Below are positions 1 to 64,000 of a stretch of 64,000 nucleotides of DNA, one piece after another. This DNA comes from Antedon mediterranea (taxonomy: Eukaryota > Animalia > Echinodermata). Under the pieces are notes generated by a model, which saw only the letters and a list, made by a program, of their open reading frames with translations, was not told the origin of the DNA and ran no database searches. Numbering within the stretch: the stretch's first letter is position 1; each line of letters starts with the position of its first letter. The position numbers and the translations under genes were made by a program. Location: contig NC_092673.1 of NCBI RefSeq assembly GCF_964355755.1, positions 15,596,948-15,660,947 on the forward strand, read 5' to 3'.

Positions 1-395
1 AGTTGACCAATACCAAGAGATTATAATAATCCATTGCTTGCGTTGCATTTACGTGCTTGCGTTACGTTCTAGTGGGAACCACGCCTAATGGAATGCAACG
101 CAAGAACGTAAGCGCAATACAAGCAGTTGACCAATACCAAGAAATTTTAATAATCCATTGCTTGCGTTGCGTTTACGTCCTTGCGTTACGTTCTAGTGGG
201 AACCACGCTTAATGGAATGCAACGCAAGAACGTAAGCGCAATACAAGCAGTTGACCAATATCAAGAGATTATAATAATCCATTGCTTGCGTTGCATTTAC
301 GTCCTTGCGTTACGTTCTAGTGGAAACCACGCTTAATGGAATGCAACGCAAGAACGTAAGCGCAATACAAGCAGTTGACCAATATCAAAAGATTA
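1..395. repeat. 124-bp tandem satellite (just over 3 units, cut by window start), derived from the CTAGTGGGAACC MITE family
   Basis: Unit starting agttgaccaat at 1, 125, 249 and 373. Each contains ttgcgttacgttctagtgggaaccacgc, shared with the MITE ends at ~51880-51903 and ~52660-52689. Confidence 0.9.
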
Positions 396-2499
396 TAATA
401 ATAATAATAATAATCTTTATTGTCTTTCTTTCTTGTTAGTTCTTTTTCACATACATAAAATCAAACTAAAGACAAAAGACCAAAAAAAAAAGCTTTCGCT
501 TATCGAGTTTTGGCCTTTTAAAATAAATAAACTTAAACTAGAACGTATATCATTTCTGAGAAAGAAAAATCTGAAGAAAATTAATTACATAAATGAAAAT
601 TAATAACTCACTGGCATTATCAATATGAATATGAAATAAGTAATAGAAGAGTATTATACACATTTGTTTGTTTTTTAAATAGAAAAAACTAGAAAAAAAA
701 CTAAGCATCATATAAGGTTATTAAATGTTCTTTGACTTTGATGGCAAATTGTGTTCTAAATGAAATTGACTTAATATTTACTGGGAGTTTATTCCAGAGT
801 TTAGGACCTTGGTATGTTATATTGGTTTGAGATAGAGTCGTACGGCAAAAGGGGATCGAGAGATTAAACGGGTCATTAAATCGGGTGTTAAATGGATGGT
901 TTACATAGTTAAAGTATAGTATAATATGATGAGGTAATCTAGAATAAAATATATCGGAAATAAATTTAAGCACATGCAACTCATACAATTTAAACACATC
1001 TAAAATCAACAATTGCTTAAACAAAGGTATAGAATGTGCTCTAAAATCAGAAAACGTAACACAGCGAACGAACATCTTTTGAATAAGTAGAACTTGGTTT
1101 AAGTAACTTAAATGTGTACTTCCCCATACTTCAATACCATAGGTAATTAGTGGTAAAATAAATGATTTATAAATTAACATTAATATACTTTGAGGAAGAA
1201 AATACCTTAACTTATAAAAAATACCTATTTTCGTACGTAATGTTTTACATAAATTGTTGAGATGAGTTTTCCACGTAAGATTCTTATCAAGTGATACTCC
1301 AACAAACGACAGTCTCGGCCTCATTAATTACTTTATCGTTAACAAAAAGTGAGCCTATCTTATTAATAATTTTGCCCTTATTGTGAAATAAAATATAATT
1401 AGTTTTGTTATAGTTGATTGTTAATTTATTTACAATACACCATTCACATACTTTATATAAATGTTCATTTGCTATATTAAGGTCTATTTTATCTGATGAA
1501 AATGAATGAAATAGGTTGGAGTCATCGGCAAATAAACAAAAATCAAAATAATCTGTTGAATTTGGCATATCATTAATATAAATTTAAAAAAGTATAGGTC
1601 CTAGCACCGAGCCTTGTGGGACTCCATGAGGTATTTCCCTAGTTTGAGAATGGCTATTAGGAAATGATACATATTGAGATCTATTCTTTAAATAATCGGT
1701 TATCCATGACAATGCTTTTCCTTGAATACCATAATTAAATAATTTTGAAATTAAAATTTTGTGATTAATATTATCAAACGCTTTGCTAAATTTATTAATG
1801 ATAATTTAGTACTATGACGTTTTCGAAACCCATATTGATGAAAATAAAATAAATTAAATTTCTCAAAAAATCTTGTTAACCTGTCACAAAACAACCTTTC
1901 AAGTATTTTGCTGAGAACTGGTAAAATTGAGATAGGACGGAAATTTCCAGGTATTTCTTTTGACCCCTTTTTAAAGACTGGTTGAACTTGAGCACACTTT
2001 AAAAGATTTGGAAATATACAGTTATTAAATGATAAATTAAATATACAACACAAGGGATTTGAAATATGTAATGCTGCAATTGAAATTAATTTTGCTGGTA
2101 GATCATCTGATCCAGTTGCTTTATTTTGGTCGATTTTACAAATTAAATTAAATACCTCATTAACAGTGATAGGTTCAAGAAAAAAAAGAATTAATTGGTA
2201 AGGAATTGGCCAGATACTGAGAAAAACATTTTTGTGAGGGGGGAATTTCGTTTGCAAGTTGATCGGCTACGCCAACAAAATAATCATTAAATACATTAGC
2301 AATTTCGTCCGGATTATCTACTATTGATGTTGTCCTATCATTATTATTACGAATTAGTTTTTCAGGAATAGCAGCATTAACAGATTTTAATTTATTTTTA
2401 TCAAGTACATCATTTATTATCTTCCACGTTTTTACTGAATTTGTTGCGTTAGCTGAAAACATATGTGAATAATAATTTCTTTTTGCAGTTCTTAACACC
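392..2499 (-). mobile_element. 5'-truncated, frameshifted L2/Crack-type LINE (ORF2 RT and C-terminal part)
   Basis: ORF pieces 2175-2498, 1751-2257 (NFRPISIL, QYGFR), 1287-1568 (LFADD) and 701-1324 (YGIEVWG, GPKLWN); GVPQGSVLGP at ~1597-1626; (AAT)n 3' tail at ~393-414. Confidence 0.92.
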
Positions 2500-2740
2500 T
2501 TTGCTTGCGTTGCGTTTACGTCCTTGCGTTACGTTCTAGTGGGAACCACGCTTAATGGAATGCAACGCAAGAACGTAAGCGCAATACAAGCAGTTGACCA
2601 ATATCAAGAGATTATAATAATCCATTGCTTGCGTTGCATTTACGTCCTTGCGTTACGTTCTAGTGGGAACCACGCTTAATGGAATGCAACGCAAGAACGT
2701 AAGGGCAATACAAGCAGTTGACCAATATCAAGAGATTATA
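2500..2740. repeat. Continuation of the 124-bp satellite (~2 units)
   Basis: Same unit sequence resumes directly after the LINE 5' truncation point. Confidence 0.9.
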
Positions 2741-2912
2741 ATAATAATAATAATCTTTATTGTCTTTCTTTCTTGTTAGTTCTTTTTCACATACATAAAA
2801 TCAAACTAAAGACAAAAGACCAAAAAAAAAGCTTTCGCTTATCGAGTTTTGGCCTTTTAAAATAAATAAACTTAAACTAGAACGTATATCATTTCTGAGA
2901 AAGAAAAATCTG
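2733..2912 (-). mobile_element. Second copy of the 3' terminal ~180 bp of the same Crack LINE
   Basis: Near-identical to 393-573, including the (AAT)n tail, and at the same position within the satellite unit. Confidence 0.85.
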
Positions 2913-3221
2913 CCACTGCCATCAATAAGTTGTTCAATATTCCAATATTAGACTCTTTAAACAAAACATGAGAAAACCATGTGATTTCCAAGAAATGTCA
3001 TATATAATAATGTATCTATTACAGACTGCATATTTTTAATATATATGATGATGTGTAATAAATTAAACAAATACATTATTGTCAAATTGCTTTTTCAATC
3101 TCTTTTGATGATTGTTTACACACCACTAATATATTTAACCAGCTAGAACGATTCTCAAGCAAGTCAAGTCAAGAATCATAATGGTATCACAAAATTGGAG
3201 GGTAAATCATTAGGACTCAAA

Positions 3222-3356
3222 TCCCAGTAGGACGTACGCGCAACGCAAATAATTTGACCAATCAACGGATTATTCGAACTGTCGCTTGTCATTGGTCAAC
3301 TTGCGTTGTGTTTGCGCTTACGTCATTGCGTTGCATCCTAGTGGGAACCATGCTTT
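3222..3356. mobile_element. Degenerate copy of the CTAGTGGGAACC MITE family
   Basis: cccagtagg...gcaacgcaa...ttgaccaatc...ttgcgttg...ctagtgggaaccatgctt; internally palindromic like the copies at 51.7 and 52.5 kb. Confidence 0.7.
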
Positions 3357-3782
3357 CGGCCTAATCCTAACTCGATTTGAACTTCCGCGCAAACACAGCG
3401 TGCACGTTAAAAATATGAACGCAGAGAAAATTGATTATACCATCCCATGACCATTAATAAATATATTAAACGTGTTGAATTGTCATGGAAAGCAACCCTT
3501 TCAGTTTTTACAATAAAACGATTTACTGTAGGCCTACCAATAGTGTCTAAACGAACAACAAACACATTTTAGGTATCATTTTGTTAGTAAAGTTTCACCA
3601 AAATATTTATTTGCCATAAAAATATATATACCGTATTGTTTTAATACAGCAGTTTGTATAAAAATCTATAAATAATTATTACAATCCAAATATTGCACAT
3701 TTTGAAAGTTGCAAATATGATTAAAACAGAGATTCAGTATAAAATGTAATATTGATTATTGAATTTGAACATATTTATTTTT

Positions 3783-6700
3783 TTAGATATTAAGTTTGGA
3801 TAGAAGAGAGATCAGATCAGCAATCGGTGGTCGAGTTTTTTTGCATCTCACGGCCAACTCATTAAGTTGCTGCCAATGGCATGCCTGGGCTACGTCACAC
3901 ATAACAAAGCAGAGGGCGAAGATGTCGCTTGATGTTACTTCAGCAGCAGGTGGTTCCACAAGTGGTGATGTTATTCCACCCATGTCAATAATCTTGCCCA
4001 TCCATTCTTCACTTTCATGTGAAAGTAGAATGTTTTCTGCCTTTATGTCATTATGTGCAATTTTGTTCTGGTGGAGAAACTTCACACCATCAGATACTGT
4101 CAATAGAATGTTAAGAATTGACGTCCTGTTTATGTTGACGAATTTACTCTTTATTGCTTTTCTAAGAGTAAGAGATGAACTGTCAACTCCAATAAATGAA
4201 GAGACAATTTGGATGATGTTATTATCATCTCTTACTACGCCAAACATGAACGGAAATGATGGGTGAGCAGAACATAGTTGCATTGTGCGAGCCTCTAGGT
4301 TGATGTTATCTGCACTGCCATTTAAGATGGTTTTGACAGCAACCAATGAGTTGGTCGGAGTGTGTCTCATCAGAGAAACTTCCCCGAAAGCGCCTTGACC
4401 GATGACCACTGGTGTTTTCATCTCGTCGACTGGTTTTAGATCCTTCTGGTTGATCACGTTCACGGTTGGCAGGAGACTCAGTAATACATCTGTCTTGCCT
4501 TTTCCTTGATTTAAATCTGTTGGAGCCGATAGCTGAAATCTATTTTTTTTTTTAAGTAAAGAAGTTATATGATTTACCATTTTGTTTACAGAAATATCAG
4601 ATAATATATTGCCTGCTTATATAATTTGTTAGGCCTACAATAAAAAATAATTATCTGTTAATGAGGAGACTCTTTAATAACACTTGAGGAAGTCGAACAA
4701 TGACATTCTCAGTCTCAGAAGTCAACATCAGAATCCTATTTATAGACTTAATTGTGATGATATCATATAATCCTACCTTTGAACTTCTTCAAACAATTCC
4801 ATAACCTTATTCTCTTCATTCTTTAAAAGTTTCTTGAGATTGTCTAGTTTTCTTTCTTTTTGATCACAATCAACACAGCTAAAAAAATAAACAATACCTG
4901 AAGAATTTGCTTTGAATTAGCTTGCAATTAACGTGTAATTGTTATTATTGTAATTTCCTTTGCATTTTATCTATAGTTTTTTTTCAAACTTAAGCTTATC
5001 ACTATAAATATAATATTTTAAATTCATTAGATCTATTTTGGTTATTATTGTACGGATCCTACACATACCCTTGTTTTCTTGCACTATCTGAACGTTGTTT
5101 ACTCTTTAACATCTTCTTGGCTTCATTCAGTTGTTCCTTTGCTTCCTTATATTTACTTTCATATCTGTTTGAATTATATTTTAATAAGTTATAAGATATA
5201 TTTTTAATTTTTCAAAGACTTTGAGAAAAAGGTGTCAATAATATTGTTGTATTTATGATTATTATTGAATGTTGATAATGAAGACTATGATGAGAAGATG
5301 ATGATGAAATTGTTGGTGTTGAAGATAATCATAATGATAATAGTGGAAACAAGTTGTGATAATAATGATATAATCAATAAATACCAGGTTAGCTTTTTAT
5401 TCAATGGTATCAATTGATTTAGCTAACAAATCCTTTCATGATGGATGTAGTGAATTATCACAACATTGAAAATGGGGTTAGCTTTTTCAATATAAACATT
5501 ATACTTACTTAGTGTTTGTAGCATTAAGTAATTCTGTTCTCTTTTTCAAAACTTTCTTCAACTGCTCATTTTTTTTCTCCAACTCTTCTACAAGCTTTTC
5601 AATTCCTTTCTTCTCTTTGCTCTGTTGGCAATATTTCTCATTCAGCCTGAATTGGCAATTGAACATAATGTTAGATGTGTTGAAAATAGCATTAGCACAG
5701 ATGGTTACTGTAGCTCCTAGTATTTAACTTTTGAATATTTACTTGGCATTTACAGCTTCTAGACATTCTAACTCTTTCTGTAACTCATTTCTTTCATTTC
5801 CAACTTTCTTTATTTCATCACCTTTGTTTTTAAACTCTTCCATCATTCTGAAATGAAAATGTTTGAAGTATTGAAAAATGATATAGGGTTAGCTTAATAA
5901 ATTATTATTGTAGCTCCATTACTATTCAAATAATTATGTTACAAAGATGAACTGATCAATACTTACTTGGCATTTACAGCTTCTAACTCTTTCTTTTCAT
6001 TTCCAACTTTCTTTACTTCATCATCTTTATTTTTCAACTCTTTCATCATTCTGAAATAAACATGTTTGAAGTATTGAAAATGATAGAGGGTGAGCTTAAT
6101 AAATGGCTATTGTAGCTCCATTACTATTCAAATAATTATGTTACAAAGATGAACTGATCAATACTTACTGGGCATTTACAGCTTCCAACTCTTTCTTTTC
6201 ATTTCCAACTTTCTTTACTTCATCATCTTTATTTTTCAACTCTTTCATCATTCTGAAATAGAAATGTTTGAGGTATTGAAAATGATAGAGGGTGAGCTTA
6301 ATAAATGGCTATTGTAGCTCCATTATTATATAAATTTGTTACAAAGGTAAATTGATCAATATTTACTTGGTATTTACAGCTTCTAACTCTTTTTTTTCAT
6401 TTGACAATATCTTTATTTCCTCACTATTGATACTAGAATCTTCCATCATTCTAAAATTAAGATTAAAAAGGTTTGAATGTCTTGGCAAATTATCAAATAA
6501 CAAATAAGGTTAGCTTAATAAATAATTGCAAAAGTTAAGATAAAACTGTTCAATACTTACTTTGTATTTACAGCTTCTAACTCTTTCTGTACTTTTTTCT
6601 TGTCATTTGACAATTTCTTTATTTCCTCCCTACTGTTTCTAGAATCTTTTATCATTCTAAAATTACAATTAACATTTTAGATGTGTTGCATAGGGTTAGC

Positions 6701-9700
6701 TTAATAAACTGTAGCTCCATTAATATTAAACCTAGATACAAAAATAAACACTTCAATAATATTTACATGGCATTTACAGCTTCCAAATCTTTCTTTTCAC
6801 TTAATACTTTGTTTACTTCATCATCTTTGTTTTTCAACTCTTCCATCATTCTGAAATTATAATAAAATGTTCTTAGTGTAGTATTGAAAAATGATATAGG
6901 GTGAACTTAATAAATTGTTATTGTAGCTTCATTACTATTCAAATAAATATGTTACAAAGAACTGATCAATACTTACTTGGCATTTACAGCTTCCAACTCT
7001 TTCTGTAAATCTTTCTTTTCACTTAACAAACTTTTTATTTCATCGTCTTTGTTTTTAAACTCTTCCATCATTCTAAAAAATAAAAATCAACGAAGTGTTG
7101 ACAAATTATCAAATCAAAAATATAGGTTAACTGTAGCTCCATTTTTAGACTCTATAGTTCACTATGTCGGTCGGTTGGTCGGTCTGTCTGTCTGTCGGTC
7201 TGTCTGTCGGTCTGTCGGTCCGGTATCACTATGCGTTTTATCGCTTTCTGACCTTATCTTGATATCAGTTTAATCTAGCTAGGTCAATTTTTCACAGTTT
7301 TTCACGGTGCGCAATAAAAAATTACGCGGTCTACGCAAGATTTAACAAAATCACGTTTGTAATCATATCTTCACAACCATGAATCACAATTAAATAAAAT
7401 TTGGTACTCATAAATTTCAGGGCATAAATCATCATATGGCAATACAATTACGTGCGTAGCGCATGTAACGCATGCGTACGCGCGCTTAAAATTTTCAAAA
7501 GTTATTTTCGATGAAATAAGAGTACGTTTCAGGCAATTTTAATCGTTTACAAAATTGCCATGAGTGCGCATATTTTTGCGCGCGCACTGCGCGTTAAATG
7601 TTATTGCGCACTCTTTTTGCCCGATTTCTGTTTTCTTGACTTACTTTTCAACTTGAAATTACGTTATACGAGCATGTCAAAAGTGACAGGCTACGCACGT
7701 GTAAATTAAAAAAATATAAATGTTTTTAAACATTTCAACATTTTTAAACATGTTCAGTAATTTCGGTCAGTATAGTTCACTATGTCGGTCGGTCTGTCAT
7801 CACTATGCATTGTAGCACACGACTTAATGGCTGTTGGCCTTGTTTTATTTGCATTTCATGGTTGATTGTTTATATAATTATCTATTTTTAATCGGAAATG
7901 TTTATTTACTTTCATTTTCAATCATATTTATGACAAGAAAATGTTGTTTTTAGTCGCGTGGACGCGACTCTATAGCTCACTATGTCGGTCGGTCGGTCTG
8001 TCAGTCGGTCTGTCTACTGTCGGTCCGGTATCACTATGCGTTTTATTGCTTTTCTGTACTTTTTGAACTGTTTTGATGTCAACATGTGGGCATTTACTTG
8101 AAATTGTGGACCTCCTATTGTGAATGAAGTTAGAGTTGCGCAACGTGATCTACGCGCGATTTAACGATTTTCTCGTATTTAACATAGGTCAAAAACCAAA
8201 TAACATTTTAATTGAAACTTTGCAAAAGTTTAATTTATTTCAGGCGCTAACTTTCTGTTGAAAAAAAAATGTGTTTTACACAAAGTTACGCGCGCACGCG
8301 CATTTAAAATTTTAAAATGCGCAAAATTAATTTTTAATCAACTTTCTACCTGTTTTTTGTCATTTTGAGCATGTCAAAAATTCCCATACGAGCGCAAATT
8401 TTTACGCGCGCGGTGCGCACGTAGCGTTAAATACATACTTTTTTCGCGTGATTTGTATTTTTGCAGCCTTTTCTAATAATTTTACCAACTTTTAAAAAAT
8501 TTCGACTTAAAATTACGTCATACGAGCACGTCGAATTGGATAATTTGCGCACGTTTTTGATGAAAAAGTCCAAAAATTCATCAAAATTATGCCTTTTTAG
8601 TAGTGTGGACGCGACTCTATAGTTCACTATGCCGGTCGGTCTGTCTGTCGGTCTGTCTGTCGGTCCGGTATCACTATGCATTGTAGCACGCGACTTAATG
8701 GCTGTTGGCCTTGTTACTATTCAAATTTGTTACAAAGATGAACTTTTCAATATTTACTTGGAATTTACAGCTTCCAACTCTTTCTGTAAATCTTTCTTTT
8801 CATTTCCAACTTTCTTTATTTCCTCATCTTTGTTTGTAAACACTTCCATCATTCTGGCTTTCTTCTCATTTAATACTTTCTTCAGCTCTCCGTTTCTTTT
8901 CTTAAACTCTTTTACTAGCCTTTCACTTGCTTTTTTTCTATAAACATAATAATAATATAAATTGTGTAGATACTTGGGTAAATTTTATTTCTGGTGACCT
9001 ATCTATTAAGGTTCAATATGTCCTAGGAAGCACGTTATTCCATAAAAATAACTCTCACGACATTTATGCTGTATTTGACAGTTATTGTAAAATGTACACA
9101 AGCCGTGCTTGGAAATTAAGAAATGCAATTGTATTACAACTTTGAACTGTTTTATTTTTAAAAAAAGTGTTTTCTTTTCCATTGCTGTTGCAAAATTAGT
9201 AGTTGTATATTAGTGTAGTTTTAGTTTGTAAATAAGTTTTGTAATAGCGTCGAGTCAAATTTTATGTCATTATCTCAAATATGTTTTATTTTCGTTTCAG
9301 TTTTAATTTTCATTGTTTTTGTATTGAATTTTGTAATTGGTATGGACGCACCATCTACGCATGTGTGCCACTGTTAAAAAAGTGTTGTTCCAAATAAATA
9401 TTATTATTATTATTATAAAACATTCAGGTATATAACAATTAACACATTACATTTTGATACTATTATAAAAATAAGGACACAATATTGTATAATATAATTG
9501 TTCCTTTTATCTGTTTTTATTTTGTTCATACTTTTCTCTTAATTTCTCTGCTTCCATTTCAATAGCTTCCATATCGTTTCTCTTAGTTGAAGCACATTCA
9601 ACTTGACACAGGAATGTACTTATGATCTTAAAACAATTATTTAATAAGAAATTGAATTAATATGTGTTAGATAAAATGAAATGTTGTTGAATGAAAGTTA

Positions 9701-10845
9701 ATTAATAGTGATAATAATAATGTGAAACTTGCAAGACAGGTTACATAGGAGTCTTTTCTTACCTTGTTGCCTTCCATTGTCCGCATAAATACCAAATCAC
9801 CTGGATTAACAGTATTTCTTTTTGATGCTGAAAGTGGATCGGCATCTGGTTGGAATGATCCTGTTACTGGCTTCTTCTTCAACAGATTCATTCCTGTTGT
9901 ATGCAGTTGCGGATCAAAGCTACAGTACAAATAGAATAAATCCAGACATTGTTTTATTTGATCAAATTCAAAAAATGTGAAAATAAATTACATGGGCTGA
10001 TATTACTATTAGTAATTTCTATAATCTTAAGTAGGCCTATGGTCTAGCAGAGCCTACTAGATAAATAATAAAAATAACCCAGGGCTATGCTGGTGGGTCA
10101 GGAAAGGCATGTGTAAAAAGAGCAGAAAATAGGCCTAGCTAGGCCCTAGTAGAAGCCCTAATTAATATATAGGCCTATGCTAGGTAGGCCTACCTAGTCC
10201 TAGAGGTAGGCTTAGTACAGCAAACCAGGCAAGGCCTGGGCCTAGTCTAGCTACATACATACAGGCAGTAGGCCTAGGCCTACCTAGGCCATATTCATAC
10301 ATAGGGTAATACTTTTTTATTTAGTTAGGCCTAGGCCCTAGCCTAGTAGGCTAAGCCTGTAATAAACCAAGCCTAGCCTATCTAGAGGCCCTTATTAGCC
10401 ATAGTTAGTTAGGCCTACTACTACAGGCTAGCTAGGCCTTAATTAAGAAGGCTAACCTCTACTAGGGCCTAGCTAGGCCTAGGCTAGGCGCGGCCTAGCT
10501 ATGCTTACCTTACTAGGTCTAGGCTAGGCCTAGGCTAGGCCTAGTTAGGCATAGGCTAGGCCTAGATAGGCTAGGCAGTTAGCCTCATACTAGGCGCTAG
10601 CCTAGGCCTACCTATACTATAGGCCTACTACTAGGCCTAGGGTAGGCTAGGTAGGCCTAGGCTAGGTAGGCCTAGCCTAGTTAGGTCTACCTAGGCCTAG
10701 GCTAGCTAGGCCTACTATTAGGCTACCTAGGCCTAGGCCTAGTACTAGCCTAGTAGGCCTAGAGCTAGAGGCTGGTTTTGGTTAAAAAATCTTACCGTCG
10801 TCGTGAACGACGCCAAAAAGGAAGTAGATTGATGCTAGAATTCAT
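3783..10845 (-). CDS. Multi-exon coiled-coil-repeat + protein kinase gene, copy A (15 coding exons, 735 aa by my model)
   Basis: Hand-built GT-AG model: 10845-10796, 9919-9763, 9626-9532, 8937-8758, 7072-6977, 6850-6767, 6656-6561, 6450-6367, 6252-6169, 6050-5967, 5847-5743, 5646-5509, 5164-5069, 4878-4777, 4539-3783. Total 2208 nt with compatible phases. Last exon has GQGAFG, VAVK, alpha[13 protein letters not shown]. The last acceptor (tag after an A-run) is the weakest site. Confidence 0.8.
5743..8937 (-). repeat. Tandem exon+intron array, copy A (8 repeat exons, ~200-bp unit)
   Basis: Recurring minus-strand (c/t)ag|A ATG ATG GAA...GCT GTA AAT GCC AA|gtaa; introns are also homologous (ttagcttaataaa, tgtagctccatt). 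Confidence 0.9.
7146..8713. mobile_element. Two adjacent Helentron-associated (HINE/DINE-1-like) non-autonomous elements in an intron of copy A
   Basis: Absent from B (ctccattttt|actattcaaa at ~28440) and C. Repeated gactctatagttcactatgtcggtc, (GTCG/GTCT)n microsatellite, hairpin gtcgcgtggacgcgac, shared end gctgttggccttgtt at ~7843 and ~8713, inserted at a T-run. Family assignment is by structural analogy. Confidence 0.65.
10030..10772. repeat. TAGGCCTA/CTAG-rich palindromic low-complexity tract in intron 1 of kinase gene copy A
   Basis: Dense taggccta and ctag motifs between exons 1 and 2. Confidence 0.9.
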
Positions 10846-11295
10846 ATTGCTAGCTTTAGACGTATAAATACAAATATTTAGGATGCGTAAAGGTAAATTA
10901 ATTCGTTGTATAAAAACAATTCTGACGACTGATGATGAGGAGCTTTCGCTGTTTTCGGTGCCTTTTATACATTTTAATGTGCGTGCCACCTTGTACGTCA
11001 TAAAAACAATTTCGCGTGTCCGGATTTATGTTCTAAATACGCGCTACTGTCGACGTCATAAAACCATTGTTTGCTTTACAAAAAAACTATATTGATTATC
11101 TTATTAATCACCTAATTCAAATTCTGTAGTATTAGTATATATCATAAGTATAACTCATTCTTTTAATTTTAGTAATTTTTACTATTGTAATTAATTTATA
11201 TTATTGAGGCTGTTATCAAATTGAATGTGCTACTGGAATGATCCGGTGACAGAGGACGTAAAACCAAGTAGTAGATACGCGCCCATTACGAAATT

Positions 11296-11308
11296 GTTGC
11301 CATGAAAC
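11296..11308. promoter_or_regulatory. RFX X-box-like motif upstream of kinase gene copy A
   Basis: GTTGCCATGAAAC resembles the X-box GTTGCCATGG(C/A)AAC; ~450 bp upstream of the ATG; identical at 30549-30561 and 49825-49837. Confidence 0.5.
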
Positions 11309-11629
11309 ATAAACAAAGACTGTACTGGTGGTAGAGTAGTGTACGTGTGAATATGTGATTTAAAAAAACCCGTAGAAAATGGCAGAAAAGCAAAGATTAG
11401 CGCCGCTACGCGGTGCAAGAAGGATTAATTGGGGCCATTCGGGCGGACAAAATTATTATGATTGTGGCTAATGTCCGCTCGAATGGCGTCCACGGGATTA
11501 CAGGCAGGGAGCGTAGTGTTGTAGCAACAGTTAGGCCTATCTATCTTGCTTAGCGTAGCTCCGCTATCGTTGAGAAAAAATCTTTGAGAAAAATGGCTTG
11601 TCGGTCAATGTCTGTCGGCAAAATTTCAA

Positions 11630-14230
11630 GTCAATACTTGCTACTTGCTTGATACTTGCTTGATGTTATGGGTCGGTTAGAAAGCTAAATATAGCTTATA
11701 TGACCCTTCCTGTCTTCTTATGACCAAAATATAGGTGCTTAGGGTGTACACATAATATAATATTCCAAAGTGTTTATAAATGTGAAAAAGTAAACTTTCA
11801 GTCAAGGGACTTCCAATGATCATTGAGGAGTGACTTGAATAGATTTAAATTTGGAGCTTTTACAACATTAGATGGTAAGCTATTCCACGAGTCCACAACT
11901 CTACAACTGAAGGAAAACTTCCTGGAACTAAGCCTAAACTTGTTTTTATATAACTTGTATTCATGACCTCTAGTTCCATGACAATCAACAAATGTAAAAA
12001 AACCTTCTGCATTCTATAACGTCAAGACCATTTATAATTCTGAAGATTTGGATCATATCCGCTCTTAATCGTCTGTACTCCAGTGTAGGTAAACCCAAAA
12101 ACTTAAATCTATACGGATAAGCCAAATGTTTTATTTCTGACAATTTTATTTTTTTATTTCTTTATTCTGATATAAAATCAATAGGATAAAAACACAAAAA
12201 AGTACCGAGACTGCAAACTTATGACTTGGTAGCTCTTCGTTGAACCGACTCGATTTTCTTAATCAGTCCAATTTGATGAGGTGCCCAGACACAACAGTTA
12301 AATTCCAAGATAGGGCGGACTAAAGATTTGTATAGACTAAGAAACATATCCTTATCGTTGTATCGTTGTATCGTTTACAAAATACTTATTCTTCTCATTT
12401 GTTTTACCCATATACAACATCTTGCACTTGTTGGCATTGAAAGGTAGTTGCCATCTGGTCGCGACAAATTAAACATTATTATCAAGTGAGATCTGCAATT
12501 TTTCTTTGGATTCCCCATAATCATAAACTTTAGTATCATCAGCGAACATCTTAACTTCTGATAATGCAACTTCAGGCAAGTCATTGATAAAGAGTAAGAA
12601 TAAAATCGGACCAAGCACACTTCCTTGCGGAACACCACTTATTATTACTTATTTCGACAGAGTCCCATTTAACATTACTCATTGTCTTCTTTCTACCTTT
12701 TAAGAAGTCTTGAATCCAATTATAGACGTCGTTACCGGAGATACCATAAGCTTCAACCTTCCTTAACAGTCTCATATGAGGTACAGAATGAAGGCCTTTT
12801 GGAAGTCCAAATATGCCACATCAATATCACGCCCATCATCTAAAAGCTTAGACCAATGTTCTACTATCTCTAATAGTTGCGTTGTTGTGGATCTAACGGA
12901 CCTAAAGCCATGTTGATCTTCCGATAATAAGTCATTGTTGACAAAATGCTTAATTAAAGAATCTCTGATATGCTTTCCATAACTTTACAACAAACAGCAG
13001 TCAAGCTAACGGGCCGATAATTATTACTTCCACCCTGCTTCCTTTTTTAAAAATAGGTACAATATGAGCTTCTTTCCAATTCCGAGGAACAATACCTTCT
13101 TTCAATGAATTAGAAACAATTTTACTTAGCGGCTCAGAAATATAAGCTCTGCACTCTCTTAAAATCATAGGGTGAATACCATCAGGTCCTAGACTCTTAG
13201 TCATATTTAAATTCTTTAAATATTTTTCAATTATTTGGGGTGATATTTCAACTTCAGAACAAACTGTATCAAAAACTCTTCTTTGAAACTCTGGTACGTT
13301 ATCAATATTTACCCTTACAAAAACTGTAGAGAAAAAAGTATTAAGTATCTCAGTCTTGGACTGATCATCACTGTCTGTCACATTGTTCTCATCTTTCAGG
13401 GATGGTAGTCTCGCTTTAACCTTGGTTTTGGAGTTTACATATCGCCAGAATGATTTGGGTTTCTGTTTTATTTCGGAAGCAATCATTTTTTCAAAGTTCC
13501 AAATGGCCTTCCTTTTCATGGATGTTACTTTATTTCTAGCATCTTTAAATTTAGCTTTATTAGATCTGCTTGGAAAATGGTTATACCTAAACCATGCTTT
13601 TTTTTTAAGCTTTATCATTTTTTCATACCCTTGTTTAACCAAAGAGGCTCTTTGACCTTACTGTTGTCCCCCTTTTTTGCCTTGGGAATGTGTCGTCCAC
13701 TAGTTTCTGCAATAATTTCACTAAACAAATTCCAACACTCTTCTGTTCCACCATTTTCAAATTTCCCCCTCCCAATCAATCTTTTTTAGTTCTTCATTTA
13801 TTTGAACATAATCACCGTAATGATAATTTGGTTTTAACAAGTTATTGTCTTGCGACTCAATGTAACAATCAAATTTAAATGTTAATACTGCGTGATCGCT
13901 TTTTACCGAGTGGTGCACTTAACAAATGTCATCGATCATGTCCTCTTCATTTGTAAAAACCAAGTCTAAACGACTAGGATTCTGTCCATCTCTAAATCTA
14001 GTTGCTTGTGTTACATGTTGAAAATAAAAATGATCCTGAACCCAGTTCGTAAAATATATACATTATTTTCCCATCCTTCTAATTTCTTAAGATTTTTAGC
14101 TCTCGATAGAATTTCTCTTTTAGTTGCTATTTCCTTACACAACACTCTTATCATTCTTGACCTCCTGATATTTTTATTCTGACCAGACACGTCCTTGGGT
14201 GTTATCCTTGCAATATGCATTTCGCTATAT
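11630..14230 (-). mobile_element. Decayed CR1-clade LINE with internal deletions
   Basis: RT-region fragments (KSLGPDGIHP, IVPIFKKG, DFQKAF, MFADD), ORF1 C-terminus at 14011-14220, short tandem 3' tail atacttgc(ttg) at ~11634-11665. Confidence 0.88.
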
Positions 14231-14618
14231 TTCTATATATTTTCGTTATATTATAAACCAAAATAAGTCTGAAATGGTGGAAATCTAAAAATTGAGTCGG
14301 GTAAACCAATCCAGAACCCCCAAAACAACCCTAAAACAATCGCTTTTAACATGAAATGCCTACAGCATATGAAAATCTGGACTAGTCTATTAATTATTGC
14401 CAAAAGAGGATTTATTTGCTTTGCCTATTTTTTTTGCAAACAACTTGATGATAGGTGGCGCCATTGGTTTGTTTTAGAGTAGTAGCAGCATTATATTGAC
14501 AGTGACTATAGAGTAACCAATCACCATAACATTTAGAGTCATCCTCAGCCTAGTCATATAAAAAGTTGCACACACATTAGAAGTTTTCTGGAACAAAATA
14601 AAAAAATAATTCAATTTT

Positions 14619-16360
14619 TTTTTCTCTTTCGTGGGGGTCACCCACATTTATTCATTCCTTTTACAAATATATATTACATAACATACATACATTTTTATAA
14701 AATAAAGAACAATAAAATGCAATATAACAGCTAAAAAGGCACTATATCTATACATGTACATAAAATCGATGGAGTAAAAGTATGCTTTAAAAACGTACAT
14801 TTTATGTTTATTGCAAGTTATAGTAAAAGTACAACTATTTATCATTTAAATTTACTTTATATTAAGAAATGTATTAAAAAGTAGCTGTTTCTTTTATTAT
14901 ATCTTAAATCAGGACTCACAATTTGTTTCTTTATTTCTTTTGACCTTATATTACATCCGTTACAAATATATACACACATACACACATTAATATACCTATT
15001 TACATTTACGAATCAGTTTAATATAGTTATTATAAACACATTATATGCTACTTTTTATGTTTTGGCCTTGTATAACATTTGTTTCATTCCACTATTTCTA
15101 TTCCTTTAAAGTTCTTTTCTTACTATGTTGGCCCTTTACATTTACCAGTTTGTTTACTTATATGCTTGACCGTGTGTTTCAATCTATGTTTTACCCTAAT
15201 ACATTTTGTTCTATCATGTATTAGTTTTAGTATAAGTCTAGGTGTTAGTTTTACACTACAGCTTGTACTAGTTTATATTTTTCTTATTTTATGAATTCTA
15301 ATAATTTAATTTTAACATCATTCCATTTTATAACTGCTTTATACTGATTACATGCGTATTCATTTTCTATAAGATTTTTTAATTCAAACTTAAACATATT
15401 CAAGATACTTTTTGATTCGTTACCCATCATGTTATCTAATAAACTAAGCCTTATGCGGGATTTGTATATACAAAACGTAAAGATAGATGTTAGCTCATTT
15501 ACAAGTTTATCTTTGGAACCAGTAACTATATCAAACCAATGTATTGGCGTTTCATTGGGAAAACATTCAACAATAAGATTATTGAATTTTCTCCAAACTG
15601 GCTTAATCACTTTAAACTTAAGTAACATATGTTCTTCGTTTTCTATCACATTCTTACATCTATCGCAAATATTAGTTTTAGACAATTTCCAAATATGTAA
15701 TCTTTTATTACAAACAAGTATGCGATGTAAAAGTTTAAAATTGAATTGCGCAACTTTTACCATATGTTTCATATCTTTGACTTTATTATTCCATATTTTG
15801 TTCCATACCATAGTCTTATTTAAAAACTCTGCTTCCCATTTTACTTGGGAGATTGGCACTGTCTTTAGTTCAAATATAAACTTATCATAAAAACCTGTTT
15901 TAACATTTGATTTGAATAATTCATTTTTAATATCAACATTAACTTGTTCTTTCTCTAATCTATGTCGTGCCAATACTTCCTTCCATTCAATAGGAATAGC
16001 ATTCATGAGCTTGAAGTATTCTATTATCCCATTATGCTTTACTAATAACGTGGGAATTAAATCTCTAAGACTTACAATTGTGTTATTGACCAAAATGTCA
16101 CCAATTGTTTTATAGCCCGACTTTAACCAATCTTTGAAGTATAAAGACTTTCCGTCTGACAGTATATGTTTATTTTCCCACAAGGTTTGAGATTTAATTT
16201 CCTGTACATTTTGAGGATCTAACATTTCAATATTATTTATTTTCACAATTGCATTAATCATATTTAAATAAAATTCAGGCATAATTTGTAATTGTTTATG
16301 CTCTTCAAAATTAAGCCTACTTATCTCTAATGTACATTCTATAGGGTACATGTAATATTT
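14619..16360 (-). mobile_element. 5'-truncated L1/Tx1-clade LINE 3' end with poly(A) tail and 12-bp TSD
   Basis: ORF 15284-16351 with zf-RVT-like FKLLHRIL...CDRC...EEHML; AATAAA near 14646; T-run 14615-14623; TSD taattcaatttt at 14607-14618 and 16361-16372; empty site at ~34405-34416. Confidence 0.88.
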
Positions 16361-17302
16361 TAATTCAATTTTAATATTAATATCTTACTAGTAGTAGCGT
16401 CATACTGTACACATCGGTCCTGGAAATAATTTCTGGTAACTTGCTTGATTTCCTTACATCTGAAAACAATTCACCTTGCAATAAACACACAGAAAAGAGA
16501 CATTTTTTCTATTTATAAAAGTACATTTATCTTAAATAATCAGAAAATATTTTCTAAATTACAAACACATACAAGCACCAATTAAAATAAATCTAGGTTT
16601 ACTTTTATAGTTATTATTGTTATATGGTTACGTACGTAATCATACCTATGACGATAAATTGATTTTTATCCATCATTGTTTTAGTGTTTATTGTGACAGA
16701 AAAGTTATTAACAGTATATTCTGCTAAGCCAAAAGTTATTCAGATATTTAATATTCTGGCGCATACATTATCATTAAAACAATGGCATGTTGAAGGTCCT
16801 AGTGTCCGCCATACCTTTGTTCCATAATATTCAATTATCATATATTAATATTTAATATCTGATCATGCTGAAAAAACAAAAACAATTACCATGACAATTA
16901 ACTAATATTTGTTAATTGCCTAAATAAATTACAGTAACTGATAATAATATTTCATTTTTCAGAAAAGAGATTGCAAGCCTAATCTACTAAAAACCTTAGA
17001 CACTGACACTAGACACTTACACATGCTATATTGTATGTTACTTCCATTTTCATCTGCTCTAATTTGGTTCAATGGATTGTGTCAGTTATATTTGTTTACA
17101 ACTAGCAAACGTAAATTTCTAGCCCTACTATTATTCGAGTTGAACTATGCGACCGAGAAGGTAAGACGTACACATACGGAGCTCCGCCACAAATATTTTA
17201 TACTTTGCCAACACCAATTACGCCTGGTCATTCTTTTGGATTTCATAAAGTAGTAAGTTATCTTACCTTTAATCACATCATTAACAGTATTTAATCATTA
17301 AA

Positions 17303-18091
17303 ATGAGTACTAGAAAGAGTAAAAAATCGGCCGATCCAACGCCTACAACCGACTCAATTGAAACTGCCGCTACTACAAATGACACGTCAGCACAAATAAA
17401 TGCCCTTCGAAGTGAGCTCCAGAAATTTGCAGCTGATATTAACTCAAAAATTGACAATGGAATTAAATCAATTAAAGATAATCAACAGGTATTGATCAAC
17501 AGAATGGAAGAAATAGAAAATAAACAATCTGTTATGGAAAAATCACTTGAATTTGTTTCGGAAAATACAACTGAAATAAAAACGGAAGTGACTGGACTGG
17601 AGGCTAGCGTCACTTCAATTGAAGCGGAACTGAAAGAAAAGGGTGACAGAATCAGCGTTATGGAAAAGGAATTACTCAAAATGGAAAGATATAGTAGGAG
17701 TTTCAATCTAAGATTTGGAGGCATGCCATCCCAGAAAAGGAAGGAGAAAATCCGATAGATGAAATATCAAATTTAATAGATAATGAACTTGACTTAGCAG
17801 GCGTTACCATTGAAAACGCACACAGAACGGGTAGGCCTAAAACCGGATCGCAAACAACAGTTCCCAGACACATAATAGCGAAATTTCTATACAGACCGCA
17901 AAGGTTCTCTATCCTATCAAAGGCTAAAAAATAAAGAAAAAAAGCTTTTATGTCATGGAAGACCTACCCCTATCTGATGTGAAAAAAAAACATCAACTAA
18001 AGGATGTAATGTCGAAGGCATATCTAGCAGGCAAGCACCCGTCTTTTCGTAACGGCACATTGTATATAGATGGAATGCCTTATCGTGAATA
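17303..18091 (+). pseudogene. LINE ORF1 (coiled coil + RRM-like), frameshifted
   Basis: Heptad-rich region, then ERYSRSFNLRFGG; continues in other frames (IENAHRTG...PRHIIAKF; EDLP...FRNGTLYIDG). Confidence 0.8.
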
Positions 18092-18451
18092 GTCCTAATG
18101 ACGCAATCAGAATGTAACTTGAATAGCTATTCAAGTATTTATTGCACATTGACACGTAGGCCTATTTTATATAATCGTATATTTTACCTCTAGAAGGCCT
18201 AGTAGACGTGTGCATTGCGTTTTTTTATGTACATATACGAGAACCATTATGTTATGTTGGACCATCATGGACCTGATTATTTGGCGGAGCAAAGAAGCAA
18301 AGAAATTGACTATTTATTTATAATACTTACTTTGTAATGAACTTGCATATATGTATTCATATTTTTATTAATTATGTATGTATATTTATTTATTTATGTT
18401 TTATTTATTTTACTTATCTTTTTGCGTCATGTACATTATATATAATATTAA

Positions 18452-21400
18452 TTGTTCAACTGTATAATGATTGATAGTGTAACTTCGAATCTACCTAACT
18501 TTAATCCGTTAACTCACAACCTTGATAATTTTGATGAGCAGTCAGCAGATTTAATCGACCAATTAAACTCGAGATCAACTACTCTTGATAACTGCTCATA
18601 TTATGATTGTGACAAGTTTAATTCAACCTTCACAAATGATTCCAATACTAGCCTTTCCCTTTTTCATCTGAACATTAGAAGTATTAAAACTAAAGTAGAC
18701 CCACTCATACGTCTGTTAGACAATTTAAGCATTGATTTCTCAATAGTAGGTCTCTCAGAGACATGGCTACATGATAACTCGCCAACTCCCTCCTTACATA
18801 ACTATACTTTTTTCTCTAAAAATAGGTCAACTAGAATTGGTGGTGGTGTTGCTTTATTTGTTCATAATGATATAAATGTTAAAATCAGACATGACATCTT
18901 GCTTCCTCTGCCTTATGAATCTCTATTCATTGAGCTTAGTAACCATAACAAAAAATCTACTGTTGTCGGTATAATATACCGTCCACCTGGAAGTTGTATT
19001 GACCATTTTTCTGAATCACTAGACAGTGTTCTAAGTAAAATTGATTCTGAAAATAAGAAGTGTCACATTATGGGGGATATAAATATTGATCTAATTAAAT
19101 ATCATAATCATCCCAGCACTGGAAATTATCTTGATCTACTTCTTTCACATTCTTTTTATCCCACTATATCGAAACCTACCAGAATAACTACAACAACTGC
19201 CTCTCTAATTGATCACTTTTATACCAACCAAACTCATTCTAATATTTCCTCAGGTGTTCTTATTACAGATATTTCTGACCATCTTCCCATTTTTCAACTT
19301 ATTCATGATGACCAATGCCATTATAACAAGCCTACTGATAGACAGTCGCCCCGCATACAGGATGTTAATGCCTTTTGTAATGACATCATAAACGAAGATT
19401 GGTCTGAAGTTTATAACGCCACACCTAATCTCGCTTTTGACACATTTTTATTAAAATTCTATAATATACATGATAAACATACCACCTATAAATCTGTACC
19501 CAAAACTAAAATGTCTAAACAACCATGGATGTCGCCTGGTCTTAGAAAATGTAGTCAAAAAAAGCAAAAATTATACAAAAAATTTATTTTATCACAAGAT
19601 CCTAATCGCAAACTAACATACACAAAATATAACAATATGTTTAATAAGCTTTGCCGCACTGCAAAAAAGAATTATTTTTCTTTACAATTTGACACGGTCA
19701 AAGGCAATCTTAAAAAAACCTGGTCCATTACTAATTCTGTTTTATCCCCTAATAAGTCAAGTCGAAACTATCCCAAACAACTTACAATAAATGACAATAC
19801 CATTACATCTGAAATAGATATTTGTAATCAATTTAATAAATATTTTTCTCAAATTGGCACTTCACTTAAAAATGCAATGCCGGATTCCTTAATTAATCCA
19901 AAATCATATCTTCCTGATCCCCTTCTCCATTCTTTCTTTATAAATCCTGTAACTGAACATGAAGTGATGATAATTATAAATGATCTTGATCCAAAGAAAG
20001 GAGGTGGCGATGATAGAGTTACACCATACGTTATTAAATTGATTTCTCCATTCATTATTAATCACCTTACGTTCTGTATTAATTCATCTTTTTCTTCAGG
20101 TAGTTTTCCCAATTATTTAAAGTTAGCAAAAGTTATTCCAATTTTCAAGAAAGGTAGACAAGATATACTTTCAAATTACAGACCCATTTCACTACTTAGT
20201 ACCTTTTCCAAAATCATTGAAAAATTAATGTACTCCCGTCTCTATGAGTTCCTGGATTGCAATAACGTACTCTTTGCTCATCAATATGGTTTTCGTAAAT
20301 CTCATTCCACTTCACATGCAATCCTTGATCTCATAAATAATGTAACAAACTCCTTTGAAAAAAGACAATTTTTGTTATCTGTCTTTGTCGACTTATCCAA
20401 GGCCTTCGATATTATAGATCACCGTATACTTATTAATAAACTTAACAATTATGGAATCAGGGGTATTACCTTAAACTGGTTTCGTAGTTACTTAAGTATG
20501 AGGAAGCAATATGTCTCGTTTGGTAATTGTATGTCACCAGAGGAGGAGATGACATGTGGGGTGCCACAAGGGTCGGTTCTTGGCCCTCTCCTTTTTTTAA
20601 TTTACGTAAATGACTTATCCAGAGTCAGTGACACCCTCCATGTCATCTCCTTTGCTGATGACACTACTCTATTTTTTTCTCATTCAGATTTAAAAGTTTT
20701 ATTTTCTATAGTTAATAATGAATTGTCAAAATATAATGACTGGTTCATCTCAAATAAACTCCTTATAAACTCCATGAAAACCAATTACATTCTTTTTCAT
20801 ACACAACGTCAATCGTTAGACCTTACTGATTACAATATATTTATTAATGGAGATAACATTAAACAAACGTCAGAGACTATGTTCCTTGGTGTTTTAATCC
20901 AGGAAAACTTGAGATGGACCAGTCATCAGAATCATATTGCAAATAAAATTTCTAAAACAATTGGGATTATAAATAATCTTAAGCACACTTTTCCCCGGCG
21001 TATCCTTCTTTCATTATATAATTCTTTAATTTTACCTCATCTTTATTATTGTAACATTATTTGGGCTGCTGACTATTCATCACATCTCGATAAACTTTAA
21101 TAAGCTGATTAAGCGTGCTATTAGAAATATTACTTGTACGTCTCGCATTACTCCATCTGAACCTTTATTTTATGAACTTAAGTTACTGAAGTTAGGTGAT
21201 ATACATAAATTGCAAAGTGCCTCTTTTGTCTTTCAATATTTTTCTAACAATCTTCCTTCTCCCATGATGAATTTATTTAACACTGCTGATTTCAACCATG
21301 GTCATAATTTAAGAAGTACTGTTCATAAGTTTCAGTTAACTATTCCTTTTGTAAGATTAACTAGTTCTTCTCACTTTATTTATGTTTCTGGCCCTTTAAT

Positions 21401-21497
21401 TTGGAATCAATTAGATACTAGTATTGTTAACTCTTCCTCTCTCCCAACTTTTCGTAAAAAACTTAAAAGTAATTTGTTATCATTGTACTCAAACTAG
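18452..21497 (+). pseudogene. LINE ORF2: APE endonuclease + reverse transcriptase, 1-bp frameshift near 21097
   Basis: HLNIRS, LSETW, YRPP, MGDIN, IDH, SDHLP; YRPISLL, QYGFR, DLSKAFD, GVPQGSVLGP, FADD; C-terminus continues in ORF 21210-21497. Confidence 0.93.
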
Positions 21498-21854
21498 ACC
21501 TTCAAACTGTTTTTGTCATGACTTTTTTTTATTTTATTTAATAATTATATACAAATGTGCTTTTTTTCTTTTGTTTATGGGTCTTGCGTGACAAGTATTC
21601 TCTTCTTGCAAGATCCTCTATTAATGGTTTTTTTTGTATTTTCTCATTATAAATTATCATTCTTTTTTATTGTATTGTTATACCATTGATAGAAACTAAT
21701 AAATGTTGAATTATTATTATTCTTATACTTAAAAAACGAACATTTATTTTTATAAAGGATAGGTGGAACTTAAACAAAATACAATACAACATTTGTAAAT
21801 GATTTGTACAAAATAAAACAATTTTAAAAAATTAAACACACAGCATGACTATTG

Positions 21855-22019
21855 TCACCTTTTTGGGGTCGATACACACCATGGGGTGAGGTTCTCATCA
21901 CATATTAATTTTACATGATATATTGTACATGAAGCGCCCTCTATTTTCAGCTTATGCGTACGAATAAGTTCATATTGTAAGGTATCCAAACCAGTTAAAC
22001 GGTCTCGCTTAAATGAGTC
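21855..22019 (-). CDS. B4GALT7: Duplicate of the B4GALT7 last coding exon (orphan or alternative terminal exon)
   Basis: Same translation as 40824-40988 ([11 protein letters not shown]...TPWC); intact ttacag acceptor. Confidence 0.75.
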   Translation of the reverse strand, partial: DSFKRDRLTGLDTLQYELIRTHKLKIEGASCTIYHVKLICDENLTPWCVSTPKR

Positions 22020-22134
22020 CTGTAAGAAAACAAAAAACAAGCAAATTTTAATATATTTCTTAATATCTGCAGCTGGAAAGTTTGGCCAAGGTGGAGAATA
22101 TTATTACGCTCTGCTTAGAGTAGTTTTATAAAAA

Positions 22135-22345
22135 AAAAAATGTGATTTGTCCATATATGGTAGATGACATAATCGTGTCCATATATGGACACATCCCATT
22201 TTTTGTCACAACGTTTGATAGCTTAAAGCTCTGTCTACACTTTACGCGACAACTAACTGTGATGTGCCCATATGGATATGATGATGTCATATCACTACCA
22301 TATTTGGGCACATTACACTTTTTTTATCAAAATAGTATAGACGGA
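22135..22345. mobile_element. Small palindromic MITE fragments (aaagctctgtctacact family); also at ~41105-41310
   Basis: gtgatgtgcccatatgg repeats and TIR-like aaagctctgtctacact / tagtatagacgg. Confidence 0.5.
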
Positions 22346-22422
22346 TGTGAATGTGACATGCATTGCGTTAAATTAAGGATTTAGACAGAATAAATTAAAA
22401 AAACAATATTTATTTTTCAAAC

Positions 22423-22527
22423 CTTTCTTTGTTCATGTGACCTTTCCATATCTCGAGGCCTTCGTACTTTATCATGCATATGATAGAAAGACTCGCGTCC
22501 CGTTGTTATTCCTTCCGGTCTAGAAAT
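22423..22527 (-). CDS. B4GALT7: Duplicate of the B4GALT7 penultimate coding exon
   Basis: [26 protein letters not shown]...; intact AG/GT; three synonymous differences from 41388-41492. Confidence 0.75.
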
Positions 22528-25052
22528 CTTTAAAAAAAAAAACATTTTTTTGTAATCAAACTAACAATTACAGATGACTTAATGCAAGTTCATATTAACT
22601 GACATGACACATCAATTTAATGCGTCATTAAATCTACTTGAGAAAGAAAATTATAGCAGGATGACAGTGGCGAATTCAGGATTGTGAAATAGGGGAACCT
22701 AAAAATGGTGAAGAGCTGGGCTTAAATCAATGTTCTATTACATTACTTTTTGTGAAATTAATATTTATATTATTAAATCTATCCATCTATTAAATAGTAC
22801 ATGTCTATGTTTTATACCAAGCAATGCGTGAACTACCAATAATTAATTAATTGTCTCAACAATATTGTTATTAAATGTTATATCGGACAACAAAAAGGAG
22901 GTGAAAAGAAAAGGTAGAAAGAAAAGATAACTCAACCCATACTTCAATAATATTATAACTATATACATAGATATTGTTTCAAGAAATAAACAGAAATTAA
23001 TATCCTGCATTGTAAAACAAGGACTTGTCATCCCAACAACTGTTTAGGTTATTGGTTTCTGTTTGTTAACGAATTTTTAATTACAATTTGTTTTATGTAC
23101 CGAAAAATATGGCCGATTCCACTGAACGGCGCAAAATTGTGTTCAATGTAACTATCGGTATATTCATTTGACTGATTTTCATGGCTGTTTCGGCATTTTT
23201 ATGCCTAATTAATTGGCTACAATTTTATGTAATTTTGAATTCCTAATTTTATGAATCTTCGTCGGCATTGAATTTTATAGCAAAAATGATCCAAAAATGT
23301 TAAAGTATAGACAAGTAGTCGTGGATTTTCAGTGACCAGCTACCAAAAATTGTGTATAGGTCGTGTTTTCGCAGATATGTATTTCTCATTCGATTTATGT
23401 CCATTTTTTTTTCTATCTATAGCTAAATGTGACTTGTTGCATACACATCACTATTTCTGAAGACCATAATAACAAACAAAGCTCTCATAAAAACAAAACA
23501 AAATATCAAATAAAATACACCACGAAAAATATGTAGTTTGGTAATGTATACTTTAGGGTCTGCGTTCATCATCTAATTTCGACTACCACAACCATGTTCA
23601 CATTTTTGTTGTTGATTTCAAGTCCGTAAGCAGCAGTCCTTTTTATTATTCCAATACTTTACATCTTAATTCTATAAATTATTAATTCATATTTTATCAT
23701 TGAAATGTTTTAAACTGCGACTGACGGACAGAGTCCCTCTCATGCAAGTTGTCACTTTATAATGTACACTTTATAATGCAGACCCTAGAATATTCACATA
23801 GCACATTTTTTTTTAGCGTCTTTTATGTTCGTAAAGTCCCATATCCAGTATTGCTTTTATTTTTGGTCTTGCAGATTATTTTTTAAAGTGAAGGAATACT
23901 TTTTGTATAACAAAATCAATGATATACTGTTTAAAGGTTTGCATGGCGAAATCAAATTTTCATATAAAGTTTCTGAAAAGAACCGTTGAGTTTCTCAACG
24001 TTTCTATCAATATGCTTTGATCGAGAATTCTCACTCCTCAAATCATAACAAAATCAATGATTTTATTCTTGACAATTTTGTTTTTTTAATAATTTGTACT
24101 TTTATCAAGAGTGTGCTTTTATTATACTTACTCATCCCATGCGAATTAGTATATAACCCCATATTAAGGCGGAGCTCGGGTTACTGCTAGTACGTTCTTT
24201 TATTTAGTTTAGGTGTGCAAATAAAAGCGAATGTAGACAATCATTTTTTGAATCAGTGCTTGGAAAATGTACTTAGACACTTAGACTAGGCAGAAGGGGC
24301 TTCATTTTATACGTCCTTCTACTTTATACTCCTTTGTTTTTTTTTTCATCGTAGGAAAAATATATATGTTTTTGCCACTCGAGCTCCCCTAGCCACCTGT
24401 GCTGACCATTGTTGGGCCTGAGGCAAGAACATTTTTGGAATATGAACATTTTAGATCAAAGTTCTGGCTTTTAATTATATGGTTAAAACTACTAATTTTC
24501 ATTTGGCAAAAACTTGCTGTGTTTCAAATTAAGTTTCTATTTAATTAATTTATTCTTTTCCTCTTCTAGCCAAGCGGAGCCTGCTGGTGTGATCTCTCAA
24601 ATCTCTGTGTAGCATTCAGAGGTATATCCGATGTTAAGATATATCACACACTATTGAGGGACACAATAGAAAAAAACAGCTTGCGTTATTAACACCATCA
24701 CTGTCTCTGTATCAGGTTGCACAATAATTCGCGAGGATCCGTCACAGAAAGCAACCCTTTCAGTTTTTACAACAAAACGATTTACTGTAGGCCTACACCA
24801 ATATTGTCTAAACGAACAACAAACACATTTTAGATATCATTTTGTTAGTAAAGTTTCACCAAAATATTTATTTGCCATAAAAATATATATACCATATTGT
24901 TTTAATACATTTCTTTGTATAAAAATCTATAAATAATTATTTAATCCAAATATTGCACATTTTGAAAGTTGCAAATATGACAGAGATTCAGTATAAAATA
25001 TAATATTGAATTTGAAAATAATGAATGTGTTATACTGGTAACAGTTTTTTTT

Positions 25053-28000
25053 TCAGATATTAAGTTTGGATAGAAGAGAGATGAGATCAGCAATCGGTGG
25101 TCGAGTTTTCTTGCATCTCACGGCCAACTCATTAAGTTGCTGCCAATGGCATGCCTGGGCTACGTCACACATAACAAAGCAGAGGGCGAAGATGTCGCTT
25201 GATGTTACTTCAGCAGCAGGTGGTTCCACAAGGGGTGATGTTATTCCACCCATGTCAATAATCTTGCCCATCCATTCTTCACTTTCATGTGAAAGTAGAA
25301 TGTTTTCTGCCTTTATGTCATTATGTGCCATTTTGTTCTGGTGGAGAAACTTCACACCATCACATACTGTCAATAGAATGTTAAGAATTGACCTCCTGTT
25401 TATGTTGGCGAATTTACTCTTTATTGCTTTTCTAAGAGTAAGAGATGAACTGTCAACTCCAATAAATGAAGAGACAATTTGGATGATGTTATTATCATCT
25501 CTTACTACGCCAAACATGAACGGAAATGATGGGTGAGCAGAACATAGTTGCATTGTGCGAGCCTCTAGGTTGATGTTATCTGCACTGCCATTTAAGATGG
25601 TTTTTACAGCAACCAATGAGTTGGTCGGAGTGTGCCTCATCAGAGAAACTTCCCCGAAAGCGCCTTGACCGATAACCACTGGTGTTTTCATCTCGTCAAC
25701 TGGTTTTAGATCCTTCTGGTTGATCACGTTCACGGTTGGCAGAAGACTCAGTAATACATCTGTCTTGTCTTTTCCTTGGTTTAAATCTGTTTGAGCCGAT
25801 AGCTGAAATCTATTTTTTAAGTAAAGAAGTTATATGATTTACCATTTTGTTTACAGAAATATCAGATAATATATTGCCTGCTTATATAATTTGTTAGGCC
25901 TACAATAAAAAATAATTATCTGTTAATGAGGAGACTCTTTAATAACACTTGAGGAAGTCGTACAATGACATTCTCAGTCTCAGAAGTCAACATCAGAATC
26001 CTATTTATAGACCTTATTGTGATGATATAAGACAATCCTACCTTTGAACTTCTTCAAACAATTCCATAACCTTATTCTCTTCATTCTTTAAAAGTTTCTT
26101 GAGATTGTCTAGTTCTCTTTCTTTTTGATCGCAATCAACACAGCTAAAAAAATATAAACAATACCTGAATAATTTGCTTTGAATTAGCTTGTAATTAACG
26201 TGTAATTGTTATTATTGTAATTTCCTTTGCATTTTATATATAGTTTTTTTTTTCAAACTTAAGCTTATCATTATAAATATAATATTTTAAATTCATTAGA
26301 TCTATTTTGGTTATTATTGTACGGACCATACACATACCCTTGTTTTCTTGCACTATCTGAACGTTGTTTACTCTTTAACATCTTCTTGGCTTCATTCAGT
26401 TGTTCCTTTGCTTCCTTATATTTACTTTCATATCTGTTTGAATTATATTTTAATAAGTTATAAGATATATTTTTAATTTTTCAAAGACTTTGAGAAAAAG
26501 GTGTCAACAATATTGTTGTATTTATGATTATTATTGAATGTTGATAATAAAGACTATGATGAGAAGATGATGATGAAATTGTTGAAGATAATCATAACGA
26601 TGATAATAGTGGAAACAAGTTGTGATAATAATGATATAATCAATAAATACCAGGTTAGCTTTTTATTCAATGGTATCAATTGATTTAGCTAACAAATCCT
26701 TTCATGATGGATGTAGTGAATTATCACAGCATTGAAAATGGGGTTAGCTTTTTCAATATAAACATTATACTTACTTAGTGTTTGTAGCATTAAGTACTTC
26801 TGTTCTTTTTTTCAAAACTTTCTTCAACTGCTCATTTTTTTTCTCTAACTCTTCTACAAGCTTTTCAATTTCTTTCTTCTCTTTGCTCTGTTGGCAATAT
26901 TTCTCATTCAGACTGAATTGGAAATTGAACATAATGTTAGAAGTGTTGAAAATAGCTTTAGCTTAATTGATCGTTACTGTAGCTCCTAGTATTTAACTTT
27001 TAAATATTTACTTGGCATTTACAACTTCAAGACATTCAAACTCTTTCTGTAAATCTTTCATTTCATTTGAAATTTTCTTTACTTCTTCCATCATTCTGAA
27101 ATTATGATAAAAATGTTTTTAAAAATTATCTAATAACAATGATAGGTTAATAAATAACTGTAAAAGTTGTTACAGATCAAACTGTTAAAATATTTACTTG
27201 GCATTTACAGCTTCTAGACATTCAAACTCTTTCTGCAAATCTTTCCTTTCACTTAACACTTTCTTTACTTCATCATCTTTGTTTTTAAGCTCTTCCATCA
27301 TTCTGAATTAAAAATAAAAATGTGTGAATGTGTTTAAAAATTATCAAATAACAAATAGGGTTAGCTTAACAAGTAACTGTAAGTGTAAAAGATAAAAATG
27401 TTCAATACTTACTTGGCATTTACAGCTTTTAACTCTTTCTGTAGTTCCTTCTTTTCATTTGACAATTTCTTTATTTCCTTACTATTGTTTTTAGAATCTT
27501 CCATCATTCTGAAATTAAGATAACAATGTTGGTGTTGCAATATTATCAAATAAAAAATATGGTTAGCCTAATCAACTGTAGCTCCATTACAATTATACCT
27601 AGATACAAAAGTAAAAATGTCAATATTTACTTGGCATTTACAGCTTCTAGACATTCTAACTCTTTCTGTAACTCTTTCCTTTCATTTCCAACTTTCTTTA
27701 TTTCATCACTTTTGTTTTTAAACTCTTCCATCATTCTGAAATGAAAATGTTTGAAGTGTTGAAAAATGATATAGGGTTAGCTTAATAAATTATTATTGTA
27801 GCTCCATTACTATTCAAATAATTATGTTACAAAGATGAACTGATCAATACTTACTGGGCATTTACAGCTTCCAACTCTTTCTTTTCATTTCCAACTTTCT
27901 TTACTTCATCATCTTTATTTTTTAACTCTTCCATCATTCTGAAATAAAAATGTTTGAGGTATTGAAAATGATAGAGGGTGAGCTTAATAAATGGTTATTG

Positions 28001-29669
28001 TAGCTACATTATTATTTAAATTTGTTACAAAGGTAAATTGATCAATGCTTACTTGGTATTTACAGCTTCTAACTCTTTCTGTACTTCTTTCTTTTCATTT
28101 GACAACTTCTTTTTTTCCTCACTATTGTTTCTAGAATCTTCCATCATTCTGAAATTAAGATTAACATTTTAGATATGTTGCAATGTTATCAAACAAAGGG
28201 TTAGCTTAATCAACTGTAGCTCCATTAATTTACACTTAGATACAAAAATAAACATTTTAATAATATTTACTTGGCATTTAGAGCTTCCAACTCTTTCTGT
28301 AAATCTTTCTTTTCACTTAACAAACTTTTTATTTCATCGTCTTTGTTTTTAAACTCTTCAATCATTCTAAAAAATAAAAATCAACGAAGTGTTCACAAAT
28401 TATCAAATCAAAAATATAGGTTAACTGTAGCTCCATTTTTACTATTCAAATTTGTTACAAAGATGAACTTTTCAATATTTACTTGGAATTTACAGCTTCC
28501 AACTCTTTCTGTAAATCTTTATTTTCATTTCCAACTTTCTTTATTTCCTCATCTTTGTTTGTAAACACTTCCATCATTCTGGCTTTCTTCTCATTTAATA
28601 CTTTCTTCAGCTCTCCGTTTCTTTTCTTAAACTCTTTTACTAGCCTTTCACTTGCTTTTTTTCTATAAACATAATAATAATATAAAACATTCAGGTATAT
28701 AACAATTAATACATTACATTTTGATACTATTATAAAAATAAGGACACAATATTGTATAATATAATTGTTCCTTTTAGCTGTTTTTATTTTGTTCATACTT
28801 TTCTCTTAATTTCTCTGCTTCCATTTCAATAGCTTCCATATCGTTTCTCTTAGTTGAAGCACATTCAACTTGACACAGGAATGTACTTATGATCTTAAAA
28901 CAATTATTTAATAAGAAATTGAATTACTATTTGTTAGATAAAATGAAATGTTGTTGAATGAAAGTTAATTAATAGTGATAATAATAATGTGAAACTTGCA
29001 AGACGTGTTAGGAGTCTTTTCCTACCTTGTTGTCTTCCATTGTCCGCATAAATACCAAATCACCTGGATTAACAGTATTTCTTTTTGATGCTGAAAGTGG
29101 ATCGGCATCTGGTTGGAATGATCCAGTTACTGGCTTCTTCTTCAACAGATTCATTCCTGTTGTATGCAGTTGTGGATCAAAGCTACAGTACAAATAGAAC
29201 AAATCCAGACATTGTTTTATTTGATCAAATTCAACAAATTTGAAAATAAATTACATGGGCTTATATTACTATTAATAATTACTATAATCTTAAGTAGGCC
29301 TATGGCCTAGCAGAGCCTACTACATAAATAATAACCCAGGGCTATACTGGTGGGTCAGGAAAGGCATGTGTAAAAAGAGCATAATATAGGCCTAGCTAGG
29401 CCCTAGTAGTAGCCCTAATTAATATCTAGGCCTAGGCTAGGTAGGTTTAGTACAGCAAACCAGGCCAGGCCTGGGCCTAGTCTAGCTACATACAGGCCTA
29501 CCTATACTATAGGCCTACTACTAGGCCTAGGGTAGGCTAGGTAGGTAGGCCTAGCCTAGTTAGGCCTAGGCTAGGCTAGGCCTACTAGCTAGAGGCTGGT
29601 TTTGGTTAAAAAATCTTACCGTCGTCGTGAACGACGCCAAAAAGGAAGTAGATTGATGCTAGAATTCAT
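25053..29669 (-). CDS. Coiled-coil-repeat + protein kinase gene, copy B (chimeric C-left/A-right; 8 repeat exons)
   Basis: Same exon set as A. Repeat exons 27012-27095, 27198-27302, 27413-27508, 27631-27735, 27855-27938, 28053-28148, 28271-28366, 28483-28662 are all multiples of 3; kinase ORF is intact. Confidence 0.78.
29290..29598. repeat. TAGGCCTA-rich tract in intron 1 of copy B (shortened version of the copy A tract)
   Basis: Collinear with 10030-10772 but with large deletions. Confidence 0.85.
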
Positions 29670-29955
29670 ATTGCTAGCTTTAGACATATAAATACAAATA
29701 TTTAGGATGCGTAAAGGTAAATTAATTCGTTGTATAAAAACAATTCTGACGACTGATGATGAGGAGCTTTCGCTGTTGTGTTTATTTATCTTTATTATCT
29801 TTGCTTCCTTTTATACATTTTAATGTGCGTGCCACCTTGTACGTCATAAAAACAATGTCGCGTGTCCCGATTTATGTTCTAAATACGCGCTAGTCGACAT
29901 CATAAAACCATTGTTTGCTTTACAAAAAAAAACTATATTGATTATCTTATTAATC

Positions 29956-30491
29956 TATTAGTGGGGTGCCTTAGGGTCAAAAACGTTACACGGATGACAA
30001 AGTTTTCAAATTTTGCACATATGTTCACTTGGACATACAGATTAAAAAAATTACTGTAGCCAAGAAAAAAAATGTATTTTATGACCATATTTGGAGTATT
30101 TTCAAAATGGCCGCCATAACAAAATGATGGTCCATATCTTAGTAACCGGTAGGGGTACAGAGTTCATTTTAGTGTTAAATTGCTTAGAACACATATGTTT
30201 CTATTCACTCTAATACAACATTTTATTAATCATCATTTCCGGAATTGTGACCTTTGACCCTAGTATGGTCATATCTCGATAACTACTGACAGTAGAAACA
30301 TGAGGTTGGTCTTAAAATATTCACAATATACATGTTAGTATTTGGTCTAACGAACTATTTTTCCCAAAAGTGACTGGAAATCATAATATTGACCTTTGAC
30401 CCGATAACCTCAAATTTCGTTACCGAATGCGCATAACATCAAAATATTGGGCTTAAATTGTCAAAAATGTATATTTTTGTATTAATTAAGG
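29956..30491. mobile_element. Unclassified ~535-bp segment replacing ~130 bp of the copy B upstream region
   Basis: Absent from A (11110-11240) and C (49637-49770). Contains ttttcaaaatggccgcc and repeated tgacctttgacc, motifs common in non-autonomous DNA elements. Confidence 0.55.
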
Positions 30492-30752
30492 TGATCCGGT
30501 GACAGAGGACGTAAAACCAAGTAGCAGATACGCGCCCATTACGGAATTGTTGCCATGAAACATAAACAAAGACTGGTGGTAGAGTACTGTACGTGTGAAT
30601 ATGTGATTAAAAAAAACCCGTAGAAAATGGCAGAAAAGCAAAGATTGTATAGCGCCGCTACGCGGTGCAAGAAGAATTAATTGGGGGCCATTCGGGCGGA
30701 CAAAATTATTATGATTGTGGTAAATTGTGGCTAATGTCCGCTCGAATGGCGT

Positions 30753-33700
30753 CCAATGATCATTGAGGAGTGACTTGAATAGATTTAAATTTGGAGCTTT
30801 TACAACATTAGATGGTAAGCTATTCCACGAGTCCACAACTCTACAACTGAAGGAAAACTTCCTGGAATTAAGCCTAAACTTGTTTTTATATAACTTGTAT
30901 TCATGACCTCTAGTTCCATGACAATCAACAAATGTAAAAAAACCTTCTGCATTCTATAACGTCAAGACCATTTATAATTCTGAAGATTTGGATCATATCC
31001 GCTCTTAATCGTCTGTACTCCAATGTAGGTAAACCCAAAAACTTCAATCTATACGGATAAGCCAAATGTTTTATTTCTGACAATTTTATTTTTTTATTTC
31101 TTTATTCTGATATAAAATCAATAGGATAAAAACACAAAAAAGTACCGAGACTGCAAACTTATGACTTGGTAGCTCTTCGTTGAACCGACTCGATTTTCTT
31201 AATCAGTCCAATTTGATGAGGTGCCCAGACACAACAGTTAAATTCCAAGATAGGGCGGACTAAAGATTTGTATAGACTAACAAACATATCCTTATCGTTG
31301 TAACAAAAAGTCCTTTTGATGAGACCCACTATTTTATTTGCCTTAGCAACACAGCAATAATTTATATGATAATCAAAGTTCAATTTATGATCAAAGTATA
31401 CTCCAAGATCCTTTTCTATAGCAGTCTCTTCAATTTTAACTTTACCTTGTACATTTACAAAATACTTATTCTTCTCATTTGTTTTCCCCATATACAAAAT
31501 CTTGCACTTGTTGGCATTGAACGGTAGTTGCCATCTGGTCGCGACCAATTAAACATTATTATCAAGTGAGATCTGCAATTTTTCTTTGGATTCTCCATAG
31601 GCCTAATCATAAACTTTAGTATCATCAGCGAACATCTTAACTTCTGATAATGCAACTTCAGGCAAGTCATTGATAAAGAGTAAGAATAAAATCGGACCAA
31701 GCACACTTTCTTGCGGAACACCACTTATTATTACTTATTTCGACAGAGTCCCATTTAACATTACTCATTGTCTTCTGCCTTTTAAGAAGTCTTGAATCCA
31801 ATTATAGACGTCGTTACCGGAGATACCATAAGCTTCAACCTTCCTTAACAGTCTCATATGAGGTACAGAATGAAGGCCTTTTGGAAGTCCAAATATGCCA
31901 CATCAATATCACGCCCATCATCTAAAAGCTTATGTTCTACTATCTCTAATAGTTGCGTTGTTGTGGATCTAACGGACCTAAAGCCATGTTGATGTTCCGA
32001 TAATAAGTCATTGTTGACAAAATGCTTAATTAAAGAATCTCTGATATGCTTTCCATAACTTTACAACAAACAGCAGTCAAGCTAACAGGCCGATAATTAT
32101 TTATTCCACCCTGCTTCCTTTTTTAAAAATAGGTAAAATATGAGCTTCTTTCCAATTCCGAGGAACAATACCTTCTTTCAATGAATTAGAAAAAATGTTA
32201 CTTAGCGGCTCAGAAATATAAGCTCTGCACTCTCTTAAAATCATAGGGTGAATACCATCAGGTCCTAGACTCTTAGTCACATTTAAATTCTTTAAATATT
32301 TTTCAATTATTTGGGGTGATATTTCAACTTCAGAACAAACTGTATCAAAAACTCTTCTTTGAAACTCTGGTACGTTATCAATATCTTCCCTTACAAAAAC
32401 TGTAGAGAAAAAAGTATTAAGTATCTCAGTCTTGGACTGATCATCACTGTGTGTCACATTTTCTCATCTTTCAGGGATGGTAGTCTCGCTTTAACCTTGG
32501 TTTTGGAGTTTTCATATTGCCAGAATGATTTGGGTTTCTGTTTTTTTTCGGAAGCAATCATTTTTTTTAAAGTTCCAAACTGCCTTCCTTTTCATGGATG
32601 TTACTTTATTTCTAGCATCTTTAAATTTAGCTTTATTAGATCTGCTTGGACAATGGTTATACCTAAACCATGCTTTTCTTTTTAGTTTTATCATTTTCTG
32701 CATACCCTTGTTTAACCAAAGAGGCTCTTTGACCTTATACTGTTGTCCCCCTTTTTTTACCTTGGGAATGTGCCGTCCAATAGTTTCTGCAATAATTTCA
32801 CTAAACAAATTCCAACACTCTTCTGTTCCACCATTTTCAAATTTCCCCTCCCAATCAATCTTTTTTAGTTCTTCATTTATTTGAACATAATCACCGTAAT
32901 GATAATTTGGTTTTAACAAGTTATTGTCTTGCGACTCAATGTAACAATCAAATTTAAATGTTAATACTGCGTGATCGCTTTTTACCGAGTGGTGCACTGT
33001 AACAAATGTCATCGATCATGTCCTCTTCATTTGTAAAAACCAAGTCTAAACGACTAGGATTCTGTCCATCTCTAAATTTAGTTGCTTGTGTTACATGTTG
33101 AAAATAAAAATGATCCTGAACCCAGTTCGTAAAATTTGTTCCATCATGATTATCAGAGTATCCTGATGCTTGATTAATCCAATCAATACTACCAAAATTA
33201 AAATCACCAGTTATTAATAAATGTGAAAAGTTAGTGCAGCATATTTTACTCAACTTAGCCAAAAATAAAACGTTCTGCTCCTGACTATTACTAGGGCTCC
33301 CTATACGCACAAACTAAAAGTAAGGAATCATTGTTTTTCAATGAAAGTTTCACATAAATAATATCTCCAATATCTCCACTGGATGATTCTGTCACATATC
33401 CACATAAATCTTCTTTTAAATAAACACCTCTACCGTCAAAATTTGTAGAAAAAAATACTTGATATCCATCCAATTTTAAATCAATCTCCTGTATTAAATT
33501 CTTCTTACTTGGATTCTTTGGGAATATCTCAGTCAACATAATTATACTTGGTTTATTAATTGAAATCAAAATCTCCCATCTCATTCTTTTTACTGAAAAA
33601 CGAGTAAACGTTAGAATATACGACCTTAATAGAATTTTTTTCAAAACAGTTAGGCTCTCTTGCACCATCAAATAAATTACTTCTAAAATTAATGTTTTCT

Positions 33701-34050
33701 TCTTCAATTGTATTTGCATTTACAGGATCAGCGAACATTTTCTTGGGGTCTTTGTATAATTTTACCCCTGGAGATAAATAGATTAGGTTCACCTGCATTT
33801 ATTCGCTCCTGCAACTCTACTCTCAGCTTTCTATTGGATTCTCTTTGTTGGAATGTTAAATCCGGTGAAATATATACATTATTTTCCCATCCTTTTAATT
33901 TCTTAAGATTTTTAGCTCTCGATAGAATTTCTCTTTTAGTTGCTATTTCCTTACACAACACTCTTATCATTCTTGACCTCCTGATATTTTTATTCTGACC
34001 GGACACGTCCTTGGGTGTTATCCTTGCAATATGCATTTCGCTATATTTCT
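30753..34050 (-). mobile_element. Decayed CR1-clade LINE; duplicate of 11630-14230 retaining the endonuclease region but lacking the 3' end
   Basis: ORF1 C-terminus (VYISPDLT), APE motifs (MLTE, ITGDFN, LDLVFT, SDH), RT fragments; same 5' junction as the A-side copy. Confidence 0.9.
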
Positions 34051-34643
34051 ATATATTTTCGTTATATTATAAACCAAAATAAGTCTGAAATGGTGGAAAT
34101 CTAAAAATTGAGTCGGGTAAATCAATCCAGAACCCCAAAAACAATCGCTTTTAACATGAAATGCCTACAGCATATGAAAATCTGGACTAGTATATTATTG
34201 CCAAAAGAGGATTTATTTGCTTTGCCTATTTTTTTTGCAAACAACTTGATGATAGGTGGCGCCATTGGTTTGTTTTAGAGTAGCAGCATTATATTGACAG
34301 TGACTATAGAGTAACCAATCACCATAACATTTAGAGTCATCCTCAGTCTAGTCATATAAAAAGTTGCACACACATTAGAAGTTTTCTGGAACAAAATAAA
34401 AAAATAATTCAATTTTAATATTAATATCTTACTAGTAGTAGCGTCATACTGTACACATCGGTCCTGGAAATAATTTCTGGTAACTTTCTTGATTTCCTTA
34501 CATCTGAAAACAATTCACCTTGCAATAAACACACAGAAAAGAGACATTTTTTCTATTTATAAAAGTACATTTATCTTAAATAATCAGAAAATATTTTCTA
34601 AATTACAAACACATACAAGCACCAATTAAAATAAATCTAGGTT

Positions 34644-35313
34644 TGTTAACTTTGAAATGTATAATGTCGCCCTCTATTTCATGTTTGGGGAGCAAGAGGG
34701 CAGACTTGCTCAGAGTTGTGCTTTGGGCAAGGATAGTTCATAGCCTAGATAAATACACTGATAGTTAAAAATATGTACTGTAATCTATAGGTTCTGGTGA
34801 AGAAACAGATGTAAGTTTATGAGGCTTTATATTTAGATAATATAATCTTTTGTATCATTTAACTGTAGCCTACTAGATAATTACAAATTACTGACTCAAT
34901 TATACTATAATCTAGGCCTAGGCCTAGGCTAGGCCTACTGTTAAATTGAAGTAATGATGGTAATACAGTAATGATGAATCGATCATTTTCTATAAATCTA
35001 GTTTAATATGATTGTTGAGCTATTTAGCTTAGATGTTCCAATTGTTATACCAATTGATTATTTAATTACAATGACGGCTTTAATTATCCATTAATTTACA
35101 GTTTAAACCGTTCGATCTATCGTTCGTTCCACTGCTGTGTGTTCGTTCAACATCTATCCATTGTGTGCTCAACCAATTTGTTCGACCATTCAACCAATTT
35201 GTCAAATCGTTCGTTTCATTGCCGTGTTGAATAAACATTATTTATATCTATACCTTTGTGAACGCGTTTAATTCGTTTTGACTCCCAGAACCGCACGTGA
35301 CGTCAAGGTTATA
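34644..35313 (+). repeat. 5' LTR
   Basis: tgttaactttg...caaggttata; no difference from the 3' LTR seen by eye. Confidence 0.93.
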
Positions 35314-35356
35314 TAAGTTTAAAATCTCTCTTCTACTGCAATAATCTATCTCTAAG

Positions 35357-38300
35357 ATGTTTGACGTTGAACCAAGTGATTCAGTGAGTTGCGTAAGCTC
35401 CAAACGCTCATCATCGAGCAGCAGATCTAGGATCCGGGTTAAGGCTGAAGCTGCAGCATTAAGGGAACGAGCTGCCAGACAGAAAGAAATGCATGACTTG
35501 GAAATGCAGGAATTGGTGCTCAAACAAAAGAAGGCTGATGTGGAATTGCAAATTGAAATCGGGGCAATTGAAGCAGCCGACAAAGTTTACAACGAAGCTG
35601 AACAGGACGAGGATGAGGCAGTAGATCGTGAACTCGAAGATCTTTCTCTACCAAAGCTTCAAATTGAAACAACCACTCCCAAACTTCCATCAGGAAATCT
35701 GCCCGACCAACGATTTTCTCCTGATTATCGATCAGAATATGTTCCAAAGGAGGAGACAGAACTGTTAGGGAATCCTATGCTGTGGCAGCGTACACCTCAA
35801 CCAGCAGTGTTCCAACCATTTAATCTGGATGCTCCTGTATTCCACCAACACAAGCAGATCGATGCCATAGATAGACTGGCATCCACAATGATGAGAGCAC
35901 AAGATAAGCAAAATGAAGCATTGAGACAGATCGTCCAACAACAGCAACAAAGTGTTACTGCGCTTACCTTGCCTAACCCGTCAATGAAGTTATACAGTGG
36001 CAATCCTGCTGAATACTGCGAGTTTGTCACTTCATTCAAACATCTTGTTGAGAACAAAACTGTGAGCCAGAGTGCAAGACTGCACTACTTGGTACAGTAC
36101 ACGACTGGGGCTGTACAAGAGTTGATGAGAAGCTGTCTATCGATGAGTGATGATAAAGGATATGTTGAGGCGAGACGCTTGCTAAAGGAAAGATATGGAC
36201 AAGCATACAAGATAGCTGCTGCCCACGTTCAACTCTTGCTGGATTGGCCGATTATCAAAGTCGAGGATGGCATAGCTCTACAACGCTTCTCTACTCAACT
36301 AACAAGCTGTGCAAATACACTTCAGGAAATTGGATACCTTAGCAAGCTAGATAATCCAGACAATCTTCGGAAAATCATTGAACGTCTTCCGTATCGACTA
36401 AGGCTAAGATGGCGGGAAGTGGTTGACACTATCATCGTAAAGGAAAAGAGAGATGTGAATATTAAGGATATTACCAAGTTTGTCACCGATAAGGCTAGGG
36501 TAGCAACTCATCCAGTCTTTGGTAAAATAGAGCCAGTGAAGTCTACCAATTCTCCAAATTTGGATAAATTATCGACCAACCACAAATCTAGCAGTTATGC
36601 CGTTCACAATTCTCAGTCAAACACACCTGTAACATCACAACCAACGTGTCCGCTATGCTGTGAGGACCATTGGCTCTCCAGATGTGAGCAGTTCCGACGG
36701 AAGTCACTCAACGACCGATGGAAATGTGTAAATGACAAGAAAATCTGTATCAACTGTCTTACAGTTGGACATTTTGTGAAAGATTGTCAAAAGCAAAGTT
36801 TCTGCAAAATATCCGGATGCACGAAGAAACACTCAACATATTTACATCCCAAAGGTGAGACTGCAAGTAATGCTGGTACTGTTGCTGTACAACCAGTTCA
36901 GACGTCTCCAGCAACCTTCAGTGGTGAACAGGTCAACATGTCGGCATCGAGAAGCACATCAACCGTTACTGGTCTTGCTGCTGTACCTGTGAGAGTCAAG
37001 GCTCCAGGAAGTGCCAAGCTTGTAGAAACCTATGCATTTCTGGATAATGGATCCAACACAACTTTCTGCACCACTGGTCTACTAAAGCAATTAGGGATAT
37101 CATCGAATACTGTAGACTTATCATTGACAACCATGAACGGAGTAAATAGACCAATCCAGTGTGAACTTACAAAGTTGGAGATTTTGGATTTAAACCATGG
37201 ACATTCCGTCTTACTTCCAAACGTCTATTCAGTGCAAACCCTACCAATTTCTACCGATACGATCGCTACTCCAGATGACATCAACAAATGGCCTCACCTA
37301 GCTGGGATTAAAGTAGATAAAATAAATGCAGATATTGGTATTCTCATTGGAAGTGATGTGCCAGAATTGCTACAACCGCTGGAAGTACGCGCATGCCACG
37401 ATGGTGGTCCATTTGCCACTAGAACACTATTTGGCTGGGTTGTCAACGGCCCATTGGGAAGGAAGAACTCTGGATCAACACACTGCGCTAACTACATTGA
37501 TTCACATGAAGAGTTGTCAACACAGTTCAAGGACTACTATAATCTAGAATTCAATGACAGCCTGTACAACCCTGCAGATGAAGCATCAAGAGGTATGACA
37601 GTAAATGAATTATTGATCAATCAACGTTGGAAAGAAGGTCCAGAATTCCTAAAGCAACCTGAGAGGACATGGCCACAAAGACCAGCAAACTTGGGTGAAA
37701 TCCCACAAGATGACCCAGAGGTAAAGGCAAAATCCACAGTCTGTGCTACTGGTATAAATGTAATTGACTCGATTTCATCAGTCATTAACTACTACTCATC
37801 ATGGGAGAAGTTGAAGAAGTCGTTTGCATGGATTTTGAGGTACAAAGAAAAGTTACGAGAAGTGGTTCGCAGGCGTAAGGCTGGAGACGATGTTTCATTT
37901 AATAGAAATGACACAGTTGATCCAATCAATGTTTTGGAGATGAAAGGTGCTGAAATTGCTATCACGAAGCATGTACAGAAATGCTTTGAAGACGAGCAAG
38001 TTTGCTTGAAGCATGTAAGCCTATCTCAACCCTGCAATACCAAAAAGCAACGAGCACTACCAAAATCCAGCAAGATCTACAAACTCGATCCCATCTTAAG
38101 TGAGGGAGTGATCAGAGTAGGGGGCCGTCTTCAAAATTCACCTATCAACGGTGACATGAAACATCAGATAATCCTACCAAAGAATCACCACATAGTGAAG
38201 CTCATTACTACATACTATCACCATTTATCAGGACACAGTGGACTAGAATACACACTGTCCCTAGTTCGACAGAAGTTCTGGCCGATTGATGCACGTACTG

Positions 38301-39310
38301 CAGTGAAGAAAGTTCTAAACGAGTGTTTCAGCTGTAAGAGACGCCAATCATCAGTTGGGAAACAAAAAATGGCTTCACTTCCGCAAGACCGAGTAACACC
38401 TTCGAAGCCACCGTTCACGTACGTTGGTGTTGACTGCTTCGGCCCATTCGAAGTAAAAAGGGGGAGGTCAAATGTGAAGAGATATGGTGTCCTTTTCACG
38501 TGTCTCACTGTACGAGCAATCCACATCGAAGTTTCAAACTCACTTGACACGGAGTCATTCATGAATGCTATGAGAAGATTCATAGCACGAAGAGGACAGC
38601 CAGAAGAGATTCGATCAGATAATGGAGGAAACTTCAAAAAGGGAGAGAAGGAACTGAATAAAGCAATTAAAGAGTGGAATCAAGGACAAATCCATGAATT
38701 CTTGTTGCAACGAAATGTGAAATGGTTATTCAATCCACCAATGGGATCTCATCATGGAGGAGTATGGGAGCGCTGTATTCGGACAGTGAGGAAAGTCATG
38801 ATGGCTGTGCTGAAACAACAAGTGCTTGATGATGAAGGCCTAAACACTTTAATGTGTGAAGCAGAGGCTATTGTTAATGGTCGGCCGATTACTAAGATAT
38901 CGGATGACCCTCGTGACATGACGCCTTTAACTCCGAATCATTTACTGCTGTTGCGAGGAGGGAACAGCTTACCTCCTGGTAACTTTTCAAAGGAGGATAT
39001 GTATCGTCGACGATGGAAACAAGTACAGTACTTATCAAATGTGTTCTGGCGACGATGGGTACGGGAGTATTTACCGTCACTGCAACAAAGACAAAAATGG
39101 AATGTGCAAAAGAGAAACTTTGCTGTAGACGATGTTGTGCTTGTTCTTGACGAAAACACACCACGAAGTTCATGGCCATTGGGAAGAGTTCTTGAAGTGT
39201 ACAGCAACCAAAAGGATGGACTTGTACGGTCAGTGAAAGTAAAGACAAACACATCAACGCTTGTGAGACCAATTGACAAACTGGTCCTTCTTGAGAATGC
39301 GACCAACTAA
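35357..39310 (+). CDS. BEL/Pao polyprotein: Gag (DUF1759-like, Cys/His knuckles), aspartic protease, integrase; no RT or RNase H core
   Basis: CPLC...HWL...C, CINC...GH...C, CKISGC..KH...LH; AFLDNGS; NPADEASRG; integrase HH..GH..CFSC, GVDCFGP, RSDNG, GGVWER. Confidence 0.93.
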   Translation: MFDVEPSDSVSCVSSKRSSSSSRSRIRVKAEAAALRERAARQKEMHDLEMQELVLKQKKADVELQIEIGAIEAADKVYNEAEQDEDEAVDRELEDLSLPKLQIETTTPKLPSGNLPDQRFSPDYRSEYVPKEETELLGNPMLWQRTPQPAVFQPFNLDAPVFHQHKQIDAIDRLASTMMRAQDKQNEALRQIVQQQQQSVTALTLPNPSMKLYSGNPAEYCEFVTSFKHLVENKTVSQSARLHYLVQYTTGAVQELMRSCLSMSDDKGYVEARRLLKERYGQAYKIAAAHVQLLLDWPIIKVEDGIALQRFSTQLTSCANTLQEIGYLSKLDNPDNLRKIIERLPYRLRLRWREVVDTIIVKEKRDVNIKDITKFVTDKARVATHPVFGKIEPVKSTNSPNLDKLSTNHKSSSYAVHNSQSNTPVTSQPTCPLCCEDHWLSRCEQFRRKSLNDRWKCVNDKKICINCLTVGHFVKDCQKQSFCKISGCTKKHSTYLHPKGETASNAGTVAVQPVQTSPATFSGEQVNMSASRSTSTVTGLAAVPVRVKAPGSAKLVETYAFLDNGSNTTFCTTGLLKQLGISSNTVDLSLTTMNGVNRPIQCELTKLEILDLNHGHSVLLPNVYSVQTLPISTDTIATPDDINKWPHLAGIKVDKINADIGILIGSDVPELLQPLEVRACHDGGPFATRTLFGWVVNGPLGRKNSGSTHCANYIDSHEELSTQFKDYYNLEFNDSLYNPADEASRGMTVNELLINQRWKEGPEFLKQPERTWPQRPANLGEIPQDDPEVKAKSTVCATGINVIDSISSVINYYSSWEKLKKSFAWILRYKEKLREVVRRRKAGDDVSFNRNDTVDPINVLEMKGAEIAITKHVQKCFEDEQVCLKHVSLSQPCNTKKQRALPKSSKIYKLDPILSEGVIRVGGRLQNSPINGDMKHQIILPKNHHIVKLITTYYHHLSGHSGLEYTLSLVRQKFWPIDARTAVKKVLNECFSCKRRQSSVGKQKMASLPQDRVTPSKPPFTYVGVDCFGPFEVKRGRSNVKRYGVLFTCLTVRAIHIEVSNSLDTESFMNAMRRFIARRGQPEEIRSDNGGNFKKGEKELNKAIKEWNQGQIHEFLLQRNVKWLFNPPMGSHHGGVWERCIRTVRKVMMAVLKQQVLDDEGLNTLMCEAEAIVNGRPITKISDDPRDMTPLTPNHLLLLRGGNSLPPGNFSKEDMYRRRWKQVQYLSNVFWRRWVREYLPSLQQRQKWNVQKRNFAVDDVVLVLDENTPRSSWPLGRVLEVYSNQKDGLVRSVKVKTNTSTLVRPIDKLVLLENATN

Positions 39311-39475
39311 TTGGAAATATGAACTTTTGAACATTACAGATTGTTCTTCTTCGTTTTATAAGATCCAATTTTGGAATTTATCTTTTCCTTATAAATTTTA
39401 ACTATATTAGGTTTTTTGTTGACATGTTTATTTTTATGTAAAGGCTATCCATACGGTGCCTTTAAGGGGCCGGAA

Positions 39476-40145
39476 TGTTAACTTTGAAATGTATAATGTC
39501 GCCCTCTATTTCATGTTTGGGGAGCAAGAGGGCAGACTTGCTCAGAGTTGTGCTTTGGGCAAGGATAGTTCATAGCCTAGATAAATACACTGATAGTTAA
39601 AAATATGTACTGTAATCTATAGGTTCTGGTGAAGAAACAGATGTAAGTTTATGAGGCTTTATATTTAGATAATATAATCTTTTGTATCATTTAACTGTAG
39701 CCTACTAGATAATTACAAATTACTGACTCAATTATACTATAATCTAGGCCTAGGCCTAGGCTAGGCCTACTGTTAAATTGAAGTAATGATGGTAATACAG
39801 TAATGATGAATCGATCATTTTCTATAAATCTAGTTTAATATGATTGTTGAGCTATTTAGCTTAGATGTTCCAATTGTTATACCAATTGATTATTTAATTA
39901 CAATGACGGCTTTAATTATCCATTAATTTACAGTTTAAACCGTTCGATCTATCGTTCGTTCCACTGCTGTGTGTTCGTTCAACATCTATCCATTGTGTGC
40001 TCAACCAATTTGTTCGACCATTCAACCAATTTGTCAAATCGTTCGTTTCATTGCCGTGTTGAATAAACATTATTTATATCTATACCTTTGTGAACGCGTT
40101 TAATTCGTTTTGACTCCCAGAACCGCACGTGACGTCAAGGTTATA
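39476..40145 (+). repeat. 3' LTR
   Basis: Direct repeat of 34644-35313. Confidence 0.93.
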
Positions 40146-40823
40146 AGGTTTACTGTTATAGTTATTATTGTTATATGGTTACGTACGTAATTATACCTAT
40201 GACGATAAATTGATTTGTATCCGTCATTGTTTTACTGTTTATTGTGTCTGACAGAAAATTTATTAACAGTATATTCTGCTAAGCCAAAAGTTATTCAGAT
40301 ATTTAATATTCTGGCGCATACATTATCATTAAAACAATGGCATGTTGAAGGTCCTAGTGTCCGCAATACCTTTGTACCATAATATACAATTATCATATAT
40401 TAATATTTAATTTCTGATCATGCTGAAAAGACAAAAACAATTACCATGACAATCAACTAATATTTGTTAATTGCCTAAATAAATTACAGTAACTGATAAT
40501 AATATTTCATTTTTCAGAAAAGAGATTGCAAGCCTAATCTACTAAAAACATTAGACACTGACACTAGACACTTACACATGCTATATTGTATGTTACTTCC
40601 ATTTTCATCTGCTCTAATTTGGTTCAATGGATTGTGTCAGTTATATTTGTTTACAACTAGCAAACGTAAATTTCTAGCCCTATTATTATTCTTATACTTA
40701 AAAAACGAACATTTATTTTTATAAAGGATAGGTGGAACTTAAACAAAAGACAATACAACATTTGTAAATGATTTGTACAAAATAAAACAATTTAAAAAAA
40801 TTAAACACACAGCGTGGCTATTG

Positions 40824-43800
40824 TCACCTTTTTGGGGTCGATACACACCATGGGGTGAGGTTCTCATCACATATTAATTTTACATGATATATTGTACATG
40901 AAGCGCCCTCTATTTTCAGCTTATGCGTACGAATAAGTTCATATTGTAAGGTATCCAAACCAGTTAAACGGTCTCGCTTAAATGAGTCCTGTAAGAAAAC
41001 AAAAAACAAGCAAATTTTAATATATTTCTTAATATCTGCAGCTGGAAAGTTTGGCCAAGGTGGAGAATATTATTACGCTCTGCTTAGAGTAGTTTTATAA
41101 AACAAAATGTGATTGCCCATATATGGTAGATGACATAATCGTGTCCATATATGGACACATCACATTTGTTGTCACAACGTTTGATAGCTTAAAGCTCTGT
41201 CTACACTTTACGCGACAACTAACTGTGATGTGCCCATATGGATATGATGATGTCATATCACTACCATATTTGGGCACATTACACTTTTTTATCAAAATAG
41301 TATAGACGGATGTGAATGTGACATGCATTGCGTTAAATGTAGGATTTAGACTGAATAAATTAAAAAAACAATATTTATTTTTCAAACCTTTCTTTGTTCA
41401 TGTGACCTTTCCATGTCTCGAGGCCTTCGTACTTTATCATGCATATGATAGAAAGACTCACGTCCTGTTGTTATTCCTTCCGGTCTAGAAATCTTTAAAA
41501 AAAAAAACATTTTTTTGTAATCAAACTAACAATTACAGATGACTTAATGCAAGTTCATATTAAATCTACTTGAGAAAGAAAATTATGGCAGGATGACAGT
41601 GGCGAATTCAGGATTGTGAAATAGGGGGACCTAAAAATGGTGAAGAGCTGGGCTTAAATCGATGTTTTATTACATTACTTTTTGTGAAATTAATATTTAT
41701 ATCCATTATTAAATCTATCCATCTATTAAATAGTACATGTCTATGTTTTATACCAAGCAATGCGTGAACTACCAATAATTAATTAATTGTCTCAACAATA
41801 TTGTTATTAAATGTTATATCGGACAACAAAAAAGAGGTAAAAAGAAAAGGTAGAAAGAAAAGATAACTCAACCCATACTTCAATAATATATAACTATATA
41901 CATAGATATTGTTTCAAGAAATAAACAGAAATTAATATCCTGCATTGTAAAACAAGGACTTGTCATCCCAACAACTGTTTAGGTTATTAGTTTTTGTTTG
42001 TTAACGAATTTTTAATTACAATTTGTTTTATGTACCGAAAAATATGGCCGATTCCGCTGAACGGCGCAAAATTGTGTTCAATGTAACTACCGGTATATTT
42101 ATTTGACTGATTTTCATGGCTGTTTCGGCATTTTTTATGCCTAATTAATTAGCTACAATTTAATGTAATTTTTAATTCCTAATTTTATGAATCTTCGTCG
42201 GCATTGAATTTTATAGTAAAATGATCCAAAAATGTTAAAGTATAGACAAGTAGTCGTGAATTTTCAGTGACCAGCTATCAACAATTGTGTTTAGGTCGTG
42301 TTTTCGCAGAAATGTATTTCTCATTCGATTTATGACCACTTTTTTATTCTATCTATAGCTAAATGTGACTTATTGCATACACATCACTATTTCTGAAGAG
42401 CATAATTACAAACAAAGCTCTCACAAAAAAATATCAAATAAAATACACCACGAAAAATATATAGTTTGGTAATCTATACTTTAGGGTCTGCCTTCATCAT
42501 CTAATTTCGACTACCACAACCATGTTCACATTACGGTAAGCAGAAGTCGTTTTTATTATTCCAATACTTCACATCTTATTTCTATTAATTACTAATTCAT
42601 ATGTTATCATTGAAATATTTTAAACTGCGACTGACGGACAGAGTCCCTCTCATGCAAGTTGTCACTTTATAATGTATACTTTATAATGTAGACCCTAGAA
42701 TATTCACATAGCACAATTTTTTTTAGCGTCTTTTATGTTCGTAAAGTCCCATATCCAGTATTGCTTTTATTTTTGGTCTTGCAGATATTTTTGAAAGTGA
42801 AGGAATACTTTGTGTATAACAAAATCAATGATATACTGTTTAAAGGTTTGCATGGCGAAATCAAATTTTCATATAAAGTTTCTGAAAAGAACCGTTGAGT
42901 TTCTCAACGTTTCTATCAATATGCTTTGATCGAGAAATCTCACTCCACAAATCATAACAAAATCAATGATTTTATTCTTGACAATTTGTTTTTTTAATAA
43001 TTTGTACCTTTATCAAGAGTGTGCTTTTATTATACTTAATCATCCCATGCGAATTAGTATAACCCCATACTAAGGCGGAGCTCGGGTTACTGCTAGTACG
43101 TTCTTTTATTTAGTTTAGGTGTGCAAATAAAAGCGAATGTAGACAATAATTTTTCGAATCAGTGCTTGGAAAATGTACTTAGACACTTAGACTAGGCAGA
43201 AGGGGCTTCATTTTATACGTCCTTCTACTTTATACTCCTTTGTTGTTTTTTTCATCGTAGGAAAAATATATGTTTTTGCCACTCGAGCTCCCCTAGCCAC
43301 CTGTGCTGACCATTGTTGGGCCTGAGGCAAGAACATTTTTGGAATATGAACATTTTAGATCAAAGTTCTGGCTTTTAATTATATGGTTAAAACTACTAAT
43401 TTTCATTTTGGCAAAAACTTGCTGTGTTTCAAGCGGAGCCTGCTGGTGTGATCTCTCAAACCTCTGTGTAGCTTTCAGAGGTATATCCAAGTTATATCAC
43501 ACACTATAAGCACTGTACTTTACAAACTTAAAACCGACGTGTTTGTGTGATCTCTTAAACCTATGACGTTAACTCCGATAGCATCTCTGATGTTAAGATA
43601 TATCACACAATTAAAAAAAACAGCTTGCGTTATTACTGCTCCAGTCATCACCACATCTGTATCTGTATCAGGTTGCACAATAATTCGCGAGGATCCGTCA
43701 CAGAAAGCAACCCTTTCAGTTTTTACAACAAAACGATTTACTGTAGGCCTACACCTATATTGTCTAAACGAACAACAAACACATTTCAGATATCATTTTG

Positions 43801-46800
43801 TTAGTAAAGTTTCACCAAAATATTTATTTGCCATAAAAATATATATACCGTATTGTTTTAATACATTTCTTTGTATACAAATCTATAAAATTACAATCCA
43901 AATATTGCACATTTTGAAAGTTGCAAATATGACAGAGATTCAGTATAAAATATAATATTGATTATTGAATTTGAAAATAATGAATGTGTTATACTGGTAA
44001 GATGTTTTTTTTTTCAGATATTAAGTTTGGATAGAAGAGAGATAAGATCGTCAATTGGTGGTCGAGTTTTCTTGCATCTCACGGCCAACTCATTAAGTTG
44101 CTGCCAATGGCATGCCTGGGCTACTTCACACATAACAAAGCAGAGGGCAAAGATGTCGCTTGATGTTACTTCAGCAGCAGGTGGTTCCACAAGTGGTGAT
44201 GTTATTCCACCCATGTCAATAATCTTGCCCATCCATTCTTCACTTTCATGTGAAAGTAGAATGTTTTCTGCCTTTATGTCATTATGTGCAATTTTGTTCT
44301 GGTGGAGAAACTTCACACCATCAGATACTGTCAATAGAATGTTAAGAATTGACCTCCTGTTTATGTTGGCGAATTTACTCTTTATTGCTTTTCTAAGAGT
44401 AAGAGATGAACTGTCAACTGCAATAAATGAAGAGACAATTTGGATGATGTTATTATCATCTCTTACTACGCCAAACATGAACGGAAATGATGGATGAGCA
44501 GAACATAGTTGCATTGTGCGAGCCTCTAGGTTGATGTTATCTGCACTGCCATTTAAGATGGTTTTGACAGCAACCAATGAGTTGGTCGGAGTGTGTCTCA
44601 TCAGAGAAACTTCCCCGAAAGCGCCTTCACCGATGACCACTGGTGTTTTCATCTCGTCAACTGGTTTTAGATCCTTCTGGTTGATCACGTTCACGGTTGG
44701 CAGGAGACTCAGTAATACATCTGTCTTGTCTTTTCCTCGGTTTAAATCTGTTTGAGCCGATAGCTGAAATCTATTTTTTTTTTAAGTAAAGAAGTTATAT
44801 GATTTACCATTTTGTTTACAGAAATATCAGATAATATATTGCCTGCTTATATAATTTGTTAGGCCTACAATAAAAAATAATTATCTGTTAATGAGGAGAC
44901 TCTTTAATAACACTTGAGGAAGTCGTACAATGACATTCTCAGTCTCAGAAGTCAACATCAGAATCCTATTTATAGACCTTATTGTGATGATATCAGATAA
45001 TCCTACCTTTGAACTTCTTCAAACAATTCCATAACCTTATTCTCTTCATTCTTTAAAAGTTTCTTGAGATTGTCTAGTTCTCTTTCTTTTTGATCGCAAT
45101 CAACACAGCTAAAAAAATAAACAATACCTGAATAATTTGCTTTGAATTAGCTTGTAATTAACGTGTAATTGTTATTATTGTAATTTCCTTTGCATTTTAT
45201 CTATAGTTTTTTTTTCAAAATTAAGCTTATTACAAATATAATATTTTAAATTCATTAGTGAACTGGGGGTTAGATCTATTTTGGTTATTATTGTACGGAC
45301 CCTACACATACCCTTGTTTTCTTGCACTATCTGAACGTTGTTTACTCTTTAACATCTTCTTGGCTTCATTCAGTTGTTCCTTTGCTTCCTTATATTTACT
45401 TTCATATCTGTTTGAATTATATTTTAATAAGTTGTAAGATATATTTCTAATTTTTACAACATGTAATTTCAAAGACTTTGAGAAAAAGGTGTCAACAATA
45501 TTGTTGTATTTATGATTATTATTGAATGTTGATAATAAAGACTATGATGAGAAGATGATGATGAAATTGTTGGTGTTGAAGATAATCATAACGATGATAA
45601 TAGTGGAAACAAGTTGTAATAATAATGCTATAATCAATAAATACCAGGTTAGCTTTTTATTCAATGGTATCAATTGATTTAGCTAACAAATCCTTTCATG
45701 ATGGATGTAGTGAATTATCACAACATTGAAAATGGGGTTAGCTTTTTCAATATAAACATTATACTTACTTAGTGTTTGTAGCATTAAGTAATTCTGTTCT
45801 CTTTTTCAAAACTTTCTTCAACTGCTCATTTTCTTTCTCCAACTCTTCTACAAGCTCTTCAATTTCTTTCTTCTCTTTGGTATGTTGGCAATATTTCTCA
45901 TTCAGCCTGAATTGGCAATTGAACATAATGTTAGATGTGTTGAAAATAGCATTAGCACAGATGGTTACTGTAGCTCCTAGTATTTAACTTTTGAATATTT
46001 ACTTGGCATTTACAGCTTCAAGACATTCAAACTCTTTCTGTAAATCTTTCATTTCATTTGAAATTTTCTTTACTTCTTCCCTCATTCTGAAATTATAATA
46101 AAAATGTTTAAAAAAATTATCTAATAAAAAACAATGATAGGTTAATAAATAACTGTAAAAGTTGTTACAGATCAAACTGTTAAAATATTTACTTGGCATT
46201 TACAGCTTCTAGACATTCAAACTCTTTCTGCAAATCTTTCCTTTCACTTAACACTTTCTTTACTTCATCATCTTTGTTTTTAAACTCTTCCATCATTCTG
46301 AATTAAAAATAAAAATGTTTGAATGTGTTGAAAAATTATCAAATAACAAATAGGGTTAGCTTAACAAGTAACTGTAAAAGTTGTCAAAGATAAAACTGTT
46401 CAATACTTACTTGGCATTTACAGCTTTTAACTCTTTCTGTAGTTCCTTCTTTTCATTTGACAATTTCTTTATTTCCTTACTATTGTTTTTAGAATCTTCC
46501 ATCATTCTGAAATTAAGATAACAATGTTGGTGTTGCAATATTATCAAATAAAAAATATGGTTAGCCTAATAAACTGTAGCTCCATTACAATTATACCTAG
46601 ATACAAAAGTAAAAATGTCAATATTTACTTGGCATTTACAGCTTCTAGACATTCCAACTTTTTCTGTAAGTCTTTCCTTTCATTTCCAACTTTCTTTATT
46701 TCATCACCTTTGTTTTTAAACTCTTCCATCATTCTGAAATGAAAATGTTTGAAGTGTTGAAAAATGATATAGGGTTAGCTTAATAAATTATTATTGTAGC

Positions 46801-49800
46801 TCCTTTACTATTCAAATAATTATGTTACAAAGATGAACTGATCAATACTTACTGGGCATTTACAGCTTCCAACTCTTTCTTTTCATTTCCAACTTTCTTT
46901 ACTTCATCATCTTTATTTTTCAAATCTTTCATCATTCTGAAATAGAAATGTTTGAGGTATTGAAAATGATAGAGGGTGAGCTTAATAAATGGTTATTGTA
47001 GCTCCATTATTATATACATTTGTTACAAAGGTAAATTGATCAATACTTACTTGGTATTTACAGCTTCTAACTCTTTTTTTTCATTTGACAATATCTTTAT
47101 TTCCTCACTATTGATACTAGAATCTTCCATCATTCTAAAATTAAGATTAAAAAGGTTTGAATGTCTTGGCAAATTATCAAATAACAAATAGGGTTAGCTT
47201 AATAAATAATTGCAAAAGTTAAGATAAAATGTTCAATACTTACTTGGCATTTACAGCTTCTAACTCTTTCTGTACTTCTTTCTTTTCATTTGACAATTTC
47301 ATTTTTTCCTCACTATCATTTCTAGAATCTTCCATCATTCTGAAATTACGATAAACATTTTGGATGTGTTGCAATGTTATCAAACATAGGGTTAGCTTAA
47401 TCAACTGTAGCTCCATTAATTTAAACTTAGATACAAAAATAAACATTTTAATAATATTTACTTGGCATTTACAGCTTCCAACTCTTTCTGTAAATCTTTC
47501 TTTTCACTTAATACTTTGTTTACTTTATCATCTTTGTTTTTTAACTCTTTTATCATTCTGAAATAATAATAAAATGTTTTAAGTATTGAAAAATGATAGG
47601 GTGAGCTTAAATAATAAATTGTTATTGAGCTTCATTACTATTCAAATAACTATGTTACAAAGAACTGATCAATACTTACTGGGCATTTACAGCTTCCAAC
47701 TCTTTCTGTAAATCTTTCTTTTCACTTAACAAACTTTTTATTTCATCATCTTTGTTTCTAAACTCTTCCATCATTCTAAAAAATAAAAATCAACGAAGTG
47801 TTGACAAATTATCAAATCAAAAATATAGGTTAACTGTAGCTCCATTTTTACTATTCAAATTTGTTACAAAGATGAACTTTTCAATATTTACTTGGAATTT
47901 ACAGCTTCCAACTCTTTATTTTCATTTCCAACTTTCTTTATTTCCTCATCTTTGTTTGTAAACACTTCCATCATTCTGGCTTTCTTCTCATTTAATACTT
48001 TCTTCAGCTCTCCGTTTCTTTTCTTAAACTCTTTTACTAGCCTTTCACTTGCTTTTTTTCTATAAACATAATAATAATATAAAACATTCAGGTATATAAC
48101 AATTAACACATTACATTTTGATACTATTATAAAAATATTGTATAACATAATTGATCCTTTTAGCTGTTTTTATTTTGTTCATACTTTTCTCTTAATTTCT
48201 CTGCTTCCATTTCAATAGCTTCCATATCGTTTCTCTTAGTTGAAGCACATTCAACGTGACACAGGAATGTACTTATGATCTTAAAACAATTATTTAATAA
48301 GAAATTGAATTAATATTTGTTAGATAAAATTAAATGTTGTTGAATGAAAGTTAATTAATAGTGATAATAATAATGTGAAACTTGCAAGACATATTTTTCC
48401 TACCTTGTTGCCTTCCATTGTCCGCATAAATACCAAATCACCTGGATTAACAGTATTTCTTTTTGATGCTGAAAGTGGATCGGCATCTGGTTGGAATGAT
48501 CCTGTTACTGGCTTCTTCTTCAACAGATTCATTCCTGTTGTATGCAGTTGCGGATCAAAGCTACAGTACAAATACAAATAGAATGAATCCAGACATTGTT
48601 TTATTTGATCAAATTCAACAAATTTAAAAATAAATTACATGGGCTTCTATATGCTGGGTCAGGAACGCCATGTGTAGGAAGAGCAGAATATTAGGCCCTA
48701 GCCCTAATATCTAGGCTAGGTAGGCCTACCTAGAGGTAGGCTTAGTCTAGCCTAACCAGACCCAGGCCCTAGTCTAGCTACAGAGGCAGAAGGCCTAGTA
48801 CTAGCTAAGCCTAGGCTAGTCCATGTCCATTCATACATAGAGGAATACTTTATTTATAATATTGCCTAGCCTCCTAGCTAGTAGAGGCCCTTTTACTATT
48901 TTAGTATTAGGTAGGCATTAGTTAGTTAGGGCCTAGCTAGACTAGGCAGGCCTACTACAGTACTTAGTAGTAGGCCTAGGCCTATATATAGGCCTAGCCA
49001 AGCTAGGCCCTAACTAACTAGTAGGTAGGCCTAGCTAAAGAAGGCTAAAAACTAGCCTAGGCCTCTGGGCTTACCTTACTACTACTAGTAGGGCCTAGGC
49101 CTCCTACCTTAGGCCTATCTAAAGGCTACTAGGCCTAGAGGGGCCTAGCTAGGACAAGCCCTAGCCTAGCTAGGCCCTATACTATAGCCTAGTAGGCCTC
49201 TAGGTAGAGAGAGGTAGGCCTAGTTAGCCTAACTAAGGCTACTACTACTACTACTACTACTAGCCTAGCCTAGGCCTAGCCTAGGCTAGGGCCAGGCTAG
49301 AGGCTGGTGGTTAAAACTTACCGTCGTGAACGGCGCAAAAAAGGAAGTAGATTGATGCTAGAATTCATATTGCTAGCTTAGACGTATAAATACAAATATT
49401 TAGGATGCGTAAAGGTAAATTAATTCGTCGTATTTAAAACCAGAAAAAAACAATTCTGACGACTGATATGAATGAGGAGCTCCGGCCGCTCCTCGGTGCC
49501 TTTTATACATTTCAGTGTGCGTGCCACCTTGTACGTCATAAAAACAATATCGCGTGTCCGGATTTATGTTCTAAATACGCGCGTCATAAAACCATTGTTT
49601 GCTTTACAAAAAAACTATATTGATTATCTTATTAATCACCTAATTCAAATTATGTAGTATTAGTATATATCATAAGTATAACTCATTCTTTTAATTCTAG
49701 TAATTTTTACTATTGTAATTAATTTATATTATTGAGGCGTGTTATCGAATTTAATGTGCTACTGGAATGATCCGGTGACAAAGGACGTAAAACCAAGTAG

Positions 49801-52800
49801 CAAATACGCGCGCAGTACAAAATTGTTGCCATGAAACAACAAAGTAGTGTAGTTAGTACGCATCGAGATATTAAGCCGATATTGAGTATATCACTGGTAG
49901 TACGTAAGTGTGAATACGTGATTAAAAAAAAGAAAATTGTGGGGTATGTGGTGAAGCGAATTTTTACAGATAGGCCTACAGATAACTTTTATTGTCGAAA
50001 TAAACTGGAAATTGCATTTTTCACTTATCACAAAAACAGATATCCAAATATACAGTAGTATAAAAAATAATAACACACCACGATAACAAAATAATATGAC
50101 ATTAATTTTAAAGGACACCCCTTCTAGATGATGGCCGGCCTGAAGTGGTACTCTCGCGCACGTAAAATTAAATAAATTATGATAAATGGCACCAGTAGTT
50201 CGCCGGAACTTACACTTTTCCTTATAGCTAATAGCAAAACAATCATAGCTTATTTTTAGTCTACAGCTCATTATATGTCGGCGATCGTTTGGTTGGTCGG
50301 TCAGTAAACACTATCGTAAATCTTCTAATATAGAAACATAGGCGTAGATCAATCGCGGTAGATTTTGAACATGGCGAAATTAATGTTTTTCAAATCCAAA
50401 GGGTACTACAATTTACAAACAATTTGTATTTAATCTTGTAATTACATTTATTAATAATCTTGTAATAAATCTGGGAGATCGTTTAATTTGAATTCAGAAA
50501 AGTTATATTAAATTCGTCGTATTGGCCGTAGCCAGGATCTGCCAAGTGTTCGGACACTAAGTATTTGGGTCATTTCCATGCGAACGTACGTCTGGAACCC
50601 AGAAAGCAAATTTTGGGTGAGAAGGCAAATTTAATGCTTATTATTATAGCTCTATCTATATTTATTTACAGCAACTTTTTGAGGAAATTCAATATATCAA
50701 TGTAAATAGGTGGTATTGATACAATAATGATCGTATCGGCTGGTGGCTAGAAAAAATAATCGGATGCTATAATGTAAACTACAGTAGATGAATGATACCA
50801 TAGATATTATGTATTATAATAATATTAATGTTCACTATATTAAATCCTTCATGATGATGATACACTTCATAGCCACACATAAATACTGTAGGTAACCGCA
50901 GCTTTCCATTTTTTGCCTCACTTAGCCCATGCTAAACAACAATAGGTCTTGCCTTTCTAGAGGCCGCCTACGGTGTATTATGCAAAAAGAATTAATGTAA
51001 GATTAACTTAAAATGTAAAAGCCATCACACTAAAACACCGTCCAACGTGATCACTGCTGAACATCGTGGTTTGCAAGCTACAGAGGGGAATCCCCAAATA
51101 ATAGCGTCTCCACGCTTAATAAAAGGCATGCAGAATTGAGTGATTTCAGGGATCATTAAATTCCATGTGGTGTTCACCACACACCCATACAACATAGTTG
51201 GAAATATATGCCAATTAAAGTCAAATTGAGACGATTCCTTGCGTTGTTTGCTTAAAAAGAAAAAAAAAATCCAATAGCGCGCGATTACGCGATCTAGGTC
51301 TACATCTTCTAGGTCGGCAAAAAAATGCCGGTAAAGCGTGGTGCCCACTAGACGCAACGTTTTTTTCATTTCATTTATTCCACATTTATTTAGTCATCAA
51401 TTACAGTACATCATAATTACAGTACAACTGAGAACAGGGATCCTGCATAAAAAAGCTATAGCTTCGTTTTTTTGTAGGACCCTTTTACATAAGAACAAGT
51501 ATATAGAACTTAAATAAACAAAGGTGTTGTTAATCAGCATATAGTGATAAAAAGTATTTTTTAACCTGTTTTTTTATACATTTATTTTGTAACGTAGCGA
51601 CGTATCGACGCAAAGTGCTGTATTGCGTAATCACAAGTGGGAACCGACGACGCAACAGTGCTGCAAAAATCGCAGGTTTGATATCAAGCAGGCGGGGGAA
51701 CACAACACGTTGCGTAGGTTGCGTTAAGCGTGGTTCCCACTAGCGACGCAACACAAGGACGTAACGCAACGCAAGTGAATTGACCAATCACAAGCGATGG
51801 CTTATTCGCTTGTGATTGCTAACTGTCTATAACTTCGCTTGTCATTGGTTAAAACTTGCGTTGCGTTAACGTCCTTGCGTTACGTTCTAGTGGGAACCAA
51901 GCTTGAGTGGTAGGCCTATGTACGGCATACATCCTCATAGCAGGACTATAGAAACTTAGAGATCGAAATTCACGCTTTATGAAACCTTAAGAGAAATTAC
52001 AACAAAAACCTTATAAAATTCTCCCATAGATTTCATTATATGGATCTGCTGGGCCGTTACGAGGTGTCTAGCTGATGATTTAACTTTATCAGGCGTGGTT
52101 CCCACTAGAACGCAACGCAACGTAACGCAGCGACGTATCGACGCAAAGTGATGTATTGCGTAATCGCAAGTGGGAACCGACGACGCAACAGTGCTGTAAA
52201 AATGGCAGGTTTGACTTCACGCAGGCGGGGGCAAACACAATTATTGGAAGGGCATTTGCTTACGTTGCGTAGATTGCGTTACGTTGCGTCCAAGCTTTAC
52301 AGAGAGAAGGAATGTCGAAAATAGCGCAAAAAACGTTTGACATTTGCCCTTAGACGTTAAAGACATCAACTCAACATGCTGATCCTGATCGTCGGCATGA
52401 CTTTTATGGCGTTTATTGTTCCGGAGGGTTTTTAGGGAGTTGTTCTTTATTCGAGGAAGGCGTTCTTTATTCGAAGGAGTTGTTCTTTATTCGAGGGAGG
52501 CGTTCTTTAAGCGTGGTTTCCACTAGCGACGCAACGCAAGGACGTAACGCAACGCAAATAAATTGACCAATCACAAGCGATGGCTTATTCGCTTGTGATT
52601 GCTAACTGTCTATAAGTTCGCTTGTCATTGGTTAAAACGCTTGCGTTGCGTTGACGTCCTTGCGTTACGTTCTAGTGGGAACCAAGCTTCAGGGGTATTC
52701 GAGGGAGGCGTTCTTTATTCGAGGGAGGCGTTCTTTATTCGAGGGAGGCGTTCTTTATTCGAGGGAGGCGTTCTTTATTCGAGGGAGTTGTTCTTTATTC

Positions 52801-55800
52801 GAGGGAGGCGTTCTTTATTCGAGGGAGGCGTTCTTTATTCGAGAGAGTTGTTCTTTATTCGAGAGAGTTGTTCTTTATTCGAGGGAGTTGTTTTTTATTC
52901 GAGGGAGTTGTTTTTTATTCGAGGGAGACGTTCTTTATTCGAGGAAGGCGTTTTTTTTTTATTCGGTTTTTTTTTGGGTGTAATATGTTAACATGTATAA
53001 TCAAATAAAAACCTCCCAGATATAAAAAACAAATACAACACAAAATTAATATCGAGAAGTGATAAAATACAGTAAAATTTGTATGACAATGCTTGGTAAA
53101 TTGTATATCATGTTAATCAATGAATTCTGCTACAAAAATGTGTTGTATACATTAAAATATTGTGTATATATGCATGCGTTTAATCTGAGAAATAAATAGG
53201 AGTTTGTTCAAGAGAGGCGTTATTCAAAATTATGTTCTAATTGTAATTTAGAAGTGTTGGGTGGGGGATATGGACCATGTGGATCCGCCATGGATGGCAG
53301 TTACTCACTACTACTTCGTGCTGGTATGGGAATAAAATGAATCAGTAACGAAGTGCTATGGCTCTTTGGCCATACCAAAAATAACAGAAACAATTAGAAG
53401 ACTGATATTTGCAGGACACTGTCTTCGCAATAAATAAGAAATTATATTAATAATAATAATTAAATATAATCCTGTAATTGCTAATATTTAATATTTTTCT
53501 ATTTCTTGTATATCTTTCTTGGTATTTCCATTTTTTGTATACTGTAGTTCTTTTTTAATGAATTTTTGGTCATTTATCCATAGTATTTATATTTAATCAA
53601 AGAATATATATCACAAGAATGAGTAATCCGCGATTTTCCCTGTAACAGTAATATTGTCCATGTGGTAGGGCGCCGCCATAAGTGTGGATGTATCTGGGAT
53701 GTATACAACTTTTTGTGAAGTTTCACTAATCAAATGCTGGACCACCGGAGTATTTTCCGATGATAAAAATGTTATCAACTACATGCCAACATCATGTTAA
53801 ATACTATTTGAATATTTAATTGTTCGTTTTATGCAATTTATTTAGTAAAAACTGCCGTATAAACAGTTTGATTTATCAACCGGGCGCTACGATAGCGTGA
53901 CCGGGCGTGTTGGTGTTTACGCGTTTTCACGAAGGATAGTTTAATAATATTCCTATATTTAACTTGTTTCTGGTAAAACAAATAAATGTTAATGACATTT
54001 AACATTTTCTCCTATTAATAACATGTGTTTTATACTAATTTATATCATAAAAACAATACTTAATTTACCGGGCGTACAGTAGTACACGGCAATGGTAAAG
54101 AATAGGCCGTGCTGAGTAATATTCGTTGATTTTTGGTGTTGCTGTGTTAGGCCTTTTTTGTGAACTAACTTAGCATGTTAGTAAATAATTGTCTGTAAAA
54201 GTGAATAAACACTAGTTTGTTAATAAATATGTATTATAAAATAGTTTACAATTGCAAAAACTATCATCATAATTCTATTTAATGTGACATGTATCATGTC
54301 TATTAAATCAAGTCTTATTTAGTATGTATACATCCGCCCTTATGAGGGCGGGCATCACTCACAGGAGCTCTCTGTTACAAATTTCTCATGCAAAAATCGC
54401 GGAATACTCATTCTTGTGATATATATTCTTTGATTTAATGGAAGCTAACTTTCCTTCTGTATCGAGGACAATAAAAGTATTTCACCTATTTAACAGTACT
54501 AATAATAAAAACCCAATATTATAGTAACAAAATATATGATTATTTTCTAATTATTTATTTTTCTTTTAACTCAATTTTTATTGTTAAATCATTCTTACCT
54601 CTAGATCGGCTTCTTTCATTCTCATATAAAATTCATCATCTTCTCTGCCCCATCCCCAAAATTTGTTGGACAGACCATTCAACTGTAATACAATTATTAT
54701 ATTCAAATTATAATGTAAACTATATATATTATACTATACCAGGTATATTACCCTGTATGGTTGGTTATTTTTAGCAAACAATTAAAATGATACAGTATTA
54801 TTATACATTAATATTATTGAATGAATATCCAGAATAAAGAAGATTTCTATCTACAGTATCTATTTATATAGTATGCATATAATGACTAATAAAAAGGCAA
54901 AATTTGGTCCAATTGCCAAACCGCAACATTTTGGAAGAATTGGGGAAAAATCAAGATGTCATGACACTGTGTCAAATATGATTGGGGGTCAATAAATGTG
55001 GGGCTAATAATTATTTGTTTATTTAGTAAAATTGAATTAAAATAAATAATTTTATTAAAATTAAACTGCTGCGACAATCTCAAAAGAAGATACTGATCCA
55101 GGTGTCATGGATATAATACAAGCACGGCCTCAAAGTGAAATTCTGGTACAGTGTAGACAAAAAACTCATTTCAGTCAAAATGGGTGAAATCAAGGTAATC
55201 TAACAACAGGACGCTGAGTATGCCAATGTAAGAACTTGTAGCAGTCCTTTTGATCTTATGTCTGGCTGCGAAAATTACCAACAGGAATGTACATATTACC
55301 TGTGGTGCTGTGTCTTTTAACCAAACATTTGAGGAAGCCAATTGGCTAATCGAAAATCAGTCAAAAAGTTTAGGGGGCGTTAAAATGACTGTGTAGCAGC
55401 TACAGATAAACCCTTTGATCGTTGGAGCTCAGCATCCTGTTAGATTGCCGTTGGTGAATACATACAGTATCTGTGTTTTTGAAACAACTCAATACAATTT
55501 AATAATAATAATAATAATATTTATTCGGCAAAAGTTCTAAAAAGTTTTCCAATACATCTTGCCAGGAGCAAGTAATAAGCATGAGCCCAAACACTGCTCT
55601 TACTCCATCAATACTTATAAAATACAAAAATAACAAAACTAGGTTGTACAAATTAAGTAAAAACAAAACAGATATAAAGAGAACACAAATTATAAATAAG
55701 CTGCATTGAATAAACAATGTAAAAAATTACAACTTAATATTTTGAGATCAAATGTTTGGTGAGTTACCATTTGATAGTGTTTCATCTGCAATAGAAGTAT

Positions 55801-58398
55801 GCCACCAACAAATGTCTTATAGCTATACCGAGGATGGAGTTCGTAAGATGATAAGTGATGCGGACCATTCTTGACGACATCGAAACTGTAACTTAAATGT
55901 TCGTTCCTTGGCAACAAGTCCACATCATGCATTACTAGGTAATGACATTTTTCTTTGGCTTGCATGTAGCCTATATTTAGTAAAGATGCTCTATTAAATC
56001 TGAAAAAAAAAAAATTGTTATTTTATATTATAATGATCATAATAAAATAAAGATGACCTAAACTAATAATATCTTATAAAGTGCCTGATGTTGTGAAACA
56101 TCTAAAGCGCTGTACATATTATTACCCCGGTCATTTTTGGATTAATATGTATGGAAAAACTCTCCTAATGCAGCTATTAATCAGTGTCTTGACCTTACTC
56201 ATTTGTACACCTGAATAGAGAGAGGCAAACGTAAGTAAAGTGTCTTGCCCAAGGATACAAGCAATGTAACAAGCATTGGATTCAAACCCAATCTCATGAT
56301 CAGTAGTCCAACATATAACACATTACAGCACACACTCTAGACAATGGAGACTGTTGATGATGTTGATATTCTCAATCTCATCAGAAGTAACAATAACATT
56401 GATATAAAGTTTAATTGACTCAGCATATTAATGTTAAAACATAGAGAATAATAATACATATCGGATAAAAATTGTGTTGGTTGTATTAATCTGTAATCTG
56501 TGTATCCTTGATGTACAAACGGTGAACACCACCATTGCTGGTCAGTGTTTTTAATCGCATACGATGGTCAGAAGTCAAGTGCAAGAAGATCAGTTAATAG
56601 CAGAGTGCGCACCGCTTTTGTGAAAGAATTTTCAATGTCAATGGTTTTCACTTTATTCTTAAAGCTGCTAGGTTTGGTTCCATTCATCTAGCGGATGGAT
56701 TCCAAATCAGGAATTGTCTTTGGGTAGGGTGTCTTTTAAATTGGTTGCTATGTGCTTGTATTTGCCAGTAAAGTACTTGATTGCCTAGTTAGTGAGATTA
56801 TGTCAGTTCTTTGTTTAATGATGGTGATAATAATGTAGAGGTTGATAATGATGACTATGATATACTGTATGATTGATTGATATATGCAGGGAAGAATTAG
56901 ATGATGATGATGATAATTGATGATGATGTCTATTATAAAGCCTACTGTAATACAAATGTCTCTAAAGCGATCTATACAAACAAAAAGTCAATAAAGTATT
57001 AACGTCGAATGAAAAATTTGTAAATGACGCAGTGGAATCATTTCTATCGCTCCGTTTTCCAGCATTTTGAAGCTCTCAAAGTTAAAGTGGAAGACTGTAT
57101 GCTATCTTATTTATAAAAAATTATTATTAAATATTATATATATATATAATAATATATACAGAAAAACTTGTTCATTGGTTGATTCTACTGAAAAATTTGA
57201 GAGTAACCAAACTGGCCGCATTTTTCGGATAAGACAATCAATTAATTGTCTAACCAAAAACGTCATTTATCTCATATACTGTAATATTTGTGGCAAACAG
57301 TACGTCGGAGAAACAAAAAACACTCTCCGTATGAGAATGACACAACATAGATCAGCTATCAAAACATTAAAGCTTGATCAACCTGTAGCCGAACATTTTA
57401 ATTCAGCTGGTCACTCGATTGCAGAGTTATTGCAATAGACCACGATGTCAAATGGAGCGACAAAACTCGCAAAGACAAAGAAAACCACTGGGAATTACTA
57501 CTTAAAACCACAAAACCTTTTGGACTTAACATTAGGAACATACTCCCAGATCGGTAAAATTATTCCATTGACTACCAAAATTTAAGTTTCAATATTTACC
57601 ACCATTTAAGCTGTTTTTTTAGTCTCATTCCAAAATTGTTTATATCTCTACCAAGCTACCTTCTTTGTTTTCTACTCTTATTCAGACTCCACCCTGGCAG
57701 CGCTTGCCAGCTTTATACTATGACGTTATCCAAATTCATTCACTTGCACTGATGAAGGGCTAGTGTTGCCCGAAAGCTCTGCTAACTTTTCTGGCTGTTT
57801 ACTTTATCGTTTTGATTTAGCTTTTCGCTTTTTATTTTTGTATCTCCATTGAGATCCAGCCACTGATACCCACAGCATTGTCATTTTTTTAAGTAATTTG
57901 CCTAGGATTTACATATAATATACTATTATTATTATTGGTAATTATCTGATGATAGAGAAGAAATACCTACCTATATCCATCCACTTGGTTGACTATATAA
58001 AATTCATGTCGTACTTTCTGCATGTTTAAAAATTTATCCATATATGGAACAAATTGTAGAAGTTCTTCAAAACGGTCTCGAAACGGAACAATAATGGCCA
58101 GCACTTGAGGTTGCCAGTCAGTCATATCAACAGCATTTTCATTTAAATTTTCATTTTTACCAATCTCATTGTCTGTGTGTTCTTTTTCTCGGCTACATTT
58201 AATGTTTTTCAGCCTATGTTCAATTTCTTCCGAACTCTCACAATTGCAGTTGGTGTACGTTATCATCAGCACCATTGAAACTATACATGTCAAGAATATT
58301 AGTACTATAAACAGTTTTGTGATTGTTAAACGCCCAACTTTGGCCATCTTTAAGACAGTACCCCTCCACCATTTGTTGCATCTATAACGAAACATCAT
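40824..58398 (-). CDS. B4GALT7: Beta-1,4-galactosyltransferase 7 (xylosylprotein galactosyltransferase I), 5 coding exons
   Basis: Exons 58398-57971 (TM anchor, [26 protein letters not shown]), 55999-55788 ([30 protein letters not shown]), 54682-54599 ([18 protein letters not shown]), 41492-41388 (HMHD...RD), 40988-40824 (TPWC). GT-AG sites and phases are consistent. Confidence 0.95.
44014..49368 (-). CDS. Coiled-coil-repeat + protein kinase gene, copy C, nested on the same strand in B4GALT7 coding intron 3 (10 repeat exons)
   Basis: Exon 1 ATG at 49368 ([15 protein letters not shown], an in-frame 3-bp indel versus A); repeat array ~46003-48059; kinase ORF 44014-44694 intact. Confidence 0.78.
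48690..49305. repeat. TAGGCCTA-rich tract in intron 1 of copy C
   Basis: Same composition as the A and B tracts but only patchily alignable. Confidence 0.85.
51334..52689. mobile_element. Cluster of nested palindromic MITEs (TIR AGCGTGGTTCCCACTAG), PIF/Harbinger-like
   Basis: Complete ~180-bp copies at ~51727-51903 and ~52510-52688; related longer variants at 51334-51725 (interrupted by a LINE-like 3' end at ~51360-51588) and 52091-52297. Confidence 0.75.
52436..52960. repeat. 20-bp minisatellite (ttctttattcgagggaggcg)n interrupted by a MITE
   Basis: Units at 52436-52508 and 52696-52960. Confidence 0.92.
53595..54435. mobile_element. Non-autonomous DNA transposon with ~42-bp TIRs
   Basis: aatcaaagaatatatatcacaagaatgagtaatccgcgatttt versus aaaatcgcggaatactcattcttgtgatatatattctttgatt. 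Confidence 0.8.
56100..56340 (-). mobile_element. Degenerate tRNA-derived SINE
   Basis: aagcgct..., gagagaggcaa..., aagtgtcttgcccaagga and ggattcaaaccc (reverse B-box-like), typical of core-domain SINEs. Confidence 0.5.
57160..57900 (+). mobile_element. Penelope-like element 3' end: GIY-YIG endonuclease fragment + pseudo-LTR
   Basis: [19 protein letters not shown]...RMTQH...VAEHFN; continues after a frameshift to [18 protein letters not shown]. Confidence 0.88.
57744..57785 (+). ncRNA. Minimal type I hammerhead ribozyme of the Penelope pseudo-LTR
   Basis: ttgca CTGATGA a gggc tagtgtt gccc GAAA gct C tgctaa: both core boxes, stem II gggc/gccc, palindromic AGCT stem III, stem I gca/tgc. Confidence 0.8.
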
Positions 58399-59017
58399 TA
58401 TTCTGTTAGTAGCAGTAAGTAACTGAATAAAATCAATTCTAAACTGAATATTAATTGATTCAAGTAATTGTTGTTATATTTTTGTGAGCGCAACATCTGG
58501 CCTATTAAATCTAAACTAGGCTTTGCCTGTGGTAATAGTGTACTATTGGTATTCAGATTTATACATTTAATATTGTACGCCAAAAGCTTTTTAATTAGGT
58601 TTAGGATTAAAACAATACCAGGAACAGTGATAACAGTTGGTACTTAATTTTAAAATGTGCATCACAAAAGTCAATACTGTATTCATTATAATTAATATTA
58701 ATGTCTGTAGCTAAATATAGGGTAATAATAACATAGTGCAAGGCAACAAGGCACGCAGGCAAGTCCAAAATTTATGAGATGCATCTACAAAAAATGCGAG
58801 GCATTTCACAATAAGTGTACTGTGAGGCAGAGGCAACATATTGTTTGTACTACCTAGCAGGATTACACCAATTATTATTATAATATCAAAAATGATTAAA
58901 TTATTTTCGACATAGGCCTCTAAGGTTAGGGCTATGTGACAGAATGACAAAAATCATAGTAAAAATATTAAACAACATGATGAGTTTATACATGAATCTC
59001 TTTAGATATAGCCTGTA

Positions 59018-59907
59018 CATGGAGGTATAAAATAGAAGGAGAGAGCTTGAATGTATTGTAGCGCGTTAACAGGATGTTGCCATAGTATTTTCAAAGCCAA
59101 AGCCTTGTGCCGACAGCGCGCTGCGCGGACTTTGTTACCAACGTCAGCCGGCACCTCTAGTCAGCCCTCTATCACAGAGGAGGTGAGATCCTAAAAAATA
59201 CACAAACAAACACATATACTTTTGGCATGCGCAGTGCTATTGTTTGTGTTATAATTGTTGCGCAATCAAATGTTTGCTTCCCGCTTAAAAAATCTCTAAA
59301 TATTGATACCAAACACGTTTACATATGACATTTTAAGCAAATTTTATCAGGCTTCCAATCTATTATAGTTGTTATTGTAATTTACTTGCTGTTTATGCAA
59401 TTATATGTATTTCGATAAAATATTAATAGACGTCGTCAGACAGCTGTAGTTTTGTGTGAAGAACACATGGTTATTACTTTACATTCTTACGTTAGTCGTT
59501 GGGCTGTCGATGATTGCCGGCCAAAGACATTGACGAAATACATTAGGCATATTTCGCGGGTTTGTTGACAATGGATGGGGGGAGGTATTCGATTACAAAA
59601 CCGTGACTAGGTCTATAGTTTTAGGCTAGGGCCGGAGTAGTCCTTACATAAAAATTATTATAATCTAGACTAAAAATATAATCATTGCTGTAGCAGCCAT
59701 TTTATCTCCTCTGCATGCAGAGTAAACAAGCATGTGACGTCACGTCGCCGATATCAGGAGGCATGCGCAGTGACTCGGAACGCGACTAGGAAGCGACAAC
59801 GCGGAGAGGCACACTGCGCGTAACATTGTGTAACATGCTGAGGCGGCGGACTACGTAGTACAAAGGCTTGTCTTCCGAGCTCTCTCCTTCTATTTTATAC
59901 CTCCATG
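59018..59907. mobile_element. P-element-like MITE, 30-bp TIR, 7-bp TSD gcctgta
   Basis: catggaggtataaaatagaaggagagagct and its reverse complement at 59878-59907; TSD at 59011-59017 and 59908-59914. Confidence 0.85.
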
Positions 59908-60330
59908 GCCTGTATGAAATAAAATAATTGATTTATATAATATTATTTTAGTATTATAATAGCATAGTAGTGTAGCACATTAAGATATAATATATTATTG
60001 TGAATAGTTCCAGCTAGGCCCTCTCTCTCTCTGTTTCAAAGAAGCAGGAAGCTAGGCCTAGGTAAATGGATGACAACATTAACAACGATCGAGACCACTA
60101 GAAAGGTGGAGGAATACAGGCTACTCTACTACGACGGCCTTCTTCTTTCACGCGAATTACCATCCACACACGTCACACACACAACAAGGCTAGCCTACCT
60201 AGCTAGGTAGCCTAGCTTAGCCTGGGTTAGGCCTAGAGTGGGGGAGAGAATGAATTAACCAGAAAAATAAATGAACCAACGTGCTCTACTCAATGGGTTA
60301 TTTTCTTATTTTCCAAATATTGATACTTAC

Positions 60331-60490
60331 TTTAAAATAACATTATATTTTTTATAAATCTTCAATGTTTCTTAATCAACGTGTCACTTCTTGTTTCTTG
60401 TTGTAATTACTCAAGCGTATCGACACACGGCAGCCGTTTTTAAATTTAGAATAATGTTTTGGTGTAGCGCCGCCTGTGACGTAATTCTGA
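60331..60490 (-). promoter_or_regulatory. B4GALT7: Probable non-coding first exon and promoter of B4GALT7
   Basis: Strong donor |gtaagta at 60330; acceptor ctaacag at 58403 just before the ATG; CRE-like tgacgtaa and GC-rich agcgccgcc at ~60466-60484; TAGGCCTA tract just downstream. Confidence 0.5.
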
Positions 60491-61371
60491 ACTTTTGCCC
60501 AATAAAAAATGACCGAAGCCCAACTTATTCATGTTTCTGTCTTAATTTATACATCAACAACTCCATACCCTCTATCGTTTCAGCACACGTGACAGAGTAT
60601 AAGACTGGGAAATTGTATGTTGTCAACATACTTGATTTAATTCAAAACCACCCTGTCATTTCATACTTAATACTGTTATAATGTTGCTGTCTTGACTAAG
60701 CTCCACCTGGGCCTACACCCTTCCCTGGGACTGACCTAAGAACAGTTTGAAAAATATAAAATCGGAATTATACTTCGAAATATTAAACAAAAAATAAAAG
60801 TCTACAGGACCAGCCCACCATGGTTGGGATGGAGCTAAGAAAATTAGAAAAATACTGAGCTGCTAGGGCTATTTGCGTGGTGCAGCACCTCACCGCTCAC
60901 AACCCCACTAAACTTATATGCAACTCCAACCATGGAGTAAGAAAGCTGCAGGGAGCAATAATACTATACGCAGTCATTTTATACAAAAATGTTAAACTGT
61001 ATTTATTCAAATTTGTTATTGAATAAACACCCCACATGGAGCAGCATCATTTGAAATTCCCACTTTGAATAGAGGCCCCTGTCCACTTCATAATATATAT
61101 AAACTCCTGTCTTGTAGATAAACGAATAAACACTGTTTAGTGACAGCTGTGTATGAATATTGTTTTATGCGCAATCCTTACCTGTGTGCAATTCAGCCCA
61201 GTTAAAATGCAAGACACAAATAATTCTTCCACACTTAAATTTACATGGTATATGCTTTTTTAATAAAGATTGTACAGTATTTACATGTTTACAGTATAAT
61301 TTTTAATCATTTTATAGATAACATTGTAACAAAATTATTTACCAAGCAATAAAATCTTTCTTTCCTTCAAA

Positions 61372-61872
61372 GTCGTCGCTAGAACACAAAACGATGTCTA
61401 TAGACGTGAAATCCCGTTTGTTTGACGCATACATATCAAGTATTTTCTTATATAACAGTGAACTCTGGGTACTAAACAAAAAATTACAAGAGAGTATAGA
61501 TATATATCACAGGAAAATGTTGCGAAAGATGATAGATATTAAATAACAGATAGAGTGTGTAACACGAAAATATACGAGATAACAAAACAAGAAGAATGGA
61601 GTAAAAGAATTAAACAAAGGAGACTAAAATGGTATGGACACATAATTAGATTACCGGATGATACCCCAATCAAACAAACAATGAAGGAAACTAACAGGAA
61701 AGTAAAACGACCCGTAGGAAGACCAAGAAATAACTGGATGAATCAAATAAAGAAAGACTTACAAGGACAAGTAGACACTAACACAATAACAAACCATCCT
61801 GCCATAAACAGAAAAAAAATGGAAACAAATTGTGGAAAGCGTAATGTCGGAAGACGGAAAACGTTAACACCG
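61372..61872 (+). mobile_element. RTE-clade LINE 3' fragment flanked by a ~120-bp direct duplication
   Basis: LYNSELW, RRLKWYGHIIR, RPVGRPR..W motifs; flanks 61250-61371 and 61873-62002. Confidence 0.78.
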
Positions 61873-62406
61873 ATATGCTTTTTTAATAAAGATTGTATTT
61901 ACATGTTTACAGTATAATTTTTAATCATTTTATAGATAACATTGTAACAAAATTATTTACCAAGCAATAAAATATTAACAATATTTAGTCCTTTCCTTCA
62001 AATAATTTAATAGGCATGTACACACAGGGTGTGGATCCTGGGTTTTTCAAACAGGGAAAACCCTGACACACTCTCTATATAAAAGTTTAAAGAAAGAAAA
62101 GAAAATTTAAACTTTCCTGTAGCACGGTATGGAAAGCCAAACCCGCCAAAAATACATAATACATACCATCCACCAATAATTAATTCGTACAAAATTCAAA
62201 CCATCCAATATTATCTCATGCAGTTCAATGAAAACTTAAACCATTCACCTAGTATCTACACCATCCAATACAATGTGTGACCATCTACCACTAGCCCAAA
62301 CGACAGTACGCCGAACAAACTACCCATAACACAAACCATCTAAAGAATGTTGAGCCCAGGCAGCAATAATTGAATTAATCTAACGTTAATACAAGTATAT
62401 ATTAGC

Positions 62407-64000
62407 CAACTCATTTATCAACATTTCATGTAGTTCATGAACATTTCAAACAAAGCATCTTAATTATAGTTCATCGAATTCTAATTCTAATACATTGCCT
62501 GTTTTATACACCGTTCGTCTGTTCAACAGTTTAAACAACTGTTTTGCACACGATACGCCCGTTCGTGAGTTCAAACCATGATATTTGAAGCATCGACTTT
62601 CCAAATGCCGATTTTTCGCACCGAACGTATTTTCTTGAGTTAAAGTGGTTGCATTTCAATCACTTACTTTCGATTGGCCAGTATTACACACCGTTCGCTT
62701 GTTCGTGTTCAAACCATGATATTTGAAGCATCGACTTTCCAAACGGCGATTTTTCGCACCGAACGTATTTTCTTTAGTTAAAGTGGTTGCATTTCAATCA
62801 CCTACTTTCGATTGGCCAGTATTACACACCGTTCGCTTGTTCGTGATTTCATGTGATAACATTTCATTCGACAACTTTTCAAACGTTAGTTTTTGGCTCT
62901 GCTTACGTATATGTCAGTTGATATACTATTTTTTAATTTTCATACTTTCCATAGTCAGTTTTGTACATCATTCGCATTTACGCATGTAAAGTGTAGATAT
63001 TCCACTCGACAAGTTTTAAACGGTAGTTGTTCGCACATTTATTGTTTTATTGTTAAATTGTAACTGTTGGCGCCGATTTAATATTGAGGGGCGGGGGGGG
63101 GGGTGAATGTCAACTTTACGACTGTATGACACTTACTTAGGCCTAGGCCTACGTTACACACACAGGGAGATGTAAACTAATTTATAAATTTATTTTACAT
63201 CTCCCTGGTTACACACATTATCACAAACTTAAATAAAGAAAAAAAAAAACAGAATGAAATAATATAATTTAGCTTGTGGGCCTGTTACAATTAACATGTC
63301 CATTGTTCCTAAAATGTTCTCATCTTACGGTTGTGGTTGATTTAATATTACACACTACGGAAAAAAAACCCCTTTTTTGAGAGAGTGTAATTTCCGGACA
63401 TGTAGAGATACCATATTTAAAAATGTGTACTGTTCACATTCAGTACCGAACACCTCCCCCCCCCCCCCCAATATAAAATCGGCGCCAACAGTTACAATTT
63501 AACAATAAAAAAAAAACTACCGTTTTAAAACTTGTCGAGTGGAATATCTACACTTTACATGCGTAAATGCGAATGATGTACAAAACTGATGTATGGAAAG
63601 TATGAAAATTAAAAAATAGTATATCAATTGATATATACGTAAGCGGAGCCAAAAGCTAACGTTTGAAAAGTTGTCGAATGAAATGTTATCACATGAAATC
63701 ACGAACAAGCGAACGGTGTGTAATACTGGCCAATCAAAAGTAAGTGATTGAAATGCAACCACTTTAACTCAAGAAAATACGTTCGGTGCGAAAAATCGCT
63801 GTTTGGAAAGTCGATGCTTCAAATATCATGGTTTGAACTCACGAACGGGCGTATCGTGTGCAAAACAGTTGTTTAAACTGTTGAACAGATGAACGGTGTA
63901 TAAAACAGGCAATGTATTAGAATTAGAATTCGATGAACTATAATTAAGATGCTTTGTTTGAAATGTTCATGAACAACATGAAATGTTGATAAATGAGTTG
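62407..64000. repeat. Long inverted repeat: arms 62407-63104 and 63451-64000 (runs off the window), ~350-bp spacer
   Basis: Window end ...gataaatgagttg is the reverse complement of caactcatttatc at 62407; ORFs 62723+ and 63517- give near-identical translations. Confidence 0.92.

What the first reader, a model, noticed from the sequence alone, without database searches (positions are those of the whole stretch)
3783..10845. Unannotated coiled-coil-rod + kinase gene whose rod is built from modular symmetric exons
Seen: 15 GT-AG exons join into one 735-aa frame. The middle is a tandem array of exon+intron units, each exon encoding a variant of [20 protein letters not shown](DLQK)ELE(CLE)AVNAK. 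Every repeat exon measured in A and B is phase 2-2 and a multiple of 3, so units can be duplicated, lost or skipped without a frameshift. Copies A, B and C carry 8, 8 and 10 units in different combinations. Inference: a kinase on a length-tunable coiled-coil spacer, varied by recombination and possibly by alternative splicing. I do not recognise this architecture as a named family.
Basis: partly seen in the sequence, partly recalled or inferred. Interest (0 to 1): 0.85.

Follow-up and report, generated by a model that had tools for sequence, protein, structure and literature searches.

The report
Feather-star loopless kinase on modular rod
Three tandem feather-star genes join a predicted coiled-coil rod, built from 8 to 10 interchangeable exons, to a kinase that keeps its catalytic residues but has lost the loop that normally docks substrates, so it likely finds its targets by being tethered next to them rather than by recognising their sequence.

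Summary
In detail: 15 GT-AG exons give a 735-aa frame; copies A/B/C carry 8/8/10 phase-2 units. 'Unannotated' is wrong: RefSeq lists all three as uncharacterized Antedon mediterranea proteins, with two more paralogues and an Anneissia relative. An RNA-like run supports 5 of 14 junctions. Units are 28, 32 or 35 residues, all compatible with coiled-coil register, and three hybrid units point to unequal crossover inside exons. Regulated exon skipping is unproven, because RefSeq's skip isoforms can be paralogue cross-mapping. Best reading: a likely dimeric, always-on kinase head on a tether whose length drifts; rival: ATPase or pseudokinase switch. Rod length varies too much for a ROCK-type precise ruler. 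The scan had no look-alike of this sequence, but noted exon-cassette arrays in other genes of this genome. New variant of known kinds.

The parts
10796..10845 (-). Copy A exon 1 (ATG; Arg-rich 17-aa peptide), phase 0-2
   Evidence: same N-terminus in the RefSeq paralogue P0005; no RNA joint seen
9763..9919 (-). Copy A exon 2, N-terminal region of no known family
   Evidence: matches P0005 and P0010
9532..9626 (-). Copy A exon 3 (95 nt, phase 0-2); short motif shared with Anneissia, start of rod; left out in 3 RefSeq isoforms, which would end the exon-1 frame at 73 aa
8758..8937 (-). Copy A exon 4: 28-aa head plus unit A1 (32 aa)
7150..8711 (.). High-copy repeat insertions in intron 4, absent from copies B and C
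   Evidence: summed depth 1e4-1e6
5743..7072 (-). Copy A exons 5-11 = units A2-A8 (32, 28, 32, 28, 28, 28, 35 aa) with 96-126-nt introns: 7072-6977, 6850-6767, 6656-6561, 6450-6367, 6252-6169, 6050-5967, 5847-5743
   Evidence: junctions 5-6, 6-7, 7-8 in one 377-nt contig of run X1
5509..5646 (-). Copy A exon 12, coiled coil (46 aa)
   Evidence: joint to exon 13 in X1, short side 21 nt
5069..5164 (-). Copy A exon 13, coiled coil (32 aa), conserved in Anneissia
4777..4878 (-). Copy A exon 14: CxxC motif (conserved in Anneissia) and last coiled-coil segment
   Evidence: joint to exon 15 in X1
3783..4539 (-). Copy A exon 15: whole kinase domain. G-loop 4400-4383, VAVK 4343-4332, alphaC Glu near 4295, HNDIKAEN 4055-4032, DMG 3986-3978, activation-segment deletion point near 3965, alphaF Asp near 3926, subdomain-XI Arg near 3833
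25053..29669 (-). Copy B, intact, 15 exons, 8 units (28662-27012), 746 aa
44014..49368 (-). Copy C, intact, 17 exons, 10 units (48059-46003), 801 aa
3482..49844 (.). Head-to-tail tandem duplication, period about 19 kb apart from transposon insertions; the A-to-B and B-to-C junctions are homologous (16361-17136 matches 34405-34644 plus 40146-40691)

Best explanation
These are intact, spliced paralogous genes for a likely parallel coiled-coil dimer, predicted to be about 60-70 nm long, that carries at its C-terminal end a kinase which keeps every catalytic residue but lacks the P+1 loop and APE motif, and so likely works without activation-loop control and phosphorylates only what the rod and N-terminus hold next to it (the partner chain or a docked protein). 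Shown: gene structure, open frames, 5 of 14 junctions, the deletion, its conservation in two feather-star genera, purifying selection on the kinase, hybrid units. Inferred: dimer, ATP use, phosphotransfer, N-terminal anchoring. Rod length changes by unequal crossover inside the near-identical exons, which keeps frame and coil register automatically; length looks tolerated rather than tuned. The kinase likely descends from an intronless invertebrate clade that may travel in DNA transposons (inferred).
For: Kinase exon dN/dS 0.20, 0.33, 0.20 (Fisher p 0.002, 0.034, 0.001). G-loop, Lys, alphaC Glu, catalytic Asp and Asn and DxG Asp are kept, as in the 65-row alignment. Model pLDDT 90, pTM 0.88, TK/TKL fold, Z 22, rmsd 2.5, 208 aligned. 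DxG-Asp to alphaF-Asp distance is 20 in 4 of 4 crinoid rows against 35-51 in 58 of 58 other clade rows; the APE column is E or D in 57 of 58 and P or Q in the crinoid rows; a second 4-residue deletion lies in the alphaH-alphaI loop. An X1 contig crosses the deletion point with no gap (3919-4040). Human PRPK lacks the activation loop yet autophosphorylates (PMC7864929, passages). Rod has no proline, hydrophobic period 3.52 above all 1000 shuffles in each copy, with Met/Leu/Val/Ile plus Lys and Asn at a/d; Lys and Asn at core positions favouring dimers is recalled. Hybrid units A8, B2, B3 have upstream and downstream introns from different C units (2 and 0; 1 and 6; 6 and 5 mismatches against 15-28 for the other parent).
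Against: No biochemical data; loss of the P+1 loop may abolish protein phosphorylation. No function or known domain for the N-terminal 110 residues, so the anchor is assumed. Nine of 14 junctions, including all of exons 1-4, have no RNA joint; two X1 contigs keep 40 and 51 nt of intron at their 5' ends. Three RefSeq isoforms leave out exon 3, which breaks the exon-1 frame. Unit lengths may reflect slippage between short internal repeats as much as selection, and one unit of a paralogue is 31 aa. The window itself shows no transposon partner gene or ends around the kinase.
Confidence: 0.45

Rival explanations
1. The kinase fold is an ATPase or nucleotide-binding switch, as Bud32/PRPK and Rio2 are within their complexes, or a pseudokinase scaffold; the rod transmits the conformational change or just oligomerises it.
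For: The peptide-docking P+1 loop, APE and alphaG are all missing. PRPK and Rio2, which lack the activation loop, have ATPase activity (PMC7864929, passages). The shortened segment is nearly invariant between Antedon and Anneissia while the domain overall is about 60% identical, as for a binding surface.
Against: All catalytic residues are kept; the fold is TK/TKL-like and no Bud32 or RIO chain is among the 50 rows shown; PRPK itself still autophosphorylates.
Confidence: 0.25
2. One reading: a ROCK-like molecular ruler whose reach is tuned by unit number and by regulated exon skipping.
For: One unit is 4-5 nm, and a 5-nm truncation abolishes ROCK2 function in cells (PMC4686654, passages). Any unit can be skipped in frame. 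One X1 contig joins a B5-like donor to a B8-like acceptor, an order present in none of the three copies.
Against: ROCK rod length is conserved to about 3.5 nm across orthologues; here it is about 59, 61, 69 nm in paralogues 96-98% identical, 63 nm in P0005 and 44 nm in Anneissia. RefSeq skip isoforms can be cross-mapping; X1 is another sample, so a deletion haplotype is possible. No membrane-binding domain found.
Confidence: 0.12
3. A fast-evolving innate-immune sensor or decoy: the variable rod is bait for pathogen proteins and the non-RD kinase signals.
For: Non-RD kinases are linked to pathogen recognition in plants (PMC4654520, passages). Tandem copy-number change and exon shuffling resemble Ectocarpus ROCO and chicken BG genes. 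Unit positions 4-17 have pN/pS 1.18 and e/g positions 2.2 (non-independent pairs, few silent sites). Unchecked notes report cassette-built candidate receptors further along this chromosome.
Against: Overall unit pN 0.153 is below pS 0.176 and intron distance 0.177; exposed b/c/f positions 0.82; distinct-variant ratio 0.58. No hypervariable face, no homogenised introns, no recognition domain. Non-RD is a trait of nearly the whole clade (56 of 58).
Confidence: 0.13
4. A decaying transposon-derived gene whose array is neutral satellite-like expansion.
For: Clade members lie beside transposase-like genes; unit exons are only weakly constrained in sequence.
Against: Five intact Antedon paralogue models, a relative in Anneissia, spliced RNA, dN/dS well below 1 in the kinase, no stop or frameshift in 26 of 26 units.
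Confidence: 0.05

Closest known systems
Unnamed invertebrate non-RD, short-C-lobe kinase clade (e.g. Antedon XP_071953871, Lytechinus XP_041468079, Strongylocentrotus LOC100890470, Lingula XP_013401651, Acropora XP_015765500 cluster)
   Same: C-terminal kinase with HND catalytic loop, no alphaG, often a coiled coil upstream (14 of 71 single-domain non-RD hits by a crude scan); one side of a branch at SH-aLRT 100 in a quick tree of 83 rows, sister row XP_071953871 at 97.
   Different: Only the crinoid subfamily lacks the P+1 loop and APE Glu, and only Antedon has the 7-10-unit exon array. The 2006 sea urchin kinome paper was not held; from recall it names an urchin-specific family that may be this clade.
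PRPK/TP53RK-Bud32 and Rio2 (PMC7864929, passages)
   Same: Activation loop absent, C-lobe reduced, K/E/D/D intact.
   Different: Ancient single-copy atypical kinases; here the loss is a recent, separate deletion in a TK/TKL-like fold that keeps alphaH and alphaI, and it sits on a long rod.
ROCK1/2 (PMC4686654, passages)
   Same: Kinase at the end of a long coiled coil; activity not gated by activation-loop phosphorylation in ROCK2, inferred here.
   Different: ROCK is an AGC kinase at the N-terminus with PH-C1 at the C-terminus and a conserved 107-nm rod; here the kinase is C-terminal, unrelated, and the rod length varies.
Chicken BG proteins (PMC4046983, PMC5938342, passages)
   Same: Coiled coil encoded by many small symmetric exons of variable number, tandem gene expansion, hybrids from recombination, intron read-through to in-frame stops (here all 26 unit donors read TAA if the intron is kept).
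   Different: BG exons are 21 nt, on an Ig-V transmembrane protein with no kinase; here 84-105 nt on a soluble kinase.
[quoted passage not shown]
   Same: One repeat per exon with recombination between paralogues (ROCO); mosaic repeats in clustered echinoderm genes (SpTrf).
   Different: Those repeats are ligand-binding and, for ROCO, under diversifying selection; no such signature here, and no inverted or dead units.

Membership tests
Eukaryotic protein kinase superfamily (TK/TKL-like fold) | Pfam Pkinase above cut-off and kinase fold | tested here: met
   76.5 bits against cut-off 31.7; Z 22 to TNNI3K and FES, tied
Eukaryotic protein kinase superfamily (TK/TKL-like fold) | Catalytic K/E/D/N/D and G-loop | tested here: met
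Eukaryotic protein kinase superfamily (TK/TKL-like fold) | Activation segment with P+1 loop and APE motif | tested here: not met
   20 residues against 35-51; APE Glu absent
Eukaryotic protein kinase superfamily (TK/TKL-like fold) | Protein phosphorylation | not testable with these tools
   needs an assay
Invertebrate non-RD short-C-lobe clade (no name found) | Non-RD loop, alphaF-to-Arg spacing about 35, tree placement | tested here: met
   HND; spacing 33; inside the 62-row side of the branch, quick tree only
Bud32/PRPK/RIO | No activation loop | tested here: met
   by separate loss
Bud32/PRPK/RIO | Family sequence profile | tested here: not met
   no RIO1 hit at E up to 1; Kdo only 13.9 bits against 21.3; nearest sequences are the non-RD clade
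Bud32/PRPK/RIO | Closest fold neighbour | tested here: inconclusive
   not among the 50 rows shown
ROCK/MRCK/DMPK/citron | N-terminal AGC kinase with C-terminal PH-C1 or CNH domains | tested here: not met
   kinase is C-terminal; no other Pfam domain in P0005 or P0007 at E up to 1e-5
ROCK/MRCK/DMPK/citron | Rod length conserved across orthologues | tested here: not met
   about 44-69 nm
ROCK/MRCK/DMPK/citron | Parallel coiled-coil dimer | tested here: inconclusive
   period 3.52 and heptad register; oligomer state not modelled
Exon-shuffling immune receptors (ROCO, NB-ARC-TPR type) | One repeat per symmetric exon, recombined between paralogues | tested here: met
Exon-shuffling immune receptors (ROCO, NB-ARC-TPR type) | Diversifying selection on a binding face | tested here: not met
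   pN 0.153, pS 0.176, introns 0.177; b/c/f 0.82; crude counts, no codon model
Exon-shuffling immune receptors (ROCO, NB-ARC-TPR type) | Immune expression or induction | not testable with these tools
   only contigs of one RNA-like run were available
Gene inside a DNA transposon | Transposase or partner gene and element ends around the kinase | tested here: not met
   window matches 34 loci only in the kinase; flanking long ORFs are retroelement pieces

The most novel reading that the evidence does not exclude
Feather stars have turned a transposon-borne kinase into a new kind of enzyme: by deleting the substrate-docking loop and mounting the head on an exon-accordion coiled coil, they made a kinase or ATPase whose targets are set purely by reach, with paralogues, alleles and skipped isoforms giving a graded set of 4-5-nm length steps.
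Probability: 0.12. Interest if true: 0.8.

Novelty: new variant of a known kind. Interest (0 to 1): 0.52.

Why it matters
A recent, clean deletion of the P+1/APE segment in a typical kinase fold, kept under selection, has a close intact sister in the same genome (XP_071953871). The pair makes it directly testable what the activation segment contributes and how a kinase becomes an ATPase or pseudokinase, which PRPK and Rio2 are too ancient to show. The rod is a natural length series in coil register for testing tether versus ruler models. The surrounding clade looks large, widespread in marine invertebrates and partly mobile, and I found no description of it in the held library.

Tried and rejected
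No whole genome is held, so copy number outside the window rests on RefSeq proteins. No run is on record as RNA; X1 is a guess, supported only by its splice-site joints, and X2-X4 cover introns like DNA. Exons 2-3 have no cover in X1: no evidence either way. The 7 joints seen only in X2 could be paralogues or haplotypes and were not used. Search for near-length homologues of the kinase exon: 0 of 592 candidates. N-terminal 115 residues: only itself among 102 candidates; Atlas scores 0.82 or lower, leads only. First fold with 6 rows failed (pLDDT 47). Viral origin: 32 viral loci at E 5e-9 or weaker and generic fold matches at 13-24% identity; the top Atlas feature hit for P0007 was a giant-virus kinase cluster at 0.94, not followed up. 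The careful tree did not finish; support values are from the quick tree. Mitochondrial-presequence reading of exon 1: amphipathic and Arg-rich but not conserved in the Anneissia model; left as a weak lead. Paper searches that gave no description of this gene or clade: (listings only; PMC3212892 searched for 'kinase', 0 hits). The 2006 sea urchin kinome paper and Dardick and Ronald 2006 were not found by DOI. No supplements were read.
Full report
Observation. I rebuilt the three gene models from splice-site motifs. B gives 746 aa in 15 exons and C 801 aa in 17. Units number 8, 8 and 10. All 26 unit exons are phase 2-2, multiples of three and open; only 8 of the 26 introns after them are multiples of three. 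The copies lie head to tail in a duplication of about 19 kb broken by retroelements.

Annotation and expression. The kinase exon matches RefSeq 'uncharacterized protein' models of Antedon mediterranea at 100, 98 and 96% (A, B, C), two further paralogues at 88 and 87%, and an Anneissia japonica protein at 61%: 6 hits among 2938 candidates. I laid runs on A (4 of 5 runs) and on B (2 of 5). Of 13 joints listed on B, 6 come only from X1 and 7 only from X2. The X1 joints fall at splice sites: exon 12-13 (short side 21 nt), exon 14-15 (net 232 nt removed, one differing letter), and four unit-to-unit joints. Three of these belong to one 377-nt contig whose pieces add up as 136+84+96+61, the order of A's exons 5 to 8; that assignment is my arithmetic. 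So 5 of A's 14 junctions are supported; exons 1-4 are not.

Skipping. RefSeq's A isoform that omits exon 10 has a junction identical over 40 nt each side to C's native 9|10 junction; the B isoforms' 4-to-8 junction equals A's native 4|5 over 25 nt but differs at 5 of 80 positions over 40 nt. Both may be cross-mapping. One X1 contig joins a B5-like donor to a B8-like acceptor, an order absent from all three copies; B5 and B7 differ at 10 of their last 85 nt. That is either true skipping of two units or a shorter haplotype. Omission of exon 3 in three RefSeq isoforms cannot be mimicked by a paralogue and ends the exon-1 frame at 73 aa.

The rod. Units are 28 (10), 32 (11) or 35 (5) residues: four heptads, four heptads plus a four-residue stutter (term and tolerance recalled), and five heptads. 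The two outside paralogues use mostly 32 and 35, with one 31 among 13 units parsed. The rods are 399, 410 and 466 aa, have no proline and a hydrophobic period of 3.52 stronger than all 1000 shuffles, about 59, 61 and 69 nm. Three units are hybrids whose upstream intron matches one C unit and downstream intron a later one (A8: C7 then C10; B2: C2 then C3; B3: C4 then C5), and A6/A7 are near duplicates. Crossovers inside the exons explain the counts (10-3+1 and 10-2) and keep frame and register without any special machinery. Unit sequence is weakly constrained: pN 0.153, pS 0.176, intron distance 0.177. The Anneissia rod is about 300 aa with only two loosely similar repeats, so the array is an Antedon-lineage expansion.

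The kinase. A profile of six crinoid domains gave 11,215 hits at E up to 0.001; of the 148 other proteins listed, 71 are single-domain non-RD kinases. Named members come from sea urchins, sea stars, a brachiopod, corals and Antedon itself (20 looked up). In a quick tree of 83 domains, 62 rows (4 crinoid, 47 chosen hits, 11 loci) stand against 21 conventional kinases at SH-aLRT 100, and the crinoid rows pair with Antedon XP_071953871 at 97; I chose the rows, so this shows placement, not the clade's full extent. The clade has a short alphaF-to-subdomain-XI stretch (33-42 residues in 57 of 58), that is no alphaG. The crinoid subfamily has in addition lost about 26 residues after DxG: 20 residues to the alphaF Asp against 35-51 in 58 of 58, with no APE Glu, and four residues before the subdomain-XI Arg. 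Both Antedon and Anneissia share this, the catalytic residues are intact, and dN/dS among A, B and C is 0.20-0.33. With 65 rows the model is confident (pLDDT 90) and TK/TKL-like. In the human kinome alignment a few kinases lack alphaG (PMC6930252, passages); PRPK and Rio2 lack the activation loop and have both autophosphorylation and ATPase activity (PMC7864929, passages).

Origin. A metagenome scan returned 80 loci; I listed ORFs in 21. The kinases there are mostly single long ORFs, several in multi-copy 3-4-kb blocks about 85% identical. Of 21 neighbouring ORFs scanned, 11 had no Pfam hit and 3 passed cut-offs: a CACTA-type transposase (L054), a Ulp1 protease (L052) and a second kinase. L042 has TTAA-flanked short inverted ends around a transposase-like ORF and the kinase; reading this as Kolobok-like is recalled, and it is one of 5 loci examined. 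The whole crinoid kinase sits in one exon, which fits capture of such a gene, but the window shows no element around it. A transposon origin is a lead, not a result.

Mechanism and verdict. I commit, at 0.45, to a dimeric, unregulated kinase head that reaches its targets through the rod, with length tolerated rather than tuned; ATPase or pseudokinase switch 0.25; immune sensor 0.13; tuned ruler 0.12; relic 0.05. ROCK2 shows that a rod can set kinase reach and that 5 nm matters (PMC4686654, passages), but its length is conserved and this one is not. Chicken BG tails and brown-algal ROCO genes are precedents for exon-built variable repeats, which I reached through earlier notes of the scan. Each ingredient has a precedent; the combination, and the recent loop deletion with an intact sister gene, I did not find described, with the caveat that the 2006 sea urchin kinome paper was not held. 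New variant of a known kind; interest 0.52.

Noticed in passing
window 34644-40152: BEL/Pao-type LTR element with LTRs 99.7% identical and one 1321-aa ORF (gag-like, integrase, DUF5641) that has no reverse transcriptase or RNase H hit: young and likely non-autonomous; inserted in the B-to-C junction.
   Followed up: partly
window 55693-58473, minus strand: Exons of a glycosyltransferase family 7 gene (PF13733, PF02709), likely B4GALT7-like (recalled).
   Followed up: no
window 17285-21494, plus strand: LINE-type element: coiled-coil ORF and an 882-aa endonuclease plus reverse transcriptase ORF, between copies A and B.
   Followed up: no
L042:349-7285: TTAA-flanked short inverted ends enclosing a transposase-like ORF without Pfam hit and a non-RD kinase: candidate kinase-carrying DNA transposon.
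   Followed up: partly
L054:1433-5001: Non-RD kinase tail to tail with a CACTA-type transposase (PF02992 above cut-off, DUF4218 below).
   Followed up: partly
L037, L040, L043, L047, L048, L049, L052, L053: Non-RD kinase next to an ORF of no known family, often with a weak C2H2-finger hit, in multi-copy blocks; L052 adds a Ulp1 protease: possible undescribed mobile element.
   Followed up: partly
window 5743-8937, 27012-28662, 46003-48059: All 26 unit donors read an in-frame TAA if the intron is kept, and nearly every unit starts with one or two Met codons; retention would give a kinase-less rod.
   Followed up: partly
window 4860-4878: CxxC motif at a break in the rod, conserved in all Antedon paralogues checked and in Anneissia; could bind zinc across a dimer (inference).
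   Followed up: no
window 10030-10770, 29300-29600, 48690-49310: Intron 1 of each copy is filled with degenerate TAGGCC-type repeats, far more diverged between copies than the other introns.
   Followed up: no
P0015 (Lingula XP_013401651): A clade member with three tandem kinase domains behind a hydrophobic N-terminus.
   Followed up: no
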